A model generated the notes under the pieces. The model searched no databases. It was not told the origin of the DNA and was given only the letters and a program-made list of their open reading frames with translations. Shown here piece by piece: positions 1 to 58,556 of a stretch of 58,556 nt of DNA. Positions within the stretch are counted from its first letter, which is position 1, and each line of letters opens with the position of its first letter. Made by a program: the position numbers and the translations under genes. Location of the stretch: the IMG/VR virus record IMGVR_UViG_3300042363_000211, positions 1 through 58,556 of that record; one strand, 5' to 3'. The DNA comes from a virus (Duplodnaviria > Caudoviricetes).

Positions 1-1383
1 CATGTAGGCAGTTCCAGAACCAGTAGCGGTAAGGTTAATAATTGCTGGATAACCACCATCAGCGTTTGGATGTATATGGGCGTCTTGAACATGGTTATGG
101 CTTGCAGCAGTACCAATAAATGAGCCATTAAACGAAGCTGTGTTTGTATGAGAGTGGGCAGACCCTGCTCCAGTAGTAACAGCATTATTAGTCACTGTAT
201 TTGCGTGAGAGTGGGCTGGAACGCCTGACTGTGCAGAAGTCAAAGTAACTGTTTCTGTACCCGTAGTTGTTCCGAGAGTATTTGCTGTGCTTAGACGACC
301 CGCATCACTGCCGCCCATGTTGTCCAAACCTGCAACCGTACGACCTCTGAGATCAGGAAGGTTGAACGTGGTTGTTCCATCACCCACGCCGTAAGCTGTT
401 CCAATTATTGCAAACAAACTTGCGTAAGTGGTACGACTGATTGCTTGTCCGTAACACAATTGCCAGTTAGTAGGCGCAGTAGCACCCGCGTATGGAGTGA
501 TCATTCCGATAGGGCTTGCTTGAATGAGTGGAGCCTTTAGAGCGATACTGTTTGTAAGTGTTGTAGCCAAGCTTGCATCGTTGCCGAGTGCTGTAGCAAT
601 TTCTCCGAGGGTATCCAGAGTTGTGGTAGCCCCACCAACTAGTGCAGAAACTTCTGCTCGAACGAACTCAGTAGTGGCAATTTGAGTTGTGTTAGTTGCT
701 GGCGCTGCTGTAGGAGCAGATGGGGTGCCTGTCAATGCTGGACTTGCGAGATTTGCTTTAAGGTCAAGGGCGGTCTGTTGTGCAGTTGAGACAGGCTTGT
801 TGGCATCGCTTGTATTGTCTGCATTGCCGAGACCAACCATCGTCTTGCTGATACCAGAAACGGTGCCCGTAAATGTAGGGTCCGCAAGATTTGCTTTGAG
901 AGCCAGATCAGAAGAAGTAACTGGAGTAGCCCATGCCGTGTCGTAATCAGTACCAGAAGACTTTGCTAAGACCTGACCTGTAGTACCACCAACAGGCACA
1001 ACAGCACTACCAGTAGTTGATGTGTCAGCCCAAATAACCGACGTGTTGGCTGGCGCGGTAGAACCAGTCGTAACACCAGCAGGACCTGTAGCTCCTGTAG
1101 GCCCAGTAGGTCCTGAAACACCAGGTTCGTCCGTGTCTAACCACAGAAGTTCTGTATCTATAGGGGCTTCGGGTTGAATAGCAATTCCACCGCCACCGCC
1201 GCCGATTACTTCTTGCCACTCTCCACCAGATCTGAAGTAAATCTTGTCGTTGGTTGTATCAACAGCAATAGCACCATCGGGAAGTTCAATCGTTGGTGTT
1301 CCATCGGTTGTCACAGTGATGACACCGTTGCTTGCTGTCACAGATCCTGTGACGTTGAGTGAGGCTAGATGCTTGATGCTCAT
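1..1383 (-). CDS. Tail fibre protein with short collagen-like segment and phage tail collar domain (runs off the window edge; not in the ORF track)
   Basis: Read manually from ATG 1383, which overlaps the stop of the upstream gene: MSIKHLASLNVTG...GPTGPTGATGPAG...KANLASPALTGTPSAPTAAPATNTTQIATTEFV...LDTLGEIATALGND...PIGMITPYAGATAPTNWQLCYGQAISRTTYASLFAIIGTAYGVGDGTTTFNLPDLRGR (classic collar motif). Confidence 0.9.
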   Translation of the reverse strand, partial: MSIKHLASLNVTGSVTASNGVITVTTDGTPTIELPDGAIAVDTTNDKIYFRSGGEWQEVIGGGGGGIAIQPEAPIDTELLWLDTDEPGVSGPTGPTGATGPAGVTTGSTAPANTSVIWADTSTTGSAVVPVGGTTGQVLAKSSGTDYDTAWATPVTSSDLALKANLADPTFTGTVSGISKTMVGLGNADNTSDANKPVSTAQQTALDLKANLASPALTGTPSAPTAAPATNTTQIATTEFVRAEVSALVGGATTTLDTLGEIATALGNDASLATTLTNSIALKAPLIQASPIGMITPYAGATAPTNWQLCYGQAISRTTYASLFAIIGTAYGVGDGTTTFNLPDLRGRTVAGLDNMGGSDAGRLSTANTLGTTTGTETVTLTSAQSGVPAHSHANTVTNNAVTTGAGSAHSHTNTASFNGSFIGTAASHNHVQDAHIHPNADGGYPAIINLTATGSGTAYM

Positions 1384-1937
1384 GTCAGGTATGCCACTCC
1401 TGCGAATGGGAGGCTGAAACGAAGAACAAGGTTGTTCTCGTTCGTATGATCAACATCGCCGTAGACCATCGTGTTGGATGTGTCAAATACTGCAACAGCT
1501 GCTGGTTTCGTCTTGAGTCCGTGGGCGATTGTCCACGTGTCCGAAGGGGTTCCCTGATCGTGCCTGTGTCGAATCTTCTGTGCAACCCATGTCTCTGTTG
1601 ATTCCTCATACATGAGAACTTCTTGATCGTCAGGGCTTGGCACCACGACGTCTTCAATGTTGTCAAGATTAAATTGACTTGCTGAAAGGGTTATGAACCC
1701 TCCCCATCCGCCAGCCGTCTTAGGACCATAGAGATTACTAAGGGCTTCGTTGAAGAAGAAGTCACCAATTCTACCGATTGAGTTAGAAGGGACACCAGTT
1801 CCTGTGATGATTTGTGTTCCTGCTGGGCCTGGAAGACCTGATGTGAGGACACGGATAACATTCTGCTGTTCTTCGGTGACAATAACCCTGTTGACAACCT
1901 CATCTGTGACTGTGATTCTGTTGTCGTTCATACTCAT
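1380..1937 (-). CDS. Tail fibre-associated structural protein
   Basis: GLPGPAG and GTGVPSNSIGRIGDFF...LYGPK..GGW segments; LDNIEDV..PSP repeat; C-terminal WTIAHGL...P.V.VFD motif seen in fibre-region proteins; lies in the fibre operon. Confidence 0.6.
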   Translation of the reverse strand: MSMNDNRITVTDEVVNRVIVTEEQQNVIRVLTSGLPGPAGTQIITGTGVPSNSIGRIGDFFFNEALSNLYGPKTAGGWGGFITLSASQFNLDNIEDVVVPSPDDQEVLMYEESTETWVAQKIRHRHDQGTPSDTWTIAHGLKTKPAAVAVFDTSNTMVYGDVDHTNENNLVLRFSLPFAGVAYLT

Positions 1938-2302
1938 CGCGTAACCTCTAGCCTTAACTCGAAATCGCCACGGATTGGCTTATTTACAATGCCTTGACCA
2001 AGAGAGATTAGTTCAATGTCGTAAACACCTGACCGTTCAATGGCGGCTGTTTGGGTGGCTGACATGGAAATAGTGATAGATCCCTCCTCCTCGTCAATGG
2101 CTATAGAGCCGTTCTCTGTCGTCAAAGTAGCGAGAACAGCCGTGGCGTAGACATCCTTACGGATCTGCATCCTCGCCGTATAGCCAGACAGGTCGTAAGG
2201 GTGAAAGACGGTCTCGTCTATAGCGTCCTGGTATTCAATAACGAAGGTACGGGTGAAGGAGCTACCCTGGTCGCAAATGATGTTGTATGTACCGGCAATC
2301 AC
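1934..2302 (-). CDS. Minor tail/baseplate-associated beta-sandwich protein
   Basis: QGSSFTRTF...YDLSGYTARMQIR...GVYDIEL pattern common in tail-fibre operons; AGGAGG upstream of a GTG start. Confidence 0.6.
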   Translation of the reverse strand: MIAGTYNIICDQGSSFTRTFVIEYQDAIDETVFHPYDLSGYTARMQIRKDVYATAVLATLTTENGSIAIDEEEGSITISMSATQTAAIERSGVYDIELISLGQGIVNKPIRGDFELRLEVTR

Positions 2303-2367
2303 TACCCTTACCTCCTAATCGCCGTCATTCTAGACGCACAGTCCCTCTGCCAAGAATAGCCTAGGAA

Positions 2368-2592
2368 TCAATCCTCATCGTCCGTATCTAATTGAACAAT
2401 CTTCTTAGCGGCTTCAAGCATTCCAAGCGCGAGCCACGGTGTAACCGATGGGGATGATGCCATGTGGAGATCCTGATCGCTTCCGTCAAACGTCTCCATA
2501 ATCATTACCCAATGAGTAACAACATGCCCTTCGGGGCAGGTGTCTTCTAGAGCCTTTCGGAGGAAGTCGTCCGCTTCCCCTCGCTCGGACAA
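2368..2592 (-). CDS. Hypothetical protein
   Basis: 74-aa ORF filling the gap in a minus-strand gene run; SPSVTPWLALGMLEAA. Confidence 0.55.
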   Translation of the reverse strand: MSERGEADDFLRKALEDTCPEGHVVTHWVMIMETFDGSDQDLHMASSPSVTPWLALGMLEAAKKIVQLDTDDED

Positions 2593-2595
2593 GGG

Positions 2596-2964
2596 TTAAC
2601 CCTTCTTGGGGGCGGGCTTGGCGGCCCGTTTGCTGCCAGGTTTCGGTCCTGGCTTCTGGCGTTCAGTTGTCGGCTTGGTTTCCTGAGGATGCTGGTTCTG
2701 AACGTATTTCCTGAGTTCATCAACTTCAGAGGCGAGCCGCTCGTTGCGTTCTTCGCATTCAATCTGAATCTGTCGAAGTGCGTCAAGGTCGCTCTTCATT
2801 CGTTCAACTTCATTCTGGAGGTTCTTGACGATGCCGTCGTATGCCTCTAAGACGGTGTTCATCTTTGACACTTTGTTTCCGTCTTTCTGGGCATTCCAGA
2901 CGAAACCACCCGAGATAATGGCCGCTGCGACGACAGAGATTGTTGAGGCTAGTTCCGGTGACAT
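2596..2964 (-). CDS. Membrane-anchored coiled-coil protein (holin-like or lysis accessory)
   Basis: N-terminal hydrophobic helix (ISVVAAAIISGGFVW), long heptad region and basic tail. Confidence 0.5.
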   Translation of the reverse strand: MSPELASTISVVAAAIISGGFVWNAQKDGNKVSKMNTVLEAYDGIVKNLQNEVERMKSDLDALRQIQIECEERNERLASEVDELRKYVQNQHPQETKPTTERQKPGPKPGSKRAAKPAPKKG

Positions 2965-2979
2965 CAGAGCAACTTTACA
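2965..2979 (-). promoter_or_regulatory. Putative -10 element for a leaderless transcript
   Basis: TAAAGT (2977-2972), 7 nt before ATG 2964; no SD. Confidence 0.45.
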
Positions 2980-3006
2980 GGAATCATTTGCTAGTAACCT
3001 CTAGAC

Positions 3007-4392
3007 CTAACTATAAGTAATGCTGTCGGCGTCCTCTGCCCATGAATACGAGTACGTGCCTGTGAATCTCATGTCGCCAACGAGATAGTTGTCGTTATAC
3101 CAACCTGTGCCAGTAATTCTGAGTCCGAAGTTTCCAGATCCAGATGTTGACCTAGATCCTGTGAATGGCTTCGGGGCGGCGTTGTTTGTAAACACTGAAA
3201 GAGTCCCGTTAAGCATCCAGTTAACTTGCCTAGTTGAACTTGTGAGGTTACCCATTGACGACGCGCCCGTACCACCAATCGTCACACCCCTGACATAGAT
3301 GGTTGTGTAGTTAAACGCCGATGAAGGGTTGTCGTAATACTCGCCACCATTCACAAAGGTGTCGGTCTGAAACCCGAAATACCCAGAGTCATAAGCGTCT
3401 GTTTGTGATCCAGCGTTCCTGCCTGTGTCAACATAGGCGTTACGGGACTGTCCGTACTGTGTTCCAGCTCTGCGCGATGTTACGTAATACCAGTTGTAGA
3501 GGCTTGATGGGCCTACATACTGAGACCAAGTAGTGGTGCCTGCTGCGACTGTTGCGGTGTGATCCCAAACGTATGATCCAAAGTTGAACTTGTACACATA
3601 ATACTCATCAGCGTGGGTGGCGGCATCCCAAGAAAGGTTTACTGTGTTGTGACCCGAAACGGAAGCATTTAATGTTCCTGGGCCGCCAACATTTGCTGTA
3701 GTAGTGGCACTGAAAGAAGCGCCAGCAGAAGCAGCTCCGGTTGTGTCTATCGTGTAAATCGTGTATGTGTGCGCCGTATTCACGCCAAGGCTGCCAACTG
3801 AAGTTGACGTTCCTGTTGCGCTCTTAATGTATGTTCCGCCTTCGTAAATATGATATGAAGACCTATCGCCAGATGTTGATGCTGTCCATGACAGGTCAAT
3901 CTGGTTGGGGTTTGGAGAACTTGCTGACAGTCCAGTCGGAGCAGCGGGAACGCTATTTGCTGTAGTTATGGCGTGTGTCAAATCACCAACGCGACCACTT
4001 GCGTTAACGACCCTTACCCCAACTGTGTATGCGGTTCTTTCAGAAAGACCATTCCATGTCTTGGTTCGCAAATCTGCATTAGTGGAATCATCTCCCCATG
4101 TAGCTCCACCGTTAGTGGTGAACTGGTACTTAACGAAACCAAACATTGCTGGCTGAGTCCATGTGAGAGTGATTGACGATGTATCAACTGCATAGGCAGC
4201 TGTTGAGCTGGACGCAAAGACAGGTGGCGGAGCGTAGTTATCCCACACAACAGTCCATGTTGATGCGCCAGTCTTGACCTGCACAAGAGCCACATCAGCC
4301 CATGTTGATGCGCCAGTCTTTACCTTGATTTCTGGAGTGAGGTTAGACACCTCATCCCATGTCACAGAATCTTTCTTTACATAGATTGCCAT
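3007..4392 (-). CDS. Fibronectin type III repeat minor tail protein
   Basis: Three FN3-like units (SITLTWT...GLSERTAYTVGVRVVN; PAAPTGLSA...IDLSWTAS...YTIYTID; VNLSWDA). Confidence 0.8.
   Translation of the reverse strand: MAIYVKKDSVTWDEVSNLTPEIKVKTGASTWADVALVQVKTGASTWTVVWDNYAPPPVFASSSTAAYAVDTSSITLTWTQPAMFGFVKYQFTTNGGATWGDDSTNADLRTKTWNGLSERTAYTVGVRVVNASGRVGDLTHAITTANSVPAAPTGLSASSPNPNQIDLSWTASTSGDRSSYHIYEGGTYIKSATGTSTSVGSLGVNTAHTYTIYTIDTTGAASAGASFSATTTANVGGPGTLNASVSGHNTVNLSWDAATHADEYYVYKFNFGSYVWDHTATVAAGTTTWSQYVGPSSLYNWYYVTSRRAGTQYGQSRNAYVDTGRNAGSQTDAYDSGYFGFQTDTFVNGGEYYDNPSSAFNYTTIYVRGVTIGGTGASSMGNLTSSTRQVNWMLNGTLSVFTNNAAPKPFTGSRSTSGSGNFGLRITGTGWYNDNYLVGDMRFTGTYSYSWAEDADSITYS
4255..4320. repeat. 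21-bp exact direct repeat x2, encoding KTGASTW twice
   Basis: ccatgttgatgcgccagtctt at 4255-4275 and 4300-4320 (45-bp period). Confidence 0.9.
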
Positions 4393-4401
4393 GAGCTCGT
4401 C

Positions 4402-5805
4402 CTAATAGGTAATCCAGATGTCGCCGACGGCTCCTTGACCGCCTGTCGGGGCTGTTCCGTTTGATACCCAGACACCTTTGGCAGACGGCGCACTGTTGGC
4501 CGTTCCTGCAGCCCACAAAGCGTTTCTCCATGTGCTCCCTGATCGGTAGTACAGAAGAGCGTTGGTTGTATCAACACTCAAGTTTCCGTCAGATACGGCA
4601 GATGATGGTGTTCCTGCACTAGTGAAAGAGATACCACCGTTTACGGTGACACCAGAAGCACCCATCGTGAGGTTGGCAATTCCTGTTCCTGCGCCGTTGG
4701 GGTTGGGAACAAACGAAAGACCATCTGCGTTACTGAATGCCAAACCACTAGAGGCTTTAATGACATCGGTAGCAAGCTTTGCTTTACCAACTGATGCGTC
4801 CTTAATCCTCAATGCGTTGGTTGAGATTTCAATCGTTGTTCCATCAACATTGACAGAGAGACCGTTTGTTGTGTCAAACAGTACTGACCCGGTTGCCTTT
4901 ACGATGTCTGTTGAAAGTTTCGTCTTACTGATCGAGCCAGCAAGCATTGCATTGGTTACACCAAGAGCCTTGACTCTCAAAGCATCGGCTGATGTTTCAA
5001 TACTTGAGCCGTCGGTATTGACCGAAAGGACTGTTCCTGCACCACCTGATAGTCCGTCGCCAGCAACGCTTGTTGCGAGTTGTGTAGCAGTTATTCCTGC
5101 GTCTTTGACCTTGACTTGACCTGTGGCACTCTTTGTGACGGTTGAGTCATCTACCGAGACGGAGAGACCTGTAACTGAGTCAAGAAGGACACCGCCATTC
5201 GTGGTGGCAACGGTGGGATCTAGCTTGCCTGGAGTGACTGCTGTAGCAGCAATCTTTCCTGTAGTGACAGCAAGGTCGTTAATCTTTCCTGTGGTCACAT
5301 TGAGGTCAAGAATCTTTGCTGTGATTACGGCATTGGCGGCGATTTGTGTAGCGCCTACAACACTTGTCCCGATTGCGTGATCATGATCCGACCTAGCAAA
5401 CGTTACTGCTGAACCTGCCGAGTTTGACCCTGATACGGTGACTGCCGAAGCGACTGGTACTGAGTGGTTGTGATCGGCACGGGCAAGCCTTGTGCTAGTT
5501 CCCTGAGGGGTTGAGGCTGTTCCAGGGGCAAGAGCGACAGCATCGGCTGATTGAGCTTTGCTGTCAACAGACACCCAAGAAGTGCCATTGTTGTAGTACA
5601 GAACTGATTCCGTTGTGTCGTACCAGAAAGATTCTGTGTACACATCACTTGTTGCTGATGTGCGCTCAGTAGTGTTTCCAACCCTGAAAGCGGCTACGAG
5701 GTTCTCAATAGCGAGGTTATCGTTCTGAAACTGGGCACGACCAAACGGGTCGTCACCAGACGACCACGTGGTAAGACCAAGCCTTGTTGTTGCTCCGATT
5801 GACAT
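4402..5805 (-). CDS. Tail fibre/spike-like repetitive structural protein
   Basis: Start corrected to ATG 5805 (AAGGAGG RBS). 10-aa AVTTGKI repeats, repeated SVNxDG.TIE...ALR.K units, AR.DH.H repeats and a C-terminal GAVGDIWI motif. Confidence 0.75.
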   Translation of the reverse strand: MSIGATTRLGLTTWSSGDDPFGRAQFQNDNLAIENLVAAFRVGNTTERTSATSDVYTESFWYDTTESVLYYNNGTSWVSVDSKAQSADAVALAPGTASTPQGTSTRLARADHNHSVPVASAVTVSGSNSAGSAVTFARSDHDHAIGTSVVGATQIAANAVITAKILDLNVTTGKINDLAVTTGKIAATAVTPGKLDPTVATTNGGVLLDSVTGLSVSVDDSTVTKSATGQVKVKDAGITATQLATSVAGDGLSGGAGTVLSVNTDGSSIETSADALRVKALGVTNAMLAGSISKTKLSTDIVKATGSVLFDTTNGLSVNVDGTTIEISTNALRIKDASVGKAKLATDVIKASSGLAFSNADGLSFVPNPNGAGTGIANLTMGASGVTVNGGISFTSAGTPSSAVSDGNLSVDTTNALLYYRSGSTWRNALWAAGTANSAPSAKGVWVSNGTAPTGGQGAVGDIWITY

Positions 5806-5815
5806 AAGTTCCTCC

Positions 5816-7462
5816 TTATGTAGTGTACTCGTGGGTGGCCACCATGCCGGCAGGCTTAGAGAGATCCACTGCTTTGAGGACGAGGTCAATAGCGAATGTC
5901 TGGGACTCCAATGTCCTGACAATCATGGTCCAGGTGCTGACAACGACATCAACGCGTTTGTTGGTAACCCAGCAAGGAATAATGCCGTACCCTTTGTCCT
6001 GAGAACCTGGAGCGGCAAGGGTGAATGACTTCGTAGTCAGCACCGAGGCCACCGTGTAGTTCTTATTCCATTCAGCATTACTAGACGAGTAAATCTCAAC
6101 GAAATCACCGACAGCCAACGCATGTGGTTCTTCTGTAGTCACCACGACATTGCCTGGTGAGTACCACGCAATTGTTCCTTTATCGTCGTACCCGTCAAGT
6201 ACTGACCTGACAGCTGCTTGGATTGATGCTTTGGTTCCTGCATGAAGACCTGTTGCTCTAGTGCGAGTGAGTTCAGCCAAGACATCTAAGGTGCTGAACG
6301 CAAGCGGGTTGTCTGACTCAAGTTCTGACCATGATGTGTCCGATATGAGTAGCGACCCGGCGACAGACGACGATTCATTGGATGCTGTCTGCGCCCATGT
6401 AATGGTTGGATCAGAAGACGTCAGAACTGTGAAGGATCCAGAGAATGTTCCAGTATGCGTTACATCAACCACGTCCCCGACAACAGGGAAATAAGCAGTA
6501 GAGCCCCCCGTTTGCGTCCCAAGAGTGGCAGTTACCGTATTGGCACTTCGCGAGAAAGAAGTAATGCTCCACACGTCATTTATTTCTGGGTCTATTTCCG
6601 TTTGTGCAGATAACCATGATTGATACGTGTCTTCAATCCAGAAGAATGGTGTTTGACCAGAAGTACCACTAGCGACACCTCTGACACCAACTAATTGAGC
6701 AAGCCAAGGCAACCATTGTTTCTTGGCTACGACATCATCAACATAGTAAGAAGGATCAACGAGTGTGGATTTGTCATAACCTGGAACACCATCTACGGCA
6801 GGTATGTAGTCAAATGCTTTAACAGCAGAAAGAATCTCATCTACCGTGAATGTCATTACATCTAAATATCGACGCAATGGTTTCATTTCGTCATCGTCAT
6901 CAATTTCAAGCATGTACGCAGGGATGCTTTGCTCAACGAGTGTGAGGAACTCATTGGGTGGATAGTCGGCCCATTTCGCCATGACAATGTCGTCAAACCA
7001 AATATTGCGATGGTAAGACTTCTCGCCTGTTTCTAGCGAAATAGTGTATGGAGATGCAAACATCCTGACAGAAGCATATTTGGCATCGCTTGGAGTGACG
7101 AAATCAACGGAAGCAATACCCCATCTGTTAGCCATAGCTTTATCGTTTGAAGAATGGGTGGCAATAACTGAACCTGATGCGTTGTAAATCAGCACCCTAA
7201 CGCCAAATGGATGTTCAGTTGTTTCGGAATAAGCACTACAGAAGGTTCTGTATCTTGTTGATCCACTGATTGCCAAAGTTCTTGTAAGCCTTATGCACAT
7301 CTCATTATCGTTCAACGATGTAACAAGAAGTGATGCTGGCTCGCTCCTAAAGTGAACGATAGATCTCTTTACTTCACAATCACCTAATACTGCTGGTTCC
7401 CAAAGACTGACAGATGTGGTCGCCTGCTGTTCTTCTAGAGAAAGCAGATTCTTAATGGTCAT
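5816..7462 (-). CDS. Baseplate wedge protein (P2 gpI-like) with inserted accessory domains
   Basis: WLPWLAQLVGV, GTKASIQAAVR and terminal KPAG motifs typical of tail protein I-like subunits; N-terminal carbohydrate-binding-like region (IWFDDI); follows the J-like gene. Confidence 0.65.
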   Translation of the reverse strand: MTIKNLLSLEEQQATTSVSLWEPAVLGDCEVKRSIVHFRSEPASLLVTSLNDNEMCIRLTRTLAISGSTRYRTFCSAYSETTEHPFGVRVLIYNASGSVIATHSSNDKAMANRWGIASVDFVTPSDAKYASVRMFASPYTISLETGEKSYHRNIWFDDIVMAKWADYPPNEFLTLVEQSIPAYMLEIDDDDEMKPLRRYLDVMTFTVDEILSAVKAFDYIPAVDGVPGYDKSTLVDPSYYVDDVVAKKQWLPWLAQLVGVRGVASGTSGQTPFFWIEDTYQSWLSAQTEIDPEINDVWSITSFSRSANTVTATLGTQTGGSTAYFPVVGDVVDVTHTGTFSGSFTVLTSSDPTITWAQTASNESSSVAGSLLISDTSWSELESDNPLAFSTLDVLAELTRTRATGLHAGTKASIQAAVRSVLDGYDDKGTIAWYSPGNVVVTTEEPHALAVGDFVEIYSSSNAEWNKNYTVASVLTTKSFTLAAPGSQDKGYGIIPCWVTNKRVDVVVSTWTMIVRTLESQTFAIDLVLKAVDLSKPAGMVATHEYTT

Positions 7463-9180
7463 ACGATAATCACCTCGTGCGTGTCAGACACGAGAAGTGG
7501 TGCTGCGTCTGAAATTACTAGATTCCCATCTGTATCCACCCACCCGATAACTGCGTATTCAGAAATGTCATCTTCGGCATCGTCCCACCCAGCTATTTCA
7601 AGAACAAACTTGTTTGCTGTTGGAGTACTGTCAACTGGGTATACATACCATCCAGCGGCCTTTGTTCCGCCTGCTGGAACATTGATTGCAACATAGACTG
7701 TTGAATAAACAGGGATGTCATGACCAGTAGACACATTGACTTCCACCAAGTTTCCGACCCCCATTGTGAGGCTGGTTACATTCTTCTGAATAGTAAGACC
7801 ACCGTCAGGTATGTGACAATCAGTAATTGAGTACCCAACTGATTCCACATAAGTGACTACGGGTTCACCTTCTGCGTCTACCGTGTTTGCTACGCGTGCA
7901 ATCAGATCGTTGTACCTCAAAGTTGAAGACCAGTCCCATGTATTTGGTGAGATAAACGAACTCAAGGCATCTTTGACTGCTGTTGACGCTTCAATGCCCG
8001 ACTTGGACGCAGTGTTCCTTACCGAAGCAGAAATAGATACTGTTACAAGCAACGGATCGCTCACATAGACGCTCAGGTTTGGATGAGAAAGTTCCAATGC
8101 TGAAATCCTTATCTCATCCTTATATCCCCATCCTGCGCCATTGATTGCAATAGACCCATCGCCTAAACCGTCAAACATGTTGTCGGGGGTTGAGTCAATA
8201 GGAGCCACCAGTAGCAGAACGCTTCCGGGCGAAGCATCTCTTGATGCGTTGGTTGCGTCAAGGGTCTTTGCTCTGTAAACATCCGTATACGCACCAGACG
8301 ACAAGGCCCATTGTGTGTAGTTGTCGGCTGTTACGAGCGACATATTTGCACGTGCAAGGTTGGCTGATGCGCGAGCAAAGTATTGAGAGTCGGTTTCGGT
8401 GTCCTGTCCTCCAGAAACAGCCGTAGCAAGAGTTGCTGAAGCAATCTGTGGCACAACAGACAACAGATCAAGCGATGTCCCTGCGGCTAGACCGTTAAAC
8501 GCCTCTGTGATTGTTGTTCCGGTTGCGTTGACGTACCCGGTGGCTGGGTGTGTTGTAGAAGGAGTGGCTACAGCAATTGAATAGTCAGATGGTTGAGTTC
8601 CGGCAAATACGAACGAGAACGAGTACAAAGACTCAACAGAAGTAACCACAAACGCGTCGTTGAATGAAGCAGAGTTTGTTCCCCCCATTGTGATTGTCTC
8701 GCCAACCACAAACCCGTGAGGGGTTGTTGTTATGAGTGTTGCTGTCCCCGAAGTGACAGATCCTGTTGACACAAACTTAGAATGAGTAAGGGTCACAGAA
8801 GTATCAGTTTCAAGAACCAACGGAACCGCATCCGTAACAGACTGATAGAAGAACCTTGTTCCTACGGGAATAGTGTAAGAAGTGGAAGTTGCTCCACTAA
8901 TCTTGATCATTGTTACCGGGCTTGACCCTTCAAGCCTTTGCACATCAAACAATTGCAGAAGAACCTGAACTACTCCACCTGGAAGACGGTTGATAGACCT
9001 GACGAGCTCTGCAATCTGAATTGCTACAGCCTGCATGAGGACAGTCTCAATAGACCCTTCTACTGGTTGGAACTCTGGAAGAGCCACTCGTGCGTAGTCA
9101 AGCGACGACAGATAAATGGACTGGCTTTCAAGGTCGTAGAGGGTCAGGTCAATGAAATCTCTGATGTCTGGACTAGGCAT
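7459..9180 (-). CDS. Baseplate J-like wedge protein
   Basis: TIPVGT.F, GGQDTETDSQYFARA and VTADNY..WA motifs; position after the gp25-like gene. Confidence 0.85.
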   Translation of the reverse strand: MPSPDIRDFIDLTLYDLESQSIYLSSLDYARVALPEFQPVEGSIETVLMQAVAIQIAELVRSINRLPGGVVQVLLQLFDVQRLEGSSPVTMIKISGATSTSYTIPVGTRFFYQSVTDAVPLVLETDTSVTLTHSKFVSTGSVTSGTATLITTTPHGFVVGETITMGGTNSASFNDAFVVTSVESLYSFSFVFAGTQPSDYSIAVATPSTTHPATGYVNATGTTITEAFNGLAAGTSLDLLSVVPQIASATLATAVSGGQDTETDSQYFARASANLARANMSLVTADNYTQWALSSGAYTDVYRAKTLDATNASRDASPGSVLLLVAPIDSTPDNMFDGLGDGSIAINGAGWGYKDEIRISALELSHPNLSVYVSDPLLVTVSISASVRNTASKSGIEASTAVKDALSSFISPNTWDWSSTLRYNDLIARVANTVDAEGEPVVTYVESVGYSITDCHIPDGGLTIQKNVTSLTMGVGNLVEVNVSTGHDIPVYSTVYVAINVPAGGTKAAGWYVYPVDSTPTANKFVLEIAGWDDAEDDISEYAVIGWVDTDGNLVISDAAPLLVSDTHEVIIV

Positions 9181-9532
9181 TAAACACCACGCTTTGTTCG
9201 GTGGTCGAGGTTACGACCAGATCGTTGTACTCCCCGCCGGAGACATCAACAAGTATGTCTGATAATCCGTCCTTGTTCATCAGAACATAGACAGAATTGA
9301 CCTTTACGGCAGGGTGAAACTCGGCCATCCCCATAACTACCTCCACAGCAAGGACATCCCTGAATGCTGGGTCATCAAGACCATAGAAGGGGGACATGGG
9401 GATTTCTCCAGTATTGGTTGCTACGAACTGAGCAGCCTGCTGCTGGATATGTGCTTCTGAGCCTTGCCACACGCGTTCTGCTCGTCCGCTTGGGAGTATG
9501 CGGAATGGGATTGACAGTACTTCCATAGTCAC
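9173..9532 (-). CDS. Baseplate wedge/sheath initiator (gp25/gpW-like)
   Basis: TNTGEIPMSPFYG matches the T..GE.P..P.YG signature; size and synteny fit. Confidence 0.75.
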   Translation of the reverse strand: MTMEVLSIPFRILPSGRAERVWQGSEAHIQQQAAQFVATNTGEIPMSPFYGLDDPAFRDVLAVEVVMGMAEFHPAVKVNSVYVLMNKDGLSDILVDVSGGEYNDLVVTSTTEQSVVFNA

Positions 9533-9555
9533 CTATTCTGCCACAGCTGGGAAGT

Positions 9556-10140
9556 TCACATGACCTCCATATGGAATGTGACTACTGCGTCTCTATAGGC
9601 TTCCCTGACTGAGTTTGCCGTAGCCGCATCGGCAGAAGATGTTGACGTCCTTGTGTTGTTCATCGTTGCTGGCTCCCAATATGAGCCGTTCCACTTTAGA
9701 TACTGATTGCTAGACGGAGACGAAGCCTGGACATCGGCAAGGTCGTCAAGGGAACTAGACCCAACGGCGGTAACTGAAGCGGCCATCCATTTGGTTCCAT
9801 CCCACTGAAGAAACTGCCCAACCGTTGGGGACGGAGTCTGGACATCAGCAAGATCGTCAAGGTTGGTGATTGGGGCTATAGCTTCCGTCCTCAGTTTGCC
9901 AATGACCACTAGTTCGTCTTGCCTGCCCTCAAGAAACCCAATCATGACGGGATCACCAATTTGATAGGTATCGGTGTTCATTCCGACCACATCAAGAGGG
10001 CCGTAGATGATGTCTCCCGAAAGCCTCGGGACGAGAACTTTCAGTCGGTAGGAAACGATTTCATGGACAACGCCATACCAAATACCTCGCGCATCAAAGG
10101 CGACGGATGAGGCTTTCAGTGGTGTTGTATACGTCCTCAT
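9556..10140 (-). CDS. Baseplate spike-like protein (OB-fold N-terminus) with two LDDLADV repeats
   Basis: GIWYGVV...LKVLVPRL...IGDPVMIGFLEG...VIG is the gp5/gpV N-terminal pattern; lies between the hub and gp25-like genes. Confidence 0.6.
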   Translation of the reverse strand: MRTYTTPLKASSVAFDARGIWYGVVHEIVSYRLKVLVPRLSGDIIYGPLDVVGMNTDTYQIGDPVMIGFLEGRQDELVVIGKLRTEAIAPITNLDDLADVQTPSPTVGQFLQWDGTKWMAASVTAVGSSSLDDLADVQASSPSSNQYLKWNGSYWEPATMNNTRTSTSSADAATANSVREAYRDAVVTFHMEVM

Positions 10141-11630
10141 GCTAGAACTCCAGCAGCGGTCTCATTCTTGAAACCACCACCCGTTAGGTCAATATTGGCT
10201 ATGACCTTATCCCTAGACTTCTTATCGCTCGGGATTAGAGGCGTGCTTGCAGAGACAGAAACTGGATCTGGAGTTCCTTCTTCCCATGAGACTTCATTGA
10301 TGAGGTAATTCGTAGTGAAGCCAGGTACCCCTCTGATTGTGATTGTCATGCCAGGTCGTAGGAGTTTACCGACGTCTTTATCAACCCTGAATGTTGCCGT
10401 CACTTCAGAATACGCATCATCGGACATTCTCAGGTTCGGTGTCTCCATTGGAACTATCACATACGAATCAAAGTACCCCTGATCGCTTCCAGTAGTGCTA
10501 GACCCAGAAGCCAATCGGTCAATATAGGTCCATGTCTGCTTTCCTACTATTCCGTTTGCTTTCAATCCGTAGTATTTCTGTAGCCGTATAACAGCGTTGT
10601 AGAGAGTTGTGTTGAACTTTCCATCAACAGGGAGAGTCTTTGGGCCAATTCTAGCCTTGATGACATTCTGAATGTACTTAACATGATTTCCTGTTGCCCC
10701 CTTCTTTAGGGTTGGTCGACCTGATGGCCCAACAATTGCCGCAGCGTATCTTGTTGTTGTTCGTGTGGTTGCTGTGGTGTCATCAATAACGGAATAACTG
10801 CTGTCCCACTTGACGATTGTCGTCAAGAAACCAGGAGATGAAGCAGAAGGTGCAAGCGAATACTTGCCTAACAGGAATGACTGAGAACAGAAGAACACTC
10901 GACCGTCTGTCTCGTACAGAAGAAACTGGTTATCTCCGGCAAGGCGTCTCAATACATCCCACGATGATTCATCAGCCTTGTCGTTTCTCACTCTAGAAAT
11001 TGATGATTTAGCTGTTGAGTTCTCACCGAAGAATGACAAGCCAACATTTCTTGCTTTCTCCGACGCAAAGGAGGTTGCTGACCCTCCTGAGTACACCGCC
11101 TTACCTTTGTCTCTCTTGAGTTTCTGAATACCTGCAAGACGACACTCCATAATTATTTCTTCGCCTGCCATACCTTGACGAACCTCAAGAGAAGCAATCT
11201 CAAAGTACTCACCAGCGACCTTTATCTTCTGTCTCAACTGAAAGTAGTTGGCCGACATATAAATCAAACCAGGATCAGAAATAACTATTGTTACCTGACT
11301 AATTTCTGCCATTGAAAGACTTACGGACATACTTGTGATTAGTTCTGATATGTCTGCTGTGCTGCCAACAGCTTTGGCGTATGTCCCGCTTATCTTCTTC
11401 TCAGCAACATCAGATTTCTTCTGCTTGAAAGAGAACTTTGTATTAGAAGCAACAGCGGAAATAGTCCATGTTCCGTTCATATTTGATCCAACACCAGACA
11501 CGACAACCTTGTCCCCAACAGACATATGGTGACTTGTCTTTGTGACGAGTGTTGTCACATCGTTCTTGCGCGATTTCTTAACTACCGTCCCTGGGGTTGC
11601 TGTTTCGCCAAGGACTACCCCCGAGATCAT
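10137..11630 (-). CDS. Baseplate hub (gpD/gp27-like) with inserted peptidoglycan-binding domain
   Basis: ESSWDVLRRLA...DGRVFF and LRPGMTITIRG hub motifs; PTLKKGATG.HVKYIQ...VDGKF...GLKANGIVGKQTW is a PG_binding_1-type domain. Confidence 0.75.
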   Translation of the reverse strand: MISGVVLGETATPGTVVKKSRKNDVTTLVTKTSHHMSVGDKVVVSGVGSNMNGTWTISAVASNTKFSFKQKKSDVAEKKISGTYAKAVGSTADISELITSMSVSLSMAEISQVTIVISDPGLIYMSANYFQLRQKIKVAGEYFEIASLEVRQGMAGEEIIMECRLAGIQKLKRDKGKAVYSGGSATSFASEKARNVGLSFFGENSTAKSSISRVRNDKADESSWDVLRRLAGDNQFLLYETDGRVFFCSQSFLLGKYSLAPSASSPGFLTTIVKWDSSYSVIDDTTATTRTTTRYAAAIVGPSGRPTLKKGATGNHVKYIQNVIKARIGPKTLPVDGKFNTTLYNAVIRLQKYYGLKANGIVGKQTWTYIDRLASGSSTTGSDQGYFDSYVIVPMETPNLRMSDDAYSEVTATFRVDKDVGKLLRPGMTITIRGVPGFTTNYLINEVSWEEGTPDPVSVSASTPLIPSDKKSRDKVIANIDLTGGGFKNETAAGVLA

Positions 11631-12502
11631 GGAGGTGTTGTGACGGTGAAGCCAGTACCGCCAGGGTTCTTTGGCGGCGGTCCAGCAGCAATAACTATGG
11701 CGACCGGGTCGTCACCGACCCTCTGGTTGGTACTGCTTGCTCCAGGGTTTGTTGTCGACTGCCTAGATGCAGGAACGTCTTTGATTCTTGGCATACCAGG
11801 AACTGGCGCAGGAAGAATAACCACTTCGGTAAATGTGATGTTTGCTTCAGCGAGTGTAACTACATTGTTTGTGTCTCTTCTCATTGTCCTGAAAGACAAG
11901 TCTGTGATCCTCCATTTGATTGAAGAGTCAACACCCGGGTAGAAGATATTCAAGTCATAGTCAAGCTGAGCCAATGCTTCAAGAGCGTTTATCTGGGGTT
12001 GAGCAGAACTAAGGAAACTCTTTGCCCCGTCAACAACCATGAGTGTGGCCGTTATCTGCTTTAGTTGTTTGCCTGCTGATTTAAGAACCGGCTTACGACC
12101 TGGACGGCTTATCTCTGAATACACAATCGGGACACGGATTACTGATATTTCATTCGGCGACACAGGGAACACATAAGTGACTCGTTGTAATGACGTAGCG
12201 GATTCTGTTGCAAATGACCTGATGTAGAACTTATTTGATGCCGCGGGCGGAACATCTGGCGTAGGCGAAGCAATGTTTGCTGTGTACTGACTCATAATGG
12301 CAGCGAAATCAATACCACTCAAATTGAGACCAATACCACTGAAATCAATAGATGGAAGTCCACCGAACTCAAATGATGCAGAACGAACAGTCTTGGCATT
12401 CCTCATCTGCCTGGATGAAACGGAACCCTTCTTTGCTACCGTACGCACGCCAGCTGGTGCCCTGGATGCTGGTCTATTGGTTCTTACACTAGGTCTAGCC
12501 AT
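11627..12502 (-). CDS. Tail tube initiator/baseplate-associated protein
   Basis: FPVSPNEI...YSEISRPGRKP...WRITDLS...ANITFTE pattern; directly downstream of the tape measure gene. Confidence 0.6.
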   Translation of the reverse strand: MARPSVRTNRPASRAPAGVRTVAKKGSVSSRQMRNAKTVRSASFEFGGLPSIDFSGIGLNLSGIDFAAIMSQYTANIASPTPDVPPAASNKFYIRSFATESATSLQRVTYVFPVSPNEISVIRVPIVYSEISRPGRKPVLKSAGKQLKQITATLMVVDGAKSFLSSAQPQINALEALAQLDYDLNIFYPGVDSSIKWRITDLSFRTMRRDTNNVVTLAEANITFTEVVILPAPVPGMPRIKDVPASRQSTTNPGASSTNQRVGDDPVAIVIAAGPPPKNPGGTGFTVTTPP

Positions 12503-15500
12503 TATCGTCTCTCACTACTAGTACGTTCAGCGCGCTTGATCTTATCAAGAACCTTGTTTGCAAGAGCTTCCTCGTCCATGCCAGAACTCGCATTTACTTC
12601 AATGGTGTAGTAGTTGCTCGTAGAGCCTCCAGCACCGCCACCACCAGAAACAGGGGAAGAAGAGTCACCGACAGGTGGGACAACATGGAGATGACGTTGT
12701 TCTCCTGGGCCTCCGTGGAACTCTGCAAAGCCGCCAGCTTCCTTCACATTCTGTGAGTAGGAAACAAGGTTGTCACCTGTGAGGTCAAAGGCTCGACCTG
12801 TGGTGTGGTCGGAGTTCAATGACCCAACATTGGTGTTTCGGATGCCCGATGTGACGAGCCGTTTACCTGGTGTCATTGCGTCGAAACTGCTATGTGCAGC
12901 GAGGGTGCGACTGAAACGAGACGTTGTTGTGTCGCCACTTGGTGTTCCGAAGTTGTATAAACCAAACCTCGCAAAGAGTGGAATGACTGCGGGAGGGGTG
13001 GGGTTGAGTGGCCCAGTCATTGTTGCGTTTGGAACAGTAGGAACTACTGGAGGTGCTGGAACTGTTGTTACAGGAGGTGCTGGAGGTGGCTGACCTGTTA
13101 CAGCAGCACGAATAGCATCAGCAGCATAGGCGCCACCCACCTGAAGGGCTTGCTGCATTGCTGAAGCAGAGTTCTGAATAGTTCCGCCGAGCATTGTTTG
13201 AAGTTTGCCCATCGTTTCAGGAGTTACCTCAATGCCTTGAGTCTGAAGGAATCTAGCCAAATCAGTTGTTCCAGAATTGATTGCTTCACCGATTGAAGCT
13301 CCTCCAGCCATAGCCGCAGCAGCATTCTGAGAAGCAAGCAACATCTGGTCTTCAAAGTCTTTGTTGAACTTGCCGTCAAACTGCATACGCGCAAACGGGT
13401 CAGTCTTTGCGTTATTAATCTTGTCAAGCATTCCTCCTGAACGTTGACCTGTTGTTGCATCAACGTTCCCATAGATTGAGTTCTCAAGTTGAGAAATAAC
13501 AGAACTGGATACGCCACTACTGGAGGCCTGAGTGAGTAATGTCTTGAGTTGATTCTGAAGCAGCCCATCTTGACCAGCACCACCAGTCAAAGTTGCGAAA
13601 TCAACATTTCCAGCAGCAAGTTCAGCCATAGAGTTGTTAATGACCTCGTTGAGAGTCTCGCCGGCAACCCTTGTGCCTTCAGATACACTGATATTTCCCT
13701 TTGTGGCAAACATTGTCTGGAGTTGTGTTTCAAGACGACTACGGGACTCAGCAATATCCATGTCGGATTGTGTCTGAGCAAACAATGCGCGACCGAGACG
13801 GCCAGCACCGTTGGCTACACGTGTTGCCGTATCTCCAACCATTCCAATCAGTTTGTTGAAATCTTGAATACCAGGAAGCGTCTCTGAAAGAGAACGACCC
13901 GTCTTGGCAAACAAATCAGCAACCTGATCCATACTGATGCCAAGACTGTCGGTAATTGACGATGTTGCTTTGCTGTTCTCTGTGAAAGCCTTCTGTTTCT
14001 TGTCAATGTCTTCAAGAGCCTGTTTATATGCTTCCGTACCAGCAGCAACATCTGGGTACTTCTCCTTGAGTGCATCAAGATCTTTGTTCATTTGCTCAAT
14101 GTCGCCGTCGTACTGAAGACCAGCAAAGAAATCGATAGCGCCGAAAGCTCCCTTGCCTGCGCCCTTGCCATCCATTCTGTCAATAACAGCCTTAGAAGCA
14201 CCCTTTGACCTCAGGAAATCCCTAGCAAGATTCTCCACATTGTTGTTCTCGCCGTCGTAAGTCTTCCCATCTAATGTCCCACCCGTGAACTTCAAGCCTT
14301 GGCTCTTTCCGCCATGACCAGTCCATCCGAAGGTGCTTCCCCTCTCGGCGCTCTTGAAATCCACTTTGCGCGCACCAGTTCGCTGCATCGCATACAACCT
14401 GAACTGTTCTCTCATACTGACACGAGCTTTCGTCTGATCAGCCTTTGCTTGATCAATACGATCTTGAAGATTCGTCTTAGAGCCAGCCGTCAACTGGTCA
14501 AGACCTATCTGTGTTGTAGAAGCAGCTTCTCTTGCGGCGTCAAAGTCCGCAGTAGTGTTGAAAGTCTTACCGCCAAACACATCGTTTCGGACATTGCCAA
14601 TAGACGTCTTTGCTTGTTGTTCCTGAAGTTTCTTAGCATTCCTAAAGCCAGAAATACCACCAATAACACCACCAGCAAGAGCACCAACAAGCATTCCATA
14701 TGGGCCGAAAGCCGCACCCATAGAAGCACCCATTCCTGCACCGCCCAAAGCCCCGCCAGCAGCTGCCATACCTTGATTTGTCCCAGCCCTCTGTTGTACA
14801 TAGGAGCCAAGCATTGTTGCCCCGACACTTGCAGCCATCATGCCTGCTGACTTACCAAACTGTTTCGCCGAATCCTTCACGAATGCTTTAGCCTGGGTCT
14901 TGCCAGCCAATTTCGCCGCCGCATCAGCATCTTTCCTAATTTGAGCTCTCGTAACAGGATCTTTATGTGCGCCGCGAATCGTGTTCATATCACGTGCCCG
15001 CTTCAAAGCTTCTTTATCGTCAACCGACATTCCCGTCCTTGTATCAAGATAACCACCCATCATTGGGTCTTTCCTCAATCCAAGAAGGTGAGGATTCGCC
15101 ATTAGTCTCTTGTCTTCGGCATGCGCGTCTCTTAGTGAGAATCTTGCGTGATCACCGAAACTGGAAGCGTACGCACCTTGATAAGCACCACTCACACTCT
15201 TTGATGCCATGAGTGACGACATCCCAAATCCCATACCGTTACGCATATTCTGAGCGAACTGCCCGCCACGTTGACCCGACAACAAAGCCGATGGGAGAAC
15301 GCCTGCGCCAGCGGCTCTGTTTGCTGCATAATTAGAATTGCTCGTAGCCCCGGCTTGTGTTCTAGATCCAAACCCAGACATTCCAAGCATCAACGGCATT
15401 GCGAGCATCCCGAGAGGTCCAGCCCCCATCATCCCCATTCCAGCAGCACCAGCAACACCAGCTTTAGCGCCACCCCTGCCACCCATCATCTTGCCCATAA

Positions 15501-17043
15501 GCAGAAGAGGGAGAAGCATCTTGAACGGGCCGCCAGTAAGGCTCGCAACAACACTGCTCAATCCGAGGAACATCTGAAGGATTGGGGCTAAGACTGCCTT
15601 CAACTGGAACAAGCCATCAATGACGTTGTGAAGGATGTCGCCAAAGTTCTCAATAGCAACAGTGAACCCATCTAGGCTTTGACCCTCAATGAGACCGTTG
15701 AACTTTGTCATGGCGTAAGAAAGGTTCTCTCCAATCACTTTCGCAATCGGTTTCAGAACACTCTTGTAAAGTTTGTTCCAGCCTGCCGTCATTCTCTCAA
15801 GCGCACCACCCATGCCACCAAAGAAGTTACGGATAGCGATACCCATACCTTTGATCTTGTCGCCCCATCCTAGAATGTTTGCCATGTTGGCGTTGATTGA
15901 GTTTGCAAGCTTGTCAAACATCCTGGTAATCACATTGTTGTTTGCGTCACCAATCTTGAACAGTTGAGGAAATACCTTCTGAAGTGTTCCGTTAATCTTC
16001 AGAACAAAGGTGCTGATTTCGCGTTCAATCAGATTGATTGGTCCCTGGAATGTCTTCAGGAACGGTTCACCAAGACGCGTTAACTGCTCCTTGACACCTC
16101 TGAACGAAGCTTTCAACTTTCCGACAATAGTGTTGTTGATTTGCTCAAGAGCACCATTGAAAGGAACAAGGGCTTTGAGTTTGCCTTCGTTGACAGCATC
16201 AAAGAACTTCTTGTATGTAACTGTTCCGGCCGCAGCAGCCGCTGCGCCCTTCTTTGTACCGCCAGCCATCTCATCGAAAGCCTTAGCAAGCATTGGAGCT
16301 GACTGCTGAAGTTCTCCGTAGGTCTTAGCAGTTACCTTCTTGTCCTTCTCCATCTGCATGAAGGTCTTCTGGATTTCAGCAAGTTTCTTCGGGTCGCCCA
16401 TAGAGAAGTCGGCGTACCGTGCAAGTTGGTTACGGAAAGCAGCATCAATCGTCTTGCCCTGAGAAGCGGCTGACTGAATAATGCTTCCCATAGTCTTTGC
16501 GTCAAACATTGCGAAACGTCTGTCTGCATAGACAGCGTTCATTTGTGATCGAGACTCTTTCATCCCGCCCATCAGTGGAGCCATAGTCGCAGCTTGCAGT
16601 TCTCGCATAGCCGCTAGAACCGTACCTATGGCCGCTATAGCGACCCCTGCGGCGGCTCCAGTCCCCCTTAGGAGGGCGTGGAAGCCTTTCATGGCGTATT
16701 GCCCTGCCACGAGGGCTAACTTCATCGCTGCGAGCGCTGCGGTGAAAGCAAGGAACTCAATGCCAGCTATCTTGGCGAACTTGCCGAGCCTTCCGAACAT
16801 GTTCTTGAGGGTCTCACCAGTCTTGGCGAGTTTGTCGTGATCACCAGACAATTTCTTGCTGGTCTTAGACATGTTGTCAAGGTCGTTGTTGAACGACTTG
16901 CTTGCACCAGAAGCACCCTTGGAGGACTGCTCTAATGCTTTGAGACGCTTCTCTAACGCCGCTAGACGGGCTTCAGCACCAGCATCATCAACATCTACCT
17001 TGATGTTTACATTGGCGGTTGCTCCGCCACCAGTCATGCTCAT
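12502..17043 (-). CDS. Tape measure protein with C-terminal M15-type zinc peptidase domain
   Basis: 1513 aa, Ala/Gly-rich and helical with hydrophobic segments, following the chaperone; C-terminal SDHTTGRAFD and HLHV motifs. Confidence 0.9.
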   Translation of the reverse strand: MSMTGGGATANVNIKVDVDDAGAEARLAALEKRLKALEQSSKGASGASKSFNNDLDNMSKTSKKLSGDHDKLAKTGETLKNMFGRLGKFAKIAGIEFLAFTAALAAMKLALVAGQYAMKGFHALLRGTGAAAGVAIAAIGTVLAAMRELQAATMAPLMGGMKESRSQMNAVYADRRFAMFDAKTMGSIIQSAASQGKTIDAAFRNQLARYADFSMGDPKKLAEIQKTFMQMEKDKKVTAKTYGELQQSAPMLAKAFDEMAGGTKKGAAAAAAGTVTYKKFFDAVNEGKLKALVPFNGALEQINNTIVGKLKASFRGVKEQLTRLGEPFLKTFQGPINLIEREISTFVLKINGTLQKVFPQLFKIGDANNNVITRMFDKLANSINANMANILGWGDKIKGMGIAIRNFFGGMGGALERMTAGWNKLYKSVLKPIAKVIGENLSYAMTKFNGLIEGQSLDGFTVAIENFGDILHNVIDGLFQLKAVLAPILQMFLGLSSVVASLTGGPFKMLLPLLLMGKMMGGRGGAKAGVAGAAGMGMMGAGPLGMLAMPLMLGMSGFGSRTQAGATSNSNYAANRAAGAGVLPSALLSGQRGGQFAQNMRNGMGFGMSSLMASKSVSGAYQGAYASSFGDHARFSLRDAHAEDKRLMANPHLLGLRKDPMMGGYLDTRTGMSVDDKEALKRARDMNTIRGAHKDPVTRAQIRKDADAAAKLAGKTQAKAFVKDSAKQFGKSAGMMAASVGATMLGSYVQQRAGTNQGMAAAGGALGGAGMGASMGAAFGPYGMLVGALAGGVIGGISGFRNAKKLQEQQAKTSIGNVRNDVFGGKTFNTTADFDAAREAASTTQIGLDQLTAGSKTNLQDRIDQAKADQTKARVSMREQFRLYAMQRTGARKVDFKSAERGSTFGWTGHGGKSQGLKFTGGTLDGKTYDGENNNVENLARDFLRSKGASKAVIDRMDGKGAGKGAFGAIDFFAGLQYDGDIEQMNKDLDALKEKYPDVAAGTEAYKQALEDIDKKQKAFTENSKATSSITDSLGISMDQVADLFAKTGRSLSETLPGIQDFNKLIGMVGDTATRVANGAGRLGRALFAQTQSDMDIAESRSRLETQLQTMFATKGNISVSEGTRVAGETLNEVINNSMAELAAGNVDFATLTGGAGQDGLLQNQLKTLLTQASSSGVSSSVISQLENSIYGNVDATTGQRSGGMLDKINNAKTDPFARMQFDGKFNKDFEDQMLLASQNAAAAMAGGASIGEAINSGTTDLARFLQTQGIEVTPETMGKLQTMLGGTIQNSASAMQQALQVGGAYAADAIRAAVTGQPPPAPPVTTVPAPPVVPTVPNATMTGPLNPTPPAVIPLFARFGLYNFGTPSGDTTTSRFSRTLAAHSSFDAMTPGKRLVTSGIRNTNVGSLNSDHTTGRAFDLTGDNLVSYSQNVKEAGGFAEFHGGPGEQRHLHVVPPVGDSSSPVSGGGGAGGSTSNYYTIEVNASSGMDEEALANKVLDKIKRAERTSSERR

Positions 17044-17083
17044 TGCTAGTCACCCCCTCCGTTAGTTAGGACGGCAACCACAG

Positions 17084-17278
17084 CTATTTAGCCTTCATTT
17101 GCTTGGCTTGCTCTTCATGGTCGCGCGAGATGACTTTAGCACAGGCAACTCTTAGCAACCACAAATGCTCAGATGAGTCAAGCACCGAAATCGGGTCTAT
17201 GTGGAATGTCTCTGCGACTCTCGCCGAAGAGATTATGTAGGGATCTTCAAGCAGCCACTCTATGGCTGCTTCGTAGGG
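17084..17278 (-). CDS. Probable frameshift extension (T-like segment) of the tail assembly chaperone
   Basis: 65-codon open -1 frame (PYEAAIEWLLEDPYIISSARVAETFHIDP...KAK*) with no clear start of its own, filling the gap to the tape measure gene. Confidence 0.6.
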   Translation of the reverse strand, partial: PYEAAIEWLLEDPYIISSARVAETFHIDPISVLDSSEHLWLLRVACAKVISRDHEEQAKQMKAK

Positions 17279-17748
17279 TCCACCTGTTCGACGCTGTCGT
17301 TAAATCCCGCAGCCTCCATGATCGCCAGAGCTGTAGCTTCAATGTGTGGCTCAACAACATAAATGGAACGAATTGCGTCCTGGACTCGATCTGCACCGAC
17401 CATGTTCATGATGTCATCAGAACCGAAAGTTACAGGCTCTGTGTTCTTGTCGGTGACAATTTCATTGTCAATAAGGATTCCAGAGCAAGTGTTAGCAAGC
17501 ACGTAGCAAGCAAACTTAGTTGCGTCCATGCCGTTCTTGGTGTCTTCACCAGAGTTACGTCGCCATGCGCGAACCTGATTCTGGTTGATGTTTGGTGAGT
17601 AACGAATAACCATTGATGGGCGTTCCGGAACCTCAAGATGAATCTCGGGTCGGCGTACCTTCTTGGCTAGTTCGCTCTTCAGCCTGTCAAGAACATTGCT
17701 GCTCTCAACTTTGGCCGTGTAAAGCTCGTCGTCAGTATTGAAGTCCAT
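17260..17748 (-). CDS. Tail assembly chaperone
   Basis: Lies between the tube and tape measure genes; GGAGG RBS; followed by an overlapping -1 frame. Confidence 0.75.
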   Translation of the reverse strand: MDFNTDDELYTAKVESSNVLDRLKSELAKKVRRPEIHLEVPERPSMVIRYSPNINQNQVRAWRRNSGEDTKNGMDATKFACYVLANTCSGILIDNEIVTDKNTEPVTFGSDDIMNMVGADRVQDAIRSIYVVEPHIEATALAIMEAAGFNDSVEQVDPTKQP

Positions 17749-17823
17749 AGGGTTATTCCTCCGTAGTAATAAGCAGTCTGTTCAGACTGAACAAACCATA
17801 TCACGAGGGCGACCCTGTGGGGA

Positions 17824-18309
17824 CTACGCCGTCTTTGGTGTTGAGGTTGAGTCTGTTGACTTGCTTACAGCAAATGTCAGTGAGAATGTGGCAGGTCCAC
17901 CTGATGAGGCGTCGCCGTCTGGCTCTGTGATGTTCACAAGGATACAGTTCTCGTATTGACGGGTGTAGCCGACTTGTGAGCCGTCTGCGTCAAGGGTGAT
18001 GATTTCAACCTTGAAGTACTTCCTGCCAACTTTGTCCCTATATGTTGAGATCAACGGAGCATCAACCAAAGGATCGTAATGACGAGTGACCGTTACGTCG
18101 CCAACTTCAATAACTGAAGGAAGAACTTCAGGGAATGTTGATCCACCGTCGTAAACCTTCTCAACCGAAGCCTGTACTTCGCCACCAGAAACCTGGGAGA
18201 AGTATGGACGGGTGTCTGACGAGAACTGGTTAGTTGTCTCAACGTTGCCGCCTACGCCAGTCAAAGAGGTGACTTTAGCGACTACTTGTCTCTGGGAAAT
18301 CTTTGCCAT
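17824..18309 (-). CDS. Tail tube protein
   Basis: 161 aa directly after the sheath; FSQVSGG...GDVTVTR...FSLTF pattern. Confidence 0.8.
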   Translation of the reverse strand: MAKISQRQVVAKVTSLTGVGGNVETTNQFSSDTRPYFSQVSGGEVQASVEKVYDGGSTFPEVLPSVIEVGDVTVTRHYDPLVDAPLISTYRDKVGRKYFKVEIITLDADGSQVGYTRQYENCILVNITEPDGDASSGGPATFSLTFAVSKSTDSTSTPKTA

Positions 18310-18327
18310 TGTCTGTTATTCCTTCTG

Positions 18328-19806
18328 TTACAAAGCCGTCGTCAAAGACGACTTGGTGATTGTGAGTGTGATCAGGTCTGCAACACCAGAGACACGCACA
18401 CCGATGGAAGCACTGATCTTTCCTTCGGCAAGTGCAGTAACTGGGTTGAGAGCGTCTGACACATCGACTAAGTAGCCGCGGTCAATGTCGTTACCGACAG
18501 CGTCAACCATTGCGTAAACGCCACCCTTGTCCTTGACGTTCTCCATGATTGAGGTCAAAGTTGAAGCGATTGCTCCAAAGAGGGTCTTCCTGCTGTCAAT
18601 TGTTGAGAACACATACTGCTCAAGAGCCTTCTCGGACTCAGAAGCAATCTGGTTAACTGTGTCGCGGTACGTGATGTACCTCCAGTTTGCAGTGTCATTT
18701 GATGCGGAACGAGCACCATAGATGCGTACCTGTCCGTCAATGACGCGGATTGCGTTCACTTTGCCTTCGTCAAGCGCGTTAGAGATGGTCTTTGGAACCT
18801 TCGTCGTTGCACCGTTAGAGGAAAGACCTGTTACGTACCGTGAAGATGAGGAAACTCCTGCACCTGGCTTCCACGGACCGCCAACAGCGATGACTTGACG
18901 AGCTCTAGCGGCAGCGGCGTAGGACTCGGGGCTGATGACCCTTGTTGATCCGAGACCGTCAGGAACTACAACTTGTGGCCAGAAGAACGCAAGATGACTT
19001 GCATTTGATTTAGCTGTTGCAGTGCTTCCACCGTAGTTTCCTGCTGCTGTAATGGCTGAAGTGTAAGAAGTTGCAGCACTGAAGCTTGCGTATGCAACCT
19101 TGCGAGTTGCTACTGCGTGAGCAAGAAGAGCGTCCCAGATGTCTGTTCCGTAGTATCCAGGAGTGGCTACTACGCCAGTACCGAAATCTTCAGAGAAATC
19201 AGCAAGAGCCGCAATGATTGTTGCGTCAACAACATCGTCAAGCTTGGCATCACCATCTTCAAGTGTTACGTCACTGCTGTACGGGATACCAGTTGAAGCA
19301 CCTGCGGTGGCTACGAGGATGTTTGGAATTGAGGAGTTGATGTCAGCAATTGCTTGAGCACTAGTGGTGTATCCAGAACCAGCAAAGATTTCAGCACCCT
19401 TGAGCGTGATTGAGATCGAGAACTCACTGCCACTCTTTACAACTTCAGCCGTGATTGAGTCACCCCAAACGCCAGGGTTAGCAGCCGTGAGGTTGATAGC
19501 GATAGCTCCAGCGAGACCGTCAAGAAGAGTTCCCGATGATGCAACTGCTGCGGTATCTGTACCTACAACCCTACGAACAACGGCACGGATGCCACCTTCT
19601 TCAAAGAATGTCTGAACATGCTGATAAAGGAGGCCGTCACCTGTGTAGTCACCGTATTCGGCAACAAACTCGGCCATACTCCTGACGACAAATGCGTCGG
19701 TAGTACCGCGCTCTGCAATGCCCACAATAAACAGCGTGCTGCTTGGGGCCTGTTCTGCACCGGCACCGCCGATACGAACACCTGTGTTGACGACTACGCC
19801 CGGCAT
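18328..19806 (-). CDS. Contractile tail sheath protein
   Basis: MPGVVV start, FIVGIAERG, FFEEGG, PGVWGD, VNAIR...RIYGARS...WRYI and YVFSTID motifs. Confidence 0.93.
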   Translation of the reverse strand: MPGVVVNTGVRIGGAGAEQAPSSTLFIVGIAERGTTDAFVVRSMAEFVAEYGDYTGDGLLYQHVQTFFEEGGIRAVVRRVVGTDTAAVASSGTLLDGLAGAIAINLTAANPGVWGDSITAEVVKSGSEFSISITLKGAEIFAGSGYTTSAQAIADINSSIPNILVATAGASTGIPYSSDVTLEDGDAKLDDVVDATIIAALADFSEDFGTGVVATPGYYGTDIWDALLAHAVATRKVAYASFSAATSYTSAITAAGNYGGSTATAKSNASHLAFFWPQVVVPDGLGSTRVISPESYAAAARARQVIAVGGPWKPGAGVSSSSRYVTGLSSNGATTKVPKTISNALDEGKVNAIRVIDGQVRIYGARSASNDTANWRYITYRDTVNQIASESEKALEQYVFSTIDSRKTLFGAIASTLTSIMENVKDKGGVYAMVDAVGNDIDRGYLVDVSDALNPVTALAEGKISASIGVRVSGVADLITLTITKSSLTTAL

Positions 19807-20195
19807 TAGTTCTCCTTCGCCACTTTGTTCTTTGTGGATTTCTTGGTCTTGGTTTCTTCGCCTTCAGCGTCAGAATCTTCTTCCGCTGTAAGGTTTGCTT
19901 CTTCTGCTTCGTCAGCGACTGCTTCTTCGTCGAGTTTGACCTCGGGTTCCGATTCTGTGACTGGCTCTGGTTCGGGAGCTACGACTGGTTCCTCAGGCTT
20001 TGATGCCGAAGTATCCTGCTGTGAGGACAATAGCACCACAGCACCACAGTTGAGTGCAGAGGTCAATACCTCGTCATTGAGTTCAACTTCTGCTGAAGTG
20101 CGTGCAGCAACGGAACGACCGTTTGTAGAGATCTGGACGCGTTCTTGCGTTACGTTAAAGATTGTTCCTGTGGCCATGCCGGCAATACTAGCCAT
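19806..20195 (-). CDS. Hypothetical protein with acidic/Pro-rich tail
   Basis: Coupled ORF between the tail terminator and sheath genes. Confidence 0.6.
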   Translation of the reverse strand: MASIAGMATGTIFNVTQERVQISTNGRSVAARTSAEVELNDEVLTSALNCGAVVLLSSQQDTSASKPEEPVVAPEPEPVTESEPEVKLDEEAVADEAEEANLTAEEDSDAEGEETKTKKSTKNKVAKEN

Positions 20196-20794
20196 TAGTT
20201 TGCTTCCGTCCGTGAAAGCACAGAAAGATCAAGCGTAAGTTCGTTAGGGTTCTCTTCGGTTGGAACATATCGTGGTTTGCGAGTGATTGCCTCATTGAGG
20301 TTCAAGGTATACCCAAGGAAAGCCCCACAAATTGCTCTATCGCCCTTCACATATGTGATGTCCGAGAACTCTTCCCTCAACGTTGTCTCATCAAGAAGGA
20401 GATCATGATCTTCATCATCCAAAGACACAAGTGAGGCTCTATCAAGAAGGGCTGCTCTAATGACCGTGGTCAGCCTGTCCCGTGATTCTGTTGCAAGTTC
20501 AGCATGATCCTGCCTGACCCAGATGTAAGTCCTCATATTGTACGACACTCTGTACACAGGGTTAAGACCATCCACATAGTCAATTCTGGTCATTGATGGG
20601 GTTGAAAGACTCACCGTTATCACCATCGGCCAATGATCCAAAGACGGAGGCTCATACGAGAGGTACTTCTCAGGGACAGGAAGCCTGTCTGAGTCAAGGT
20701 TCCAGAGGTTCCTGTAACCAACAATCCTGTCAGGCAAGTCGGTCTCAAGATAAGAAGAGACATATTCCTTTGCTGTCCAAGGTCCAGACATCAT
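20195..20794 (-). CDS. Putative tail terminator
   Basis: Synteny (after the tail completion gene, before the sheath), size and WPMVITV motif. Confidence 0.55.
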   Translation of the reverse strand: MMSGPWTAKEYVSSYLETDLPDRIVGYRNLWNLDSDRLPVPEKYLSYEPPSLDHWPMVITVSLSTPSMTRIDYVDGLNPVYRVSYNMRTYIWVRQDHAELATESRDRLTTVIRAALLDRASLVSLDDEDHDLLLDETTLREEFSDITYVKGDRAICGAFLGYTLNLNEAITRKPRYVPTEENPNELTLDLSVLSRTEAN

Positions 20795-21273
20795 GGCAGA
20801 AGCGCCTTCAGGTCGTTGGCGTAGGAGTCAGGCACGATGTGCGCCCTAATCCTGCGAGCCATGAGATCAGCAAACCCAGGTGGTTCAAATACGATTTCGC
20901 GTTTAGGAAGATTGCCTTTGCGACTTCCGTACTGATGGAACGAGGCGATTTCGCTCTCAATAGTGAGTGTCGCATCCTTTGCGCCAACATCGCCTCTACC
21001 CATAAGGACAGCAGTTCTGAGTGTTCCGTTGTTGACGAGGATTGGGGCGAAAGGTGGTATCCCGTTCTTTGCTCGCCACGCCGAGGTAGATGGCGCAAGT
21101 GGTGCCCAGCCTCCAACCATTGACCCAGAAGAGTCAAAGTTATTGCCGAAAGCCGTACGAAGAAAGGCAATACCTTCCATGAGTGGTTCACGGTACGAAC
21201 CCATGTTCCGCCTCATTGCGGCTAGTTCGCTGGTGTCCACATCAACGTTGACCTTGATGGTCGTTGAACTCAT
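20791..21273 (-). CDS. Virion morphogenesis/tail completion protein (Mu gpG/P2 gpS-like)
   Basis: WAPLAPST...ILVNNGTLR...FHQYG...LPKR signature. Confidence 0.8.
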   Translation of the reverse strand: MSSTTIKVNVDVDTSELAAMRRNMGSYREPLMEGIAFLRTAFGNNFDSSGSMVGGWAPLAPSTSAWRAKNGIPPFAPILVNNGTLRTAVLMGRGDVGAKDATLTIESEIASFHQYGSRKGNLPKREIVFEPPGFADLMARRIRAHIVPDSYANDLKALLP

Positions 21274-21896
21274 ATTTGCTTGCGCCTCAACGGATCAAGA
21301 TTGCGTTTCTCCGCCTCGGTCAAACCAACCTCAGCGATTGTTGCTGCTCTGTTCTGGAAGTCTTTGAGACCGACGACATCGTCTGTCATGTTCTGCATCT
21401 CTCGAGCGGCCATACGCAGAATTACCTGCTTTACATGGGCATTTGGTGCCATTCCTGCGTTGTAGGTGATGACAATCTTGTCTCCAGACCAGACGGAATA
21501 GATGTCAAGACCCCATTTCCTTACGAGGTAATGGTCATTGGGTTGCAACTCCAACGGAGGGGTTCCCGCTGCACCATTGAAGGCATACACAAAGACGCTT
21601 TCAACATCAACAATGGGAGCATTTGGAAGATGCAACTGAAACGGTGGTCGTAGAACAGGAACGATTGAGTTGGCTGTATCTAGGGTTCTGTCGTAGAAAT
21701 ACGACTCCGTGTTCACCCAAAGGTTGTCCTCAGGGATTACATACGTGTAGACAAACTCGTTGACCTCTACGGGTCGGCTAAGGAAAGTCTCAACCTCAGC
21801 CTGTGCGCCAGCAAGCACGAGTTCGGCAGCGTCTTGCTGTCGGTTCGTGAGCGAACGATCCATATAGGCCGTAAGTTCTCGTACGGAGACGATCAT
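21270..21896 (-). CDS. Head-tail connector/adaptor
   Basis: AQAEVETFLSR, PIVDVESV, ITYNAG and terminal LDPLRR motifs of gp6/gp15-like adaptors. Confidence 0.7.
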   Translation of the reverse strand: MIVSVRELTAYMDRSLTNRQQDAAELVLAGAQAEVETFLSRPVEVNEFVYTYVIPEDNLWVNTESYFYDRTLDTANSIVPVLRPPFQLHLPNAPIVDVESVFVYAFNGAAGTPPLELQPNDHYLVRKWGLDIYSVWSGDKIVITYNAGMAPNAHVKQVILRMAAREMQNMTDDVVGLKDFQNRAATIAEVGLTEAEKRNLDPLRRKQI

Positions 21897-21906
21897 CTAC
21901 GACCTT

Positions 21907-22263
21907 CTACTTCTTCTTGTTGTTACGAAGCTTTGCTGCTGCTCCACGCAAGATACGCGAAAGTGCGCCACCACGACCTTGTTGGGCCTTTGGGGTGCGC
22001 GGTGCGCTTGTGTTCTTTGGTACCCGTGGTGCTTGAGGTCCTCTTGGAGTCCTTGTGGTTCCTGGGGCTGGAGGCACATTCGGCCCTGTAGCAGGAGGAC
22101 CTGTTGGTGGTGGGAAAGCTGGAGATGGTGCGTTTGGTGTCACAAGACTGTCCAAGTAATCCGTGCCATAGCCAACGGGGTTTCCGTCTCCGTCATAGAC
22201 AACGCCAGGACCGTAAATAATCGGTGCCCTCTCGGTGTCTGTTCCTCGTCTTCCTGGTGGCAT
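21907..22263 (-). CDS. Proline/arginine-rich hypothetical protein
   Basis: AAGGAG RBS 6 nt before ATG 22263; first gene of the neck/tail run. Confidence 0.55.
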   Translation of the reverse strand: MPPGRRGTDTERAPIIYGPGVVYDGDGNPVGYGTDYLDSLVTPNAPSPAFPPPTGPPATGPNVPPAPGTTRTPRGPQAPRVPKNTSAPRTPKAQQGRGGALSRILRGAAAKLRNNKKK

Positions 22264-22332
22264 ATCCAACTCCTTCGTAAGGGCTCTAGTGCTTACAACC
22301 GTACCATTGTGCAGGAGTTGGTGACGAGAAGG

Positions 22333-22887
22333 TCAGTTGTCTCTGTTGACTGGCCTCTCGAAACGCATCTCGCCGGCAATCGCTGATCCAGGCTTCGGAG
22401 CCTCTACTGGTATCCAGCCACGTGAGTAGGTGTGTTCCTTCAGGGACTTCTGCTTCACATAGGATCCGTCAGCGAGGATTTCAAACTCTTCCCTCGTCAT
22501 GACGAGAAGACTCTTCAAAGTTTGATCATCGTATTTGCGCGATGCTCTGATTGTCTTGAGAAGGTTGGATGTCTTCTTAGCAACAGACATTCCTTTGGAT
22601 CTATTCAGCCTGATGTGCATCATCATTGCGTCAACCTCATCGCAGGAAACCCAAACGACAGGAACTTCACTGCCGAATCTTGCCTGTACGCCTTTGTTGT
22701 CTTTGGCGATAACCCAACGCAGGTTCCCATCAATGATGGTTCTATCTTCGGCCCTGACGATGATTGGCTGTAGCCATCCCCAGTCGGTCATTGACTGAAT
22801 CAGCGACCTCTCATCGGGACGCAATAAATGGCTAGTAGACCATGGTGCTGGTCGTAGCGAATCAATTTCTACGGTTTCTATGTTCAC
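22333..22887 (-). CDS. ParB/Srx-domain protein (YbdM/IbrB-like)
   Basis: LIQSM..WGWLQPIIV...IIDGNLRW and HIRLNRSKG motifs; GTG 22887 overlaps the upstream TGA. Confidence 0.8.
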   Translation of the reverse strand: MNIETVEIDSLRPAPWSTSHLLRPDERSLIQSMTDWGWLQPIIVRAEDRTIIDGNLRWVIAKDNKGVQARFGSEVPVVWVSCDEVDAMMMHIRLNRSKGMSVAKKTSNLLKTIRASRKYDDQTLKSLLVMTREEFEILADGSYVKQKSLKEHTYSRGWIPVEAPKPGSAIAGEMRFERPVNRDN

Positions 22888-23681
22888 GAATCCTCGTCCA
22901 TGAAGCATCCACATGTTCCCCAATCGTCTTTGTCAAACATCTGTGGTGCATCCTCTATCTGTGTACGGAAAGCCTTCAATGTCAATGGGAAGGTTTCCTT
23001 GTTTACGGTCTTCTTGAGAATCGCAACGTTCTTTCCAAGCATTACTCGCGTCTTCTCTTCTTCTGCTTCCCATTCCAAGTATCTCGGTTTGTTCCATTCA
23101 AGCAATAGTTTCCAAGAAGCCTGTCCTCCGCGAACACAGGCCCCGCCACAGTTTGCATGACTGAAGCCCGCAGCGTAAAGACGTGGTGGTTCTATTCCCA
23201 TACTTCGGAACTTCTCCAGAAGTGCGTACTTCTCTATGTATGGCGCATCCATCATTGGTGCTTCTATCTTCCATGGAAGCCATAGTGGTTCAGCCTTCTC
23301 GAAACGATGTGGTTCTGTCCAGTCAAATCCGAGGTAGATGATTGATGACTCTGGTGGGCAGTTGTGTTTAATCCACTTGTTGAGAGCTTCTCTCTTGAGG
23401 ATTCTTGAACAGACAGCAAACCTATTGTTTGGCACAACACGCTGATCACGCCCAACCTGCATCGGGTTTCTGCCGTCTCTGATTATGATCCACTCCCATC
23501 GTGGGGAAAGTGCTTTGACCACCTCTTCGGCGAAACGCCAGTTATCTTCGTCCTCCACCATTGTGTCGGCAGTCAGCAGGACAAGCCTGTCCTCTGGTTG
23601 TGCTTGCTCCTGTACACGGAAAGCCACTTCGGCACTCCCTGCTCCTGTGGAGAACTGTACGCATCTAACTATTCCTGTCAT
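22884..23681 (-). CDS. PP-loop (PAPS reductase-like) protein with Cys motifs
   Basis: Degenerate PP-loop VQFSTGAGS; ADT..EDED, CSRILK, GFD..E..R, GFSHANCGGACV and terminal CGCF motifs; start set to ATG 23681. Confidence 0.7.
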   Translation of the reverse strand: MTGIVRCVQFSTGAGSAEVAFRVQEQAQPEDRLVLLTADTMVEDEDNWRFAEEVVKALSPRWEWIIIRDGRNPMQVGRDQRVVPNNRFAVCSRILKREALNKWIKHNCPPESSIIYLGFDWTEPHRFEKAEPLWLPWKIEAPMMDAPYIEKYALLEKFRSMGIEPPRLYAAGFSHANCGGACVRGGQASWKLLLEWNKPRYLEWEAEEEKTRVMLGKNVAILKKTVNKETFPLTLKAFRTQIEDAPQMFDKDDWGTCGCFMDEDS

Positions 23682-23685
23682 TTCT

Positions 23686-24831
23686 CTACCCTTCTGTAAG
23701 TCCTTGATTGTATGTCTGTTCGGCGGCTGCTCGCTTCTTCCAGTCCTTAGTCTTTGGCCCAACTGGTCGAGCAGAAGTGTTATGAAACTCATTCATAATT
23801 AGATTTCTAATCAGCCATGACAACGGGTAAGAAACTGGGTCAAGAATGTGTTTCTTTCTGTAGTCAGCAACAAATGCCAACGCAACCGTTCTGATCCCAG
23901 GAGTAAGCATGTTCTCGTTAATGCAACGCTTGACACCATCCCAACCCTGATCTGCGTAGTCGTCAATGTACGCATCAACATCAAACTCAGGCCACAACCT
24001 GTGCTGAGCATCAACCTGGGGAAAGCAGTCATAGAGAGTGTCAAACCATGCAGGTTCTGCTGCCGTATAGTCGCGCAACCTTCTGATACTTACTGAGTGG
24101 AGCGGGATACCGACGCGTTGTACTCCACCAACCATTGCGGCAAGGTCGTAGTACTCACACCATTCGGCACCGTGTTCTTCACTAATGAACTTCAACACGT
24201 CAGCCGATATCCAATCGTAGATAGGTTTCGCAAACATCAACGGGATTGACTTCTCAAGTTTGTATGGACGAGTGATGTAGTTCTCGTTGAGCTTGTTGAC
24301 AACAGATCTAAATCTCACCATTGACTCGTTCGCACGAACACCAGTAATGAAAGCCGTACGACCCTTCTTGCCTTGCATCGTGTAATAGTCAATTGCTTCA
24401 GGGATTGCTTGATAGTTGCTTAGACCGAAATGTCCTGCATGGATAGCCCATGGCGGCATCTCCCTAACAAGCCTTCCTTGCTGTTGGCGCATACCAGACC
24501 AAAGCAATACATATTCTCGCTTACCTAGAACCCAGCATTCTTGCCCAACCGGAAGGCAGTACCACTCCATATCAACCCAGTCGTAATTACGAACTTTGTT
24601 GATGAAATCAATAACTACTGGACTGACCATCTCTTCATCTCTGAATATGACTTTGACGGGGCCAAGACCACGCGCCTCGTGAATCTCCTTAGCGAGATAC
24701 AAAGCAGCAGTTGAGTCTTTGCCACCAGAGAACTGAACACAAACCGTGTCAAAGGTGTCGTAGATGTGTTTCATCCTCTCGCGCGCCGCGTCAACACATG
24801 ACATATCAAGAAACATTCTTTGCCTAGCCAT
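23686..24831 (-). CDS. PAPS reductase family protein (YbdN/IbrA-like)
   Basis: VQFSGGKDS PP-loop, FRDEE, WYCLP, TGVRANES..R and PIYDW motifs. Confidence 0.85.
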   Translation of the reverse strand: MARQRMFLDMSCVDAARERMKHIYDTFDTVCVQFSGGKDSTAALYLAKEIHEARGLGPVKVIFRDEEMVSPVVIDFINKVRNYDWVDMEWYCLPVGQECWVLGKREYVLLWSGMRQQQGRLVREMPPWAIHAGHFGLSNYQAIPEAIDYYTMQGKKGRTAFITGVRANESMVRFRSVVNKLNENYITRPYKLEKSIPLMFAKPIYDWISADVLKFISEEHGAEWCEYYDLAAMVGGVQRVGIPLHSVSIRRLRDYTAAEPAWFDTLYDCFPQVDAQHRLWPEFDVDAYIDDYADQGWDGVKRCINENMLTPGIRTVALAFVADYRKKHILDPVSYPLSWLIRNLIMNEFHNTSARPVGPKTKDWKKRAAAEQTYNQGLTEG

Positions 24832-25015
24832 CAGTACCTACCTCTTCATCTGCCTGTTCCCATGTCATGCCGTACACGACTTTGGGGTTGCTCTTACAGA
24901 TTCCGCATCTGCCTATTGCGTGATAACCGTGGGTCTTCCAAAGCCGGCAACATTTCGCTACCGTTTCTGGACCCCATTCATTACGAAGACGCATTCGTCC
25001 TTCACTGCTCGTCAT
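24824..25015 (-). CDS. Small Cys-rich hypothetical protein
   Basis: CC....H....CGIC; overlaps both neighbours by a few nucleotides. Confidence 0.45.
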   Translation of the reverse strand: MTSSEGRMRLRNEWGPETVAKCCRLWKTHGYHAIGRCGICKSNPKVVYGMTWEQADEEVGTDG

Positions 25016-25247
25016 GTGGCAGTTCTTTGGTTTCTTTGTTCTGAATCCATCCGCTGTAGGAGATCTTGGTTGGAAGGTTTGACGATACCGATGTTGGTAC
25101 AAACGAATACGATGCACCAGTTGGGTTGTCGTACTTCTCAACCATCTTCACCGAACCGTCAAGATTGAACTCAACTCTCTTTACTTTCGGACAAGCAGTG
25201 ACAGGGTGTTCCCCACCAAGGCAGTACTGGCATTTCTTGTCTTCCAT
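25002..25247 (-). CDS. Small Zn-binding-like hypothetical protein
   Basis: CQYC...H...CP motif; GAGG RBS before ATG 25247. Confidence 0.55.
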   Translation of the reverse strand: MEDKKCQYCLGGEHPVTACPKVKRVEFNLDGSVKMVEKYDNPTGASYSFVPTSVSSNLPTKISYSGWIQNKETKELPHDEQ

Positions 25248-25248
25248 C

Positions 25249-26025
25249 TCAAACCTCACTATGTGCGTCTATGAATGATGTGATCTTCTGTGCGATTGTG
25301 TCGCCGTCGTAACCTGGGTTGGCTCTCAACCATTTCAAGAAATCCCACCAGCGAGACATCTGCTCATGATCATCAAACACGACATTGTAGGAGAACACTG
25401 CTTGTTTCGACCCAGAGTTTCCAGTTGTTCCAGACCCTCCAGCAACGGCTAGTTTCTGATCCATTCCTGCTGGGGCAACGTATCTGTCGCTTCCATCTTC
25501 TTGGCGAACCGTATCCATTACTGGTGCTGGGTCCATTAGTACTGGCGGAATATAGGCACCTGCAGCACCGTTTGCGTTGATTGACGAGTACGACTCGTCT
25601 ACTTCGGTGCCGATGGCGGCCACTTCGTATTCGTCCCAACCGACTGCATCAAATAATTCAGGGAAGTCATACACAACATCGTTGAGAGCGGCATTTAATA
25701 GTTCTGGGTCGGTCTTTCCAAGATCTGCAACTCTGTTGTCAACCAAGGCAAACGCAAGGGCTTCAGATGTTTCCCCTTCCATCTTCACAGCAGCAACATG
25801 AGACCATCCAAGTTTCTTTACAGCCTGGAGTTGATGGTTTCCTGCCACGACGACATACCTGCCATCCTCTTGTTCTTTGATAACAATCGGCTTTAGTTGT
25901 CCGAACTGTGAATACGAAGCCATGATGGCATCGACGTTTCCAATGCGAGGGTTACCAGGGAGTGGATCAAGCAATGACACATCTACTGCTAAGTCAATTA
26001 AGTTCTGGTTGATATTGTGATTCAT
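25249..26025 (-). CDS. ParB/Srx N-terminal domain protein
   Basis: PGNPR.GN...FGQLKPIVI...VVAGNH...A...LG...ALVDNR; GGAG RBS. Confidence 0.85.
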   Translation of the reverse strand: MNHNINQNLIDLAVDVSLLDPLPGNPRIGNVDAIMASYSQFGQLKPIVIKEQEDGRYVVVAGNHQLQAVKKLGWSHVAAVKMEGETSEALAFALVDNRVADLGKTDPELLNAALNDVVYDFPELFDAVGWDEYEVAAIGTEVDESYSSINANGAAGAYIPPVLMDPAPVMDTVRQEDGSDRYVAPAGMDQKLAVAGGSGTTGNSGSKQAVFSYNVVFDDHEQMSRWWDFLKWLRANPGYDGDTIAQKITSFIDAHSEV

Positions 26026-26044
26026 CTATCTCCTTAGGTGGATG

Positions 26045-26395
26045 TCAGTTGCTCGTCTGAGCTCTAACGTTTGCGTTAATTGTGCGAAGAGCATCAATGG
26101 AAGAACGAACTGATCCAAGTTTCTCTCTCTTTGACTTGATGAGCGCATCGGCAATCTTCCACTCCATGTGGGTGTCGGCAATCTGATAGTCGGCCCATGC
26201 TTCACGTTCCTTGATTGAACCGTTAGCGGCAAGATACGCCTTCGCCCATTCCGTCTTGAAACGAACTTCTTTCTTTGCAGAGTCAATAGCGAGAGTCTCA
26301 AAGACTTCCGTCTCGCTTTCTAGATCTTCTAGAAGACGCAGGATTTCCTCTTCCACCTCTACTTGGCTGATGGGCGCGTTCCTTGAGTTCTTCAT
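26045..26395 (-). CDS. Helical hypothetical protein (possibly a UvsY-like recombination mediator)
   Basis: All-helical, about 116 aa, SIKEREAWA motif, directly after the RuvC-like gene; GAGG RBS before ATG 26395. The function is a guess. Confidence 0.45.
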   Translation of the reverse strand: MKNSRNAPISQVEVEEEILRLLEDLESETEVFETLAIDSAKKEVRFKTEWAKAYLAANGSIKEREAWADYQIADTHMEWKIADALIKSKREKLGSVRSSIDALRTINANVRAQTSN

Positions 26396-26408
26396 ATCTA
26401 CCTCAGTG

Positions 26409-26927
26409 CTATACGGACGGAAATCCCGACCAGTCAATCTTGTCTAGTGCAGCCATATTGGCTACTGGCCAATCATATTCACTTTCACCGAGGCGCGCTA
26501 GTCCCATTTGGCGTAATACCCACGCATCACACATATCGTCGGCACCTTTACCGCTCCAGACAATCCCGGTTCTGGCTGAGACAGACGAGACGACTTCGTT
26601 CTTGGATGCGTTCCCTTTGCCTGTGGCGAACTTTGCTCGGCTCGTCGGAGGAACATCAATGTATGCAACCCCCGCTTCGTAAAGGGCGAGTCTCACCACA
26701 CCACCCAACTCACCAAGTGCATGAGACTGACTGTTGCGAGAAGAGAACGAATAGCCCTCAACCACAACAATCGGGTCGTCTTGTGCGGCTACAACAAGCA
26801 TGATCCCATCACGGATGTTTGCAAGACGTTCCATGCCTTTCGTCTTTGCTTGATAAGCAAACGAACCTTCTTTGGAGCAGACCCCAGTTGATGAGAGGCT
26901 GAGGTCAAGTCCAATAACGTTAGGCAT
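26409..26927 (-). CDS. ruvC: RuvC-like Holliday junction resolvase
   Basis: IGLDLSLSSTG, VVVEGY, KFATGKGNASK and DD.CDA catalytic motifs. Confidence 0.88.
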   Translation of the reverse strand: MPNVIGLDLSLSSTGVCSKEGSFAYQAKTKGMERLANIRDGIMLVVAAQDDPIVVVEGYSFSSRNSQSHALGELGGVVRLALYEAGVAYIDVPPTSRAKFATGKGNASKNEVVSSVSARTGIVWSGKGADDMCDAWVLRQMGLARLGESEYDWPVANMAALDKIDWSGFPSV

Positions 26928-26942
26928 GTCACGATACTACCA
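26928..26942 (-). promoter_or_regulatory. Putative extended -10 element for a leaderless ruvC transcript
   Basis: TGG-TAGTAT, 6 nt before ATG 26927; no SD. Confidence 0.55.
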
Positions 26943-27016
26943 ACCGTTGTCTACGGGTTGTCGATAAATCTAAATGGTATTGTGCTTCCGTACCCCCCCA
27001 CGAAAGGACATTAAAT

Positions 27017-27367
27017 ATGTCAACAGCAGTACTCGCCCCAACAACAATCGTTCTTGGAATCCCAGGAACCCTTACAACCTCAAGCATGGTTTCAGTTGCT
27101 TTGCCTTTCAATGGCTCAATCACTGGCGCATACGTTGCAGTTGTCGGTGCTCCAGCTGGTTCAGCACTCACGGCCGATCTCAAAGTTGGCGCAAATGTCG
27201 CTGCAGCTTTCTCAATCGCAGCAGGCGGTTATGTAGATGCAGGCACACTTACAGCAGCCAATACAGACTTCGTCGCAGGTGACCTCATCAGCCTTGATGT
27301 ATCGGCAGTTGGTTCTGGCACCGCTGGTTCAAACATCACCGTAGCTTTCACAGTCGTTCAAGCCTAA
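27017..27367 (+). CDS. Small beta-rich protein, probably virion structural (decoration-like)
   Basis: Strong GAAAGGA RBS; Ala/Gly/Thr/Val-rich, with a pattern suggesting a beta-sandwich. Confidence 0.55.
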   Translation: MSTAVLAPTTIVLGIPGTLTTSSMVSVALPFNGSITGAYVAVVGAPAGSALTADLKVGANVAAAFSIAAGGYVDAGTLTAANTDFVAGDLISLDVSAVGSGTAGSNITVAFTVVQA

Positions 27368-27399
27368 GCAACAACAACAACAAAGAGAGCAGCAGCGCT

Positions 27400-28089
27400 A
27401 TGTCTGGAATTACCCCCCCATCAATCGTCAACTACGACTGGACCGTCAGACAAAGCGACCCTTCTTACCTGAATGTGTCTTTCCCATTCCGTGTCAAGAT
27501 TGAGTCAATCTGGTTCACCACTCAGCAGGTTTACGGTGCAACGGCAGGTCTTTGGCAGGGCGACGAGCAAACCGTAGATATTGAGACAACCGAACGACTA
27601 CTGCGCCTTGCAGCAGTCAAGACCAAGAACTCAAAGACACAACATAATGCACTTGACAATCCATCAGATTGGATGTTTGGCTTTGAGGATGGCGAATGGG
27701 ACTTCGTTGTTAATGAAGAACTGAAGCCAACAATGTGGCTTGGAAACCCAGATGATGCTGCTGGAAGAATTGGTACATTTGGAACACAGCAATACTTTGG
27801 CGGTGGCGTACTTGACCTCCGAAGCACAGCATCAACGCCTGTTGATAAAGCACACGCAAAGAACAACAATTGGGACGAAACGGAACACAACGCAAACACC
27901 TACCTCACGGATGTTGCCGTTATGAACACCGACGAAATCCTCCAACTGTTTGTTTATTCAGACGGCGGCGACTGGGACGGCTACGAGAATGACGCAAAGG
28001 TCACAATCTCGGTTGCTTACACTGGCATCCACGGCACAAATACACCATCGGCTTCAGCTAAGCCATGGACAGCATGGTGGAACGACTAA
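27400..28089 (+). CDS. Hypothetical protein
   Basis: 229-aa ORF in the plus-strand island; its N-terminal SFPFRVKI.SI loosely echoes the upstream protein (ALPFNGSI.GA). Confidence 0.7.
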   Translation: MSGITPPSIVNYDWTVRQSDPSYLNVSFPFRVKIESIWFTTQQVYGATAGLWQGDEQTVDIETTERLLRLAAVKTKNSKTQHNALDNPSDWMFGFEDGEWDFVVNEELKPTMWLGNPDDAAGRIGTFGTQQYFGGGVLDLRSTASTPVDKAHAKNNNWDETEHNANTYLTDVAVMNTDEILQLFVYSDGGDWDGYENDAKVTISVAYTGIHGTNTPSASAKPWTAWWND

Positions 28090-28098
28090 TATCGCCTC

Positions 28099-28752
28099 GT
28101 GGCGAAATTACCATCAACATTTGCTCTTGATACTGGAAACAAGTTAAGCGACAATTTCTTTGACATTCGTTGGATCTCATTTGATCCAAATACCCAAGCA
28201 CCGAAACGTTGGTACACCGCTGGCGAAGAACTGCCAACTGAAGACCTAACCGAATGGGGATGGGGGGAAGTTGACGCCGAAGGACGCTTGGTTGTTAAGT
28301 ATTACCGTGAGGAAGTCTTTGGGTCGGAAGACGAAATAACCAAACTCTGGTTTGTTCTTCTTGATGGTCGACATATTCAGCCAGCTCACTTTATCCTTCT
28401 TGGTTTCGCAGACGGTAGATACCCATGGGGAACCGTGATGGACGGCTCAGAGGCATCCCAAGTTCTTGAGAAGGAATACATGTCCACATGGGCTGGAATG
28501 ATCAACTGGCGCGCTGGAGACCCAATGATTCAGCAAATTACTACTGCCCCTGAATGGCGGCGTAAGAGAATCTCAGTCATGATGTTTGGCGTCTGCGATG
28601 TCGTGAACGCTTGCTACGGGTTTAGTCCCGGCATCGTTATTCATGGCGGTGCGGTCACCACGGCAGACGGCGAGAAATTGCGAGATATCTATCCTGGCGG
28701 TAGCAGTCGAATAGATGAACGCATTGGCTCAGTTGGTTCTCAAGAATCGTAG
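28099..28752 (+). CDS. Hypothetical protein with GNAT-like acetyl-CoA motif
   Basis: IQQITTAPEWRRKRIS..M and T.DG resemble GNAT motifs A/B. Confidence 0.5.
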   Translation: MAKLPSTFALDTGNKLSDNFFDIRWISFDPNTQAPKRWYTAGEELPTEDLTEWGWGEVDAEGRLVVKYYREEVFGSEDEITKLWFVLLDGRHIQPAHFILLGFADGRYPWGTVMDGSEASQVLEKEYMSTWAGMINWRAGDPMIQQITTAPEWRRKRISVMMFGVCDVVNACYGFSPGIVIHGGAVTTADGEKLRDIYPGGSSRIDERIGSVGSQES

Positions 28753-29042
28753 GCGTGCTTAGCCAAACCAAGATCAAAGGCTAGTTGCGGGTAATTACCG
28801 ATCCTGTGGTGACATTCCCTGCATACGCACATCAGATTCTCCTCGTCAAGGATTGAACCACCCTGTGATCGCCTAACTAGTTCATGGACGTCTACGGAAC
28901 GTTTCCTGACATAAGTGACCTTCTCGTCATGCGCAGCAAAGACTGGACACGCCTCGCACCAAGGTTTCTCCGAGAGAAGCTTCTCAACGAGCGGTCTCCT
29001 GAGTTTGTATTCTTGTTCCTTCTTCTTGGAACGATGCCTCAT
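28740..29042 (-). CDS. HNH endonuclease
   Basis: CEAC...HELV.RSQGG...NL..VCRECH. Confidence 0.85.
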   Translation of the reverse strand: MRHRSKKKEQEYKLRRPLVEKLLSEKPWCEACPVFAAHDEKVTYVRKRSVDVHELVRRSQGGSILDEENLMCVCRECHHRIGNYPQLAFDLGLAKHAYDS

Positions 29043-29545
29043 GCGAGGTCAATATCAATCTCGTCAAACTTCCATTCGCCGGCGAGGCTGAACCATAAGG
29101 CCCTATCGATCTCGGTCGGGTCGTAATCGGCATCAAAGGTCATTTCCTTGTGCTTCTCAATAGCCCTACGCATGAAGTCGGCAGAGGCAGCAAACTCGCT
29201 CGGTTCATCTGACTCAATAGCGTCCAGCCTGTCGCACTCGTCAAGTCTGTTCTCCACATGGAAACGGAACCTAAGAACCTTCTTCTTGCGATCGTCAGCA
29301 GAAGCCTGGGCTTCGGCGAGCAGTTTAATTCCTTCGTCACCAAAGGATCTGTAACGTTCTTTGTCGTCCTCTTGGTGTTCGTCTATCTCAACGACCTGAT
29401 CCTCAAGGTTGGCGAGGAGAACAAGGATATGTTCACGCCATCTTGAACGGTTCTCGTAAAGCCTGAGGTATTTCCTTTGCTCATCGGTAACCCTGTTCTT
29501 GACGTCCTCGGCTACTAGTCGTGCGAACGAATCCTCGTTCATCAT
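29039..29545 (-). CDS. Hypothetical protein
   Basis: 168-aa charged helical ORF coupled to its neighbours. Confidence 0.65.
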   Translation of the reverse strand: MMNEDSFARLVAEDVKNRVTDEQRKYLRLYENRSRWREHILVLLANLEDQVVEIDEHQEDDKERYRSFGDEGIKLLAEAQASADDRKKKVLRFRFHVENRLDECDRLDAIESDEPSEFAASADFMRRAIEKHKEMTFDADYDPTEIDRALWFSLAGEWKFDEIDIDLA

Positions 29546-29549
29546 GACA

Positions 29550-30326
29550 TCACCTCTTCTTTGACCAGGCGGGGCAGTCTTTCTTGAAGGCGCACCAGTC
29601 GCACAGTTTCGTTCTGTTTGTCTTGAAGTCGTTCGTTTCGCATGATGTCTTTAGTTCTTCCCAGGCTTTGGAGACAGTTTCCTTCATCTCGGTACGGGCC
29701 TCTATCGTTGGCTCGTAGGTTACTCGGGTTCCTTTGCCCTTGAGGTAAATGAGTTCAGCGTTAGAGACTTTGATCCCCATCGTAGTCTCAACTAGCTCGG
29801 TGTAGATCATGAGTTGCAGGCGTTTGTCCCTGTCGTACGGAGGCTTGGAGACCTTACCTGTCTTGTAGTCAGAGATGGTTGCGCCGTCTTCACCCATGAT
29901 CCATCTGTCGATGAATCCGAGGATTGGAACTCCCTCAATTAGGCCGAAGACTTCGTTCTCAACACCGTCTGGTTCAATTTCGTTTGGATCTTCCAACTTG
30001 AAGTAGTTCTCTACACAAGTCCACGCGTTCCATCTCATCATGTGCTGTGCGTATGGCCCGAGGTAAAGAACGTTCTCTGCGTGTTGCTGCCACTTGTCGT
30101 GCCATTGTTGAACCATGAGTGCTCTTGCGGCGTTAATGGTTCTGCCACCAGGTTCTATCCCGAATAGGGCTTCTAGAACCTCGTGGGTCATGTTTCCGAC
30201 GGCCTGAGCCTCGGTTTGCTCTTCAGGGAGTTTGTCTATTCGGCTGTACTTGTACTTGAGAGGACATTGCAACCAAGTTGAAACCGAAGAGGGAGACATC
30301 CTCTCCGGCATCTGTACTGCGGTCAC
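29550..30326 (-). CDS. PD-(D/E)XK RecB/Cas4-like exonuclease
   Basis: SPSS...CP, G...H..LE, GFIDR, DYKTGK, QL.IY and C..C.F...CP (Fe-S ligands). Confidence 0.9.
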   Translation of the reverse strand: MTAVQMPERMSPSSVSTWLQCPLKYKYSRIDKLPEEQTEAQAVGNMTHEVLEALFGIEPGGRTINAARALMVQQWHDKWQQHAENVLYLGPYAQHMMRWNAWTCVENYFKLEDPNEIEPDGVENEVFGLIEGVPILGFIDRWIMGEDGATISDYKTGKVSKPPYDRDKRLQLMIYTELVETTMGIKVSNAELIYLKGKGTRVTYEPTIEARTEMKETVSKAWEELKTSCETNDFKTNRTKLCDWCAFKKDCPAWSKKR

Positions 30327-31015
30327 TTATTTACATACTCGCCGTTGAGCTGGATGCGTACGCACTCAGCAATGCAATTCTCAACTTGTGCGTCCGTAGC
30401 AGACGACTGTGTTGGCTTCTTCTCGCCTGGATAGGTCATGCCCCACCATTCAGAGAGAGCGTCTTTCTCACCTTTGTCCATCTTTGAGAGATGACCAGAG
30501 AATGTTTCCCACAGAGCAGGAGTGACCCCACCAGTCTTTGCGGGTTGCTTCTCCTGCACCACAGGCTGCTCGTACGCCTCATCGGCATACATTGCGTCTT
30601 CGGTGCGAGCAAGGTAGAGACCGAGACCGATTTGTTGAAGAGCCTTCTTGAGCGCGTCAGAAACAGCACCCTTGAACTCGTCGCCAAGATCCACGATGTC
30701 GCCAGTCTTCTTGCGCTTGATTTGCTGTCCGCCAACACCATCGTATGTGGCGCTGATGCGTTCGTTGATGTGAGAGTTGTGCAAAGTTACGGTGACTCGC
30801 ACATGGGCAATAACCCAGTCGGAGTCAATTGCGTCTCGACGTACGTCAATCACTTCGCTTGACCAGTTTCCTACTCCGATGACTTTGTTCATCTTGTTGA
30901 TGACTTCAGCAATCGGGAGGTAAGTGAGTGCGCGACCACTCTTGTTTACTGTGCGTTCCATTTCAACTGGGAAAGGATCGGATAGTTGTTGATAAATGTC
31001 AATGCTAGTTGTCAT
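30323..31015 (-). CDS. Rad52/Rad22-family single-strand annealing protein (Sak-like)
   Basis: LTYL...VI..MN.VIG..NWS...DGVG...KGAVSDALKKA...GLGLYL. Confidence 0.85.
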   Translation of the reverse strand: MTTSIDIYQQLSDPFPVEMERTVNKSGRALTYLPIAEVINKMNKVIGVGNWSSEVIDVRRDAIDSDWVIAHVRVTVTLHNSHINERISATYDGVGGQQIKRKKTGDIVDLGDEFKGAVSDALKKALQQIGLGLYLARTEDAMYADEAYEQPVVQEKQPAKTGGVTPALWETFSGHLSKMDKGEKDALSEWWGMTYPGEKKPTQSSATDAQVENCIAECVRIQLNGEYVNK

Positions 31016-31020
31016 GTTTA

Positions 31021-31545
31021 TTATTCCTCTGTGTCTGGGTCTTGGCCGTCGACGATAGTCATTGCCTGTCGTACGACGATTGATGTCTTGGGTTCGCCGA
31101 CCTCGCAGTATTCGTCTGCAATTACGCCGATCTTGGCTAGGTTCTTAACTCGCCAGTAAGAGACCGCCCCGTAGGACAGCATCTCTTTCATCATTTCTTC
31201 AGGAGATTTCATCACTTCTCCTGTGTCCATGTCAACTGCTGAACCAATAATTCTTCGCGCTACTTCATCAGCAATCTCGTCATGCTTCCAAGCTTTGCGT
31301 GGAGCACCTGTGCGTTTCTCAACGATTGCTCCGTTGATTTCAATTTCAGGATCGTCGCCCATCACATCTGCGAGCATTCCGGATACGTGTTCCCACGCAT
31401 CGGCAATCATCTTCTTGATGGTGTGCAGTTCGGAAACTACGGCTGCCATCTCTCTTGGTGTGCTGCGAAGTTGAACAGCTTGTTGTGTCAATTCGTCAAT
31501 GATGGTCTCTACTTTGGAGACCCTTTCTTGTGGATCTATACTCAT
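31021..31545 (-). CDS. Hypothetical protein
   Basis: GAGG RBS; D.DTGE motif; first gene of the recombination run. Confidence 0.65.
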   Translation of the reverse strand: MSIDPQERVSKVETIIDELTQQAVQLRSTPREMAAVVSELHTIKKMIADAWEHVSGMLADVMGDDPEIEINGAIVEKRTGAPRKAWKHDEIADEVARRIIGSAVDMDTGEVMKSPEEMMKEMLSYGAVSYWRVKNLAKIGVIADEYCEVGEPKTSIVVRQAMTIVDGQDPDTEE

Positions 31546-31579
31546 CGGTTCCTCGTTTGTCTAGGGGTAAGGATTATCT

Positions 31580-32890
31580 CTAAGCAATGATGATAGCCCG
31601 ACTTCGCTGCGGAAGTCCAAGCCCAGCGAGAAATGAATATGCCCCTACACAGGAGTCCACTTGGTCGTCATGGACGGTTGCTTCTGGGAAGGAAGACATC
31701 TCGTCAAGCCAAGCCGTCAGCCAAGAAGCCCTAACCACACGAACATTTCCGTTTGCCACCGCAGCCCCAAATGGGCGCGCTCTAGTGACCTTGTCACCCG
31801 TAGCCCTGATCCCTGAGAAGTCATAGCCGGCAAGGACATAACGGGCATATTGGTCAATAAGGTTCTTACCTGCCGAGCCAGGTTCCTGCTCCATCCTGAT
31901 TGACACCGAAGGGCCGTCTTCCCTCGCCGTCCTACCAATGAGTTCCTCCACCTTGTCGCCCTTAACCCTTGCCCGTTGAACATCAAGCACCCATGCGATG
32001 CCTTTGTCAAACATGACGAGCGTCCCAACTGTCCAGTCAGGATTGGGGTTCGAGTGGGTGGGTTCGGTTCCTGCAAGGTCCCAATACCTAACGACCCGAG
32101 CCGAACTAGTAGAAATCTCGGGTATCTCAAATGGGTCAACCAAGACAAAGTCGTCTCTTTGGAACAAGGTTCCGAGGGTTGTTGTCCACCAGTCGCCCTC
32201 TTCAAGCCTTCTGCGTTCAATCGGGTCAAGTTCCTGAAGAGCCCTACGGTACGAATCGGGGTCAATACCTGGGTTGTCGGTCAACTTGGAAGGTACGAAC
32301 ACACGTCCGTATTCGTTCCCCTCAACCAAGAACCTCTGCCTCACCCAGTTAGGGGCAGGGTTGGAAGCACATCTCATCCTCAGGGGGACTTGAGACAATG
32401 GCCCCGAGGAAGGACGGCGCAGACGAGAGAACAAATACCTGTAGTCGGACTCACGGATTTCGGTTACTTCGTCCATCCCGATGAACTGGAGCTCAACACC
32501 CTTGTATCGCAGATAGTCGTCTTTGTTGTTTAGGTAGCCGAATCCAATTCGTGCGCCAGACGGGAAAGTCGCTGTGTAAGTGTTTGCGTTCCATCTGATC
32601 TCATCGTGTGGAGCAATCCATTCCCTGAAGCGATCCATAAGTGCTCCAGGAAGAGTGAGGTCTTGCAGGGTACGACGAAAGAGAAGAGCAGAATAACCAG
32701 GAATATCTACATATTGAAGAGCAGCCATCAAGATGGCCGATGACTTACCTCCACCAGCAGCACCACCGAATAATGCTTCCATAGCGTTCGACCTAAGGAA
32801 CACCTTCTGCTGCATTGATGCCCTCTCGGGACAATACGGAGACTCCTTCGGTGTTAGAAACTCAAGAACTTTCTCCCAGTCTGTACTCAT
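31580..32890 (-). CDS. terL: Terminase large subunit
   Basis: GGAAGGGKS Walker A, IGMDE Walker B, ASNP, WDLA nuclease motif, EQEPG and HDDQVD. Confidence 0.95.
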   Translation of the reverse strand: MSTDWEKVLEFLTPKESPYCPERASMQQKVFLRSNAMEALFGGAAGGGKSSAILMAALQYVDIPGYSALLFRRTLQDLTLPGALMDRFREWIAPHDEIRWNANTYTATFPSGARIGFGYLNNKDDYLRYKGVELQFIGMDEVTEIRESDYRYLFSRLRRPSSGPLSQVPLRMRCASNPAPNWVRQRFLVEGNEYGRVFVPSKLTDNPGIDPDSYRRALQELDPIERRRLEEGDWWTTTLGTLFQRDDFVLVDPFEIPEISTSSARVVRYWDLAGTEPTHSNPNPDWTVGTLVMFDKGIAWVLDVQRARVKGDKVEELIGRTAREDGPSVSIRMEQEPGSAGKNLIDQYARYVLAGYDFSGIRATGDKVTRARPFGAAVANGNVRVVRASWLTAWLDEMSSFPEATVHDDQVDSCVGAYSFLAGLGLPQRSRAIIIA

Positions 32891-32933
32891 ACCACTCCAT
32901 CTACTAGGATTTCAACCACCGCAGCCCAATGAA

Positions 32934-32947
32934 TGTAAGGTGGTAGA
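32934..32947 (+). promoter_or_regulatory. Putative -10 element for a leaderless portal operon transcript
   Basis: TAAGGT (32936-32941), 6 nt before GTG 32948. Confidence 0.45.
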
Positions 32948-33139
32948 GTGAGATTACCGCGCCGTGTCCCCCAGAAGATCAAAGACGGAATAGGAGGTAG
33001 AGCTTTCTTTGCATACCTATCCCTGATTGTCTTCGTGTTTGCCACGCCTATTGGAGTATTCATGATCAACCCATCCTACGGTTTCATCTCGCTTGGCGGT
33101 GCCTCTCTTGTTAGCGCATGGATTCTAGGGGCTGAATAA
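32948..33139 (+). CDS. Small two-TM membrane protein preceding the portal
   Basis: Two hydrophobic helices; TAATG coupling to the portal start. Confidence 0.6.
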   Translation: MRLPRRVPQKIKDGIGGRAFFAYLSLIVFVFATPIGVFMINPSYGFISLGGASLVSAWILGAE

Positions 33140-35328
33140 TGGCTTGGAATACGACCAGCAACAAGTCTGTTTCTAACGCCGGGGAGAAAGCCCTCCCTAT
33201 GGGCGCACCCATTTCTACAAACCCATCTTTCACTCAGAGGGGTTACCACGACTCGTGGGATATTGAACGGGTCTACCGAGACGGTGTACGTAAAGTTACT
33301 TGGGTCTACCGTTGTATTGATGCAATCTCTGGAAACCAAGCCCGTCTGCCAATGCTTGGGCACAAAGACAACAAGCCCGATGGTGAAATTGTCAAGGACG
33401 CCAAGGTTCTAGATCTCCTAAACCGTAGAAGTAACGTCGGCGAAGACTCCTTTGCTTTCCGTTACAGACTCTCGGCCCAATTACTCACATCAAGCCGAGG
33501 AGCGTTCGTTGAAGTCTTGCGTGGACGTGGTGGCGATCCAATCGCACTCAACCTTCTCCCACCCCAATACACATCTCCGATTCCTGATCCCAAGAAGTTC
33601 GTATCTGCCTACGAGGTAAGACTGCCGAACATGGGTATTCAGTACATCAAGCCTGAAGACGTACTGTGGTTCAAGCATCCTCACCCTCTTGACCCATACC
33701 TGTCAATGACCCCAATGGAATCAGCAGGCGTAGCCATTGAGCTTGAGACTCTCGCAAAGTTCTACAACAGAAACTTCCTCGTCAACGACGGACGCCCAGG
33801 TGGCCTTCTCGTAGTTAGAGGCGACATGGACGAAGACGACAAAGATGAACTCAGGTCTCGCTTTCGTGGAAACATCGGTAAGACCGGATCAACAACCGTC
33901 ATCGCATCCGCTGAGGGAGTTGACTATGTTGACACAGGTGCTTCACCCAGAGACGCTGCATACATTGAGATGCGCCAAATCTCCAAAGAAGAAATCCTTT
34001 CCGCTTTCGGCGTTCCCGAGTCAATCATCGGTAACGCATCAGGCAGGACATTCTCTAACGCCGTAGAAGAAACAAGAGTCTTCTGGCTTGAGACAATGCC
34101 TCAGCATCTTGAAATGCTTGCGCGTGGACTTGACCCATTGCATCCCGATCTTTATTTCGACTTTGACATCAAAGATGTGCCAGTTCTTCAGATTTCCAAG
34201 CAAGAGAAAGAAAGATTCCTCATGCAGGAGTTCGCTAGTGGTCTTATCACCGCCAACGAATACCGAACAGGAACTGGTCGCAAATTGGTTGACTCAGAAC
34301 TTGCCGATGCAATGTTGGCAAGCCCGAACCTTGCACCAATCGGTAACACCGAGAAGAAGATGGAAGCACCTCCTCAGCCAGGAATGATGGGGCCACCGCC
34401 AGCTGGCGAGCCTGCACCAGAACTTGGACAAGAAGCAGCCATGGGTGAACAAGCAGGAGAGGCTCCTCTTGAAGAAGGAGTCACTACACCTGATCAAGGC
34501 GTAGCTGCTGACACAATGCTTTCAGCATCAACATCGATCGGTAAATGGGGGACCAAACAAGCACCCGAGAACAACGCAGAAGACGGTTGGGATACCAAGG
34601 AACTTGATGATGCCGATAGGTGGGCCGAGATTCTTGACTCAAACCTAGAGAGGTTCTTTGATCGTCAACAGCGAGTCGTGATGGAGAAGTCTGACGGAGC
34701 GAAAGCGAAGAAATCCCTCATTGCGGGAACACTCACAGCAGCAATGATCTTTGATCTAGATGTCTGGAACAAACAAATGCGCGACGACATCAGACCACTA
34801 GTTAAGGCAGTTGTTGAAGACGCAATGCGCACAGCCAACGAACGTACTGGTATGCCGATGGATACTTCAGAAGAAGAAGTTGAGCAGTACATCAACGAAC
34901 AGATGTCCCGGATTGAGAAGTCAAACAATACGACCAGCGACGAAATTGGCGCAGCAATTGTTGTAGCGATGGCTATGGCTCAGGAAGATAAAGAGGAAGG
35001 CGCACCAGCCCTCAAGTCCGCTTTGGTTGCTACTTTCGTTCATCTCCTCGCCAAGAGGAAGAGGCTTATCGCCGAGCATGAATCACAGACTGCCTACAAC
35101 GCAGGAATGTGGTTTGCGGGCAAACAAGCAGGTGCAATAAATAAGACTTGGGTGACTCGTAAGGACACGAGCGTAAGAGCGACCCATAGAGAACTGCAAG
35201 GTAAGAGCATCCCTCTTGCTGACGGATTCACGGTAGGGAACGAATCATTGCGATTCCCTGGTGACCCACTAGCACCAGCAGGTTTGACAATTAACTGTCG
35301 ATGCAGACTTAGGTTTAGCGTCTCTTAA
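33139..35328 (+). CDS. Portal protein (HK97-like) fused to a MuF/gp7-like head morphogenesis domain
   Basis: WVYRCIDAIS, NDGRPGGLL, ILSAFGVP and LITANEYR portal motifs; C-terminal KTW.T..D..VR.TH...FPGDP...NCRC. Confidence 0.9.
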   Translation: MAWNTTSNKSVSNAGEKALPMGAPISTNPSFTQRGYHDSWDIERVYRDGVRKVTWVYRCIDAISGNQARLPMLGHKDNKPDGEIVKDAKVLDLLNRRSNVGEDSFAFRYRLSAQLLTSSRGAFVEVLRGRGGDPIALNLLPPQYTSPIPDPKKFVSAYEVRLPNMGIQYIKPEDVLWFKHPHPLDPYLSMTPMESAGVAIELETLAKFYNRNFLVNDGRPGGLLVVRGDMDEDDKDELRSRFRGNIGKTGSTTVIASAEGVDYVDTGASPRDAAYIEMRQISKEEILSAFGVPESIIGNASGRTFSNAVEETRVFWLETMPQHLEMLARGLDPLHPDLYFDFDIKDVPVLQISKQEKERFLMQEFASGLITANEYRTGTGRKLVDSELADAMLASPNLAPIGNTEKKMEAPPQPGMMGPPPAGEPAPELGQEAAMGEQAGEAPLEEGVTTPDQGVAADTMLSASTSIGKWGTKQAPENNAEDGWDTKELDDADRWAEILDSNLERFFDRQQRVVMEKSDGAKAKKSLIAGTLTAAMIFDLDVWNKQMRDDIRPLVKAVVEDAMRTANERTGMPMDTSEEEVEQYINEQMSRIEKSNNTTSDEIGAAIVVAMAMAQEDKEEGAPALKSALVATFVHLLAKRKRLIAEHESQTAYNAGMWFAGKQAGAINKTWVTRKDTSVRATHRELQGKSIPLADGFTVGNESLRFPGDPLAPAGLTINCRCRLRFSVS

Positions 35329-35519
35329 TAAGAGACATTGACCCTTAATGTTGCGGCTTCAGCACGGAGTTCGTCAATCACTAAGTAAAGTCTTTCGTTC
35401 TCCGCAATAAGAGCTGGCAGATCACGGACAATCAAAGTCTCGCGATAAATCCATCTGTGCGAATAATCGCTGTCCATCATGTTGCGAAGATTCTCCTTCG
35501 CCCTTTCGGATGCTTTCAC
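35325..35519 (-). CDS. Hypothetical protein
   Basis: Coupled to the methyltransferase C-terminal ORF (GTGA overlap). Confidence 0.45.
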   Translation of the reverse strand: MKASERAKENLRNMMDSDYSHRWIYRETLIVRDLPALIAENERLYLVIDELRAEAATLRVNVSY

Positions 35520-36229
35520 CAGCTTTGTTCCTCTGTTGCGTTCTTAGCCTGCACATAACGCAACCCGAACCATTCAGCAACATTAGCTACAACACCATTT
35601 CCACACATGCGGTAACGATGTGTATCGGCCATCTTGACTTCTGTTCCGTCTTCTTGGATGCCTGCTGAAGTCCAACCTTCGTCCCAGCCCATAAGAAGTT
35701 CACACTCCAACGGGGTAAGGCGCCTCACTACGAGGTTTGTTTCTTGTCCTGTCATTTCTTGTCCTCCTGAGAACACTTGTAGATGATTACTGTCTACGGA
35801 TTGATTATTTATTTGCATCTTTGCACCCATGTCGGTGGTTAAGGTTCCTACTGGGCCTTGGCTTAGCAATGTTGGCTCTTCGTATCCGACTATGTGCATA
35901 TCGTGTCCGTGCATCGCATTGAGAGTAAACGAAACCGAGCCATCATTCAAGACCGTATTGCTCTTTGATCCTTGAAAGTTCAGCATGGCGAAAGGCTCTG
36001 GAGAAACGATTGCATGAGAGGACTTTGATGCTCCAGCGCGCAACGAGTTCTTCACGCCGCTTTCAGCCCAGTTCTCTTCCCTCATAGACATTGGTTCAAA
36101 CAGATGCACGTCTTGATAGGCAATGAAGTCCGAACTGTCTCGCCCGATCCTGAGAGTCCTGTGAACTCCACTGTCATCAATCTTCTGGTTGTACCCGTCG
36201 TACTCCCACACGGTTGGTTCGTCAGTCAT
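35516..36229 (-). CDS. C5 DNA methyltransferase C-terminal part (TRD-like repeats plus motifs IX and X)
   Basis: RRLTPLECELLMGW (IX) and RYRMCGNGV (X); start set to ATG 36229 with an AAGGA RBS. Confidence 0.85.
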   Translation of the reverse strand: MTDEPTVWEYDGYNQKIDDSGVHRTLRIGRDSSDFIAYQDVHLFEPMSMREENWAESGVKNSLRAGASKSSHAIVSPEPFAMLNFQGSKSNTVLNDGSVSFTLNAMHGHDMHIVGYEEPTLLSQGPVGTLTTDMGAKMQINNQSVDSNHLQVFSGGQEMTGQETNLVVRRLTPLECELLMGWDEGWTSAGIQEDGTEVKMADTHRYRMCGNGVVANVAEWFGLRYVQAKNATEEQSW

Positions 36230-36404
36230 TATGGGATCCTTGAATCTCTGTCTGGACGATGAATATCTGAGCGTGATGAGACTGCGGTGACGGCTGAAGC
36301 GCATTGACACACAGCCCTATTTCTGTCTCGGTCGCCGAGAAAGTGTTTGCCTTGGCATCCTCACGGATTGAGTAGGCAACTGGATTATCGGGTCTCTTTG
36401 TCAT
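36222..36404 (-). CDS. Stand-alone TRD-like module of the C5 methyltransferase
   Basis: AYSIREDAKANTFS...NALQPSPQSHHAQIFIVQ resembles the variable-region units of the flanking ORFs. Confidence 0.55.
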   Translation of the reverse strand: MTKRPDNPVAYSIREDAKANTFSATETEIGLCVNALQPSPQSHHAQIFIVQTEIQGSHND

Positions 36405-36663
36405 CTTTGTTCACTATGTCGTGTGCAATCAATGGGACGTTGTTTCCACCAGTTCCCATTCGTGCGAGCAGTGCTGGGAACACATCGGGATACACACGGA
36501 AGTCGTCAGTTCTTTGACCCTCGAAACATACGACATATCCAACGGCATGGGATCCGGTTGTGTCCAATGTGTACATCGGATCACCAACTTCACCAACATT
36601 GAAACCGTTCGCTTTAGTGTTGGCTGTCCTGAGAGGAACTACTGATTCTGCGTGGTCACTCAT
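36385..36663 (-). CDS. Stand-alone TRD-like modules of the C5 methyltransferase
   Basis: GDPMYTLDTTGSHAV and FPALLARMGTGGNNVPL units; ATGA overlap with the upstream stop. Confidence 0.65.
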   Translation of the reverse strand: MSDHAESVVPLRTANTKANGFNVGEVGDPMYTLDTTGSHAVGYVVCFEGQRTDDFRVYPDVFPALLARMGTGGNNVPLIAHDIVNKDDKETR

Positions 36664-37958
36664 TCTTGATCCTGCACTACAAAGTTGGTGTTGTGCATCC
36701 CGTTCTCAGCGTTCAACGACCCTGCGTATCCAGGCATAATCCTGACTTCATCACGTTGGTTCTGTTGGAACAGTACTGGAGTCTCATTGGTGTCGTACAT
36801 GATTGCGTGCCCGCCACCCTCAGCGCGAAGCGTTGGGAAAGCCGATGTAGAAGCCTGGTGATCAAGTCCTTGTGTGTGTGAGAAACCGATTGCCTTGAAA
36901 GCTTCTTCCTGCACTACGAGGTTCTCACCCCTGCTTGAAGGAACACCACCATCGCCACCACTCCTAAGACAAGCGGCAACTTCTGGCTTAACAATCAAGG
37001 TTTCTGACCCCCCACCAAGATCCCCACCATTAGCACGGAGGGTTCCAATACCTTCGCCATACTGTGCGAACTGTGTCTGAGTAAACGGAATTGATCCGTC
37101 GTGAACTGCAAGAACAGTCGCACGTGAGTCACCACCATTATCAAAGGCATTCAGGGTCGGGCTAACAATCTGCTCTTTCCAAGAGTCGTCATCCGTGTTA
37201 GAACTTGCCCTCTTGGACTTCACCCAACTTCGGGTGTCTCCGTCGGTTCGTCCGGCTCGGTCGCTGCCAGCGTCGTCAGAGCGGTCCTTAGAGGCTCCGG
37301 AAGCTCGCGTCCCCGTCTCTCGGCTCGTCTGATGATTCCCTTGGCCGCTCTGGCGCTCAAGCAGTAACGGCGCAAGCCCTCGTGCCACGGTTCCAGAACA
37401 TCCGACAACGTAGATACGACGGCGTCGTTGGGGAACTCCGAAACGCTGGGCATCGGCAATACGCCAGATGGCTGTCCGCTTTGGTCCCACCAGGACGCCG
37501 GACTTGGCCCACTTCTGCTTAGGGGGCAACTCAACGAGTGCTCCTGTGATTCCCCACAGCACGGCAGCAAAGTCGGCTCCGTTGTTACTAGATAAGGCGC
37601 CGGGGACGTTCTCCCAGAAGATATCCGCCCCGATTTCGTCAGCGATACGACATTGTTCCCAGAAGAGTCCAGATCTTGACCCATCAAGTCCCTTACGACG
37701 TCCGGCAACGGAGAGGTCTTGGCAGGGGCTTCCTCCTGCCACAATGTCTGGGCGGTGAATGTTGTCTGTGATGAGTCGCTCACGAGTTACCTCTCTTACG
37801 TCGTTGTATATGTATGTGTCTGGCCAATGTTTCCTAAGCACCATTCGTGCCTTGGGGTCAATTTCGCAAAGTGCGACAACATCCATCCCAGCGCGTTGAA
37901 GGCCGAGATCAAGACCGCCAGCCCCACTGAACAGAGACAGAACCTTGATTCTTGTCAC
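36660..37958 (-). CDS. C5 DNA methyltransferase N-terminal part (motifs I-VIII plus TRD-like repeats)
   Basis: LFSGAGG (I), GGSPCQDLS (IV), ENVPG (VI) and PQRRRR (VIII); lacks motifs IX and X; AAGGAG RBS. Confidence 0.92.
   Translation of the reverse strand: MTRIKVLSLFSGAGGLDLGLQRAGMDVVALCEIDPKARMVLRKHWPDTYIYNDVREVTRERLITDNIHRPDIVAGGSPCQDLSVAGRRKGLDGSRSGLFWEQCRIADEIGADIFWENVPGALSSNNGADFAAVLWGITGALVELPPKQKWAKSGVLVGPKRTAIWRIADAQRFGVPQRRRRIYVVGCSGTVARGLAPLLLERQSGQGNHQTSRETGTRASGASKDRSDDAGSDRAGRTDGDTRSWVKSKRASSNTDDDSWKEQIVSPTLNAFDNGGDSRATVLAVHDGSIPFTQTQFAQYGEGIGTLRANGGDLGGGSETLIVKPEVAACLRSGGDGGVPSSRGENLVVQEEAFKAIGFSHTQGLDHQASTSAFPTLRAEGGGHAIMYDTNETPVLFQQNQRDEVRIMPGYAGSLNAENGMHNTNFVVQDQE
37220..37783 (-). 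CDS. Overprinted (+1 frame) ORF inside the methyltransferase gene; candidate accessory subunit
   Basis: 187 codons with a GAGG RBS 6 nt before GTG; STLSDVLE...RYCLSARAAKGIIRRAERRGRELP..L..AL is a motif I associate with C5-MTase loci. Confidence 0.6.
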   Translation of the reverse strand: MSDSSQTTFTAQTLWQEEAPAKTSPLPDVVRDLMGQDLDSSGNNVVSLTKSGRISSGRTSPAPYLVTTEPTLLPCCGESQEHSLSCPLSRSGPSPASWWDQSGQPSGVLPMPSVSEFPNDAVVSTLSDVLEPWHEGLRRYCLSARAAKGIIRRAERRGRELPEPLRTALTTLAATEPDEPTETPEVG

Positions 37959-38091
37959 GATTACTCCTTAGTTACATAAGCCCGATACGGACAAGACAAA
38001 TACTAGCAGTCAGGGTACCCGTAGAAAGGCCCTCTGTCTAGTAGATATTCGCGTATTCCTAGCACACTCCGATTTCCTCTAGTGGTCGCCA

Positions 38092-38433
38092 ATGGAGTAT
38101 CTTCGACGTATGGTCGCGCGGAACGAAACACAAGGTGAAGAGATATTCCCTGGGGTAACACTCTTCTCTGCGGGTCGTGAACCTTGCATTATTTGCGGTC
38201 ATCCAACAGGCGATTGTGCGTCACATTTCAATGATGAACGAGCCCTTACTGCTCCTAGGATTCAGTTCGGCGAAATAGTAAAGAAGGACAAAGAGGACAA
38301 CCCTGAGATACGGGTTGAGCATGACATCTTCAAAGAAGTTCAACTTACATCTATGACAAAGACCAGAGTTCTAGTCGCTAGAGCTGGAACATTTATCACT
38401 AAGTCGAAAGCCCAGGAACTGGGTCTCATCTAA
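38092..38433 (+). CDS. Hypothetical protein with CxxC-H-C motif
   Basis: PCIICGHPTGDC; lies upstream of the RNR gene. Confidence 0.65.
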   Translation: MEYLRRMVARNETQGEEIFPGVTLFSAGREPCIICGHPTGDCASHFNDERALTAPRIQFGEIVKKDKEDNPEIRVEHDIFKEVQLTSMTKTRVLVARAGTFITKSKAQELGLI

Positions 38434-38462
38434 CAAACAACAACTACAGAAAGAACCACAAG

Positions 38463-40382
38463 ATGGCAATCTCAAAGGACTTCGTGTCCACCTACACAAA
38501 CAAGCAAGCACCATGGGGTTTCGGAGGACTCGGCGAAATTGTGTACCTCCGCACTTATTCGCGTGAAGTTGAAGGTCGTAAAGAAACATGGCCCGAGACA
38601 ATTGAACGTTGCATCAATGGCGCAATGAGTATCGGTGCTGCACTCACAGACGAAGAAGCGGAAACTCTCTTTGACCACATCTTCAACCTTCGCTGCTCGT
38701 TATCTGGACGCGCACTCTGGCAACTTGGCACACCACTTGTTGACAGGTTCAACGGAACAAGCCTCAATAACTGCTACTTCGTAAACGTTGAGAAAGTTGA
38801 AGACTTTGAGCTCATCTTTGACTACCTTATGCTGGGTGGTGGCGTTGGTTACTCAGTAGAACGCGCTCGCATTCACGAACTTCCAAAGGTCAAGACAGGC
38901 GTAGTAATTAACCACGAACGCACCAATGATGCAGACATTATTGTTCCTGACAGTCGTCAAGGCTGGCGCAGACTTCTTCATGCCGTACTGAAGTCATACT
39001 TCTACACAGGCAAATCTTTCGACTACTCCACAATTCTTATTCGTGAGTTTGGTGCGCCCCTGAAGACATTCGGAGGAACAGCATCTGGCCCAGGAGCGTT
39101 AATTGACGGTGTTGTTGACATCTGCAAAGTGATGGATGCTCGCGCTGGAAAGAAACTTCGTTCAGTAGACGTTCTTGACATCTGCAACATCATCGGACGA
39201 ATTGTTATCTCTGGATCATCTCGCCGTTCGGCTCAAATTGCTATTGGCGACCCTGACGACGTGTTGTTCCTTCGCGCAAAGAACTGGTCATCAGGAACAG
39301 TTCCAGCATGGCGAGCCAACTCAAACAACTCCGTCTACGCAGACTCATACGACCACATCATGTCGGAACTTTGGAAAGGATACGACGGCTCTGGTGAGCC
39401 ATACGGTCTCATCAACCGCGGCCTTGCTCGCAAAGTAGGACGTCTCGGAGAGAAGAACCCAGATCCAACCATTGACGGTTTCAACCCTTGTGCTGAGATT
39501 GGTCTCGCCGATGGAGAATCATGCAACCTTGCAACAATCTTCCTACCCAACATCACCTCCTACGAGCAAATGTCGGAAGTCAGCAGGCTCCTGTACAAAG
39601 TCCAGAAGTCAATCACATCTATGGAGTACCCATACGAGAAGACCACCAAGGCAGTTCAGAAGAATCGCCGGCTCGGTCAGTCCGTCACAGGAATCCTTCA
39701 ATGTTCCGAAGAGCAAATCTCATGGCTGTCAAAGGCATACGAAGACCTCAAGGAATACGATATTTGGTGGTCGGAACAGAATGGCATTACCCCATCTGTT
39801 CGCCTGACCACCGTACAGCCCTCTGGAACGCTCTCTCTGCTCCCAGGAGTGACGCCGGGTATCCATCCTGCATTCGCTCGTTATTACATCAGGCGAGTCC
39901 GTTTCGGTGCCGCTGATCCACTCATTGAGAAGTGTCGTAAGCGTGGATACAAGGTTGTCCCAGAAGTCGGTCTTGACGGCAGGGAAGACCACAGCCGTTG
40001 GGTTGTGGAGTTCCCCTGTGAGTCTCCTGAAGGCTCAATCCTTGCTGCCGACATGACAGCCGTAGAACAGCTTGAATGGGTGAAGAAGATGCAAACAGAA
40101 TGGGCCGACAACGCCGTATCTGTGACCGTCTACTACCGCAAGGAAGAACTTTCCCTGATCAAAGAATGGCTTGAGAAGAACTACGACAACGCCGTAAAGA
40201 GCGTCTCGTTCCTCCTCCATGCCGATCACAACTTCCCACTTCCTCCATACGAGGAAATCACTAAGGAAACCTACGAGAAGCTCCTCGGAAAGGTTGACTT
40301 CACAGTCGCCCTCCAAGACACTGTCGGTTTCGACCTTCTTGATATGGATGATTGTTCAACGGGGGCTTGCCCAGTCCGTTAA
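38463..40382 (+). CDS. nrdJ: Class II (adenosylcobalamin-dependent) ribonucleotide reductase, RTPR-like
   Basis: RTYSR, GRALW, NCYF, RRSA, NPCAEI, CNL, TVQPSGT, VSVTV and C-terminal CSTGACP; no beta subunit gene nearby. Confidence 0.92.
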   Translation: MAISKDFVSTYTNKQAPWGFGGLGEIVYLRTYSREVEGRKETWPETIERCINGAMSIGAALTDEEAETLFDHIFNLRCSLSGRALWQLGTPLVDRFNGTSLNNCYFVNVEKVEDFELIFDYLMLGGGVGYSVERARIHELPKVKTGVVINHERTNDADIIVPDSRQGWRRLLHAVLKSYFYTGKSFDYSTILIREFGAPLKTFGGTASGPGALIDGVVDICKVMDARAGKKLRSVDVLDICNIIGRIVISGSSRRSAQIAIGDPDDVLFLRAKNWSSGTVPAWRANSNNSVYADSYDHIMSELWKGYDGSGEPYGLINRGLARKVGRLGEKNPDPTIDGFNPCAEIGLADGESCNLATIFLPNITSYEQMSEVSRLLYKVQKSITSMEYPYEKTTKAVQKNRRLGQSVTGILQCSEEQISWLSKAYEDLKEYDIWWSEQNGITPSVRLTTVQPSGTLSLLPGVTPGIHPAFARYYIRRVRFGAADPLIEKCRKRGYKVVPEVGLDGREDHSRWVVEFPCESPEGSILAADMTAVEQLEWVKKMQTEWADNAVSVTVYYRKEELSLIKEWLEKNYDNAVKSVSFLLHADHNFPLPPYEEITKETYEKLLGKVDFTVALQDTVGFDLLDMDDCSTGACPVR

Positions 40383-40402
40383 CAGGCCGTATATTCGTGG
40401 GT

Positions 40403-40768
40403 ATGGGATTCAGCAACCTACCCACGAAGAAAGCCTCAGACGCTCTACGGCTCGCCTCTGTGCTCGTCTCTAGACGGGGACATTGCAAAGGCACAATCAG
40501 AAACCCAGACGATGAATCAGTAAGTGCTACTGGTGCAATTCTTTCTGCATGTGGAATACCTTGGGCTTCCTTAACTGACGACGAAGAAGAAATGTTCAAC
40601 CTGTTACCTCAGTCAAACAGATCACACGCGCTTCTGGCCTTGGAATGCCTAGAAGCATCAGTTGATGATCTTTACGCATGGGAGGACAGACCCGATGTGA
40701 GAACTTCTCACGTTGTGAAACTTCTTGTTGACTGCGCTGACAGGCTCGCAATAGTCACCCGTAAATAA
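40403..40768 (+). CDS. Hypothetical protein
   Basis: ORF after the RNR gene; start set to ATG 40403, 7 nt after TATATT. Confidence 0.55.
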   Translation: MGFSNLPTKKASDALRLASVLVSRRGHCKGTIRNPDDESVSATGAILSACGIPWASLTDDEEEMFNLLPQSNRSHALLALECLEASVDDLYAWEDRPDVRTSHVVKLLVDCADRLAIVTRK

Positions 40769-40772
40769 GAAA

Positions 40773-41321
40773 CTACATTGCGTCTATTATCAGATGCACC
40801 CTGTCTTGTTGACCTTTATTCTCAACGCTGTGGTATCTGCCCACATTGTCAATAATCCAGACCTCCCCGGCTTGAAGGTTTCTTACTTCATCATCAACAG
40901 TAAACAGACATTGTTCGTTCGTTATAACCGGAACATGGATGCGATGTGTCTTTGCAGTCAGTGGACCTCTGTCTCTGTGCCTACCTATGACCGACCCTGA
41001 ACGCAACCTTGTGAGCATCGCCTGTTTGATGCTGAGTGTTCCCAAGGATTCGCTAACCAATTCCATTACTGCATCCATGTAAGGATTGAAGATGCCGTAT
41101 TTCTCGTGAATGATATTTGAGTTGATGTTCTGCGCAAGATCATAAATAAGAGGGATTGTGTCTGTTTGTTCAGCGGCGGCACCTCCCCGAAGTCTCCTCT
41201 CTCTGTACTGAGTCCAGTCGTCTTCCGACAACAGAGAAATCTGGGTGAGAAGAGAACCAAACGATGGGGTCTCTCCTATGAACTTGAAACTTTCTGATTC
41301 CTTCATAACAAATTGTCCCAT
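40773..41321 (-). CDS. Aspartyl/asparaginyl beta-hydroxylase family 2OG-Fe(II) oxygenase
   Basis: L..GS.I..HRD...RIHVP..TN...GEVW.IDN...HSV.N....RVHLIID; alternative start at 41306. Confidence 0.85.
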   Translation of the reverse strand: MGQFVMKESESFKFIGETPSFGSLLTQISLLSEDDWTQYRERRLRGGAAAEQTDTIPLIYDLAQNINSNIIHEKYGIFNPYMDAVMELVSESLGTLSIKQAMLTRLRSGSVIGRHRDRGPLTAKTHRIHVPVITNEQCLFTVDDEVRNLQAGEVWIIDNVGRYHSVENKGQQDRVHLIIDAM

Positions 41322-41326
41322 ACATA

Positions 41327-41362
41327 GAAAGAACCCCCCGCCATTTCTGACGAGGGGTTCTT
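41327..41362 (-). terminator. Intrinsic terminator downstream of the major capsid gene
   Basis: Minus-strand AAGAACCCCTCGTCA-GAAA-TGGCGGGGGGTTCTT hairpin with G-U pairs, ending in a pyrimidine/U-rich tract. Confidence 0.8.
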
Positions 41363-41387
41363 CCAGCCTGTTACGGCAGTGCTTTGA

Positions 41388-42725
41388 TTAGGCTTCTGGA
41401 GCGCTGTCGAAGTCAATCTTGACGAATGCTTCTGGACGCTTAACCGCAAGTGCGAGACGCTGTTCGGCGAGAACCACGATTGCGTTACGAACGAAGAAGT
41501 CTGCGTGCTGTTCGCTGATGCGAATGCTTGCTTGTTCACGGTCGTACAACTGTGCTGCTGTACCGAATGCACCAACAAGTGCTTCGCCTTCTGGGATTGC
41601 TGGGGTGTCAATGACTGGCATACGCCAGATACGAGCCTCTGAACCGAGTTGCATCGAAACTGCCATGAGGTATGTACCTTGGGTGTTCTTTGTCAATTCG
41701 ATATCTTCCCAGTCGTTCGGGTGAAGAACAACGCCAGTTGGCTCGTAGTAAGCCAAGAATGCCAAGGTTGCGGCGCGACGAATCGCATCTGCCTTGGTGT
41801 CAACTACTGGTGTGTTTGCGCCGTCTGACCAGTTGTATTCCTGAACGCCAGGTGTGTTGAGCACGCCGAGAAGGTTCTCGCCTGTGCCGTCACCTTGGAG
41901 GATTTGGAAATCTTCCTGAAGACGAAGACCGTACATGAGCTCGTTGTCGATGATTGAACGCAATTGTGGTTCATCAGCAAGAACGTTGCGGTGTGCAGCT
42001 TCCCAGTGGGCCAACGTACGAACAGGAGCCTGATGGCCTTCAAAGACCATTGACGACTGTGGCTTGGCGGCAAAGTTGCTACCTGAACGCTGTGCTACTG
42101 GACCTGCGTTGTTTACCGCAGTTGTACCTGGAGTGGTAAATCCGATTTGGCGGAAGTACTCAATCACGGCTGCTGTGGTTGTACGTGCTGGGAACAGGTC
42201 GCGGACGCGCTTTGTACGCATTGGTGGGATCACCATTGCATCGCGCTCACGGGTTCCGAAGCCGAGGAATGACAAGCCAGATGTGTCTACAAGGCTGCTG
42301 TAAACATCCTTCTGACCGTACTGACCGGTGAGGTCTCCACCGTTGACCATGAATGGTGAAGGCATGTTTGCGCCGTTCTTGCCACCTTGGAGGGACTTGA
42401 ACTCTGCTGAGTCCAAGAACATTTGACCAAGGCTCTTGTAGCCACTCTGCTTTGCGAACTCATGACCAGCTGCTGCAACTGCTGCAACTGATTCGTTCAT
42501 TGGCTCGTCTGACCAGCTCTTTACAGAACCCATTGACTCAAGACCCTCAATGAGGCCCTTGATGTCTTTGATGTCGCGCATGTTCTTGTCGAACGCGCCC
42601 TTCTGTTCTGTGGAGACTACGACTGTGCCGTCTTCTATCTTGAATGAGTCTGCGATTGCCTTATTGTCGGCCATCTTTACTCGGAGAGCTTCTTGTAGCT
42701 CGTTGATCCTTGCCTTGTCGGTCAT
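41388..42725 (-). CDS. Major capsid protein (HK97 fold, N-terminal delta-like domain)
   Basis: KPQS, VRTLAHW, ILQGDGTG.NL.G, HPNDW, GEALVGAF and F.RN....LAE.RLALAV.RPEAF; AAGGA RBS. Confidence 0.95.
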   Translation of the reverse strand: MTDKARINELQEALRVKMADNKAIADSFKIEDGTVVVSTEQKGAFDKNMRDIKDIKGLIEGLESMGSVKSWSDEPMNESVAAVAAAGHEFAKQSGYKSLGQMFLDSAEFKSLQGGKNGANMPSPFMVNGGDLTGQYGQKDVYSSLVDTSGLSFLGFGTRERDAMVIPPMRTKRVRDLFPARTTTAAVIEYFRQIGFTTPGTTAVNNAGPVAQRSGSNFAAKPQSSMVFEGHQAPVRTLAHWEAAHRNVLADEPQLRSIIDNELMYGLRLQEDFQILQGDGTGENLLGVLNTPGVQEYNWSDGANTPVVDTKADAIRRAATLAFLAYYEPTGVVLHPNDWEDIELTKNTQGTYLMAVSMQLGSEARIWRMPVIDTPAIPEGEALVGAFGTAAQLYDREQASIRISEQHADFFVRNAIVVLAEQRLALAVKRPEAFVKIDFDSAPEA

Positions 42726-42863
42726 GGGTGCTTGTTCCTTCTCTTGTAAGAGTTGATGATTGGATTGTGATGGACCACTTTGGCTCAGGTCAGCACCCAG
42801 CCCCTAGTTGTCTTGACTCAGACAGTAGCAAGATAAGTACTCTGTCGAGTGGAAGGGTGCTAT

Positions 42864-45800
42864 CTATTTCTTGACCATCGGATAGGGGATAGATTCAACA
42901 CCAGATACGGGCACATCGGCCACTACGCCTTTACCCATCTTCTTCAGGCTCTTCTGCATTAGTTTGTAGTAAGCGACGATGTCTTTGTTTGTTTCGTCAA
43001 CATCAGAATCCTCAATAGAAACACCCGAAATTGCTGCTCTATAGATCATTTGCCGGGTCTCTGGAGACAGCGTAGGCTCGTCTCCTAGTCGGTCGTAAAG
43101 CTTGTCTGTCGGCACAACAACATCGTTCGCAGTGACTGTTCGCCCACTTGAAACATGGTGACACATTGTTGTTGAATAGAAGTTGTCATCGTCGGCAGTG
43201 AGAGGAATTGGGGTCTTGTTGTCTTCCGTGGCGGGAGTGTCTGGCTTCATAATCAACTGAGGCATGGATGAAAGTTTCCCACTTGCATCAGCCTTGGTTG
43301 CTGGCTGCTCTGGAATCAGACCAGCTTTCCTTGGAGGGATAGCACCAGTAGTGATCGTTGCGGCGTTCTGTGCTTGCAGTTCTGTCTCAAGAGCCTTCTT
43401 GGCGAGGGCACCCTCAACAAGCGAAGCATGAGCCTGGTAAGCAGCCTCTTCACCATGTCGGTCAAACCCACGTCCCGTAGCGGCATGGCCGAAAGCGTCA
43501 TGAATTGCTCTGAATCTGTCACTCTGTTCATCGTCCCACAATGGGTGTTTCTCGTCTGGTGTAGTCCGTTTGACTTTGAGAGTCTTGTTCATCTCAATGT
43601 CGTCAATCATCTCAAGATGGCTTCTGTACGGGTCGTTGTCTACAAACTCAACGTTGATACCCATGTCCTTGGTAAGCAAGGAATATAGGCGATCGGTTTC
43701 TGTACGCAGGTCTTCGTACGCCTGTTCGGCTTCCTTAGACACGACTTCCATCTCCTCGTAAGCGCGGGCAAGTTCCTGCCTTCTCTCCTCGGTCACAGCC
43801 TTAACCTTTGAGTAGTCCACCCCTCCAGGAAGGACAGCAGCAAGTGCGGGTGATGGTTCAGCAATTATTGAGTCAAATCCTTCAATCTTGGCGGTGCGTA
43901 TCCTGCGATCAGCGACTCGCTTTGATGCGATGAACCTTGCTTTGCCTTCTTCGGCGAAATAGTTGACATCTTCATACTTCTGAACCGAGTTCTGTGACGC
44001 TTTGCCCAGAATATGCTTCCAAGCTTCCTGGTCGTGAACGACAAGAGTCCCATCTTTGTAGGCGGCAATCGTGTACGGATTACTGTGATCTTCGTTGTTT
44101 ACGATTTCAAGATCGTCATAGACCCCATTCTGAAGACCATGCAATACGGCTCTCGCAACGTCAATGTGCGTATCAATAACAACCGACGGAGGAACTCCCC
44201 TGCCTGTCTCTTCCTGCCTTCTCTCAGCCTCAGATACAGCCATAGAGATAGGGACATCAGCGATTCTTCCCTTGATGATGTAGCCATTCTCCCTAAGAGC
44301 ATTCATTCTTTCAGCAAACGCCCTTGGGCCTCCATCGCCAGTACTGTCAACTACTACATGAAACCCTTCTTCGGAGGCTCTCTTGATTGCAAGTTTCTGA
44401 ATGTATGTTGATTCCGAATGAACAAGTTCTGCTGCTTGCAAAGGATCCATTCCTCTTTCCTGCAACTCTTTGACGAGAGTGTCAAACTCAGGAAGCATGT
44501 GCTTGATTTCGTCGGCATCAAGATGAACGGCTTCATTACCGCGTTGAGGCGTATCAAAGAAACCACCCTGCCTGAGGAATGTCTTTCCGCTTGCAGGTCC
44601 TCCACCCATCATCCAAGCCATTGGCTTGTCACTCCTGCGAGGTGACCATTCACCGTTGCCAAACATGATTGACTCAATGATTGAATCGTGAAGGGCTTGC
44701 CTCTCGGGAGTTATCATCCCTGACCCAAGACCAAAGTGCTCAAATGTGCTTGTCATCTTGCCGTTTGGTTGGATTAAATCGTCTACTGATGCGCCCTTGT
44801 GATCCCCAGCAGGTGCTGGCGCATGTGCGAAATCTCGTTGAGTTTGAACAAGCCTGTAGTGGCTCTTTCTTGATGGAAGCAAACCCCTCAACCTTGAGGA
44901 CGCCAGCGGCTGAGGAACATCTTGAGTGATGTCTGGTACGAAGATGTTCTTCTCTGGTTCGCCACCTCTGAGTTCGTTAATAGTTTCTTCAATCCTCGTG
45001 GAGATACCTCGCGCAATTCGTCTGTTCTCTCGACCCGTGGAACCTTCTGACGAAACAACACGCACCCTTGACTTTGGTTTCCTGCCACGGACACGTGATC
45101 CAGCACCTCTGACAGCATCTGCTACATCGGTTGCGAAACCAACGAAACGACGCTTCAACGGTTCGTTCTCATCAATCCAACCATCACGATCGGCATCACG
45201 AGGGAGAGACTTTGTTGAAACCTCATCTGGATTTCTGATACCACTACAAACCGAAACAAATAGGTCTCCGTTGTCCATAACGGTAAATGCCTTCTTCTTG
45301 CGTTCTGATTTCTCATCAAGCCATTCCGACATCTTTGCCCAACCATCTGCTTCAGGAATGGGGTGACCTAGTTTCTGCGCAGATCGTGTCTCTGCCACCA
45401 TCTCAAAGTTGTTCACATTTGCATAAGGACTCACTTGTGAACGGAAACCAGAGTTGTCTATTGTCGCAACTTCTTCATCGGAAAGTCCGTCAAACGGTCT
45501 TGACGACCACAAATCATCTATTGCCTGATAGTTCTCGGTCATGAATAGCTGTCTTGCGAGAAGACGAGCCTCTGTCGTGGACATGCCTTCGGCGACAAGC
45601 TTGGCCTCTATTTCATTGATTGCATCACTTGTTTCTCGCGGAGAAAGACCATTCATTTCCCCTGCTTTGTCAACACCATCAAACCCAATCTTGAAACCGA
45701 TATCTTCAAATGACTTAGAGAAATGAAGAACATGACTCCATTCGTGAGTAGAAACATAAGCACCGTACATCTCATCAATGTCTGATTCTGGAATCCCTTT

Positions 45801-47462
45801 CTTCAATGCGTCCCTCACAACCGCATCACACCAGCCATCGGTAGATTTAGGATTAGCAGGAATATTCTTTACTGCTCCTCTGCCTACTGTCGGATTGATG
45901 TCAATGTAGCCACCAATCTTGCCGTTACGAACCATAACCCCAGCAAGACCGATATAACCACCAATGCGATTATTGTGAATCATTCTGCCAGTTGAAGACA
46001 ACACCAACATTCCATCGGCATACTTCTTGCTGTTCATTCCTTCATGTAATAATCCGATAATGACACCACGCAAGGTTGCTGGGATTTCTCCATCGTTCTC
46101 TTCGATATCAAAGTCAAACTCAACGAGCTTCTTGAACACCTTCTTCAGTGCTTTGTGGGCCTGTTTCTCTGTCTTTATCTCGCCAAACCTCTGTTCGACG
46201 GTCTCTTTCATCTTTGCGTAATTAGCAATAATGTTTGCTGGATCAGAATCAACACGTTTCTTCTCATCGTTATCTCCACCAAGAGGCATCAGAGCAGCGC
46301 GACGTCCTGGTTCACCAACCATCCTTGTTGGTGCTGGCATCTCTCGAGTTTCGCCATCGTAAACAACACCATCTCCGTCACCGTCTAACGGGATAGCACT
46401 AGAAAGGTTTCTAGGAATCTTTGGCAACGCTTTGGTCTGTTGACCCCAAGGATGTTCTTTCTTCAGAAGGTCATTATCGGCGATGTATTTCGGATTATCC
46501 GGCCTGCCAGAAGAAAGCATCTTGAGATACGCCTCTACTCGCATCTCTCCCCATTTGGATCTATTACCTAAATCGGGTCGGTTGAGTGAGTCGAAAGCAG
46601 CAACACCACGCCTCATGACGGACTTCAGTTCCGAAGCAGAAGCAAACGACCATTGAGGCATCCCAACTGATCGCATCTTCACGTTGTGTTCCCTCGCGGC
46701 GACAATCAACGACTTAGTTGCGTCTTGAGTGATTGAAACAGATTTAGCGTTCCTCCTGCTAGTCCTGCTTCCACGGATTGATTTCTTGCTTCTAGAGAAA
46801 GCTGAGGCTCTCGCTACTTCCCTGCGAACAACGCGTTCAATTCTTTGCTGTTCAATACGTCCACGTTCGTTCCTGTACGCACCCTGACCCGTACGACGAT
46901 CAAAGGTCACCCCCGTAGTACAAGGCATCCATACCTGCCTGCCGGAAGATGTTGTGTACCTGCGAATACCAGTACAACCGACTTGAGCGGCCCTCATACG
47001 TGCAGCGTCGGGACTAGTGAAAGTGTCTGGATCTCCAACCTCTGGAGTGAAAGGTGCAATACCTTTACCTCCGCCACCCATGTCGCCTGTTATCCCTGGG
47101 CCAGATCCACTAGAAACAATCCCACCCATTGGACTCGCCGGCATAGCTGGAGGAGCAGAAACAATCCCTGCTGATGTGCCAACCATTCCGTAACTTCTCT
47201 CGGTGAGTTTCTCCCACCGTTTACGATCAACAAGTTTGCGGCGTTTCCTACCTGACGATGAAATCTTTATTTCATTCGCAGCCTTAGGCATAGAGAACGG
47301 CACTTCAAGATTTGACCCTGCAGCTTCGGATAAACGGTTCAGTTCTTCTGCGCTCCCACAAGGCATCCATGTGCCATCAACTTGATGTGCGCCAGAACAA
47401 CCAATGTTCTTGGCCATCTCAAGAGCGTCGTCTTTAGAAACTGATTTCTTCTTATCAGCCAT
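42864..47462 (-). CDS. Giant multidomain protein: 2x WMPC repeats, HExxH metallopeptidase, Zeta-toxin kinase and HDxxGH domain
   Basis: GC.G...WMPC x2; THEWSH plus SPYA..N..EMVAE; GGGPASGKT, DADEIK, VHSES and VVDSTG; FRAIHDAFGH...GEE. TGATG coupling at 47462 (the track start is 47471). Confidence 0.85.
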   Translation of the reverse strand: MADKKKSVSKDDALEMAKNIGCSGAHQVDGTWMPCGSAEELNRLSEAAGSNLEVPFSMPKAANEIKISSSGRKRRKLVDRKRWEKLTERSYGMVGTSAGIVSAPPAMPASPMGGIVSSGSGPGITGDMGGGGKGIAPFTPEVGDPDTFTSPDAARMRAAQVGCTGIRRYTTSSGRQVWMPCTTGVTFDRRTGQGAYRNERGRIEQQRIERVVRREVARASAFSRSKKSIRGSRTSRRNAKSVSITQDATKSLIVAAREHNVKMRSVGMPQWSFASASELKSVMRRGVAAFDSLNRPDLGNRSKWGEMRVEAYLKMLSSGRPDNPKYIADNDLLKKEHPWGQQTKALPKIPRNLSSAIPLDGDGDGVVYDGETREMPAPTRMVGEPGRRAALMPLGGDNDEKKRVDSDPANIIANYAKMKETVEQRFGEIKTEKQAHKALKKVFKKLVEFDFDIEENDGEIPATLRGVIIGLLHEGMNSKKYADGMLVLSSTGRMIHNNRIGGYIGLAGVMVRNGKIGGYIDINPTVGRGAVKNIPANPKSTDGWCDAVVRDALKKGIPESDIDEMYGAYVSTHEWSHVLHFSKSFEDIGFKIGFDGVDKAGEMNGLSPRETSDAINEIEAKLVAEGMSTTEARLLARQLFMTENYQAIDDLWSSRPFDGLSDEEVATIDNSGFRSQVSPYANVNNFEMVAETRSAQKLGHPIPEADGWAKMSEWLDEKSERKKKAFTVMDNGDLFVSVCSGIRNPDEVSTKSLPRDADRDGWIDENEPLKRRFVGFATDVADAVRGAGSRVRGRKPKSRVRVVSSEGSTGRENRRIARGISTRIEETINELRGGEPEKNIFVPDITQDVPQPLASSRLRGLLPSRKSHYRLVQTQRDFAHAPAPAGDHKGASVDDLIQPNGKMTSTFEHFGLGSGMITPERQALHDSIIESIMFGNGEWSPRRSDKPMAWMMGGGPASGKTFLRQGGFFDTPQRGNEAVHLDADEIKHMLPEFDTLVKELQERGMDPLQAAELVHSESTYIQKLAIKRASEEGFHVVVDSTGDGGPRAFAERMNALRENGYIIKGRIADVPISMAVSEAERRQEETGRGVPPSVVIDTHIDVARAVLHGLQNGVYDDLEIVNNEDHSNPYTIAAYKDGTLVVHDQEAWKHILGKASQNSVQKYEDVNYFAEEGKARFIASKRVADRRIRTAKIEGFDSIIAEPSPALAAVLPGGVDYSKVKAVTEERRQELARAYEEMEVVSKEAEQAYEDLRTETDRLYSLLTKDMGINVEFVDNDPYRSHLEMIDDIEMNKTLKVKRTTPDEKHPLWDDEQSDRFRAIHDAFGHAATGRGFDRHGEEAAYQAHASLVEGALAKKALETELQAQNAATITTGAIPPRKAGLIPEQPATKADASGKLSSMPQLIMKPDTPATEDNKTPIPLTADDDNFYSTTMCHHVSSGRTVTANDVVVPTDKLYDRLGDEPTLSPETRQMIYRAAISGVSIEDSDVDETNKDIVAYYKLMQKSLKKMGKGVVADVPVSGVESIPYPMVKK

Positions 47463-47758
47463 CACACCCACGTACGAATGTACTTCTCCGCAATCCTTGC
47501 GTTTCTACCTGTCATCTCCATTGACGAACAACCAGAGAACCGGTTATTCCAACTGTCAACATAGTCGTAGTAGAACTCTTCAGCCTCCTCTGGATCAAGA
47601 GATAAAGAGTTGCCGTTTAGCACCCCAAGTTTGCTCTTGTACGGCGACCCAGCGGGAGCATGGAACCTAAGCATTCCGTTCCTGAGAGTAATCATCGCAA
47701 TCGGTTTATCGTCTGACCCAACATCGGTGTTGTATACCAGGGCAACCATGTCTTTCAT
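47462..47758 (-). CDS. Small hypothetical protein between the giant ORFs
   Basis: 98 aa; start and stop overlap both neighbours. Confidence 0.65.
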   Translation of the reverse strand: MKDMVALVYNTDVGSDDKPIAMITLRNGMLRFHAPAGSPYKSKLGVLNGNSLSLDPEEAEEFYYDYVDSWNNRFSGCSSMEMTGRNARIAEKYIRTWV

Positions 47759-48189
47759 AGCGAGTCCTTCATTGCGAGAGAGTTAAGGAAAGCAGCCATT
47801 GTCTCTGATTCTGATCCTATAGCCCATTCGGAATCCTCAATCACCAAAGGTCTAATCAATGAATCTTTGTCTCTGTCTAGAGTGTCAATGATGATTCCTG
47901 AGTCAATCTTGTTCAGTGACGCAGGTTTCAGAATCAAATAAGGAAGATCTAACGGAGCTAAAGAAATAACACCTTGTCCGTTCTCGTCCACTAATGATCC
48001 AGACATAATCACCATTCTTGCCGTGGGATCGTTGAGATAGGAGTGAACCATCGGCCTGTCCGTGCCGAACATTTGTATTTCTTCTTCGTCAGGATCGTCT
48101 GACTTTGATGTGGTTGGCCATGGGGCGACCTTCTCGTACTCCGACACAAGGTCGGCGAACTCCATCACTCTCTTTGATTCACTAGCCAT
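47755..48189 (-). CDS. Small acidic hypothetical protein after the giant ORF
   Basis: 144 aa; starts 2 nt after the giant ORF's stop codon. Confidence 0.65.
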   Translation of the reverse strand: MASESKRVMEFADLVSEYEKVAPWPTTSKSDDPDEEEIQMFGTDRPMVHSYLNDPTARMVIMSGSLVDENGQGVISLAPLDLPYLILKPASLNKIDSGIIIDTLDRDKDSLIRPLVIEDSEWAIGSESETMAAFLNSLAMKDSL

Positions 48190-48191
48190 GA

Positions 48192-51100
48192 TTACGCCAC
48201 CGTCTTTCCTGGTACATCAATCTCCGCACCGTTAAAGAAGGTATTGTAAACAGTCACTGCAGCGTTCTTCCCAATCAGTTGCTCTAAGCCTAAATTGCTA
48301 AGAACACGATAGTTTCCAGCTGCATCCCTAACGACATGGAACTTGACATCAGCATTCTCTGAGGCGGCCTTCAATGCGCGCTTCTTTGCTGTGGTCACAT
48401 TAGGAGTCTTCTTCAACCCCTTGTCACCCCAGTAGAAATAAGCGGAATTAAGATTTGTTGGTATGTCGCCTGGAAGTACAACCAATTCTTCTGTTGGCTT
48501 ATTGAGAGAAGACTTTGACGCAACGCTGAATCCGTGAAGCGAACTGCTTGAGAAATTAGGGCCAAGCATCTTTCTTGCGCCGTCAGGAGACGCAATGAAG
48601 AAGTCCTCTACGGGGATGCCGTTAATTTCATCAATACCTTGGTCTTTGTAAATCTTGATGAGGTTCAACCTTCTGTTTGCGGAGTATCCACCATTTAGAA
48701 CGACACCCTTCATCTTGTCTAGTGTCGCCGCACCATCAGGAAGGAACTCGAAAGTTTCTTTCTTACTCATGTTGCCAACAGATGTCTTAGAGGAAACCGA
48801 GTTAATCCTTCCACTATCAGGGTTGATTACGCCGAATGGGCCATCATGAGGACCATGTGCCCACCATCCGATATCTCGGAGCATTGCTTCACCATCAAAG
48901 ATGACATCGGTTCCACGGGTGGTCCATACATCCTTGTGCTTCCCAGTAGTAGCCACAGGGGTCATGAATACTCCCTTGCCACCGCCGGTACCAAGATCTT
49001 CTTGTGCCGAGGCTCCACCGCCACCGCCACCAACCGATGTTCCACCAAGACCGAATCCTGCTGTTACCTGATCAGCCTTACTTAGTACTCCACCAGAAGT
49101 AATCATGCGCGTAATGTTTGCCTCATCGGCGTATGCGTTCATCGTCTTAATCATCACATGACCAGATTCTTTGAGACCAGGGTTGTTGGTCTGCACTCGA
49201 GCCCATGCTTCGTCACTAAGCCTGAACCTCATGCGACCCATAGAGTCAAAGTAAGGCTCAAGATCGTTGACCGTTAGTCCTTGCTCTGAAGCAACTCTTG
49301 CTAGTCGCGTTCCGAGTGGTTCTTTCATCTTTGTTGGATCAAACCCATCGTATGTCCTCACCAACAGTTCGGCAGCCTGTGCTTTCCATTGGTCATCAGC
49401 TGTGTAACCAGAATCCTTGATGCCTATCTTTGCAAGAACATCATGTACCTGTTGAGGGGTTGGTGCCGTGTCGCCTGCGAAATGAACCTGCACAGTACCT
49501 GCCGTTGAGTACGCACTTCCTGCGGTTCCTGTATTGACGATGATTACATGTCCCTCTTCAGTCTTTGCGATGATATGAGCCGAGGCGGTATCTCCAGCAG
49601 TTCCACCGATTTCCGTCAAATTAGAGTTGTAACCGTTGGGGTCTCCAAGATCAGCAGTGCGTGGATCCGCTTTGAGAACTCCGTTATCCGTCCTGAAGAA
49701 CTTATGTTGTCCTCCGATAGACAGGATTTCAACACCTGAACCAGAGGCATCAATCTTTGCTGCCAAGGAAGCCGCTAAAGCCTTTGCCTCATTGTCATCA
49801 ATAGCCAGTGTCATTGTTGTCAGGTTTGGGGCACCGCCGGCTACTGGTGTTACATGGATTCTTGCCCCGCCCTTGACCTGTCCGCCACCGATTGAAACAT
49901 AATGATGGCTTCCGACATTTGCCTGTGCAGCTTCAAGTGCCGAAGTGACCGTCTTTGCATTCGGAAGAGCTGGAGCGTTTCCGAACGCTTCTTCACCAGC
50001 AATCGGTTCAGCCTTCGTCATCTTGGAAACCGTTTGACCAGGTGAAGTTACTTTCTTCGGAGTCTTTGACGCCTTGAGTAGACCAGTACCGACTTCGTTC
50101 TCAACCGTCTGACGTGCAGTAGCAATTTCTTCGTCGGACATTCCGAGTTCTTTCAGCATTGGATCAACATACGAGGCAATCCTTGCTTTCTTCTCATCAA
50201 GCCTTTGTGCTGATTTCCTGACAGTTGCTGCGTTTGCGCCGGAAAGGTTCTGACCAGAAATCAACTTCTCCGCTTCTTCTGCGTAATCAGTTGTCTCTGC
50301 GCGATGAACAGCGTGAAGTACTGCCTCAGCGAAACGTTGCTTGCGTTCTGGGGTCGTCATTGACTCCTTGGCAAGTTTCCATGTTCCATCACCATCAAGA
50401 CCCGTAAACATGAAACCAAGCTTGTCTTCGGTTGCTTGAGAGTTTGCACCCTTCGGCATCTTGTTGCCGTCTTTGTCAAAGAACTTGTGTTGCTTGAAAT
50501 CACCGAAAGCGTTACCGTGGTCAATTGGGTGGTATTGAACCGTTCCATCTGGGTTCTCAACAGCAATCCAGTTATGACCTTGCCTGTCGTAGTACCTAAA
50601 CATTGAGTCCATGACGACTCCGCCTGCAAGCGACTCTGGAGTAAGCCTTGAGATAACCTCTTCGCGCTCAGCTTTAGGCATATCCCTGACATGGCCAAGG
50701 TTCTTACCTTCGTAAAGCATCTCTGAAGACTCAAGAAGAACGCTGAACTGTTCGGATTCAGGGTTGGAATCTGGATGCGAGTATTGGGCATACTTATTTG
50801 GTGCAGTAAAGATGACGCTTGCCGTACGACCACCAGACGATGGGAAACCAAGGGTCTGCATGACTTGGTTGCCGAATAGTTCGCGTGCTCCTTCTTGGTC
50901 GTTCCTCGTGGCTGACTTGAGAACAAATGTATGTCCCGTAGCGGTATCAAGGAAACGATGAGTCTTCTTCTTCTCGTCGGGAGCGTACGAGTCGTTGTAT
51001 CCAGATGCCTTTGAGAGGAACTTGAAACGCCCACTCTTTCCGGCTCCTTCACGGTGCTGCCAAATTGCTTCAAGAAGCAAGTCGTTAGGAACGTCTGCAA

Positions 51101-54100
51101 GGCTTCCGCCCGTCGCAATGAAGTCATCAAGTTTGGCTGCTTCCGTTGCAATCAGTTCGTCACTTGCGTCCGTTGGAAGACCAGAAGGAACGAACTTTCC
51201 AATTGCTACTCCGTTCGGGGCTGATACACCAAGGTTCTCAATTCCTGCGTATCCCTCCTTAACCTTCGGCATGCCTGGCGAAGTCATCAAGTCCATGACA
51301 TCGGTTGCGTCAGCAATAGGAATGCTTCCTGGTACTGCGTTAGTGAATATCGCTTCGGGAGCCGCCATGTTGGCGTTGATGGCTTCCTCCATGTCAATCA
51401 CGGCGTACTTGTCGTCTGAAATCTTAAAGATTCCAAGTTGTTGACCCTGTTTCAGAATCGGGGCAATTGCTGTTGCAACATCAGCAGCCTGCTGAACGCT
51501 AGGTGAGTTCTCATGGAATACTGACCCCTGCTTCAGGAAACGTTCTTCTCCGTCAACGATAAGCACGGTCTTGCCTGCATATTTCTTGTCCTTGAACTGA
51601 GAAGCAATTTCTTTGATTTGTTTCTCTGTTCCAATAGAAGCCTTCATCTTCTGCTTTGCCGAGATGTAATCAGTAATATGTTCAGCAGTTGACTTGTCGC
51701 CAAGCACGCCGCTATTCAAAGCTTCTGCGGCTTCTTCCATCATCTTCTTAGCGATGTTGGCTTGTTCTGTAGCATCGTTAATTGCTGGCAATAAATCTTT
51801 CGGATCGTTGTACACGCCAGCAAGAAGGTTCTTGTTAACCTCAGCAACGGTTTCCATTGAGTCAAGGTTGTAGGCGGCGTTATTTGCAAGCCATGCCTTT
51901 GCTGCCTGGCGGCGAATGAGAGTACTGCGCATCTTCGTTACGAAGCTGTCGTGATCAAGACCCTTCTCGGTAAATGCGGCCTTGATTTCGTCTTCTGACA
52001 TCTTTGATATGTCTTTACCATCAAAGACCATGTCAAATTGCTTCTTCATGTCAGCCAAACGAACGTTTGCTTCTTCCAACTTCTTGCTTGCGAGGGAAGA
52101 CCCACCACCGTCAAGTTTCTCTGCCCAATTATTCGCAACAGCAAATGTGGCAGCAGCATCAATTCCTTCTGCTTCCATCCAGTCGTTGTCGTCTGGATTG
52201 CTCAGCACTTTGCCGATCGTCTTGGATGAATCCGATGTCATTTCACCGACATAGTCCGTGTACGAACCTGAAGAATCAAATCCCCCAATCTTCTGGAAGA
52301 TTGCTGGATACTTATCTGCAAGGAGGATATTAGATCCCTTTATTCTCAGAATTACTGGATCAGCATCGCCAAACTTGACAGAGTAGAAAGCCATTTCTTC
52401 ATCAGGGCCTTTGCCGTTGTTGATTTCAACCTGAACCTGCTCAACATAGTGAGCGATATTCTGTCTTGACTCTTCGTTGTCAAGACCAAGAAGGTCGGAA
52501 GTTGAAGATATAAGTCCAGAGTTCTGAAGTGCGTATGCGTTTGGAAATCCATCCAATGTCATTGCTGGCTGATTCATCCAAGCAGTGACTACGTCAAGTT
52601 TCTCTGATTCCGTGAGGTCAACGAAGTCGTTTGGAAGCTTGCCTGTGCCAACTTCACTTCCAGCCCATGTTGACCACACAGGCTTAATGTCGCGAATAAC
52701 AGCAAACTGATCCTGCTGTTCTCCCGTGAGGGCTTTCCATTCACTTCTCTTGACGACATGGAATAATCCATCTGAGTCCTTAACGACCACGCCACCATTT
52801 GATCCAAACTTCTCGTAGAAGTCTTTGTCGAAAGTCTTACCAGCATCTGTCGAGTAGAGGTTGATGTTGTCAAAGTTCTTACTGCTTGAATCCATGAACG
52901 CATGTTCAAACGGGTTGACAATATCGTTAATGAGGGAGTATTCGTCAGAAGTACTTAACGATGCCTTCTCAAAGAGTGGAGAACCTTCAGAAGGAGTGAA
53001 GTCACCCTTGACCCATTGTGTAGCAATACTTCCACCGATGACCCCAGCAGGAATTGGATTGCCATCGGAGTCCTTGCCGTCGTAGGAGTACATATGCGGA
53101 ACCGTTTCCTGCCATGCCCCTAGTTCGTCGTTCTTCGTGAACTTCTCATCAACCCAGTATCCAACCTTGGAGTCATCGTTCTCGAAATAATGGAGGATGC
53201 CAGTCTTACCCTTGAACTTGGGCGCATTGCCGTCGTTGACTTCTTGGTTTGCTTTCTCCCAGTCAGAAACAACACCGAGGATTGCTCCTTCTGGTGCTGC
53301 GTCAATGAACGCCTGGTTGATCTTTCCACCACCAGCTTTGACTTCTTCAATCTGGGCAGATACAGCAGACGCGCTGGTGTTCTGAATCTTCGGTGCTTCT
53401 GGTTCTGGAGGATTGACAGACTCTTCAATCTTCTTAATGTCCTCAGCGACTTGCTTCTTCGTCTGCTTCTTCGTGCCAATCTTTGCAAGAGCTGCTTTCT
53501 TAAAGTCCACTTCGGAGTTAGAAAGACTCTTGATAATACCCTTCTGTGCGGACGGCCCGAGATGGTTGAACCGGTCTATGGCTGTCATGTCGGGAGCGTT
53601 CTCTGACGAGTATGAACCGTCCCTTGTCAGAACATCAAAGTTGTGCAGATGGGTTCTGAGAGCAGCAATTTCACCAATGTCGTCACCGTTCTCAACCTTG
53701 GAACGTAATTTCTCAACAAGAGACTTCCTGAGTGCTCTTTCTCCCGCTACTGACTTGACCACCCATTGTTCACCAGTCTCACCATCTGGAAGGTTTGTCT
53801 CTTCAAGATAAAGAAGACTTGTGTCTGCGATGCCGGACTTTCCTAGATAGTCAATGAGGTTGTCTTTGGCGGCACCAAGTTCCGTGGAGATAACTAGTTC
53901 TGTTGCATTATCTTTGTCGGCAGCATCAATCTGCTTGCTCGTCTTGAAAGGTACTGGCGAGTCTGGGCTTACTTTCTTCGGATTGTTCTGTGCGTAATCA
54001 AAGTCTTCAAGTAATTTCTTCTTGAGCAAATCACCTTTCTCGTTGATGATGTTCTTTATCGCTTCGTAATCAAGGGCTTTCTTGGCTTTATCTAGCTTGG

Positions 54101-57100
54101 CATCAAGTTCACCAATGACTGACTCGTAATGTATGTCCCTTTCCGCTTGGGACATGGATGCGGTTTCTTTGACCGATACGGACTTCGGAAGGTTCTGTGG
54201 CGAGAATAAATCTTCACCACTGATCTTGTAGCCGATTTCTTCCGCCAGTTTCTCTCTGGTGTAATCAATGTCAAGCATTAGTGATTGAAGTTCGTTAACC
54301 TTGCCAGTCTCGTCGTCAATCTTCAAGTCAGAAATGTAATCAGTCAGCTGCTTTCTCAGGTCATCCAACGCTTGAAGCTTCTGTTCATCGCTCAAAGTTG
54401 AATCAGAAATCTCGTTGAAGATATTCTCCGCGTTGACTATGTTGTAAATCTTCTTGTCTGAGTCCAGATACCAAGAACCCTTGAATCCGGATGTATCAAA
54501 TGCGTTCTCAAAGTCTTCCAACGCGGCATCAAGATAGTCAAGCTGCTCTGTTACGAGGTCGCCCAACGGGCCATCTTTGCCAAGGCTCTCAAGTTCGTAC
54601 TTGATGGTTGCGTGCTGGTTAAGCCAGTCTGCTTTCTGAGATTCCGTCCAGTTGGCTACATCGGTGTCTTGGAAGTTGTCAATCAGATTGGCGACGTTGT
54701 TTGTCTCCATATCCAATTTCGGAGCAATCTCCATAGCTTTCTCTGTATCAAGATTGAGAGAGAGTTGTTCAATTTCCTTGTAGACATCATTTGAGGCAGC
54801 ATCCATCTCTGCCGCCTTGTCAATTTCCTCATCAATCTTTAGATCGCTTGAGTACTTGTCAATTTCGTACTTGAGATCCCAGAGATCATTCATCTTGTCG
54901 ATGGTGTCTTTGTCGGAACCAAGGATTTCCTTCACCGTGTTCTTGTAGCCAGAAAGAGCAGACCCGGTTGGAGACTCTTTCTCTTCGGTGCCCATCGCCT
55001 TGATCTTCTTCTTGGCTGCAAGACCATAAGTCTTGGCGGCATTCTTGAAGTCTTTAGGGGTCAATCCAGTAATGGCTTCTGTTTCTAGAAGCCGAATAAA
55101 CACCTCGGCTGCGTCCATCTCGGCAGGATCTTCTGACCCCAACATCCTCTCAGCGAGAGCGTCCATGAGTTTGAGCTTGTCGTAACCGTCGTACTTACCG
55201 CCAGGCTTGAGGTCGTCGGCGATTTCCTTCATCTGCGATTCAACATCCTTGAAGTGACTCTTCGCCTCTTCGCGCACCGTTGTGCCGTTCATGTCGGCTA
55301 TATCTTGCCCTTTACCGTCCACCCATGCGTCAAGACTAAGGTCGGGACCCAAATCGGTCATCGGATCCATAACAGCACCTGTTGCTGGGTTGAACCATGT
55401 GGGGTTCTCGTCCTTGCCAAGAGGTTTGTTATTCTTGACGGACTTCTTGGTTTCAAAGTACTTACTGGCCTTAGCGAAAGAATTAGACAGTAGGAGGCTT
55501 CTAGCGTGAGCATCAAGATACTTGTCAAGGTTCTCCTGATTCGGAATAGCCGTGTACATCGCCACCGAAGCTTGATAATCCTTCTCCGCTTTCTTGCGAT
55601 CAGCAATCCACTTCTTGCTGTCAAACGAACCGTCAGGCTTCGTGTAAGCCTCGTAGTTAGCGCCAACGCTGTCTTTGAACTTCTTAGCTGCCACGGTCTC
55701 AAGTGCAGTCATTTCTTTGGTGAAACGCTTTGGAAGACCAGTACTTTCAAGCACGTCGCCAGCATCTACAACTTCCTTAGATGCACTCCTCTTCATGCCG
55801 TATGTTTCGGCCATCTCTTTGAGGGTTTCAACACTAACAATGTACGGAGGCTGAGTAGACCCAGAAGGAATTGGCTCTACTGAACCGTCTGTCTCGAAAC
55901 CATCAAGTTTCTCGTACCAAGCATCAACCAATTTCTGGTCAGGCTTAGGCTTACTCTTCCCGTCCCATGAAGGCCCGTACAAACCTTGAAGCATTGCATC
56001 AAGTTCATCCTTGAGTGAATCATGCTCTTTGAGAGAAAGTTTCTTCTTCTCAACCTTGGACTTATCAAGTTCGGCCTTGAAGAACTCGTCTACGACATCC
56101 TGAATATCTTTGCCTGTGCCAATGGTTAAATCAATGATTGCAATGTTGTTTCGTATACCTACAAGTTCGTCTTCATAATCGTTGTAGGCACCGAAAGCCT
56201 GTATCTCCATCGGAGTCAAAGACTCAAGTTCGGCAAGAGCCTTCTCAAAGACCTTCTTGTACTCGGTTAGTTCTTTGTCGGAGTAAACACCCGCCATTGA
56301 GGCATTAAGAGATTCAGCATCCGCCAAGGTAGACAGCTTCGCTTCCAAGGCGTCGTCAAGTTCCTTCTTAGTAGGAACCTTCTCCATCGTCTTTAGGTAC
56401 GAACCATTGATCTTGGCAAGCTCTTCCCGGAGGATGTCAACAACCTTGTTCTGTTCATACGAATCAAGAATGTCGTCCAATTCAGCAATAGACATCTCAA
56501 ACGAGTCTTTGTCTCCGTTGGTCCATTCGGATGATGGTTTGGTCAAATCTTCTTTGAGTATCGCCATTGCGAACTGGATTTGCCCGCTCTGCCCTGTCGT
56601 AATCTTCTTTGGCTTGGATTGTTTCTCAGGCTTGATTCCGTCTTGGGTGTTTGTCTCGGCGGCCTTTATCTTCTCGTCAAGGATCTTGATGTACTTATTA
56701 GCCCAGTCAACGGCAGGACCTTCTTTGCCAATTGAATCACGCATATCCTTCCAGGCTTCGCGTACCTTCTTGAGTGTTGCGGCATCGCCGTCTGTGGACA
56801 GTTTGTCCCACGACGACTCGGGGTGTTTACCGATCAACGGCCAGTTCTTCAGGTTTGGTATTTCCTGCGGGCCACCTGTCCATGTGGGGGATTCATCTAC
56901 AATCTTACCCTTGTCTGCATTTGGGGTTGCGTCTTCTTTCGGCTTGAAAGCTGGTGCAGGCTTGAAGTACTTCTGGTCGGATGTGTAAACAGGCTTAATA
57001 CCCATTGCATCAAGACGATCTTGATCCACAACCCTGAAACCTTGATCCGTCTCAACGACGTGATACAGACTGCCATCAGCAGAAGAAAGTTCGTTGGCGC

Positions 57101-58556
57101 GCTTTGCTGCTGACTTCTCGTTCTTGAACGGCCTGCCGAACTGCTTGCCACCAAGTTTCGGGGTCTTCTTCTTTGCGTCGTCAACAACTTCAGTCTTCGG
57201 AAGAGTCTCATCAAGCGTAGGCATTGGTGGTTCGCCAGGAATCTCACCTACGGGTTTCGGCTTGCTTTCCTTCTTTGGCTTCTTGACCGGGTCGGTCATT
57301 CCCCATGCGACTTCGTTTCCTTTATGATCGAAAGAAGCAACAGGTTCAATACCTAAAGCTTGAAGTTTCTCGTCGTCAACAAGAGTGGCAAGCCCGTTAT
57401 CTAATTTGACAACATGGAGATGGTCGCCCTCTTCAAAGTCTTTGTCTGGATAGACGCTGTTCTTGATGTTTCGAGCCTGATCAATGGCTGTATCGGTGGT
57501 GGCAAACTTTCCTCCACCAGACCAACCAGCCGTATCATCAAGAGCTTTCTGGCTTGTTGAATCTTTCTTCTTCTTTACTGGTGCGCCATCACGCGCAATC
57601 ATTGAACCGGCCTTGTAGGAAGCAATTGGCTTAGCCTTCATGGCTTTCATGCGTTCGTCGTCAACGACAATCATCTTGCCGTCTTCGTCCTTTACGACAT
57701 GAAATACGACATCTTTCTTCTTGCTTGATGCGTCCTTTGCTCCAAGGAGTGCAGAGTTCTGATCTTTGTGGGCGGTACCAAATGCTTTACCAGGGAGTTT
57801 CTCTTCCGATACGGCAGTAGCGGTCATATCCTCAGCAGCGGCTGATCCAGATGGTTTCTTCTTCCAGTTCTCAATCGCTTCGGCCCACGCATCAGGTTCT
57901 TCTACAACTTCAGGTGTCTTTGGTGTTGGCGTTACCGCTTCTGGGATATCGGCTTCAGGAGCATCTGCTTCTGGTGCCTTCGGCTTGCGTGGCTTCTCTG
58001 GTACTTCTGAAGGTTTGTCTGTCGGGGAAAGACCGAGATAGTCCATCACCCTTGTCTTCTTCGGCTTCTTCGGCTTCAGTTTCCTTGCTTCAACACGAGA
58101 AGCGACATCGTCAAGACGACCTGCAATACGCTCTTTGAGTGGCCCACGCTGTTCGCGCCTGCTCTGCCTCTCATCAAGCTTGTCTGCGCCTTGTTCAAGA
58201 ATGTTTGCAAGCCTGCGCTTGCCTTTCTTGATCTTCCTCTTGGCGCGCTGGGTGATGCTAGGGCGTTCCCATGGAGTGTTGTCTTGAACTAACCCGTCAC
58301 CGTCAGCGTCCTGCGCATCGGGGTCATAAGCCTGTGCCCCTCTGCCGATGCTACCGAGGGCTTTGATATCAATGTTGCCGATGCGATCAGCCCAGACAAT
58401 CATTGAATCGGCATTAGCAAGAGACTTGTGAGCGATTTGCGCCCGTGAAGAGAAAGACTTTGTCGCTACTTCAATGCGATCAGAGTGAACCCGGTCAAGA
58501 GAACCGTACGGAAGACTTTGATCTAAGGGGTAGACGATTACATCAACGTCAGAAGA
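48192..58556 (-). CDS. Giant (>3450 aa) multidomain protein with HVV repeats and a HipA/PI3K-PI4K-like kinase domain; 5' end lies outside the window
   Basis: The frame stays open for 51 codons upstream of ATG 58403 to the window edge (SSDVDVIVYP...ATKSFSS...HKSLAN). Kinase motifs FVLKS, ARELFG, DRQGHN and IDHGNAF; DADGDGLVQD near the visible N-terminus. Confidence 0.85.
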   Translation of the reverse strand, partial: SSDVDVIVYPLDQSLPYGSLDRVHSDRIEVATKSFSSRAQIAHKSLANADSMIVWADRIGNIDIKALGSIGRGAQAYDPDAQDADGDGLVQDNTPWERPSITQRAKRKIKKGKRRLANILEQGADKLDERQSRREQRGPLKERIAGRLDDVASRVEARKLKPKKPKKTRVMDYLGLSPTDKPSEVPEKPRKPKAPEADAPEADIPEAVTPTPKTPEVVEEPDAWAEAIENWKKKPSGSAAAEDMTATAVSEEKLPGKAFGTAHKDQNSALLGAKDASSKKKDVVFHVVKDEDGKMIVVDDERMKAMKAKPIASYKAGSMIARDGAPVKKKKDSTSQKALDDTAGWSGGGKFATTDTAIDQARNIKNSVYPDKDFEEGDHLHVVKLDNGLATLVDDEKLQALGIEPVASFDHKGNEVAWGMTDPVKKPKKESKPKPVGEIPGEPPMPTLDETLPKTEVVDDAKKKTPKLGGKQFGRPFKNEKSAAKRANELSSADGSLYHVVETDQGFRVVDQDRLDAMGIKPVYTSDQKYFKPAPAFKPKEDATPNADKGKIVDESPTWTGGPQEIPNLKNWPLIGKHPESSWDKLSTDGDAATLKKVREAWKDMRDSIGKEGPAVDWANKYIKILDEKIKAAETNTQDGIKPEKQSKPKKITTGQSGQIQFAMAILKEDLTKPSSEWTNGDKDSFEMSIAELDDILDSYEQNKVVDILREELAKINGSYLKTMEKVPTKKELDDALEAKLSTLADAESLNASMAGVYSDKELTEYKKVFEKALAELESLTPMEIQAFGAYNDYEDELVGIRNNIAIIDLTIGTGKDIQDVVDEFFKAELDKSKVEKKKLSLKEHDSLKDELDAMLQGLYGPSWDGKSKPKPDQKLVDAWYEKLDGFETDGSVEPIPSGSTQPPYIVSVETLKEMAETYGMKRSASKEVVDAGDVLESTGLPKRFTKEMTALETVAAKKFKDSVGANYEAYTKPDGSFDSKKWIADRKKAEKDYQASVAMYTAIPNQENLDKYLDAHARSLLLSNSFAKASKYFETKKSVKNNKPLGKDENPTWFNPATGAVMDPMTDLGPDLSLDAWVDGKGQDIADMNGTTVREEAKSHFKDVESQMKEIADDLKPGGKYDGYDKLKLMDALAERMLGSEDPAEMDAAEVFIRLLETEAITGLTPKDFKNAAKTYGLAAKKKIKAMGTEEKESPTGSALSGYKNTVKEILGSDKDTIDKMNDLWDLKYEIDKYSSDLKIDEEIDKAAEMDAASNDVYKEIEQLSLNLDTEKAMEIAPKLDMETNNVANLIDNFQDTDVANWTESQKADWLNQHATIKYELESLGKDGPLGDLVTEQLDYLDAALEDFENAFDTSGFKGSWYLDSDKKIYNIVNAENIFNEISDSTLSDEQKLQALDDLRKQLTDYISDLKIDDETGKVNELQSLMLDIDYTREKLAEEIGYKISGEDLFSPQNLPKSVSVKETASMSQAERDIHYESVIGELDAKLDKAKKALDYEAIKNIINEKGDLLKKKLLEDFDYAQNNPKKVSPDSPVPFKTSKQIDAADKDNATELVISTELGAAKDNLIDYLGKSGIADTSLLYLEETNLPDGETGEQWVVKSVAGERALRKSLVEKLRSKVENGDDIGEIAALRTHLHNFDVLTRDGSYSSENAPDMTAIDRFNHLGPSAQKGIIKSLSNSEVDFKKAALAKIGTKKQTKKQVAEDIKKIEESVNPPEPEAPKIQNTSASAVSAQIEEVKAGGGKINQAFIDAAPEGAILGVVSDWEKANQEVNDGNAPKFKGKTGILHYFENDDSKVGYWVDEKFTKNDELGAWQETVPHMYSYDGKDSDGNPIPAGVIGGSIATQWVKGDFTPSEGSPLFEKASLSTSDEYSLINDIVNPFEHAFMDSSSKNFDNINLYSTDAGKTFDKDFYEKFGSNGGVVVKDSDGLFHVVKRSEWKALTGEQQDQFAVIRDIKPVWSTWAGSEVGTGKLPNDFVDLTESEKLDVVTAWMNQPAMTLDGFPNAYALQNSGLISSTSDLLGLDNEESRQNIAHYVEQVQVEINNGKGPDEEMAFYSVKFGDADPVILRIKGSNILLADKYPAIFQKIGGFDSSGSYTDYVGEMTSDSSKTIGKVLSNPDDNDWMEAEGIDAAATFAVANNWAEKLDGGGSSLASKKLEEANVRLADMKKQFDMVFDGKDISKMSEDEIKAAFTEKGLDHDSFVTKMRSTLIRRQAAKAWLANNAAYNLDSMETVAEVNKNLLAGVYNDPKDLLPAINDATEQANIAKKMMEEAAEALNSGVLGDKSTAEHITDYISAKQKMKASIGTEKQIKEIASQFKDKKYAGKTVLIVDGEERFLKQGSVFHENSPSVQQAADVATAIAPILKQGQQLGIFKISDDKYAVIDMEEAINANMAAPEAIFTNAVPGSIPIADATDVMDLMTSPGMPKVKEGYAGIENLGVSAPNGVAIGKFVPSGLPTDASDELIATEAAKLDDFIATGGSLADVPNDLLLEAIWQHREGAGKSGRFKFLSKASGYNDSYAPDEKKKTHRFLDTATGHTFVLKSATRNDQEGARELFGNQVMQTLGFPSSGGRTASVIFTAPNKYAQYSHPDSNPESEQFSVLLESSEMLYEGKNLGHVRDMPKAEREEVISRLTPESLAGGVVMDSMFRYYDRQGHNWIAVENPDGTVQYHPIDHGNAFGDFKQHKFFDKDGNKMPKGANSQATEDKLGFMFTGLDGDGTWKLAKESMTTPERKQRFAEAVLHAVHRAETTDYAEEAEKLISGQNLSGANAATVRKSAQRLDEKKARIASYVDPMLKELGMSDEEIATARQTVENEVGTGLLKASKTPKKVTSPGQTVSKMTKAEPIAGEEAFGNAPALPNAKTVTSALEAAQANVGSHHYVSIGGGQVKGGARIHVTPVAGGAPNLTTMTLAIDDNEAKALAASLAAKIDASGSGVEILSIGGQHKFFRTDNGVLKADPRTADLGDPNGYNSNLTEIGGTAGDTASAHIIAKTEEGHVIIVNTGTAGSAYSTAGTVQVHFAGDTAPTPQQVHDVLAKIGIKDSGYTADDQWKAQAAELLVRTYDGFDPTKMKEPLGTRLARVASEQGLTVNDLEPYFDSMGRMRFRLSDEAWARVQTNNPGLKESGHVMIKTMNAYADEANITRMITSGGVLSKADQVTAGFGLGGTSVGGGGGGASAQEDLGTGGGKGVFMTPVATTGKHKDVWTTRGTDVIFDGEAMLRDIGWWAHGPHDGPFGVINPDSGRINSVSSKTSVGNMSKKETFEFLPDGAATLDKMKGVVLNGGYSANRRLNLIKIYKDQGIDEINGIPVEDFFIASPDGARKMLGPNFSSSSLHGFSVASKSSLNKPTEELVVLPGDIPTNLNSAYFYWGDKGLKKTPNVTTAKKRALKAASENADVKFHVVRDAAGNYRVLSNLGLEQLIGKNAAVTVYNTFFNGAEIDVPGKTVA

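Follow-up and report, generated by a model that had tools for sequence, protein, structure and literature searches.

A phage cytosine-5 methyltransferase encoded in four overlapping reading frames, with a probable fifth piece in a nested frame

Results

A C5 methyltransferase in pieces

The window analyzed here, the whole 58,556-nucleotide stretch of IMG/VR record IMGVR_UViG_3300042363_000211, belongs to a freshwater phage and carries a minus-strand operon in which a C5 methyltransferase is spread over four consecutive, overlapping ORFs. Our preferred reading, to which we give a probability of roughly 0.6, is that the operon encodes an active phage DNA (cytosine-5) methyltransferase of five separately translated polypeptides, the fifth being specified by a +1-frame gene nested in the first ORF (termed X; the methyltransferase motif of that number is always called motif X). 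The constraint on the nested frame and on each serial piece was observed directly in alignments, while we infer the physical assembly, the translation of X and the anti-restriction role.

ORF1 (36660-37958, minus strand, GTG start, 432 aa) contains motifs I-VIII, a linker and five cassettes centered on a TL-like core (SPTLNA, IGTLRA, AACLRS, FPTLRA, AGSLNA). ORF2 (36385-36663, minus strand, ATG start, 92 aa) is made of cassettes only (MYTLDT, FPALLA) and starts on the ORF1 stop through a 4-nt overlap, ATGA. The single cassette of ORF3 (36222-36404, minus strand, ATG start, 60 aa) is VNALQP, and this ORF shares 20 nt with ORF2. Finally, ORF4 (35516-36229, minus strand, ATG at 36229, 237 aa) overlaps ORF3 by 8 nt and proceeds through HRTLRI, KNSLRA, SFTLNA and VGTLTT to motif IX (VVRRLTPLECELLMGW) and motif X (RYRMCGNGVVANV). 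The same coordinates, strand and 4-, 20- and 8-nt overlaps had been given in an earlier, sequence-only reading of this DNA, and were reproduced when the ORFs were re-checked.

The identity of the enzyme was established by profile searches. Pfam PF00145 matched residues 4-190 of ORF1 at profile positions 1-164 (E 1.6e-36) and ORF4 at positions 269-316 (E 8.8e-5; 22.5 bits against a cut-off of 22), which bears out the earlier placement of motifs I-VIII in 36660-37958 and IX-X in 35516-36229. The large-domain motifs (FxGxG, PCQ, ENV, QxRxR) are present in ORF1, which could be aligned to M.HhaI and M.HaeIII across motifs I-VI and VIII, and residues 168-217 of ORF4 could be aligned to motifs IX-X of PDB entries 3lx6 and 3me5. 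PHROG 116 was matched by ORF1 (E 4.7e-60) and ORF4 (E 2.8e-15), and PHROG 16528, annotated 'DNA methyltransferase', by ORF2 (E 3.2e-6); neither ORF2 nor ORF3 had a match in Pfam. The locus departs from the usual monomeric form of PF00145, its motifs being split between ORF1 and ORF4 with two ORFs in between. When the region was compared by blastn with 50,697 phage records, five short matches of 60-80% identity were returned and a close relative was absent.

The split is maintained by selection

All four methyltransferase ORFs are found in 7/7 sequences of the clade (the window and six IMG/VR relatives; six distinct sequences), the structure being kept in six contigs at 73-95% identity. The downstream ORFs of the clade all start with ATG or GTG at the overlap with the preceding stop, mostly behind a Shine-Dalgarno (SD)-like motif. 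Contigs of two independent metagenome runs, X4 and X5, cross all three junctions with 0 differences. Measured against the relative L001 (dS 0.37-0.79), dN/dS was 0.046 for the cassette part of ORF1, 0.046 for ORF2, 0.044 for ORF3 and 0.107 for ORF4; for the other relatives dS was mostly saturated (nan; ~2.4-2.5 where estimable), with dN of 0.09-0.45. All pieces are under purifying selection. Decay of the locus into a frameshifted pseudogene, or an artefact of assembly, which the unbroken single ORFs of the bacterial homologues might bring to mind, is very improbable in view of this conserved structure, the identical junction sequences in other runs, the dN/dS of 0.04-0.11 for every piece and the start codons kept at all junctions. 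These data support an enzyme encoded in separate, translationally coupled, selection-maintained pieces, and to this extent the multi-subunit interpretation first proposed has held, although it missed the nested gene.

The split points themselves are less constant: four ORFs are universal in the clade, but junctions 2 and 3 are shifted or fused among relatives, and junction 1 involves a -1 shift in the window and L001 and a +1 shift in L002, L005 and L006. Single chains account for 50/72 assessable viral homologues and two-piece splits for the other 22/72; gp127/gp128 of Mycobacterium phage Omega are an example of such a split. Given this mobility of junctions 2 and 3 and the predominance of single chains among the homologues, the splitting may be tolerated rather than useful.

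A nested +1-frame gene under dual-frame constraint

Gene X (37220-37783, minus strand, 187 codons, GTG start) lies in the +1 frame wholly inside ORF1, with an SD-like GAGAGG (37790-37795, minus strand) 6 nt upstream of its GTG. The frame stays open over 185-191 codons in each of the seven clade sequences, and the SD and GTG string AGAGAGGTAAC.CGTGA is kept in 6/6 distinct ones. Openness of the +1 frame was dropped as an argument, considering that 766/5000 synonymous shuffles of the window gave an ORF of at least 188 codons; the shuffles matching the observed +1 ORF length rose to 2001/5000 in one relative (L004).

The ORF1 segment at 37251-37586 (minus strand; alignment codons 120-232) is constrained in both frames. 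Third-position variability of ORF1 is 0.11-0.16 in this segment versus 0.67 upstream and 0.90 downstream, and variable main-frame third positions number 9/80 in the X overlap versus 203/239 in the flanks (p = 1.5e-33). Over codons 200-231 it is the X frame that the periodicity follows, with first positions varying at 21/32 and third positions at 5/32 (p = 9e-5), and invariant codons are 24/31 in the X frame versus 10/31 in the main frame. Residues of X upstream of the motif VIII overlap (main codons 120-199) are constrained as well, and the same third-position dip recurs in Pseudomonas and Magnetospirillum-like homologues.

The C-terminal part of X (~residues 108-175, ~37259-37462) reads SEFPNDAVVSTLSDVLE...RRYCLSARAAKGIIRRAERRGRELPEPLRTAL. 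X matched no family in Pfam or PHROGs, and its best hits among PDB sequences were to unrelated proteins (E 0.5 with the single sequence, 1.6 with the profile). When X was folded alone by AF2, it was mostly disordered (mean pLDDT 59), the N-terminal two thirds being predicted disordered and only ~residues 126-173 being confident. By hhalign, this C-terminus aligned to the segment that follows motif VIII in the SPbeta methyltransferase (residues 250-289; P 0.0079) and to that of E. coli Dcm (305-326; P 0.058), matches that are each weak on their own; one of the hhalign runs was without a shuffled-target control. ORF1-4 of the window gave no match to the post-VIII segment (P 0.75-0.79). X appears to resemble the segment after motif VIII of ordinary C5 methylases, which is absent from the main frame.

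Complex prediction of ORF1 + ORF4 + X gave ipSAE values of 0.61, 0.61 and 0.62 versus 0.14 for the best control, the mark being one that is passed by 58/80 solved complexes and 2/110 mismatched pairs; contacts agreed to 37% or more, and partner pLDDT was no lower than 46. In the predicted interface, residues 108-131 and 137-142 of X face residues 166-176 and 200-203 of ORF1 and 165-179 of ORF4, so that X is predicted to sit against motifs VIII (ORF1) and IX (ORF4). It is to be noted that this pass may reflect likeness to the intramolecular contacts of solved single-chain methyltransferases.

X across the methyltransferase family

An X in the +1 frame was found in 79/79 IMG/VR homologues, which had been picked by main-frame patterns, and an SD-like motif with a start codon accompanied the X frame in 73/79 versus the third frame in 13/79. 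It was also present in 7/8 named phage methyltransferases, including P1 dmt, and in 37/39 bacterial loci. The genome scan for X relatives used a tighter alignment of X, the first having been too divergent, and part of each X-HMM score is imposed by main-frame homology, since the profile derives from homologous genes translated in the alternative frame. X-like ORFs formed >2000 clusters; those in databases are nameless or called "hypothetical protein", and ten X-like proteins from NCBI sources bore no informative names. In three loci the X ORF continues into motif IX or IX-X, so that the X frame must be translated there if the enzyme is to be complete, and in the ORFs P0016 and P0021 motifs I-IV are fused in frame to X.

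In the window, X is probably an obligatory subunit. We propose more tentatively, and at slightly under even odds, that it is an obligatory, separately translated subunit across a large phage and prophage C5 methyltransferase family that includes P1 dmt, the essential modules (post-VIII segment, TRDs and motifs IX and X) being divided variously over two overlapping frames, and that the clade of the window has taken this on to a five-polypeptide enzyme with TRD-bearing subunits open to gain, loss and recombination. If true, few conserved same-strand overlapping genes of bacteria and phages would be as widespread as X, and the enzyme would be a naturally modular specificity system. In the literature searched, in which subscription journals were thinly covered, we found no account of a nested ORF shared across such a family, nor of a C5 methylase split in four.

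An expanded array of TRD-like cassettes

The cassettes were counted with the pattern [TSCA]L[RNTDQLAS][ASTPIQ], which was composed after they had been seen and which recovered all 12 of those named in the sequence-only reading. It hit 13 times in 519 residues, whereas 5000 composition shuffles gave 1.18 +/- 1.04 hits and 0/5000 reached 13; the other long ORFs of the genome had 1.66 hits per 505 aa. Among viral single-chain homologues (n=51) the hits were 0-6, with 2 and 3 as the commonest values. Homologues from bacteria, and the majority of the viral ones, are single chains with 0-6 hits, so that the window clade is both expanded and fragmented; the array of the window, 12 tandem TRD-type cassettes between motifs VIII and IX, is about twice that of single-chain relatives. 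Comparison of cassette content among relatives, a check that had been suggested, revealed differences by whole-cassette insertions and deletions, also between samples.

A kinship with the TRDs of Bacillus phage methylases had been suggested as well, and it was found at the level of the family: two family members aligned to the variable region of SPbeta, L138 at E 2.4e-7 (35% identity over 150 aa) and L108 at E 7e-4, and the family cassette FTLNTIDRHAV equals the SPbeta TRD FTVNTIDRHGV at 9/11 positions. For the window's own cassettes, the matches to SPbeta TRDs span 7-10 residues (best 7/10, E 0.5) and are not significant. The family alignments support the view that the cassettes and the TRDs of a characterized multispecific phage methylase are modules of one kind. 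AF2 obtained no fold for the cassettes of ORF4 (mean pLDDT 43 for ORF4, cassettes ~30). That each cassette acts as a TRD, that the enzyme is multispecific, and that ORF2 and ORF3 supply TRDs in trans, we infer.

Discussion

Comparison with known systems

The nearest parallels are the enzymes M.EcoHK31I and M.AquI and the multispecific methylases of Bacillus phages. The beta chain of M.EcoHK31I is 176 aa long; X is likewise nested, of similar size (187 aa) and poorly conserved at its N-terminus, and as a +1-frame gene inside ORF1 that is under selection it is a nested gene of the M.EcoHK31I type. The small second polypeptide of M.EcoHK31I is described as encoded entirely in another frame within the large gene and needed for activity, its N-terminal 40-70 residues being less critical (PMC2836561, PMC3404938). 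The relative L130 reproduces the partition published for M.EcoHK31I, its main frame holding motifs I-VIII, a TRD and motif X, with motif IX read in the other frame. In the window, by contrast, motif IX lies in the main-frame ORF4 and X has the post-VIII segment instead; moreover, M.EcoHK31I is described as belonging to an R-M system with one target, while the window encodes a phage enzyme with ~12 cassettes. A tblastn search of X against plasmids gave no match.

The relation between ORF1 and ORF4 is that of M.AquI, in which the break falls in the variable region, chain 1 holding I-VIII and part of that region and chain 2 the rest with IX-X (PMC3404938). The window, with four serial pieces of which two hold cassettes alone, goes beyond this two-chain layout, and it also has the nested X. 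The methyltransferases of the Bacillus phages SPbeta, SPR and phi3T carry tandem TL-type TRDs between VIII and IX and serve phage self-protection, as stated in a review (PMC12707154). The SPbeta cores SPTLTTMGGGH and FTVNTIDRHGV resemble FPTLRAEGGGH and SFTLNAMHGHDMHIV of the window; however, the SPbeta enzyme is a single chain of ~440 aa (453 aa as an open frame) that shows two TL/TV cores and has its post-VIII segment in frame, whereas in the window 12 cassettes are spread over four ORFs and the segment lies in a nested frame. The C5 domain of P1 Dmt (PHROG 116) is of the same family as the window, with the linker, cassettes and C-terminal IX-X in common, and an X-like +1 ORF of 163 codons lies inside dmt (X-HMM E 2.8e-43); the P1 record NC_005856 annotates no nested gene there. 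P1 Dmt differs from the window enzyme in being one chain, to which an N6-adenine methylase domain is fused.

Proposed mechanism and alternatives

In the mechanism that we propose, ORF1 would provide the catalytic large domain (I-VIII) with five TRD-type cassettes, and ORF4, with four cassettes and motifs IX and X, would have to dock onto it in the manner of M.AquI. Translation of the cassette-only ORF2 and ORF3, and of ORF4, would be reached via the stop/start overlap with the preceding ORF, and that of X would be initiated inside ORF1 at its own SD and GTG in the +1 frame. X would then supply the post-VIII segment (FP..TL..LE..KY.LS.K-helix) that the main frame of the family has lost; it is predicted to connect ORF1, at the region of motif VIII, with the motif IX helix of ORF4. 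By means of the cassette array, several short targets would most likely be methylated, making the phage DNA safe from several host restriction systems. The genome still avoids many palindromes, among them TCGA, CCGG and GGCC (0.27, 0.43 and 0.58 of expectation), and methylation clearly leaves restriction pressure at those sites.

Two alternatives bear on how the second frame is used. X could be untranslated, the low synonymous variation being due to RNA structure, recombination or a recent sweep of the catalytic segment; a +1 frame is often open by chance, X alone is largely disordered in prediction, and its homologues lack names and Pfam domains. This is nevertheless improbable, given that codon periodicity changes to the X phase in codons 200-231, that SD and start are enriched in the X frame of the homologues, that motif IX or IX-X is readable only in that frame in three loci, that the X C-terminus resembles a canonical segment absent from the main frame, and that the M.EcoHK31I beta chain is an experimentally established precedent (PMC2836561). 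Alternatively, translation might pass the junctions by programmed frameshifting, or slip by +1 from motif VIII into X, with long fusions as the active form. Every junction is indeed a short same-strand overlap, a +1 shift after motif VIII would restore the canonical domain order in type-B loci (e.g. L138), and P0016 and P0021 join motifs I-IV to X in frame. We regard such fusions as quite improbable too, since junction 1 would need a -1 shift in some clade members and a +1 shift in others, the downstream ORFs are all ATG- or GTG-initiated and mostly have an SD-like motif, X has a conserved SD and start of its own and is constrained also upstream of the motif VIII overlap, and X of the window terminates at a stop codon, which would leave the shifted product without TRDs and motifs IX and X.

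A different kind of alternative accepts ORF1 + X + ORF4 as the core but takes the cassettes for repeats of one large, low-specificity, DNA-binding small domain, with ORF2 and ORF3 in accessory or regulatory roles. It can draw on the single-chain homologues, which have all cassettes in cis, on the unfixed junctions 2 and 3, on the lack of an independent cassette fold in AF2 and on the motif-level likeness of the window cassettes to SPbeta TRDs. On the other hand, ORF2 and ORF3 are under equally strong purifying selection (dN/dS 0.046 and 0.044), their cassette types occur in cis in relatives, and the family cassettes are homologous to SPbeta TRDs, which have separate targets according to a review (PMC12707154). 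Overall, we consider this explanation unlikely, and favor the five-polypeptide enzyme with its cassettes as putative TRDs.

Significance

Under the five-polypeptide reading, the locus would show to what extent selection can preserve a monomeric enzyme fold that has been broken up, here into four serial pieces and one nested, and would offer a natural test of the number of TRDs per catalytic core and of TRD supply in trans, with bearing on phage escape from restriction and on the engineering of targeted methylases. For the evolution of overlapping genes it would be a family-scale case in which the second frame holds a displaced enzyme piece and not a novel protein. Standard annotation leaves the nested gene out, and a missed X may explain inactive or hard-to-characterize cloned C5 methylases of this family.

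Flanking features of the operon

A scan for promoters and terminators was uninformative, with 2 promoter-like sites versus 2.6 expected. A contig of the RNA-library run X11 spans 36012-38100, which is no proof of transcription. Immediately downstream lies a small ORF of 64 codons (35325-35519, minus strand), which, like X, had gone unnoticed in the sequence-only reading and is without a PHROG match. Its GTG start shares 4 nt with the end of ORF4 at the stop, and homologues of it occur downstream of the methyltransferase in L001, L005 and L006; it may be a fifth coupled cistron.

The C5 methyltransferase genes

The ORF listing agreed exactly with the sequence-only reading of four minus-strand ORFs, namely ORF1 (36660-37958; 432 aa), ORF2 (36385-36663; 92 aa), ORF3 (36222-36404; 60 aa) and ORF4 (from an ATG at 36229 to 35516; 237 aa), which overlap successively by 4, 20 and 8 nt. 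The placement of motifs I-VIII in ORF1 and of motifs IX-X in ORF4 was likewise borne out: ORF1 covers positions 1-164 and ORF4 positions 269-316 of the Pfam profile PF00145, M.HhaI and M.HaeIII align with ORF1 across motifs I-VI and VIII, and motifs IX-X of a Dcm-like structure align with ORF4. PHROG 116 ("DNA methyltransferase") matched ORF1 (E 4.7e-60) and ORF4 (E 2.8e-15), and PHROG 16528 matched ORF2 and ORF4; no Pfam match was obtained for ORF2 or ORF3.

The record is a complete 58,556-bp virus, in which the minus-strand methylase genes sit between two plus-strand genes, those of the portal (33139-35328; PHROG 2662, E 3.9e-99) and of ribonucleotide reductase (38463-40382; PHROG 367, E 3e-140). 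Near-identical or related sequence was found in 24 runs from 21 studies, all but two labelled lake-water or freshwater metagenomes. A 64-codon minus-strand ORF (35325-35519), the GTG of which overlaps the ORF4 stop by 4 nt, has a coiled-coil-like look and gave no PHROG match; similar ORFs follow the methylase in three clade relatives (L001, L005 and L006). Several 4-bp palindromes are strongly depleted in the window (observed/expected: TCGA 0.27, CCGG 0.43, ACGT 0.45, AGCT 0.52, GGCC 0.58), GCGC (0.97) and CTAG (0.95) show no depletion, and eleven 6-bp palindromes are missing from its whole length.

Conservation of the split

Scanning IMG/VR with ORF1 retrieved six contigs of 73-95% identity (L001-L006, of which L003 equals L002 over the ORF1 coding sequence), and scanning with ORF4 retrieved no contigs beyond these six. 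All six carry four methylase ORFs, with ATG or GTG starts that overlap or abut the preceding stop, and SD-like motifs precede most of the downstream starts. Within the clade, the end of ORF1 (after NTNFV.Q.QE; L004 excepted) and the start of the last ORF ((M/V).D..YD.YN) are conserved, and the second and third junctions vary. The window, L001, L004 and L005 have a junction after GTGGNNVP..HD, where L002, L003 and L006 are fused in frame; the one after HHAQIFIVQ occurs in the window, L002, L003 and L006, the ORF of L001, L004 and L005 continuing past this point through one further cassette, i.e., one further TL-centred unit resembling a target recognition module (TRD). Cassette-sized replacements (102 nt for 9 and 208 nt for 79) as well as an 18-nt insertion were seen in an L001-like variant in sequencing runs X10 (DNA) and X11 (RNA library). 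Besides this comparison of split points and cassette content, the sequence-only reading had suggested a check of read support at the junctions, and contigs of runs X4 and X5 indeed span all three with no difference.

Relative to L001, dN/dS was 0.046 in the cassette part of ORF1, 0.046 in ORF2, 0.044 in ORF3 and 0.107 in ORF4 (dS 0.37-0.79); in comparisons with the other relatives, dS was mostly saturated (about 2.4-2.5 where estimable), with dN of 0.09-0.45. Since the ratio is low in each piece, all pieces of the methylase, including the small ORF2 and ORF3, are coding and under constraint. An origin of the split in sequencing error or decay was rejected in view of the four ORFs in every contig, the bridged junctions and the low dN/dS.

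Downstream of its first methylase, L004 has a second match to the C-terminus of ORF4 (residues 168-234) at 6091-6261, which by this similarity is possibly a second C5 methylase gene.

A nested gene in the +1 frame of ORF1

Within ORF1, in its +1 frame, lies a further minus-strand ORF, X (37220-37783; 187 codons), whose reading frame stays open over 185-191 codons in every sequence of the clade. This openness alone is of little weight, because 766 of 5000 synonymous shuffles matched it, but five other lines of evidence show that the X frame is under selection. Third positions of the main frame vary in 9 of 80 codons of the overlap (codons 120-199) against 203 of 239 in the flanks (p = 1.5e-33), their variability being 0.67 upstream, 0.11 within and 0.90 downstream. 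Over codons 200-231 the pattern is reversed, first positions varying in 21/32 and third positions in 5/32 (p = 9e-5), and invariant codons number 24/31 in the X frame versus 10/31 in the main frame. The third-position dip recurs in Pseudomonas and Magnetospirillum-like sets. The sequence GAGAGG, 6 nt upstream of the X GTG, is kept in all six distinct clade sequences, and among 79 viral loci an SD-like motif and start upstream of the conserved core were found for the X frame in 73 and for the third frame in 13. A profile of X matches the +1 frame in all 79 viral loci, in 37 of the 39 bacterial loci (the remaining two are contig-edge fragments) and in seven of the eight named phage methylases chosen by main-frame similarity, P1 dmt included, although homology in the main frame accounts for part of these scores; in the eighth, a Ralstonia phage methylase without the LFE linker, the match is confined to the part forced by motifs IV-VIII. 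The P1 dmt locus (L048, NC_005856) holds an unannotated 163-codon +1-frame ORF at 1778-2266 (+), with an X-profile E of 2.8e-43 and a candidate start at MQLTT preceded by GTGGAGCT.

In three further viral members of the family the modules are divided between the frames in such a manner that a complete enzyme requires translation of the X frame. In L130 (ORFs at 3971-5182 and 4146-5090) the main frame contains motifs I-VIII, cassettes and motif X, motif IX alone being readable in the X frame only. In L132 (3953-4819 and 4005-5312) and L138 (3998-4744 and 4341-5510) the X ORF extends into cassettes and then motifs IX and X; the single +1-frame ORF of L138 comprises X, five cassettes and both motifs, and +1-frame cassettes of L132 also lie opposite an insertion in the main-frame N-terminal domain. 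In some database ORFs X is joined in frame to another part, which is a C5 methylase's motifs I-IV in P0016 and P0021, an HNH endonuclease domain in P0005, and TL cassettes in P0009, P0013, P0017 and P0020; these are either frameshifted genes or real fusions.

Predicted identity and position of X

The stretch that follows motif VIII in ordinary C5 methylases (the post-VIII segment) has no counterpart in the main frame of ORF1-4. By hhalign, the C-terminus of X fell on this segment of the SPbeta methylase (WPLQDTVTKRLREILEDFVDEKYYLN..., residues 250-289, P 0.0079) and of E. coli Dcm (AQRVTLAQLLDPMVEAKYILTP, residues 305-326, P 0.058), with no match in ORF1-4 of the window (P 0.75-0.79). By these alignments the X C-terminus is not novel, and X hence appears to carry a displaced small-domain piece. 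The alignment of L138 with SPbeta begins exactly in the post-VIII segment. Of 8000 proteins scored in a database search with an X alignment, 2021 had E <= 0.001; the best 120 of these were 146-325 aa long, none with a name beyond "hypothetical protein".

X alone was predicted to be disordered except for helices at 126-173. Prediction of the ORF1, ORF4 and X complex gave a positive result, with ipSAE of 0.61, 0.61 and 0.62 versus 0.14 for the best control, contact agreement of at least 37% and partner pLDDT of at least 46. As a benchmark, 58 of the 80 solved complexes tried and two of the 110 mismatched pairs attained the same mark. The positive result may stem from a resemblance to monomeric methylases of solved structure. 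Residues 108-131 and 137-142 of X are predicted to contact ORF1 at 166-176 and 200-203 (motif VIII region and linker start) and ORF4 at 165-179 (motif IX helix), the model placing X at the site expected for the post-VIII segment.

The cassettes and the wider family

About 12 TRD-like cassettes had been claimed, and a single pattern, albeit drawn up post hoc, recovered all 12, with 13 matches in 519 residues versus 1.18 +/- 1.04 in shuffles (0 of 5000 reached 13); the remaining long ORFs of the genome gave 1.66 per 505 residues. Likeness to Bacillus-phage TRDs was seen over long alignments in family members and at motif level in the window's own cassettes: the variable region of the SPbeta methylase aligned with L138 (35% identity across 150 residues, E 2.4e-7) and with another family member, L108 (E 7e-4), and its TRD core FTVNTIDRHGV reappeared as FTLNTIDRHAV; the window cassettes gave a motif-level match alone (PTLRAEGGGH vs PTLTTMGGGH, E 0.5). 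We conclude from this homology that the cassettes are probably the same kind of module as the SPbeta TRDs, and infer that each may have a separate target. AF2 obtained no fold for the ORF4 cassettes (pLDDT about 30).

The main-frame ORF of 37 bacterial loci (Pseudomonas, Magnetospirillum, Azospirillum, Bifidobacterium and others) was mostly about 1000-1950 nt long, the shorter ones being two frameshifted Bifidobacterium loci and two at contig edges; those inspected are each one chain, in which the linker is the same, cassette types are shared and motifs IX and X are canonical. In two Bifidobacterium moukalabense loci (L033, L035) the N-terminal domain of the main-frame methylase is broken across two frames, which points to a frameshifted copy or to a different partition. 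The 79 IMG/VR homologues came from the best 80 of 573 confirmed stretches, by main-frame patterns WENVPG[AV] and G[VL][AP]QRR[RK]R[VIM]. Seven stop at a contig edge; the 72 assessable ones comprise 50 single ORFs, 19 with a separate C-terminal ORF (never more than about 520 nt from the N-terminal one) and three with a nested ORF extending into the C-terminal motifs. As 22 of 72 are thus in two pieces, such splits are common in the family. Two adjoining CDS of Mycobacterium phage Omega (L046), gp127 and gp128, each bear the annotation "DNA methyltransferase"; together they make up a single C5 methylase of the family, gp127 being its N-terminal and gp128 its C-terminal half, and gp127 contains an X-like ORF (E 6.6e-46). 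Single-chain members have 0-6 cassette matches versus 13 in the window, the clade of which is the most expanded and most fragmented form within the sample examined.

Proposed mechanism and comparison with known systems

The following scheme is proposed, starting from the ORF structure, the selection and X, all of which the analysis showed. A single transcript would arise from the divergent region near 37959-38091, on which ORF1 would be translated, X would start from its internal SD and GTG, and ORF2, ORF3 and ORF4, possibly along with the 64-codon ORF, would follow by stop/start coupling. In the manner of M.AquI, ORF1 and ORF4 would together restore the large domain with motifs IX and X, and X would bridge them like the beta subunit in M.EcoHK31I, an assembly that has model support. 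Cassettes, either in cis (ORF1, ORF4) or on the small ORFs, would take turns at the TRD position to give several specificities; homology and the phage context suggest trans-acting TRDs, multispecificity and an anti-restriction role.

Neither a family-wide nested ORF nor a four-way split turned up in a full-text literature search, outside which most subscription journals lie. The window unites features of three known systems and extends them. The beta chain of M.EcoHK31I lies wholly in another frame inside alpha and both chains are needed (PMC2836561), M.AquI is split within the variable region (PMC3404938), and SPbeta, SPR and phi3T array their TRDs in one chain (PMC12707154). X resembles the first in being a nested other-frame ORF but bears the post-VIII segment instead of motif IX; the variable-region split is shared with M.AquI but is extended to four serial ORFs; and the TRD-type array is shared with the Bacillus phages, although the window's cassettes, about 12 in number, are spread over four ORFs.

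Follow-up and report, generated by a model that had tools for sequence, protein, structure and literature searches.

The C5 cytosine methyltransferase gene of a lake phage raises the question of whether one stretch of DNA encodes two proteins. A long open reading frame (ORF) is nested in the +1 frame of the catalytic gene, and the first-pass annotation, made from the sequence alone, had proposed that it is an overprinted gene for a further subunit of the enzyme. We analysed the whole stretch of 58,556 nucleotides (hereafter, the window), and refer to the product of the nested ORF as beta. The positions of the relevant features are collected in Table 1.

Table 1. Features of the methyltransferase locus and of the nested gene, in window coordinates.
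Feature	Position	Strand	Remarks
Nested +1-frame gene (beta)	37220..37783	minus	187 codons plus stop; from the ORF listing; same start in 6/6 relatives
GTG start of beta	37781..37783	minus	Main-frame codons CGT GAR; kept in 7/7 (window and 6 relatives)
Shine-Dalgarno-like AAGAGAGG, including GAGG	37790..37797	minus	6 nt before the GTG of beta
Conserved C-terminal block of beta, residues 115-174 (SEFPNDAVVSTLSDVLE...YCLSARAAKGIIRRAERRGRELPEPLRTALTTLA)	37262..37441	minus	+1 frame near-invariant, main frame varies
Zone of almost no main-frame synonymous variation	37230..37583	minus	Main codons 126-243; sliding window
Cistron A, main C5 cytosine methyltransferase, 432 aa	36660..37958	minus	Motifs I-VIII, linker, TRD-like modules
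Main-frame motif IV (PCQ)	37719..37727	minus	Invariant P78 C79 Q80; nested frame reads AKTSP
Main-frame motif VIII (QRRRR)	37416..37430	minus	Invariant Q177-R181; nested frame reads NDAVV
Cistron B, 92 aa, TRD-like modules	36385..36663	minus	Start ATG shares bases with the stop codon of A (ATGA)
Cistron C, 60 aa, TRD-like module	36222..36404	minus	pN/pS 0.047/0.331 against L005
Cistron D, ~237 aa, ATG at 36229	35516..36229	minus	TRD-like modules and canonical motifs IX and X

The host enzyme is a C-5 cytosine methyltransferase that is split over four cistrons, A to D. Residues 4-190 of cistron A match PF00145 (profile positions 1-164, E 1.6e-36) as well as TIGR00675 (E 3.1e-34), and contain motifs I, IV, VI and VIII. 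Motifs IX and X are encoded downstream (VVRRLTPLECELLMGWDEGWT ... GNGVV in ORF 35516..36310), where cistron D has a C-terminal match to PF00145 at 35573-35770 (E 8.8e-5); a canonical motif IX is thus present downstream, as had been remarked at first reading. Compared with locus L005, pN/pS is 0.035/0.487 for cistron B, which matches phrog_16528 (‘DNA methyltransferase’, E 3.2e-6), and 0.076/0.454 for cistron D; the counterpart of cistron C in L005 has 91 aa. We saw no restriction partner adjoining the methyltransferase locus.

The nested ORF begins 175 nt downstream of the start of cistron A, in the +1 frame relative to the main frame, and lies wholly within the catalytic alpha gene. It opens shortly before motif IV, extends approximately 65 codons beyond motif VIII, and ends at about main codon 246. 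Within the overlap the main frame encodes the PCQ of motif IV (codons 78-80), the ENV of motif VI (codons 116-118) and the QRRRR of motif VIII (codons 177-181). The first-pass annotation had described this 187-codon frame over motifs IV-VIII and had credited it with a GAGG ribosome-binding site of its own, and both are real features of the minus strand. The GTG start precedes the main-frame PCQ by 19 codons, and the sequence AGA GAG G that precedes it is identical in the window and all six relatives, with variable synonymous positions adjacent to it. From these conserved start signals we consider it likely that beta has its own translation initiation.

The length of the ORF was dropped as evidence for beta. 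When the main ORF was shuffled among synonymous codons, the longest open +1 run averaged 146 codons; runs of at least 188 codons occurred in 17% of the shuffled sequences, which places the observed length within chance, and the interval occupied by beta was open in 5%. The nested frame is not an assembly artefact, because the stretch 36841-37731 recurs without a difference or a gap in an independent lake-metagenome run (X4). A contig from an RNA library (X9) also covers the beta region; it neither separates the two frames nor excludes an origin from DNA.

Conservation of the frame was assessed in six related viral contigs with main-frame identities of 73-95%. Loss of the frame in homologues had been named at the outset as grounds for abandoning the proposal; the ORF is open in all six (184-190 aa), with the GTG at equal offset and the same ribosome-binding site. 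A reduced synonymous variation in the overlap, which had been suggested as a check, was found as well. In a sliding-window analysis, the synonymous share of the main frame is 0.4-0.6 before codon 55, 0.2-0.35 from the start of beta, 0.00-0.19 from codon 126, and 0.44-0.76 from approximately codon 244 on, so that the recovery coincides exactly with the beta stop.

The two frames differ most clearly under the C-terminal block of beta. Here, comparisons of the window with its relatives give a dN of 0-0.06 and a dS of 0.38-0.90 for the +1 frame, and a dN of 0.14-0.25 and a dS of 0.05-0.12 for the main frame, with dN/dS above 1. Across the comparisons, 0 to 6.5 changes are nonsynonymous in the +1 frame against 11.5 to 21 that are synonymous, and read in the main frame the changes in the block are mostly nonsynonymous. 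The comparison with L009 yields 21 +1-synonymous and no +1-nonsynonymous changes (binomial P 1.3e-12), and the corresponding values are P 1.5e-7 for L006 and P 5e-4 for L008. The nested frame is therefore itself under purifying selection, and its pattern of conservation goes far beyond what chance would produce. In overlap region A, the +1-frame dN/dS is near 1, and the N-terminal two thirds of beta may therefore be a mere leader.

Could the ORF nevertheless be untranslated, its conservation being a by-product of constraint on the main frame, or of a nucleotide element such as an RNA structure? The open frame is no longer than expected by chance, and the N-terminal sequences AKTSP and SGRTSP of beta are plain +1 readings of the main-frame PCQDLS and WENVPG, as would be expected in that case. 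However, neither RNA structure nor main-frame constraint can yield a main frame with dN above dS opposite a +1 frame in which the reverse holds, and in 65 distinct, distant viral loci, too, the block region is better preserved in the nested frame (65.5% identity) than in the main frame (53.0%). We regard an untranslated ORF as extremely improbable; beta is almost certainly a real coding gene.

The protein-like end of beta, quoted in the first-pass annotation as LSDVLE...YCLSARAAKGIIRRAERRGRELP, reads as stated, and the main frame opposite it is a low-complexity linker rich in G, S, T, R and D. Across the family the block follows the pattern LSDVLE...GI[IL]RRAE.RG..LP. AlphaFold predicts the structure of beta alone with a mean pLDDT of 55, and is confident only at residues ~141-175, where the block is modelled as two helices (144-157 and 163-173). 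Searches of Pfam, NCBIfam and PHROG with the beta of the window retrieved no families, and a PDB sequence search with this protein and with a profile of the beta family (A1) gave nothing meaningful (best E 0.27-0.5). The 66-aa block alone found no phage match by tblastn, even at E 10, probably owing to the shortness of the query and the low-complexity filter, because a whole family member, P0017, retrieves 139 phage records. The relatives P0011 (E 1.7e-8) and P0017 (E 6.3e-12) match PHROG 16143 (139 positions), which the beta of the window does not match at E 0.01. This PHROG is named ‘DNA methyltransferase’, so that some phage annotations already call the beta ORF, but as a methyltransferase rather than as a nested accessory gene.

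The beta family comprises approximately 6,000 protein clusters at 50% identity, and is found in at least 575 viral stretches. The block occurs in the +1 frame of distant methyltransferases, including Omega gp127, Rctr41k, MM1, DMCA, P7 dam and Bcep22 gp25. Eighty viral loci were fetched, of which 71 fit the block pattern. In all 71 scorable loci the arrangement is nested, with an ORF one base upstream that extends past the nested stop; ENV and QxRxR are present in 70 of the 71, and motif IX lies in the main ORF of 62. In 33 of 62 loci the first nested start has a Shine-Dalgarno-like motif in front of it (background 10.7%), and the commonest nested start lies 11 codons before PCQ. In some family members (P0196, P0212, P0221, P0222, P0250, P0261, P0287, P0289, P0290 and P0298) beta is fused in frame to a TRD-IX-X half; the viral locus nearest to P0290 (L096, 64% identity) has the usual nested arrangement.

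The block could also be expressed by a programmed +1 frameshift just after motif VIII, which would produce a truncated isoform with motifs I-VIII and the block, and no free small protein. The block does start directly behind motif VIII; single-chain enzymes of the Dcm type have a loosely similar segment at this point (A1 against E. coli Dcm: beta 108-156 with Dcm 293-338, E 0.032, probability 1.6%), and a CCCC run in GTT CCC CAA at motif VIII of the window could allow a +1 slip. Among six natural fusions, the TIGR00675 alignment extends through the block in two, and the PF00145 alignment reaches it in none; such similarities hint faintly that the block may be the canonical post-motif-VIII segment. 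However, most family members have GVAQ instead of GVPQ, and therefore the CCCC run is not conserved. The Shine-Dalgarno sequence and the GTG, located 125 codons upstream, are kept in all seven sequences, Shine-Dalgarno-like starts are enriched family-wide, and the main-frame synonymous variation is lowered as soon as beta begins, long before motif VIII is reached. The reported activity of M.EcoHK31I beta from a separate plasmid (PMC2836561) likewise argues against a frameshift product. On balance, we consider frameshifting very unlikely.

Which role a separately translated beta might have is suggested by known systems. M.EcoHK31I, an isoschizomer of M.EaeI, belongs to the type II C5 methyltransferases of E. 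coli and has a beta polypeptide of 176 aa; the original description is that of Lee et al. from 1995. The first-pass annotation cited this precedent correctly: the alpha gene contains the whole of beta in a second reading frame, beta is translated from starts of its own, both polypeptides are needed for activity, and changes that silence the beta starts and leave alpha unaltered abolish methylation (PMC2836561). According to the same source, beta associates less strongly with alpha when its N-terminus is shortened, beta is functional from a separate plasmid, and alpha has motifs I-VIII and X together with the TRD, motif IX being assigned to beta (PMC2836561). The beta of the window resembles this polypeptide in being small, of similar size, and nested in another frame of the catalytic gene. 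In contrast to M.EcoHK31I, where motif IX is assigned to beta, canonical motifs IX and X are found here in cistron D, and the enzyme is a phage enzyme split over cistrons A-D, with no restriction partner seen adjacent to it. No member carried the name M.EcoHK31I in either the set of 947 or that of 6054 beta family members.

The difference in motif IX bears on what beta could contribute. We considered beta as a supplier of motif IX and rejected this role: the beta of the window does not carry a motif IX lacking from alpha, and the A1 profile has no similarity to an alignment of motifs IX-X (A2) in hhalign (probability 0.08%). With a canonical motif IX encoded downstream, beta does not simply supply a missing one.

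A closer counterpart is found in Streptococcus phage MM1 (DQ113772), where the depositors named orf13 and orf14 ‘C5 methyltransferase alpha subunit’ and ‘beta subunit’. MM1 orf14 is a +1-frame ORF nested in the C5 methyltransferase gene (locus L011, 1311-2468 and 1462-1887), and the MM1 alpha protein has retained its own motifs IX and X, like the enzyme of the window, but as a single chain. The A1 profile aligns with orf14 over 120 columns (hhalign probability 98.8%, E 1e-16), a score that derives in part from the shared mirror of methyltransferase motifs; BLASTP aligns the beta proteins of the window and MM1 only poorly (27% over 63 aa, E 0.001). The beta of the window is thus homologous to a nested ORF annotated as a methyltransferase beta subunit. 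With 141 aa, MM1 beta is the shorter of the two; its stop falls inside the block, ahead of the basic RRAE.RG..LP helix.

Splitting of the catalytic chain itself has parallels. M.AquI is a split C5 methyltransferase, with motifs I-VIII and IX-X on separate polypeptides, and Mycobacterium phage Omega has the same division between gp127 (248 aa) and gp128 (185 aa), similar to that between cistrons A and D. In both cases the parts are encoded by consecutive, non-overlapping genes, whereas beta is an extra gene overprinted on the first of them. Beta is present in Omega too, where the +1 frame of gp127 encodes it without annotation.

Beta may be a true gene product and yet be something other than a structural subunit: a regulator or independent factor, such as a small basic DNA-binding protein that adjusts the expression or timing of the methyltransferase, or a protein with a function directed at the host that has no more than the locus in common with the enzyme. 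All ten motifs of the enzyme are found outside beta, and the sole part of beta that is predicted to fold confidently is a basic hairpin resembling a helix-loop-helix. Moreover, in the AlphaFold model of the natural beta-TRD-IX-X fusion P0212 (pLDDT 59, pTM 0.30), no confident packing of beta against the TRD, IX and X regions is predicted. On the other hand, beta is tied to a C5 methyltransferase gene in 71 of 71 scored loci, its in-frame fusion elsewhere to the TRD-IX-X half is typical for parts of one enzyme, and the M.EcoHK31I precedent is a subunit (PMC2836561). A regulatory or independent role appears unlikely to us, and we lean towards beta being a subunit of the methyltransferase.

Taken as a whole, the locus is probably best explained by a separately translated overlapping gene for an accessory polypeptide of the M.EcoHK31I beta type. 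Ribosomes would initiate at the conserved GAGG-N6-GTG and translate a poorly structured N-terminal part, which would be mostly a mirror of methyltransferase motifs IV-VIII. Translation would end with the conserved basic two-helix block, placed exactly opposite the tolerant linker of the main frame. By analogy with M.EcoHK31I beta, the product would bind to alpha and be required for methylation; binding to and activation of the phage enzyme are inferred from that system.

A more doubtful extension of this explanation, which we put forward tentatively, is that beta represents a pan-phage overprinted family in which the methyltransferase's own post-motif-VIII segment has moved to the +1 frame, and that the enzymes of the clade are heteromeric. 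If so, the conserved main-frame ‘VLFE..S..G...RE.G’ linker of the clade would be largely the mirror of a hidden gene, and its orphan C5 methyltransferases with ten motifs would need a piece supplied in trans, or fused to the TRD-IX-X half in some genomes.

To our knowledge, overprinted phage genes have rarely been demonstrated convincingly by sequence alone; the signature in this locus is of textbook clarity. In a literature search that had most subscription journals outside its reach, we found no description of a family-wide nested gene in phage C5 methyltransferases. The nested gene extends the single biochemical case of M.EcoHK31I to hundreds of phage methyltransferase genes, including those of the model phages P1/P7, Omega, Bcep22 and MM1. 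Standard annotation overlooks beta: most copies are unannotated, as in Omega, Bcep22 and the 12 inspected of 494 E. coli P1/P7-like records. If these enzymes are expressed from genes that have been recoded or codon-optimised, the hidden partner would be lost unnoticed, which might account for recombinant phage methyltransferases that are inactive or altered. The ‘conserved linker’ that follows motif VIII in this clade should, in part, not be counted as a methyltransferase motif. In the window, beta would be the fifth product of a four-cistron, module-shuffling methyltransferase locus.

The C5 cytosine methyltransferase gene of the window contains a second open reading frame in the +1 frame, and the observation of a nested gene is confirmed by the analysis. 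The nested ORF begins at main codon 59, stops at about main codon 246, and overlaps main-frame motifs IV (PCQ, residues 78-80), VI (ENV, 116-118) and VIII (QRRRR, 177-181). Directly 5' of its GTG lies AAGAGAGG with a 6-nt spacer. The first-pass annotation had correctly described a 187-codon +1 frame across motifs IV-VIII with its own GAGG ribosome-binding site, a C-terminal sequence of protein-like character facing a main-frame linker of low complexity, and a canonical motif IX downstream. The region 36841-37731 is present in an independent metagenome run with 0 differences and 0 gaps. The viral record (58.5 kb) has a CheckV completeness of 39%, and lake and freshwater metagenome runs contain sequence words from the window.

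Features of the methyltransferase region, in window coordinates
Feature	Position	Strand	Remarks
Methyltransferase in four consecutive cistrons, three frames: A 432 aa, B 92 aa, C 60 aa, D about 237 aa	35516-37958	minus	
C5 cytosine methyltransferase, N-terminal part (cistron A, 432 aa)	36660-37958	minus	PF00145 E 1.6e-36, profile positions 1-164; TIGR00675 E 3.1e-34
Nested +1-frame ORF (beta), 187 codons, GTG start	37220-37783	minus	Inside 36660-37958
Beta insertion, residues 68-85	37530-37580		Near-zero main-frame synonymous variation
Canonical motif IX/X, downstream of cistron A	ORF 35516-36310	minus	PF00145 match

When the synonymous codons of the main ORF were shuffled and the longest open +1 run was scored, this run averaged 146 codons and reached at least 188 in 17% of the shuffles; the nested interval was open in 5%. 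Because openness alone is not beyond chance in these shuffles, the case for a nested gene stands on conservation. The first-pass annotation had regarded loss of the frame in homologues as evidence against its reading; in all six related viral contigs, whose main frames are 73-95% identical, the frame is open (184-190 aa) and has its GTG at the same position. Comparisons of the window with three diverged relatives by the Nei-Gojobori method over main codons 184-232, which lie under the conserved C-terminal block, gave dS 0.05-0.12 and dN 0.14-0.25 for the main frame, and dS 0.38-0.90 and dN 0-0.06 for the +1 frame. Against the related locus L009, the differences under the block were 21 +1-synonymous and 0 +1-nonsynonymous (P 1.3e-12). 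In a sliding window, main-frame synonymous differences fall from 0.4-0.6 5' of the overlap to 0.2-0.35 from the nested start and 0-0.19 from codon 126, and return to 0.44-0.76 exactly at the nested stop; the reduced synonymous variation that had been proposed as a check is thus present. Since the pattern is frame-specific, RNA structure or main-frame constraint cannot be its source. The possibility that the nested ORF is untranslated is contradicted by the frame-specific dN/dS, by the collapse of synonymous variation in the overlap, and by an excess of nested-frame identity over 65 distinct loci (65.5% in the block region, versus 53.0% in the main frame).

The AGA GAG G...CGT GAR string, which gives the Shine-Dalgarno (SD) motif and the GTG, is identical in 7/7 sequences, with variable adjacent synonymous sites. 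Across the family, an SD-like motif precedes the first nested start in 33 of 62 loci against a background of 10.7%, a five-fold enrichment, and such starts lie most commonly 11 codons before PCQ. The conserved SD and GTG and the family-wide enrichment support a predicted independent initiation of the nested ORF. A programmed +1 frameshift after motif VIII would also place the block in a translated product, but is disfavoured, as start signals far upstream are conserved, constraint sets in where the nested ORF begins, and other family members do not conserve the CCCC run of the window.

The first clue to a wider family was a 70% DNA match, in the block region only, to mycobacteriophage Omega gp127 and virus Rctr41k. 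Both encode the same block in the +1 frame, in ORFs beginning at ATG shortly 5' of motif IV, and their main frames opposite the block form an 'ILFERQ..' linker. The block is likewise found in the +1 frame in MM1, Caulobacter phage DMCA, P7 dam and Bcep22 gp25. A tblastn search with the family member P0017 matched 139 phage records; among the 40 matches listed, 31 fall under features named methyltransferase, methylase or Dam, and the others are hypothetical or unannotated. A pattern search of IMG/VR yielded at least 575 confirmed stretches. Of 80 loci kept, the 71 that match the block pattern were scored: all 71 have, in the frame one base upstream, a long ORF running beyond the nested stop, 70 have ENV and QxRxR, 62 have motif IX, and 57 have motifs IX and X together. 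Copies predicted by gene callers comprise, after 50% clustering, 6054 representatives (~6,000) at E <=1e-3 and 937 at <=1e-30. At 90% identity they form 947 clusters, the best 120 of which are all unnamed or 'hypothetical', all but one having no Pfam family. Searches of an incomplete literature library returned no description of the family-wide distribution of the nested gene. The breadth of this unannotated family and its misfit with the motif IX explanation are of more interest than the single window case.

In the bifunctional P1/P7 methyltransferase gene (phage P7 dam, L013, 2182-4200), the nested ORF lies within the C5 half, where the +1 frame is open for 165 codons and ends ...YFLSSKACAGILRRAEARGRKLPDILQTSL... 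Of 5426 complete E. coli genomes, 493 have the gene, in most cases on a plasmid; among 494 RefSeq E. coli records with the P7-type gene, the 12 rows inspected annotate the methyltransferase CDS alone and leave out the nested ORF.

A nested gene of this kind has a precedent. In M.EcoHK31I, according to Meister et al. (2010; PMC2836561), beta is encoded wholly within the alpha gene in a different reading frame. They assign motifs I-VIII and X plus the TRD to alpha, and 'motif IX' to beta; activity requires both chains and is abolished when the beta starts are silenced by alpha-silent changes, and beta that is truncated at its N-terminus associates less strongly with alpha. Streptococcus phage MM1 1998 has, in its GenBank entry, a nested pair of genes labelled 'C5 methyltransferase alpha subunit' and 'beta subunit', and the profile of the nested family (A1) matches this beta subunit with a probability of 98.8%. 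The match and the precedent indicate a kind already known, and support the M.EcoHK31I-type reading of the first-pass annotation. We place the gene, as a new member, among the nested beta genes of the M.EcoHK31I/MM1 type, likened to MM1 beta by profile and to M.EcoHK31I beta by description. Motif IX is assigned to beta in M.EcoHK31I, whereas a canonical motif IX/X is present downstream of cistron A in the window. Beta as a supplier of motif IX is therefore a misfit here, and a profile comparison of A1 with motifs IX-X found no similarity.

By analogy with M.EcoHK31I, we take the nested product to be an accessory polypeptide docking on the enzyme. Many genomes encode natural proteins in which beta is joined in frame to the half of the enzyme that comprises the TRD and motifs IX and X, and this fits beta as a physical part of the methyltransferase; that beta is instead a regulator unrelated to the enzyme's structure seems improbable. 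It is attractive, if tentative, to suppose that the block may correspond to the segment following motif VIII in single-chain enzymes. The sole match of A1 in E. coli Dcm is this segment (E 0.032), and across six fusions the block is crossed by TIGR00675 alignments in two and by PF00145 alignments in none.

Opposite motifs IV-VIII the nested protein is S/T/P-rich, predicted to be disordered, and largely mirrors the main frame (nested AKTSP for main PCQDLS, SGRTSP for WENVPG); in its conserved C-terminal block, two helices are confidently predicted at residues 144-157 and 163-173 (pLDDT about 90). The DNA would be shared out between the frames, the main frame being constrained at motifs IV-VIII and the nested frame at residues ~115-174, opposite which the main frame would serve as a tolerant linker. 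In the window lineage, and in P0006 and P0007, beta has a 19-residue insertion with a conserved CC-x4-H-x4-C (TTEPTLLPCCGESQEHSLSCP), which could form a small metal-binding knuckle.

Fused arrangements occur in other genomes. In P0196, P0212, P0221, P0222, P0250, P0261, P0287, P0289, P0290 and P0298, the nested frame reads on past the block, through TRD modules and then motifs IX and X ('beta-TRD-IX-X'). The closest viral locus to P0290, L096 (64% identity), nevertheless has the ordinary nested arrangement, so the two architectures interchange between related loci. The long proteins P0301, P0304, P0307, P0311 and P0312 run from a beta-like block through TRD modules and motifs IX and X to a motif I/II-like segment (LGSLFDGIGGFPL...EIEEFP), and their layout resembles that of a circularly permuted or tandem methyltransferase. 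In the clusters P0019 and P0024 (~60% mutual identity), motifs I-IV run in frame into the last 130 residues of beta at an identical junction, which resembles a conserved change of frame after motif IV more than an error in sequencing.

The cistron junctions of the window overlap tightly (A/B as ATGA), each cistron begins with Met and charged residues, and all are under purifying selection relative to L005 (pN/pS 0.07-0.17). TRD-like modules are gained or lost whole between the window and a 95% relative (C, 60 versus 91 aa; D, 237 versus 328 aa). The variable region (35600-37220, minus strand; also in L012 and L096) is built of a short module, xPTLxAxxGG....VV (for example SPTLNAFDNGGDSRATVLAV, GTLRANGGDLGGGSETLIV and FPTLRAEGGGHAIMY), repeated many times; these modules may resemble the target-recognition domains arrayed in tandem in multispecific phage methyltransferases. 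A ~3% divergent variant of 36600-38100 was assembled in a DNA run and a metatranscriptome library (X8, X9); among 40 listed of its 47 differences, 37 lie at 36637-37200 and 3 inside the nested ORF, and it has 18 inserted bases at 36993-36999. The flanking plus-strand ORFs resemble, by eye, a ribonucleotide reductase (38463-40382, 639 aa) and a portal protein whose C-terminus is a head-morphogenesis domain (33139-35328, 729 aa). On the minus strand, 42864-58403 contains ORFs of 1535 and 3403+ aa, both very large.

Follow-up and report, generated by a model that had tools for sequence, protein, structure and literature searches.

A conserved bipartite leader, K-[AS]-L and DxDxDG, opens separate units in giant proteins encoded beside an HK97-type capsid gene

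The bipartite element K-[AS]-L...DxDxDG, present three times in two giant proteins encoded upstream of an HK97-type capsid gene, is a real and conserved leader that opens separate functional units. The analysed stretch of DNA, referred to here as the window, is an entire viral record of 58,556 bp with an estimated completeness of 39%, and its features are collected in Table 1. In the preliminary description, the two proteins had been interpreted as polyproteins that are loaded into the prohead, cut by the maturation protease into enzymes tagged by the acidic motif, and delivered with the DNA; as a whole, this interpretation is partly supported. From the sequence comparisons, we infer, at about an even chance, that the element combines a protease site with a cargo tag on head-associated cargo of an HK97-like myovirus, with cleavage, packaging, metal binding, and delivery as the putative steps. 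No published description of the leader was found in the literature.

Table 1. Features of the window on which the analysis draws
Feature	Position (nt)	Strand	Remarks
P0002, giant cargo ORF	48192..58556	(-)	3454 aa here; 5' end open at contig end
Leader copy 1 (P0002 aa 63-100)	58257..58370	(-)	D-I-K-A-L-G ... Y-D-P-D-A-x-DADGDG-LVQDNTPWERP
Weak PI3/PI4-kinase-like stretch (P0002 aa 2641-2689)	50490..50636	(-)	PI3_PI4_kinase 18.9 bits, cut-off 27.1
144-aa ORF between P0001 and P0002	47755..48189	(-)	without family match
98-aa ORF between P0001 and P0002	47462..47758	(-)	without family match
P0001, multi-module cargo ORF	42864..47471	(-)	1535 aa; directly upstream of capsid gene
DUF3721 (P0001 aa 12-39)	47355..47438	(-)	E 7.5e-12
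DUF5824-like domain (P0001 ~aa 245-342), end of conserved backbone	46446..46739	(-)	alignment with homologues
Leader copy 2 (P0001 aa 345-380)	46332..46439	(-)	Q-T-K-A-L-P ... DGDGDG-VVYDGETREMP; opens HExxH unit
HExxH unit (P0001 ~aa 400-750)	45222..46274	(-)	ends in conserved C-x-G; homologue alignments
HEWSH (P0001 aa 576-580)	45732-45746	(-)	213 aa past copy 2
Leader copy 3 (P0001 aa 752-771)	45159..45218	(-)	S-T-K-S-L-P-R-DADRDG-WIDENEP; opens linker + Zeta unit
Zeta-toxin-like kinase domain (P0001 aa 944-1133)	44073..44642	(-)	Zeta_toxin E 2.7e-21; ~185 aa past copy 3
phrog_3170 domain (P0001 aa 1215-1389)	43305..43829	(-)	PHROG match; no assigned function
HK97-type major capsid protein with N-terminal scaffold (delta)-like region	41388..42725	(-)	Pfam Phage_capsid E 7.3e-42
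Predicted capsid maturation site Y-K97/S-L-G100	42426-42437	(-)	K97 and G100 invariant in 9 capsids
Portal-MuF fusion	33139..35328	(+)	K17-A-L-P near N-terminus, nt 33187-33198

The arrangement first reported, with two huge ORFs upstream of the capsid gene, was confirmed: P0001 (1535 aa) and P0002 (3454 aa) precede a gene whose HK97-type product shares 39% identity with HK97 gp5 across 278 aa. Full-length relatives of P0002 carry 43 extra N-terminal residues upstream. The threefold occurrence of the element was likewise borne out, at nucleotide positions agreeing within a few bases with the original ones, the acidic motif starting at aa 363 and 759 of P0001 and aa 83 of P0002, and the preceding K[AS]L at aa 347, 754, and 65, respectively. 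Three DxDxDG motifs in the two proteins compare with 0.24 expected, a count reached in 5 of 2000 shuffles, while three complete K-[AS]-L...DxDxDG elements were reached in none of the 2000. An Asp/Arg beta-hydroxylase-like gene beside the capsid gene (40773-41321) was considered as a modifier of the acidic loop and rejected, because the other fetched lineage loci lack it and only the 92%-identical L002 has it.

Conservation differs between the copies and between their halves. For copy 3, all 16 P0001 relatives compared (43-91% identity) have the same core residues, P757, D759, D761, D763, and G764; the Lys is also retained in all 16, while K-[AS]-L as such is only loosely kept (four homologues), the remaining sites reading TKKEP, TKSDP, or AKAAQP. 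Copy 1 holds 15 invariant positions in a giant-protein family of 14 sequences at ~40% identity (D63, K65, L67, D78, P79, A81, D83, A84, D85, G86, D87, V90, Q91, T94, and R98). It was modelled by AF2 as coil (pLDDT ~50) without flanking helices, and since the confidence of the whole model is low (mean pLDDT 53), a disordered state of the leader is not established. Of the further K-[AS] sites that had been proposed to mark domain borders, ATKSF has its Lys conserved in at least 90% of the 14 sequences, and DATKSL, where DUF5824 begins, is matched by K-[AS]-L in 12 of 16; the HKSL and PATKAD sites are not conserved.

In P0001, DUF3721, the DUF5824-like domain, the HExxH unit, Zeta_toxin, and the phrog_3170 domain are joined in one polypeptide, as is characteristic of polyvalent proteins. 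DUF5824 was matched in five homologues (P0009, P0014, P0019, P0020, and P0023). A second DUF3721-like, Cys-containing copy was recognised by eye and by conserved columns at ~aa 157-187 (invariant C166, G168, W181, and C184). The HExxH unit is characterised by invariant H231, E232, and H235 (numbering of alignment A3) plus a further His, giving HExxH(xxH), and its conserved C-x-G end lies just ahead of the next leader; it gave no match in Pfam, PHROG, NCBIfam, or PDB sequences. The Zeta_toxin match (PF06414) scores 76.4 bits against a cut-off of 22.3, PDB entry 1GVN_B is matched at E 2.5e-8, and the P-loop block G956-T964 is intact and invariant. The phrog_3170 domain also follows a leader in the related protein P0083, and its homologue in Rhodococcus phage E3 (gp205) is labelled a structural protein by the record only.

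Whole cassettes appear to come and go at these junctions. The HExxH unit is absent from 12 of the 16 P0001 relatives, and copy 2 is confined to the four that bear the unit, in each of which it stands ahead of it; two other relatives have a different insert of ~170 aa with a leader of its own, and P0015 and P0020 retain an apparent fused remnant of two leader copies. The suggestion that each copy opens a module holds for HExxH after copy 2 and for Zeta_toxin after copy 3; in P0002, the kinase said to follow copy 1 amounts to a sub-threshold PI3_PI4_kinase match (18.9 versus 27.1 bits), within a block that is nearly invariant in the P0002 family. Segmentation by the motif applies to P0001; P0002 is not segmented, because it has only one leader. 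A scan of viral contigs with the P0002 N-terminus found nothing. The only cultured-phage match to P0001 aa 241-800 came from Actinomycetia phage DSL-LC01, with which it shares the DUF5824 domain; a gene of 3289 aa separates portal and capsid in that phage. This phage was rejected as a leader carrier, its giant protein having one loose Dx[DN]x[DN]G without the flanking signature, and its "maturation proteases" are unrelated to P0001.

Among related phage proteins, the element recurs ahead of varied enzymes. In 39 HMMER matches retrieved with the HExxH unit itself as the query, 36 of 43 HExxH sites have the acidic motif 120-340 aa upstream, 27 of those with a Lys site too. The first copy falls within the first 50 residues in 27 of the 39, at the extreme N-terminus of free-standing homologues, many of which have just 3-10 residues before the leader Lys. 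Multi-module proteins contain 3-5 copies each; in P0062, P0066, and P0083, every copy lies outside the Pfam-matched stretches, P0062 and P0083 have four leaders each and no HExxH, and P0066 consists of portal and MuF followed by leader-separated modules. The predicted recurrence before different enzymatic domains in head-module genes was upheld for six kinds of domain, namely HExxH, Zeta kinase, Arr-like ADP-ribosyltransferase, GNAT, HipA-like, and PI3/4-kinase-like. Carriers include portal(+MuF) fusions, where Arg, or nothing basic at all, lies close to several of the copies, and four S78 prohead-protease fusions that adjoin portal homologues (64-66% identity). The ORF directly upstream of the capsid homologue (66-75% identity) carries the motif in seven lineage loci. 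A scan for loci related to P0066 found nothing, and P0048 had no counterpart among cultured phages by tblastn. Gordonia phage Chidiebere and Brevibacterium phage Cantare, two cultured phages related through their capsid proteins (47% identical), have no DxDxDG leader and were rejected as carriers.

The Lys half of the leader resembles the capsid protein's own processing site: the capsid YK-SLG is echoed by IK-ALG, TK-ALP, and TK-SLP in the three leaders. Nine lineage capsids have sites of the form K/S[LIV]G or K/TIG, and leaders in lineage loci with such capsids read GK-SLGR, EK-ALGR, and WK-SLGR. At the known maturation site of HK97 gp5, cut after the Lys, the sequence is FNK-SLGSD, and Brevibacterium phage Cantare has EAK-SLGEAF at the corresponding place of its capsid. 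The window's head-module proteins contain K[AS]L[GPN] five times in 6405 aa and its 39 remaining ORFs once in 12,004 aa, a modest enrichment (Fisher p = 0.02) for a pattern defined after inspection of the data. No S78 or S77 protease was detected in the 58,556-bp window, an estimated 39% of the genome, S77 (PF03420) giving no match at E <= 1. In a 90%-identical relative, an S78 protease gene starts ~7 kb and ends ~4.7 kb upstream of the giant gene, and S78 proteases also occur in four lineage loci, joined there to long extensions that carry leaders. The Lys site near the N-terminus of the protease may simply be part of its fold, given that HK97 gp4 has a similarly placed Lys.

The acidic half resembles a calcium-binding loop in part. 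In EF-hand calcium loops, Asp occupies positions 1, 3, and 5 and Gly position 6, a hydrophobic residue stands at 8, and the canonical form adds an acidic bidentate ligand at 12 and flanking helices. All three window copies of this putative Ca2+-binding loop share the Asp, Gly, and hydrophobic positions, and across 66 instances Asp occupies 1, 3, and 5 throughout, as the search pattern required, with Gly at 6 in 63. In contrast, position 12 is Glu in two of the three window copies and Lys or Thr in most relatives, and mostly Thr, Pro, or Asp across the 66 instances; because this position is not consistently acidic, the loop is not a canonical EF-hand, and no flanking helices are predicted in the low-confidence AF2 model. 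Nor is DxDxDG an integral loop of one folded domain, a reading that the preliminary description had itself raised: 24 of 28 shorter, generic zeta homologues lack the element, and it is coil in the same low-confidence model.

Judged by its occurrences, the acidic half is separable from the Lys half. Of 29 "type C" copies in the viral scan, 28 lack a Lys site, and 21 of these stand at the end of a small protein, which argues that the acidic half also works in contexts that require no cleavage. For the N-terminal domain of the small type-C carrier, the only matches are hypothetical proteins from Arthrobacter and Microcystis phages, and the genes of small carrier proteins lie beside tail genes. 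In the carrier L105, two tandem copies are followed by a putative domain that looks peptidoglycan-binding-like by eye. The leader of a cut polyprotein, as originally envisaged, is accordingly not the sole setting of the element, since its acidic half also stands at the C-terminal end of small proteins without a Lys site.

A mechanism can be outlined in which an HK97-like myovirus would carry P0001 and P0002 as cargo ("polyvalent") proteins associated with its head. In them, every unit that can be exchanged on its own starts with a bipartite leader of ~35-45 apparently unstructured residues. The first part, Lys-[Ala/Ser]-Leu-[Gly/Pro], is the short peptide that also ends the scaffold region of the capsid protein, and it would most likely be cut by the S78 (HK97-type) prohead protease of the lineage. 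The second part, 5-34 residues further on, begins with the acidic DxDxDG, continues with two hydrophobic residues and [DE]-G-T, and closes with a tail that contains Pro. On the released unit this part would remain at the new N-terminus, most likely as a divalent-cation-binding docking or retention tag for proteins that stay inside the head until they are ejected together with the DNA. P0001 would then yield three pieces (the DUF3721/DUF5824 backbone, the HExxH unit, and the Zeta-kinase plus phrog_3170 unit), and P0002 would be one very large unit behind a single leader. A tentative extension, which we regard as possible but doubtful, is that this is a portable tag used across a broad HK97-type group, in which the protease site and the cation-binding docking peptide load and release any downstream enzyme in the procapsid. 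On that view, the portal-MuF and protease fusions as well as the giant polyproteins would be beads-on-a-string precursors of injected effectors, and the acidic half alone a general peptide for attachment to the virion interior.

Several other explanations have to be weighed. It is unlikely that no cleavage occurs and that the element is a flexible, possibly cation-binding hinge that also serves as a conserved recombination junction for cassettes, like the pre-toxin motifs of polymorphic toxins. Two copies bounding inserted or missing modules, the apparent fused remnant in P0015 and P0020, acidic halves without a Lys site, and the coil in the AF2 model would all be compatible with such a role; however, 15 invariant positions at ~40% identity are unexpected of a pure recombination scar, the very N-terminal location in 27 of 39 free-standing proteins and the C-terminal one in unrelated small proteins do not suit a junction, and the Lys half matches the capsid site.

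That the HExxH metallopeptidase unit, acting in cis or in trans, cuts the leader in place of the prohead protease is judged to have a rather small probability. Processing of polyvalent proteins by an MPTase domain was proposed by Iyer et al. 2017 (available text of PMC5512222), and the invariant H-E-x-x-H with its further His, together with the conserved C-x-G just before the next leader, would suit an enzyme of this kind. The HExxH unit is also the most frequent leader partner in the HMMER search (36 of 43 sites), but this association is biased because the query was that unit. In addition, the unit has no detectable relation to peptidase families in the four collections searched, 12 of 16 P0001 relatives keep the leader without it, P0062 and P0083 manage four leaders each in its absence, and the Lys site resembles the capsid site.

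Still less probable is a role of the acidic loop in ejection or arrival rather than packaging, whereby it would keep the cargo extended through the tail, or fold and anchor at the higher divalent-cation levels of the envelope. The D1-D3-D5-G6 loop with a hydrophobic residue at 8, the tandem copies ahead of the by-eye peptidoglycan-binding-like domain of L105, and the proximity of small carrier genes to tail genes are consistent with this role, whereas the same loop is carried by the Zeta kinase, ADP-ribosyltransferase, and GNAT, which act in the cytoplasm. Finally, a chance low-complexity Asp/Gly run of no significance can be dismissed: a DGDGDGF scan of viral contigs did return 82 unrelated sequences among 126 matches, many of them Gly-rich low-complexity stretches, but the other 44 share the extended flanking signature, and the shuffles and invariant columns contradict chance as well.

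How cargo is chosen and loaded in HK97-like phages, which have no separate scaffold core, is poorly understood, and the known head-loading signals (the T4 capsid-targeting sequence and P1 DarB) share no consensus. If the reading of the element as protease site plus cargo tag is true, a consensus leader would allow effector cargo to be read directly from metagenomic phage genomes, would predict exact processing sites that can be checked by virion N-terminomics, and would offer a candidate tag by which foreign proteins might be brought into phage heads. It would also mean that head-module "polyvalent" proteins gain and lose enzyme units as whole leader-plus-unit cassettes, inserted or deleted between copies.

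Known systems share individual features with the leader. Encapsulin cargo-loading peptides dock on the interior of HK97-fold shells, and the Leu/Gly/Ile-rich first half of the leader may resemble them. HK97 itself is close in its capsid protein, in the K-S-L-G that ends the scaffold region in both phages, and in the S78 protease found in relatives; the proteases of the present lineage differ in being fused to long leader-bearing extensions, and we know of no string of effector cargo with the capsid cut site in HK97. The prohead protease family and cut motif of SPN3US and phiKZ differ from those of this lineage. In these giant phages, the prohead protease processes many of the proteins that pass from the head interior into the host, and the abstracts describing this report no acidic DxDxDG tag (PMC7411985, PMC10052503). 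MuF polymorphic toxins place variable toxin modules on a head-morphogenesis (MuF) domain (Jamet et al. 2017, PMC5576092), much as P0066 has leader-separated modules behind portal and MuF, although the main text of that paper describes no junction element.

Polyvalent proteins (Iyer, Burroughs, Anand, de Souza, and Aravind 2017; available text of PMC5512222) combine many effector domains per polypeptide beside virion genes, with processing proposed, and include Zeta-like kinases fused to MuF in phages. P0001 is similarly multi-domain and located beside a virion gene, directly upstream of that for the capsid, and has relatives fused to portal and MuF; the difference is that the same text ascribes processing to a Zn-peptidase and mentions neither an acidic junction motif nor a prohead-protease site. 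In phage P1, the first 30 residues of the 250 kDa anti-restriction protein DarB direct it into the capsid, and its authors found no consensus among Dar protein N-termini (available text of PMC9024508). P0002, a protein of ~3500 aa, resembles DarB in having a single conserved region at its N-terminus together with the leader, whereas a strict consensus is common to many unrelated units here. The T4 internal proteins, which are carried in the head and injected, have an N-terminal peptide removed by the head maturation protease (same text of PMC9024508), and this capsid-targeting sequence is matched in kind by the short N-terminal peptides of many free-standing carriers, with 3-10 residues before the Lys. 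Unlike in T4, the site lies after Lys, the protease of the relatives is S78 with no T4-type S77 match in the window, the second, acidic half would stay on the product, and the leader is reiterated inside polyproteins. Among these systems, the leader is a new form of the known capsid-targeting and processing leaders.

The record, 58,556 bp in length with an estimated completeness of 39%, derives from a myovirus whose genes include those for tail fibre, baseplate and sheath, a large terminase, DNA methyltransferases and ribonucleotide reductase, and whose portal is fused with a MuF-type head-morphogenesis domain. The best-supported reading of the four-ORF block upstream of the capsid gene (table) is that it encodes head-associated cargo, with P0001 as a string of three exchangeable pieces, the giant protein P0002 as one huge piece, and a bipartite leader that would head each piece. 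The P0002 start lacks 43 residues relative to full-length relatives. Among the fetched loci, the Asp/Arg beta-hydroxylase-like gene is common only to the window and its closest relative, L002, and a further PAPS-reductase-like gene adjoins the head module of another relative (L126:28-951).

Capsid-upstream block and other tabulated genes of the window
Feature	Position	Strand	Remarks
PAPS-reductase-like gene	23686-24831	-	
Asp/Arg beta-hydroxylase-like gene	40773-41321	-	PF05118, E 4.8e-18; directly 3' of the capsid gene
HK97-type capsid gene	41388-42725	-	39% identity to HK97 gp5, 278 residues
P0001	42864-47471	-	1535 aa; capsid-upstream block, same strand
Two small ORFs		-	98 and 144 aa; capsid-upstream block
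P0002	48192-58556	-	3454 aa; open at contig end; capsid-upstream block

The triple occurrence of K-[AS]-L followed by DxDxDG, first reported in a preliminary description, was confirmed: DxDxDG lies at aa 83 of P0002 (copy 1) and aa 363 and 759 of P0001 (copies 2 and 3), preceded in every case by K[AS]L (aa 65, 347 and 754, respectively). For both proteins pooled, three DxDxDG motifs were observed versus 0.24 expected, with at least three in 5 of 2000 shuffles, while three bipartite copies appeared in none of the 2000. Copy 2 is followed by HEWSH at P0001 aa 576, and copy 3 by a basic linker and a Zeta_toxin domain (944-1133, E 2.7e-21; PDB 1GVN_B, E 2.5e-8). Behind copy 1 lie a Lys/Pro/Glu-rich stretch and three of five 'xHVV' mini-domains; these [FLY]-H-V-V units, each of about 60 aa, occur at aa 285, 380, 498, 1932 and 3406, three in tandem behind the leader and one at the very C-terminus. 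The claim that the motif segments the giant P0002 does not hold, as this protein carries a single leader; its kinase label goes back to a PI3_PI4_kinase match below threshold, and two of four further K-[AS] sites proposed as domain borders are not conserved.

The Lys half resembles the predicted maturation site of the capsid. The scaffold-like N-terminal region of the capsid ends in Y-K97-S-L-G, with K97 and G100 invariant in nine lineage capsids, and the corresponding sequences are E-A-K-S-L-G in the Cantare capsid and F-N-K-S-L-G in HK97 gp5, the latter being the site at which the delta domain is removed. Leaders of lineage loci read G-K-S-L-G-R, E-K-A-L-G-R and W-K-S-L-G-R. K[AS]L[GPN], a pattern chosen post hoc, occurs five times in 6405 aa of head-module proteins (portal aa 17, capsid aa 97, two sites in P0001 and one in P0002) while the remaining 39 ORFs (12,004 aa) have it once (p = 0.02). 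Most likely, the S78 (HK97-type) prohead protease, the enzyme that trims the capsid too, would recognise the Lys half and cut there. Neither this protease nor one of the S77 (T4 gp21-type) family was matched within the window. In a metagenome relative with 90% identity across the giant protein's N-terminus, an S78 protease fusion (783 aa) and ORFs of 438, 893 and 95 aa lie in this order ahead of the giant gene, the S78 gene beginning about 7 kb and ending about 4.7 kb upstream of it; because of this arrangement, the S78 gene of the present phage very probably lies just outside the window end. That no cutting takes place at all is unlikely.

A scan of IMG/VR for the DGDGDGF codon pattern, which served as an unbiased sample, yielded at least 126 matches in at least 120 stretches, which fall into three groups, and many of the listed matches belong to the window's own lineage. 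Besides L002, a 92% identical relative, at least seven scan loci have a capsid gene whose product shows 66-75% identity and which directly follows an ORF with a leader; one of the seven has an Arr-like ADP-ribosyltransferase behind that leader. In at least four loci, an S78 prohead protease comes after a portal-MuF homologue (64-66% identical) and is fused to a long leader-containing extension. One leader-bearing ORF upstream of a capsid homologue (L064:2-2443) encodes several HTH and sigma-70 region-4-like domains, and its product may be an injected transcription factor. In two fusions (L054, L122) DUF6321 comes after the domain of the S78 protease, and five P0001-family proteins (P0014, P0015, P0018-P0020) start with it, a distribution which suggests that the P0001 backbone arose from the C-terminal extension of the protease or is exchanged with it.

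The expectation that the motif would mark module starts in homologues was borne out, since the leader accompanies inserted HExxH units. The P0001 family comprises 26 homologues; across 16 aligned sequences (the query and the 17 closest minus P0007 and P0008, which are truncated) with 43-91% identity, copy 3 keeps P757, D759, D761, D763 and G764 without exception. The HExxH unit is wholly absent from 12 of the 16, in which a conserved DUF5824 domain abuts copy 3; all four sequences with the unit have a second leader ahead of it, and in two other relatives the insert is a different one, of about 170 aa, with its own DGDGDG copy. Cutting of the leader by the HExxH unit itself, a role of the kind that PMC5512222 proposes for a Zn-peptidase domain of polyvalent proteins, is quite unlikely. 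A HMMER search with P0001 aa 330-800 against 1.84 billion representative proteins gave 41 matches, 39 of them new. The acidic motif lies 120-340 aa upstream of 36 of 43 HExxH sites in the new matches, 27 of these 36 having the Lys site too, and the first leader copy is situated within 50 residues of the start in 27 of the 39. The unit closes with a near-invariant C-x-G, only a few residues short of the following leader or of the protein end (A3 alignment; window ~45225-45260). Several carriers have one copy per module, namely P0047 (three), P0062 (four), P0066 (five) and P0083 (four). The portal (and MuF) fusions P0062 and P0066 continue with GNAT and further modules, P0083 combines phrog_3170, HipA-like and PI3/4-kinase modules, and in these last three proteins all leaders fall between Pfam-matched stretches. 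For the Zeta unit, 28 shorter homologues were compared; the leader is present in the four closest and absent from the 24 generic zeta toxins. A 1047-aa member of the P0001-homologue set, P0028, is another direct portal-effector fusion (Phage_portal_3 with a C-terminal Zeta_toxin).

In 14 aligned P0002-family sequences, D63, K65, L67, D78, P79, A81, D83, A84, D85, G86, D87, V90, Q91, T94 and R98 are invariant, and the sixth position of the copy-1 acidic loop is Met in most. An AlphaFold model of the P0002 N-terminal part (its first 200 residues encoded in the window), built with 13 homologues, has a mean pLDDT of 53, helices at 22-49 and 101-158, and the leader as coil (pLDDT ~50). This model is weak evidence, in line with the sequence data, that the leader would not be built into a particular folded domain as an integral loop; the preliminary description had named the opposite outcome, an integral Ca-binding loop, as counting against its packaging-tag proposal.

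The two halves are separable. Among the listed scan matches, 15 of 126 are K-x-L-G ... DGDGDGF-x-T-G-P-D-G-x-D-N-x-P leaders (Lys site in 12), 29 are of a [FY]-[DN]-P-x-A-x-DGDGDGF-[LV]-Q-D-G-T type resembling copy 1 (Lys site in one), and 82 are unrelated, many being Gly-rich low complexity. Since 21 of the 29 listed copy-1-type motifs form the C-terminal end of small (~103-135 aa) phrog_7924 proteins, the acidic half also exists alone. These proteins (at least 21 ORFs; L012, L014, L017, L036, L074, L084 and others) begin with an N-terminal domain of 45 aa, continue with a linker rich in Glu, Pro and Val, and have the acidic motif as the last ~20 residues; at L074, the sole locus inspected, the gene lies just 5' of the major tail gene on a siphovirus-type contig. 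Other settings include an L105 reverse-strand ORF (~749-1412) with two tandem N-terminal acidic motifs, an Ala/Pro/Val linker and a C-terminal domain that looks peptidoglycan-binding-like by eye only, and an unrelated family, mostly ~85-145 aa, ending in C-I-[MF]-x-[PA]-DGDGDGF-I-[IV]-G-[EG]-[VI] (L007, L018, L025, L032, L042, L047, L051, L060, L087, L112). In the cargo reading, the piece that is released would keep the acidic half, which would probably bind cations and serve to dock or retain the piece in the head interior; this second function is where the argument is weakest. A role as an ejection or arrival signal is improbable.

In the cultured relatives by capsid (47% identical), Gordonia phage Chidiebere (L127) and Brevibacterium phage Cantare (L128), the portal and capsid genes are also separated by 7-13 kb with effector-like genes, encoding a VIP2-like ADP-ribosyltransferase, a 971-aa HTH protein and an RNA ligase; the DxDxDG leader is absent there. 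The neighbouring Chidiebere gp26 and gp27 share a different motif at the N-terminus, V-R-x-x-E-[YF]-W-G-x-P-Y-G-T-P-I-T-P-G, and a similar one occurs in Cantare gp11; it may act as a further, lineage-specific leader for cargo. No description of the DxDxDG leader was found in literature on DxDxDG/DGDGDG or the three DUFs, or in the text of PMC5512222 and PMC5576092, whose supplements may list related motifs. The arrangement follows the same logic as two N-terminal signals, the capsid-targeting sequence of T4 and the signal of P1 DarB (PMC9024508), and as polyvalent proteins (PMC5512222) and MuF-toxin proteins (PMC5576092). Compared with these systems, what appears to be new is the strict and widely shared consensus, the two-part build, the repetition at every unit border, and the fusions with portal and protease.
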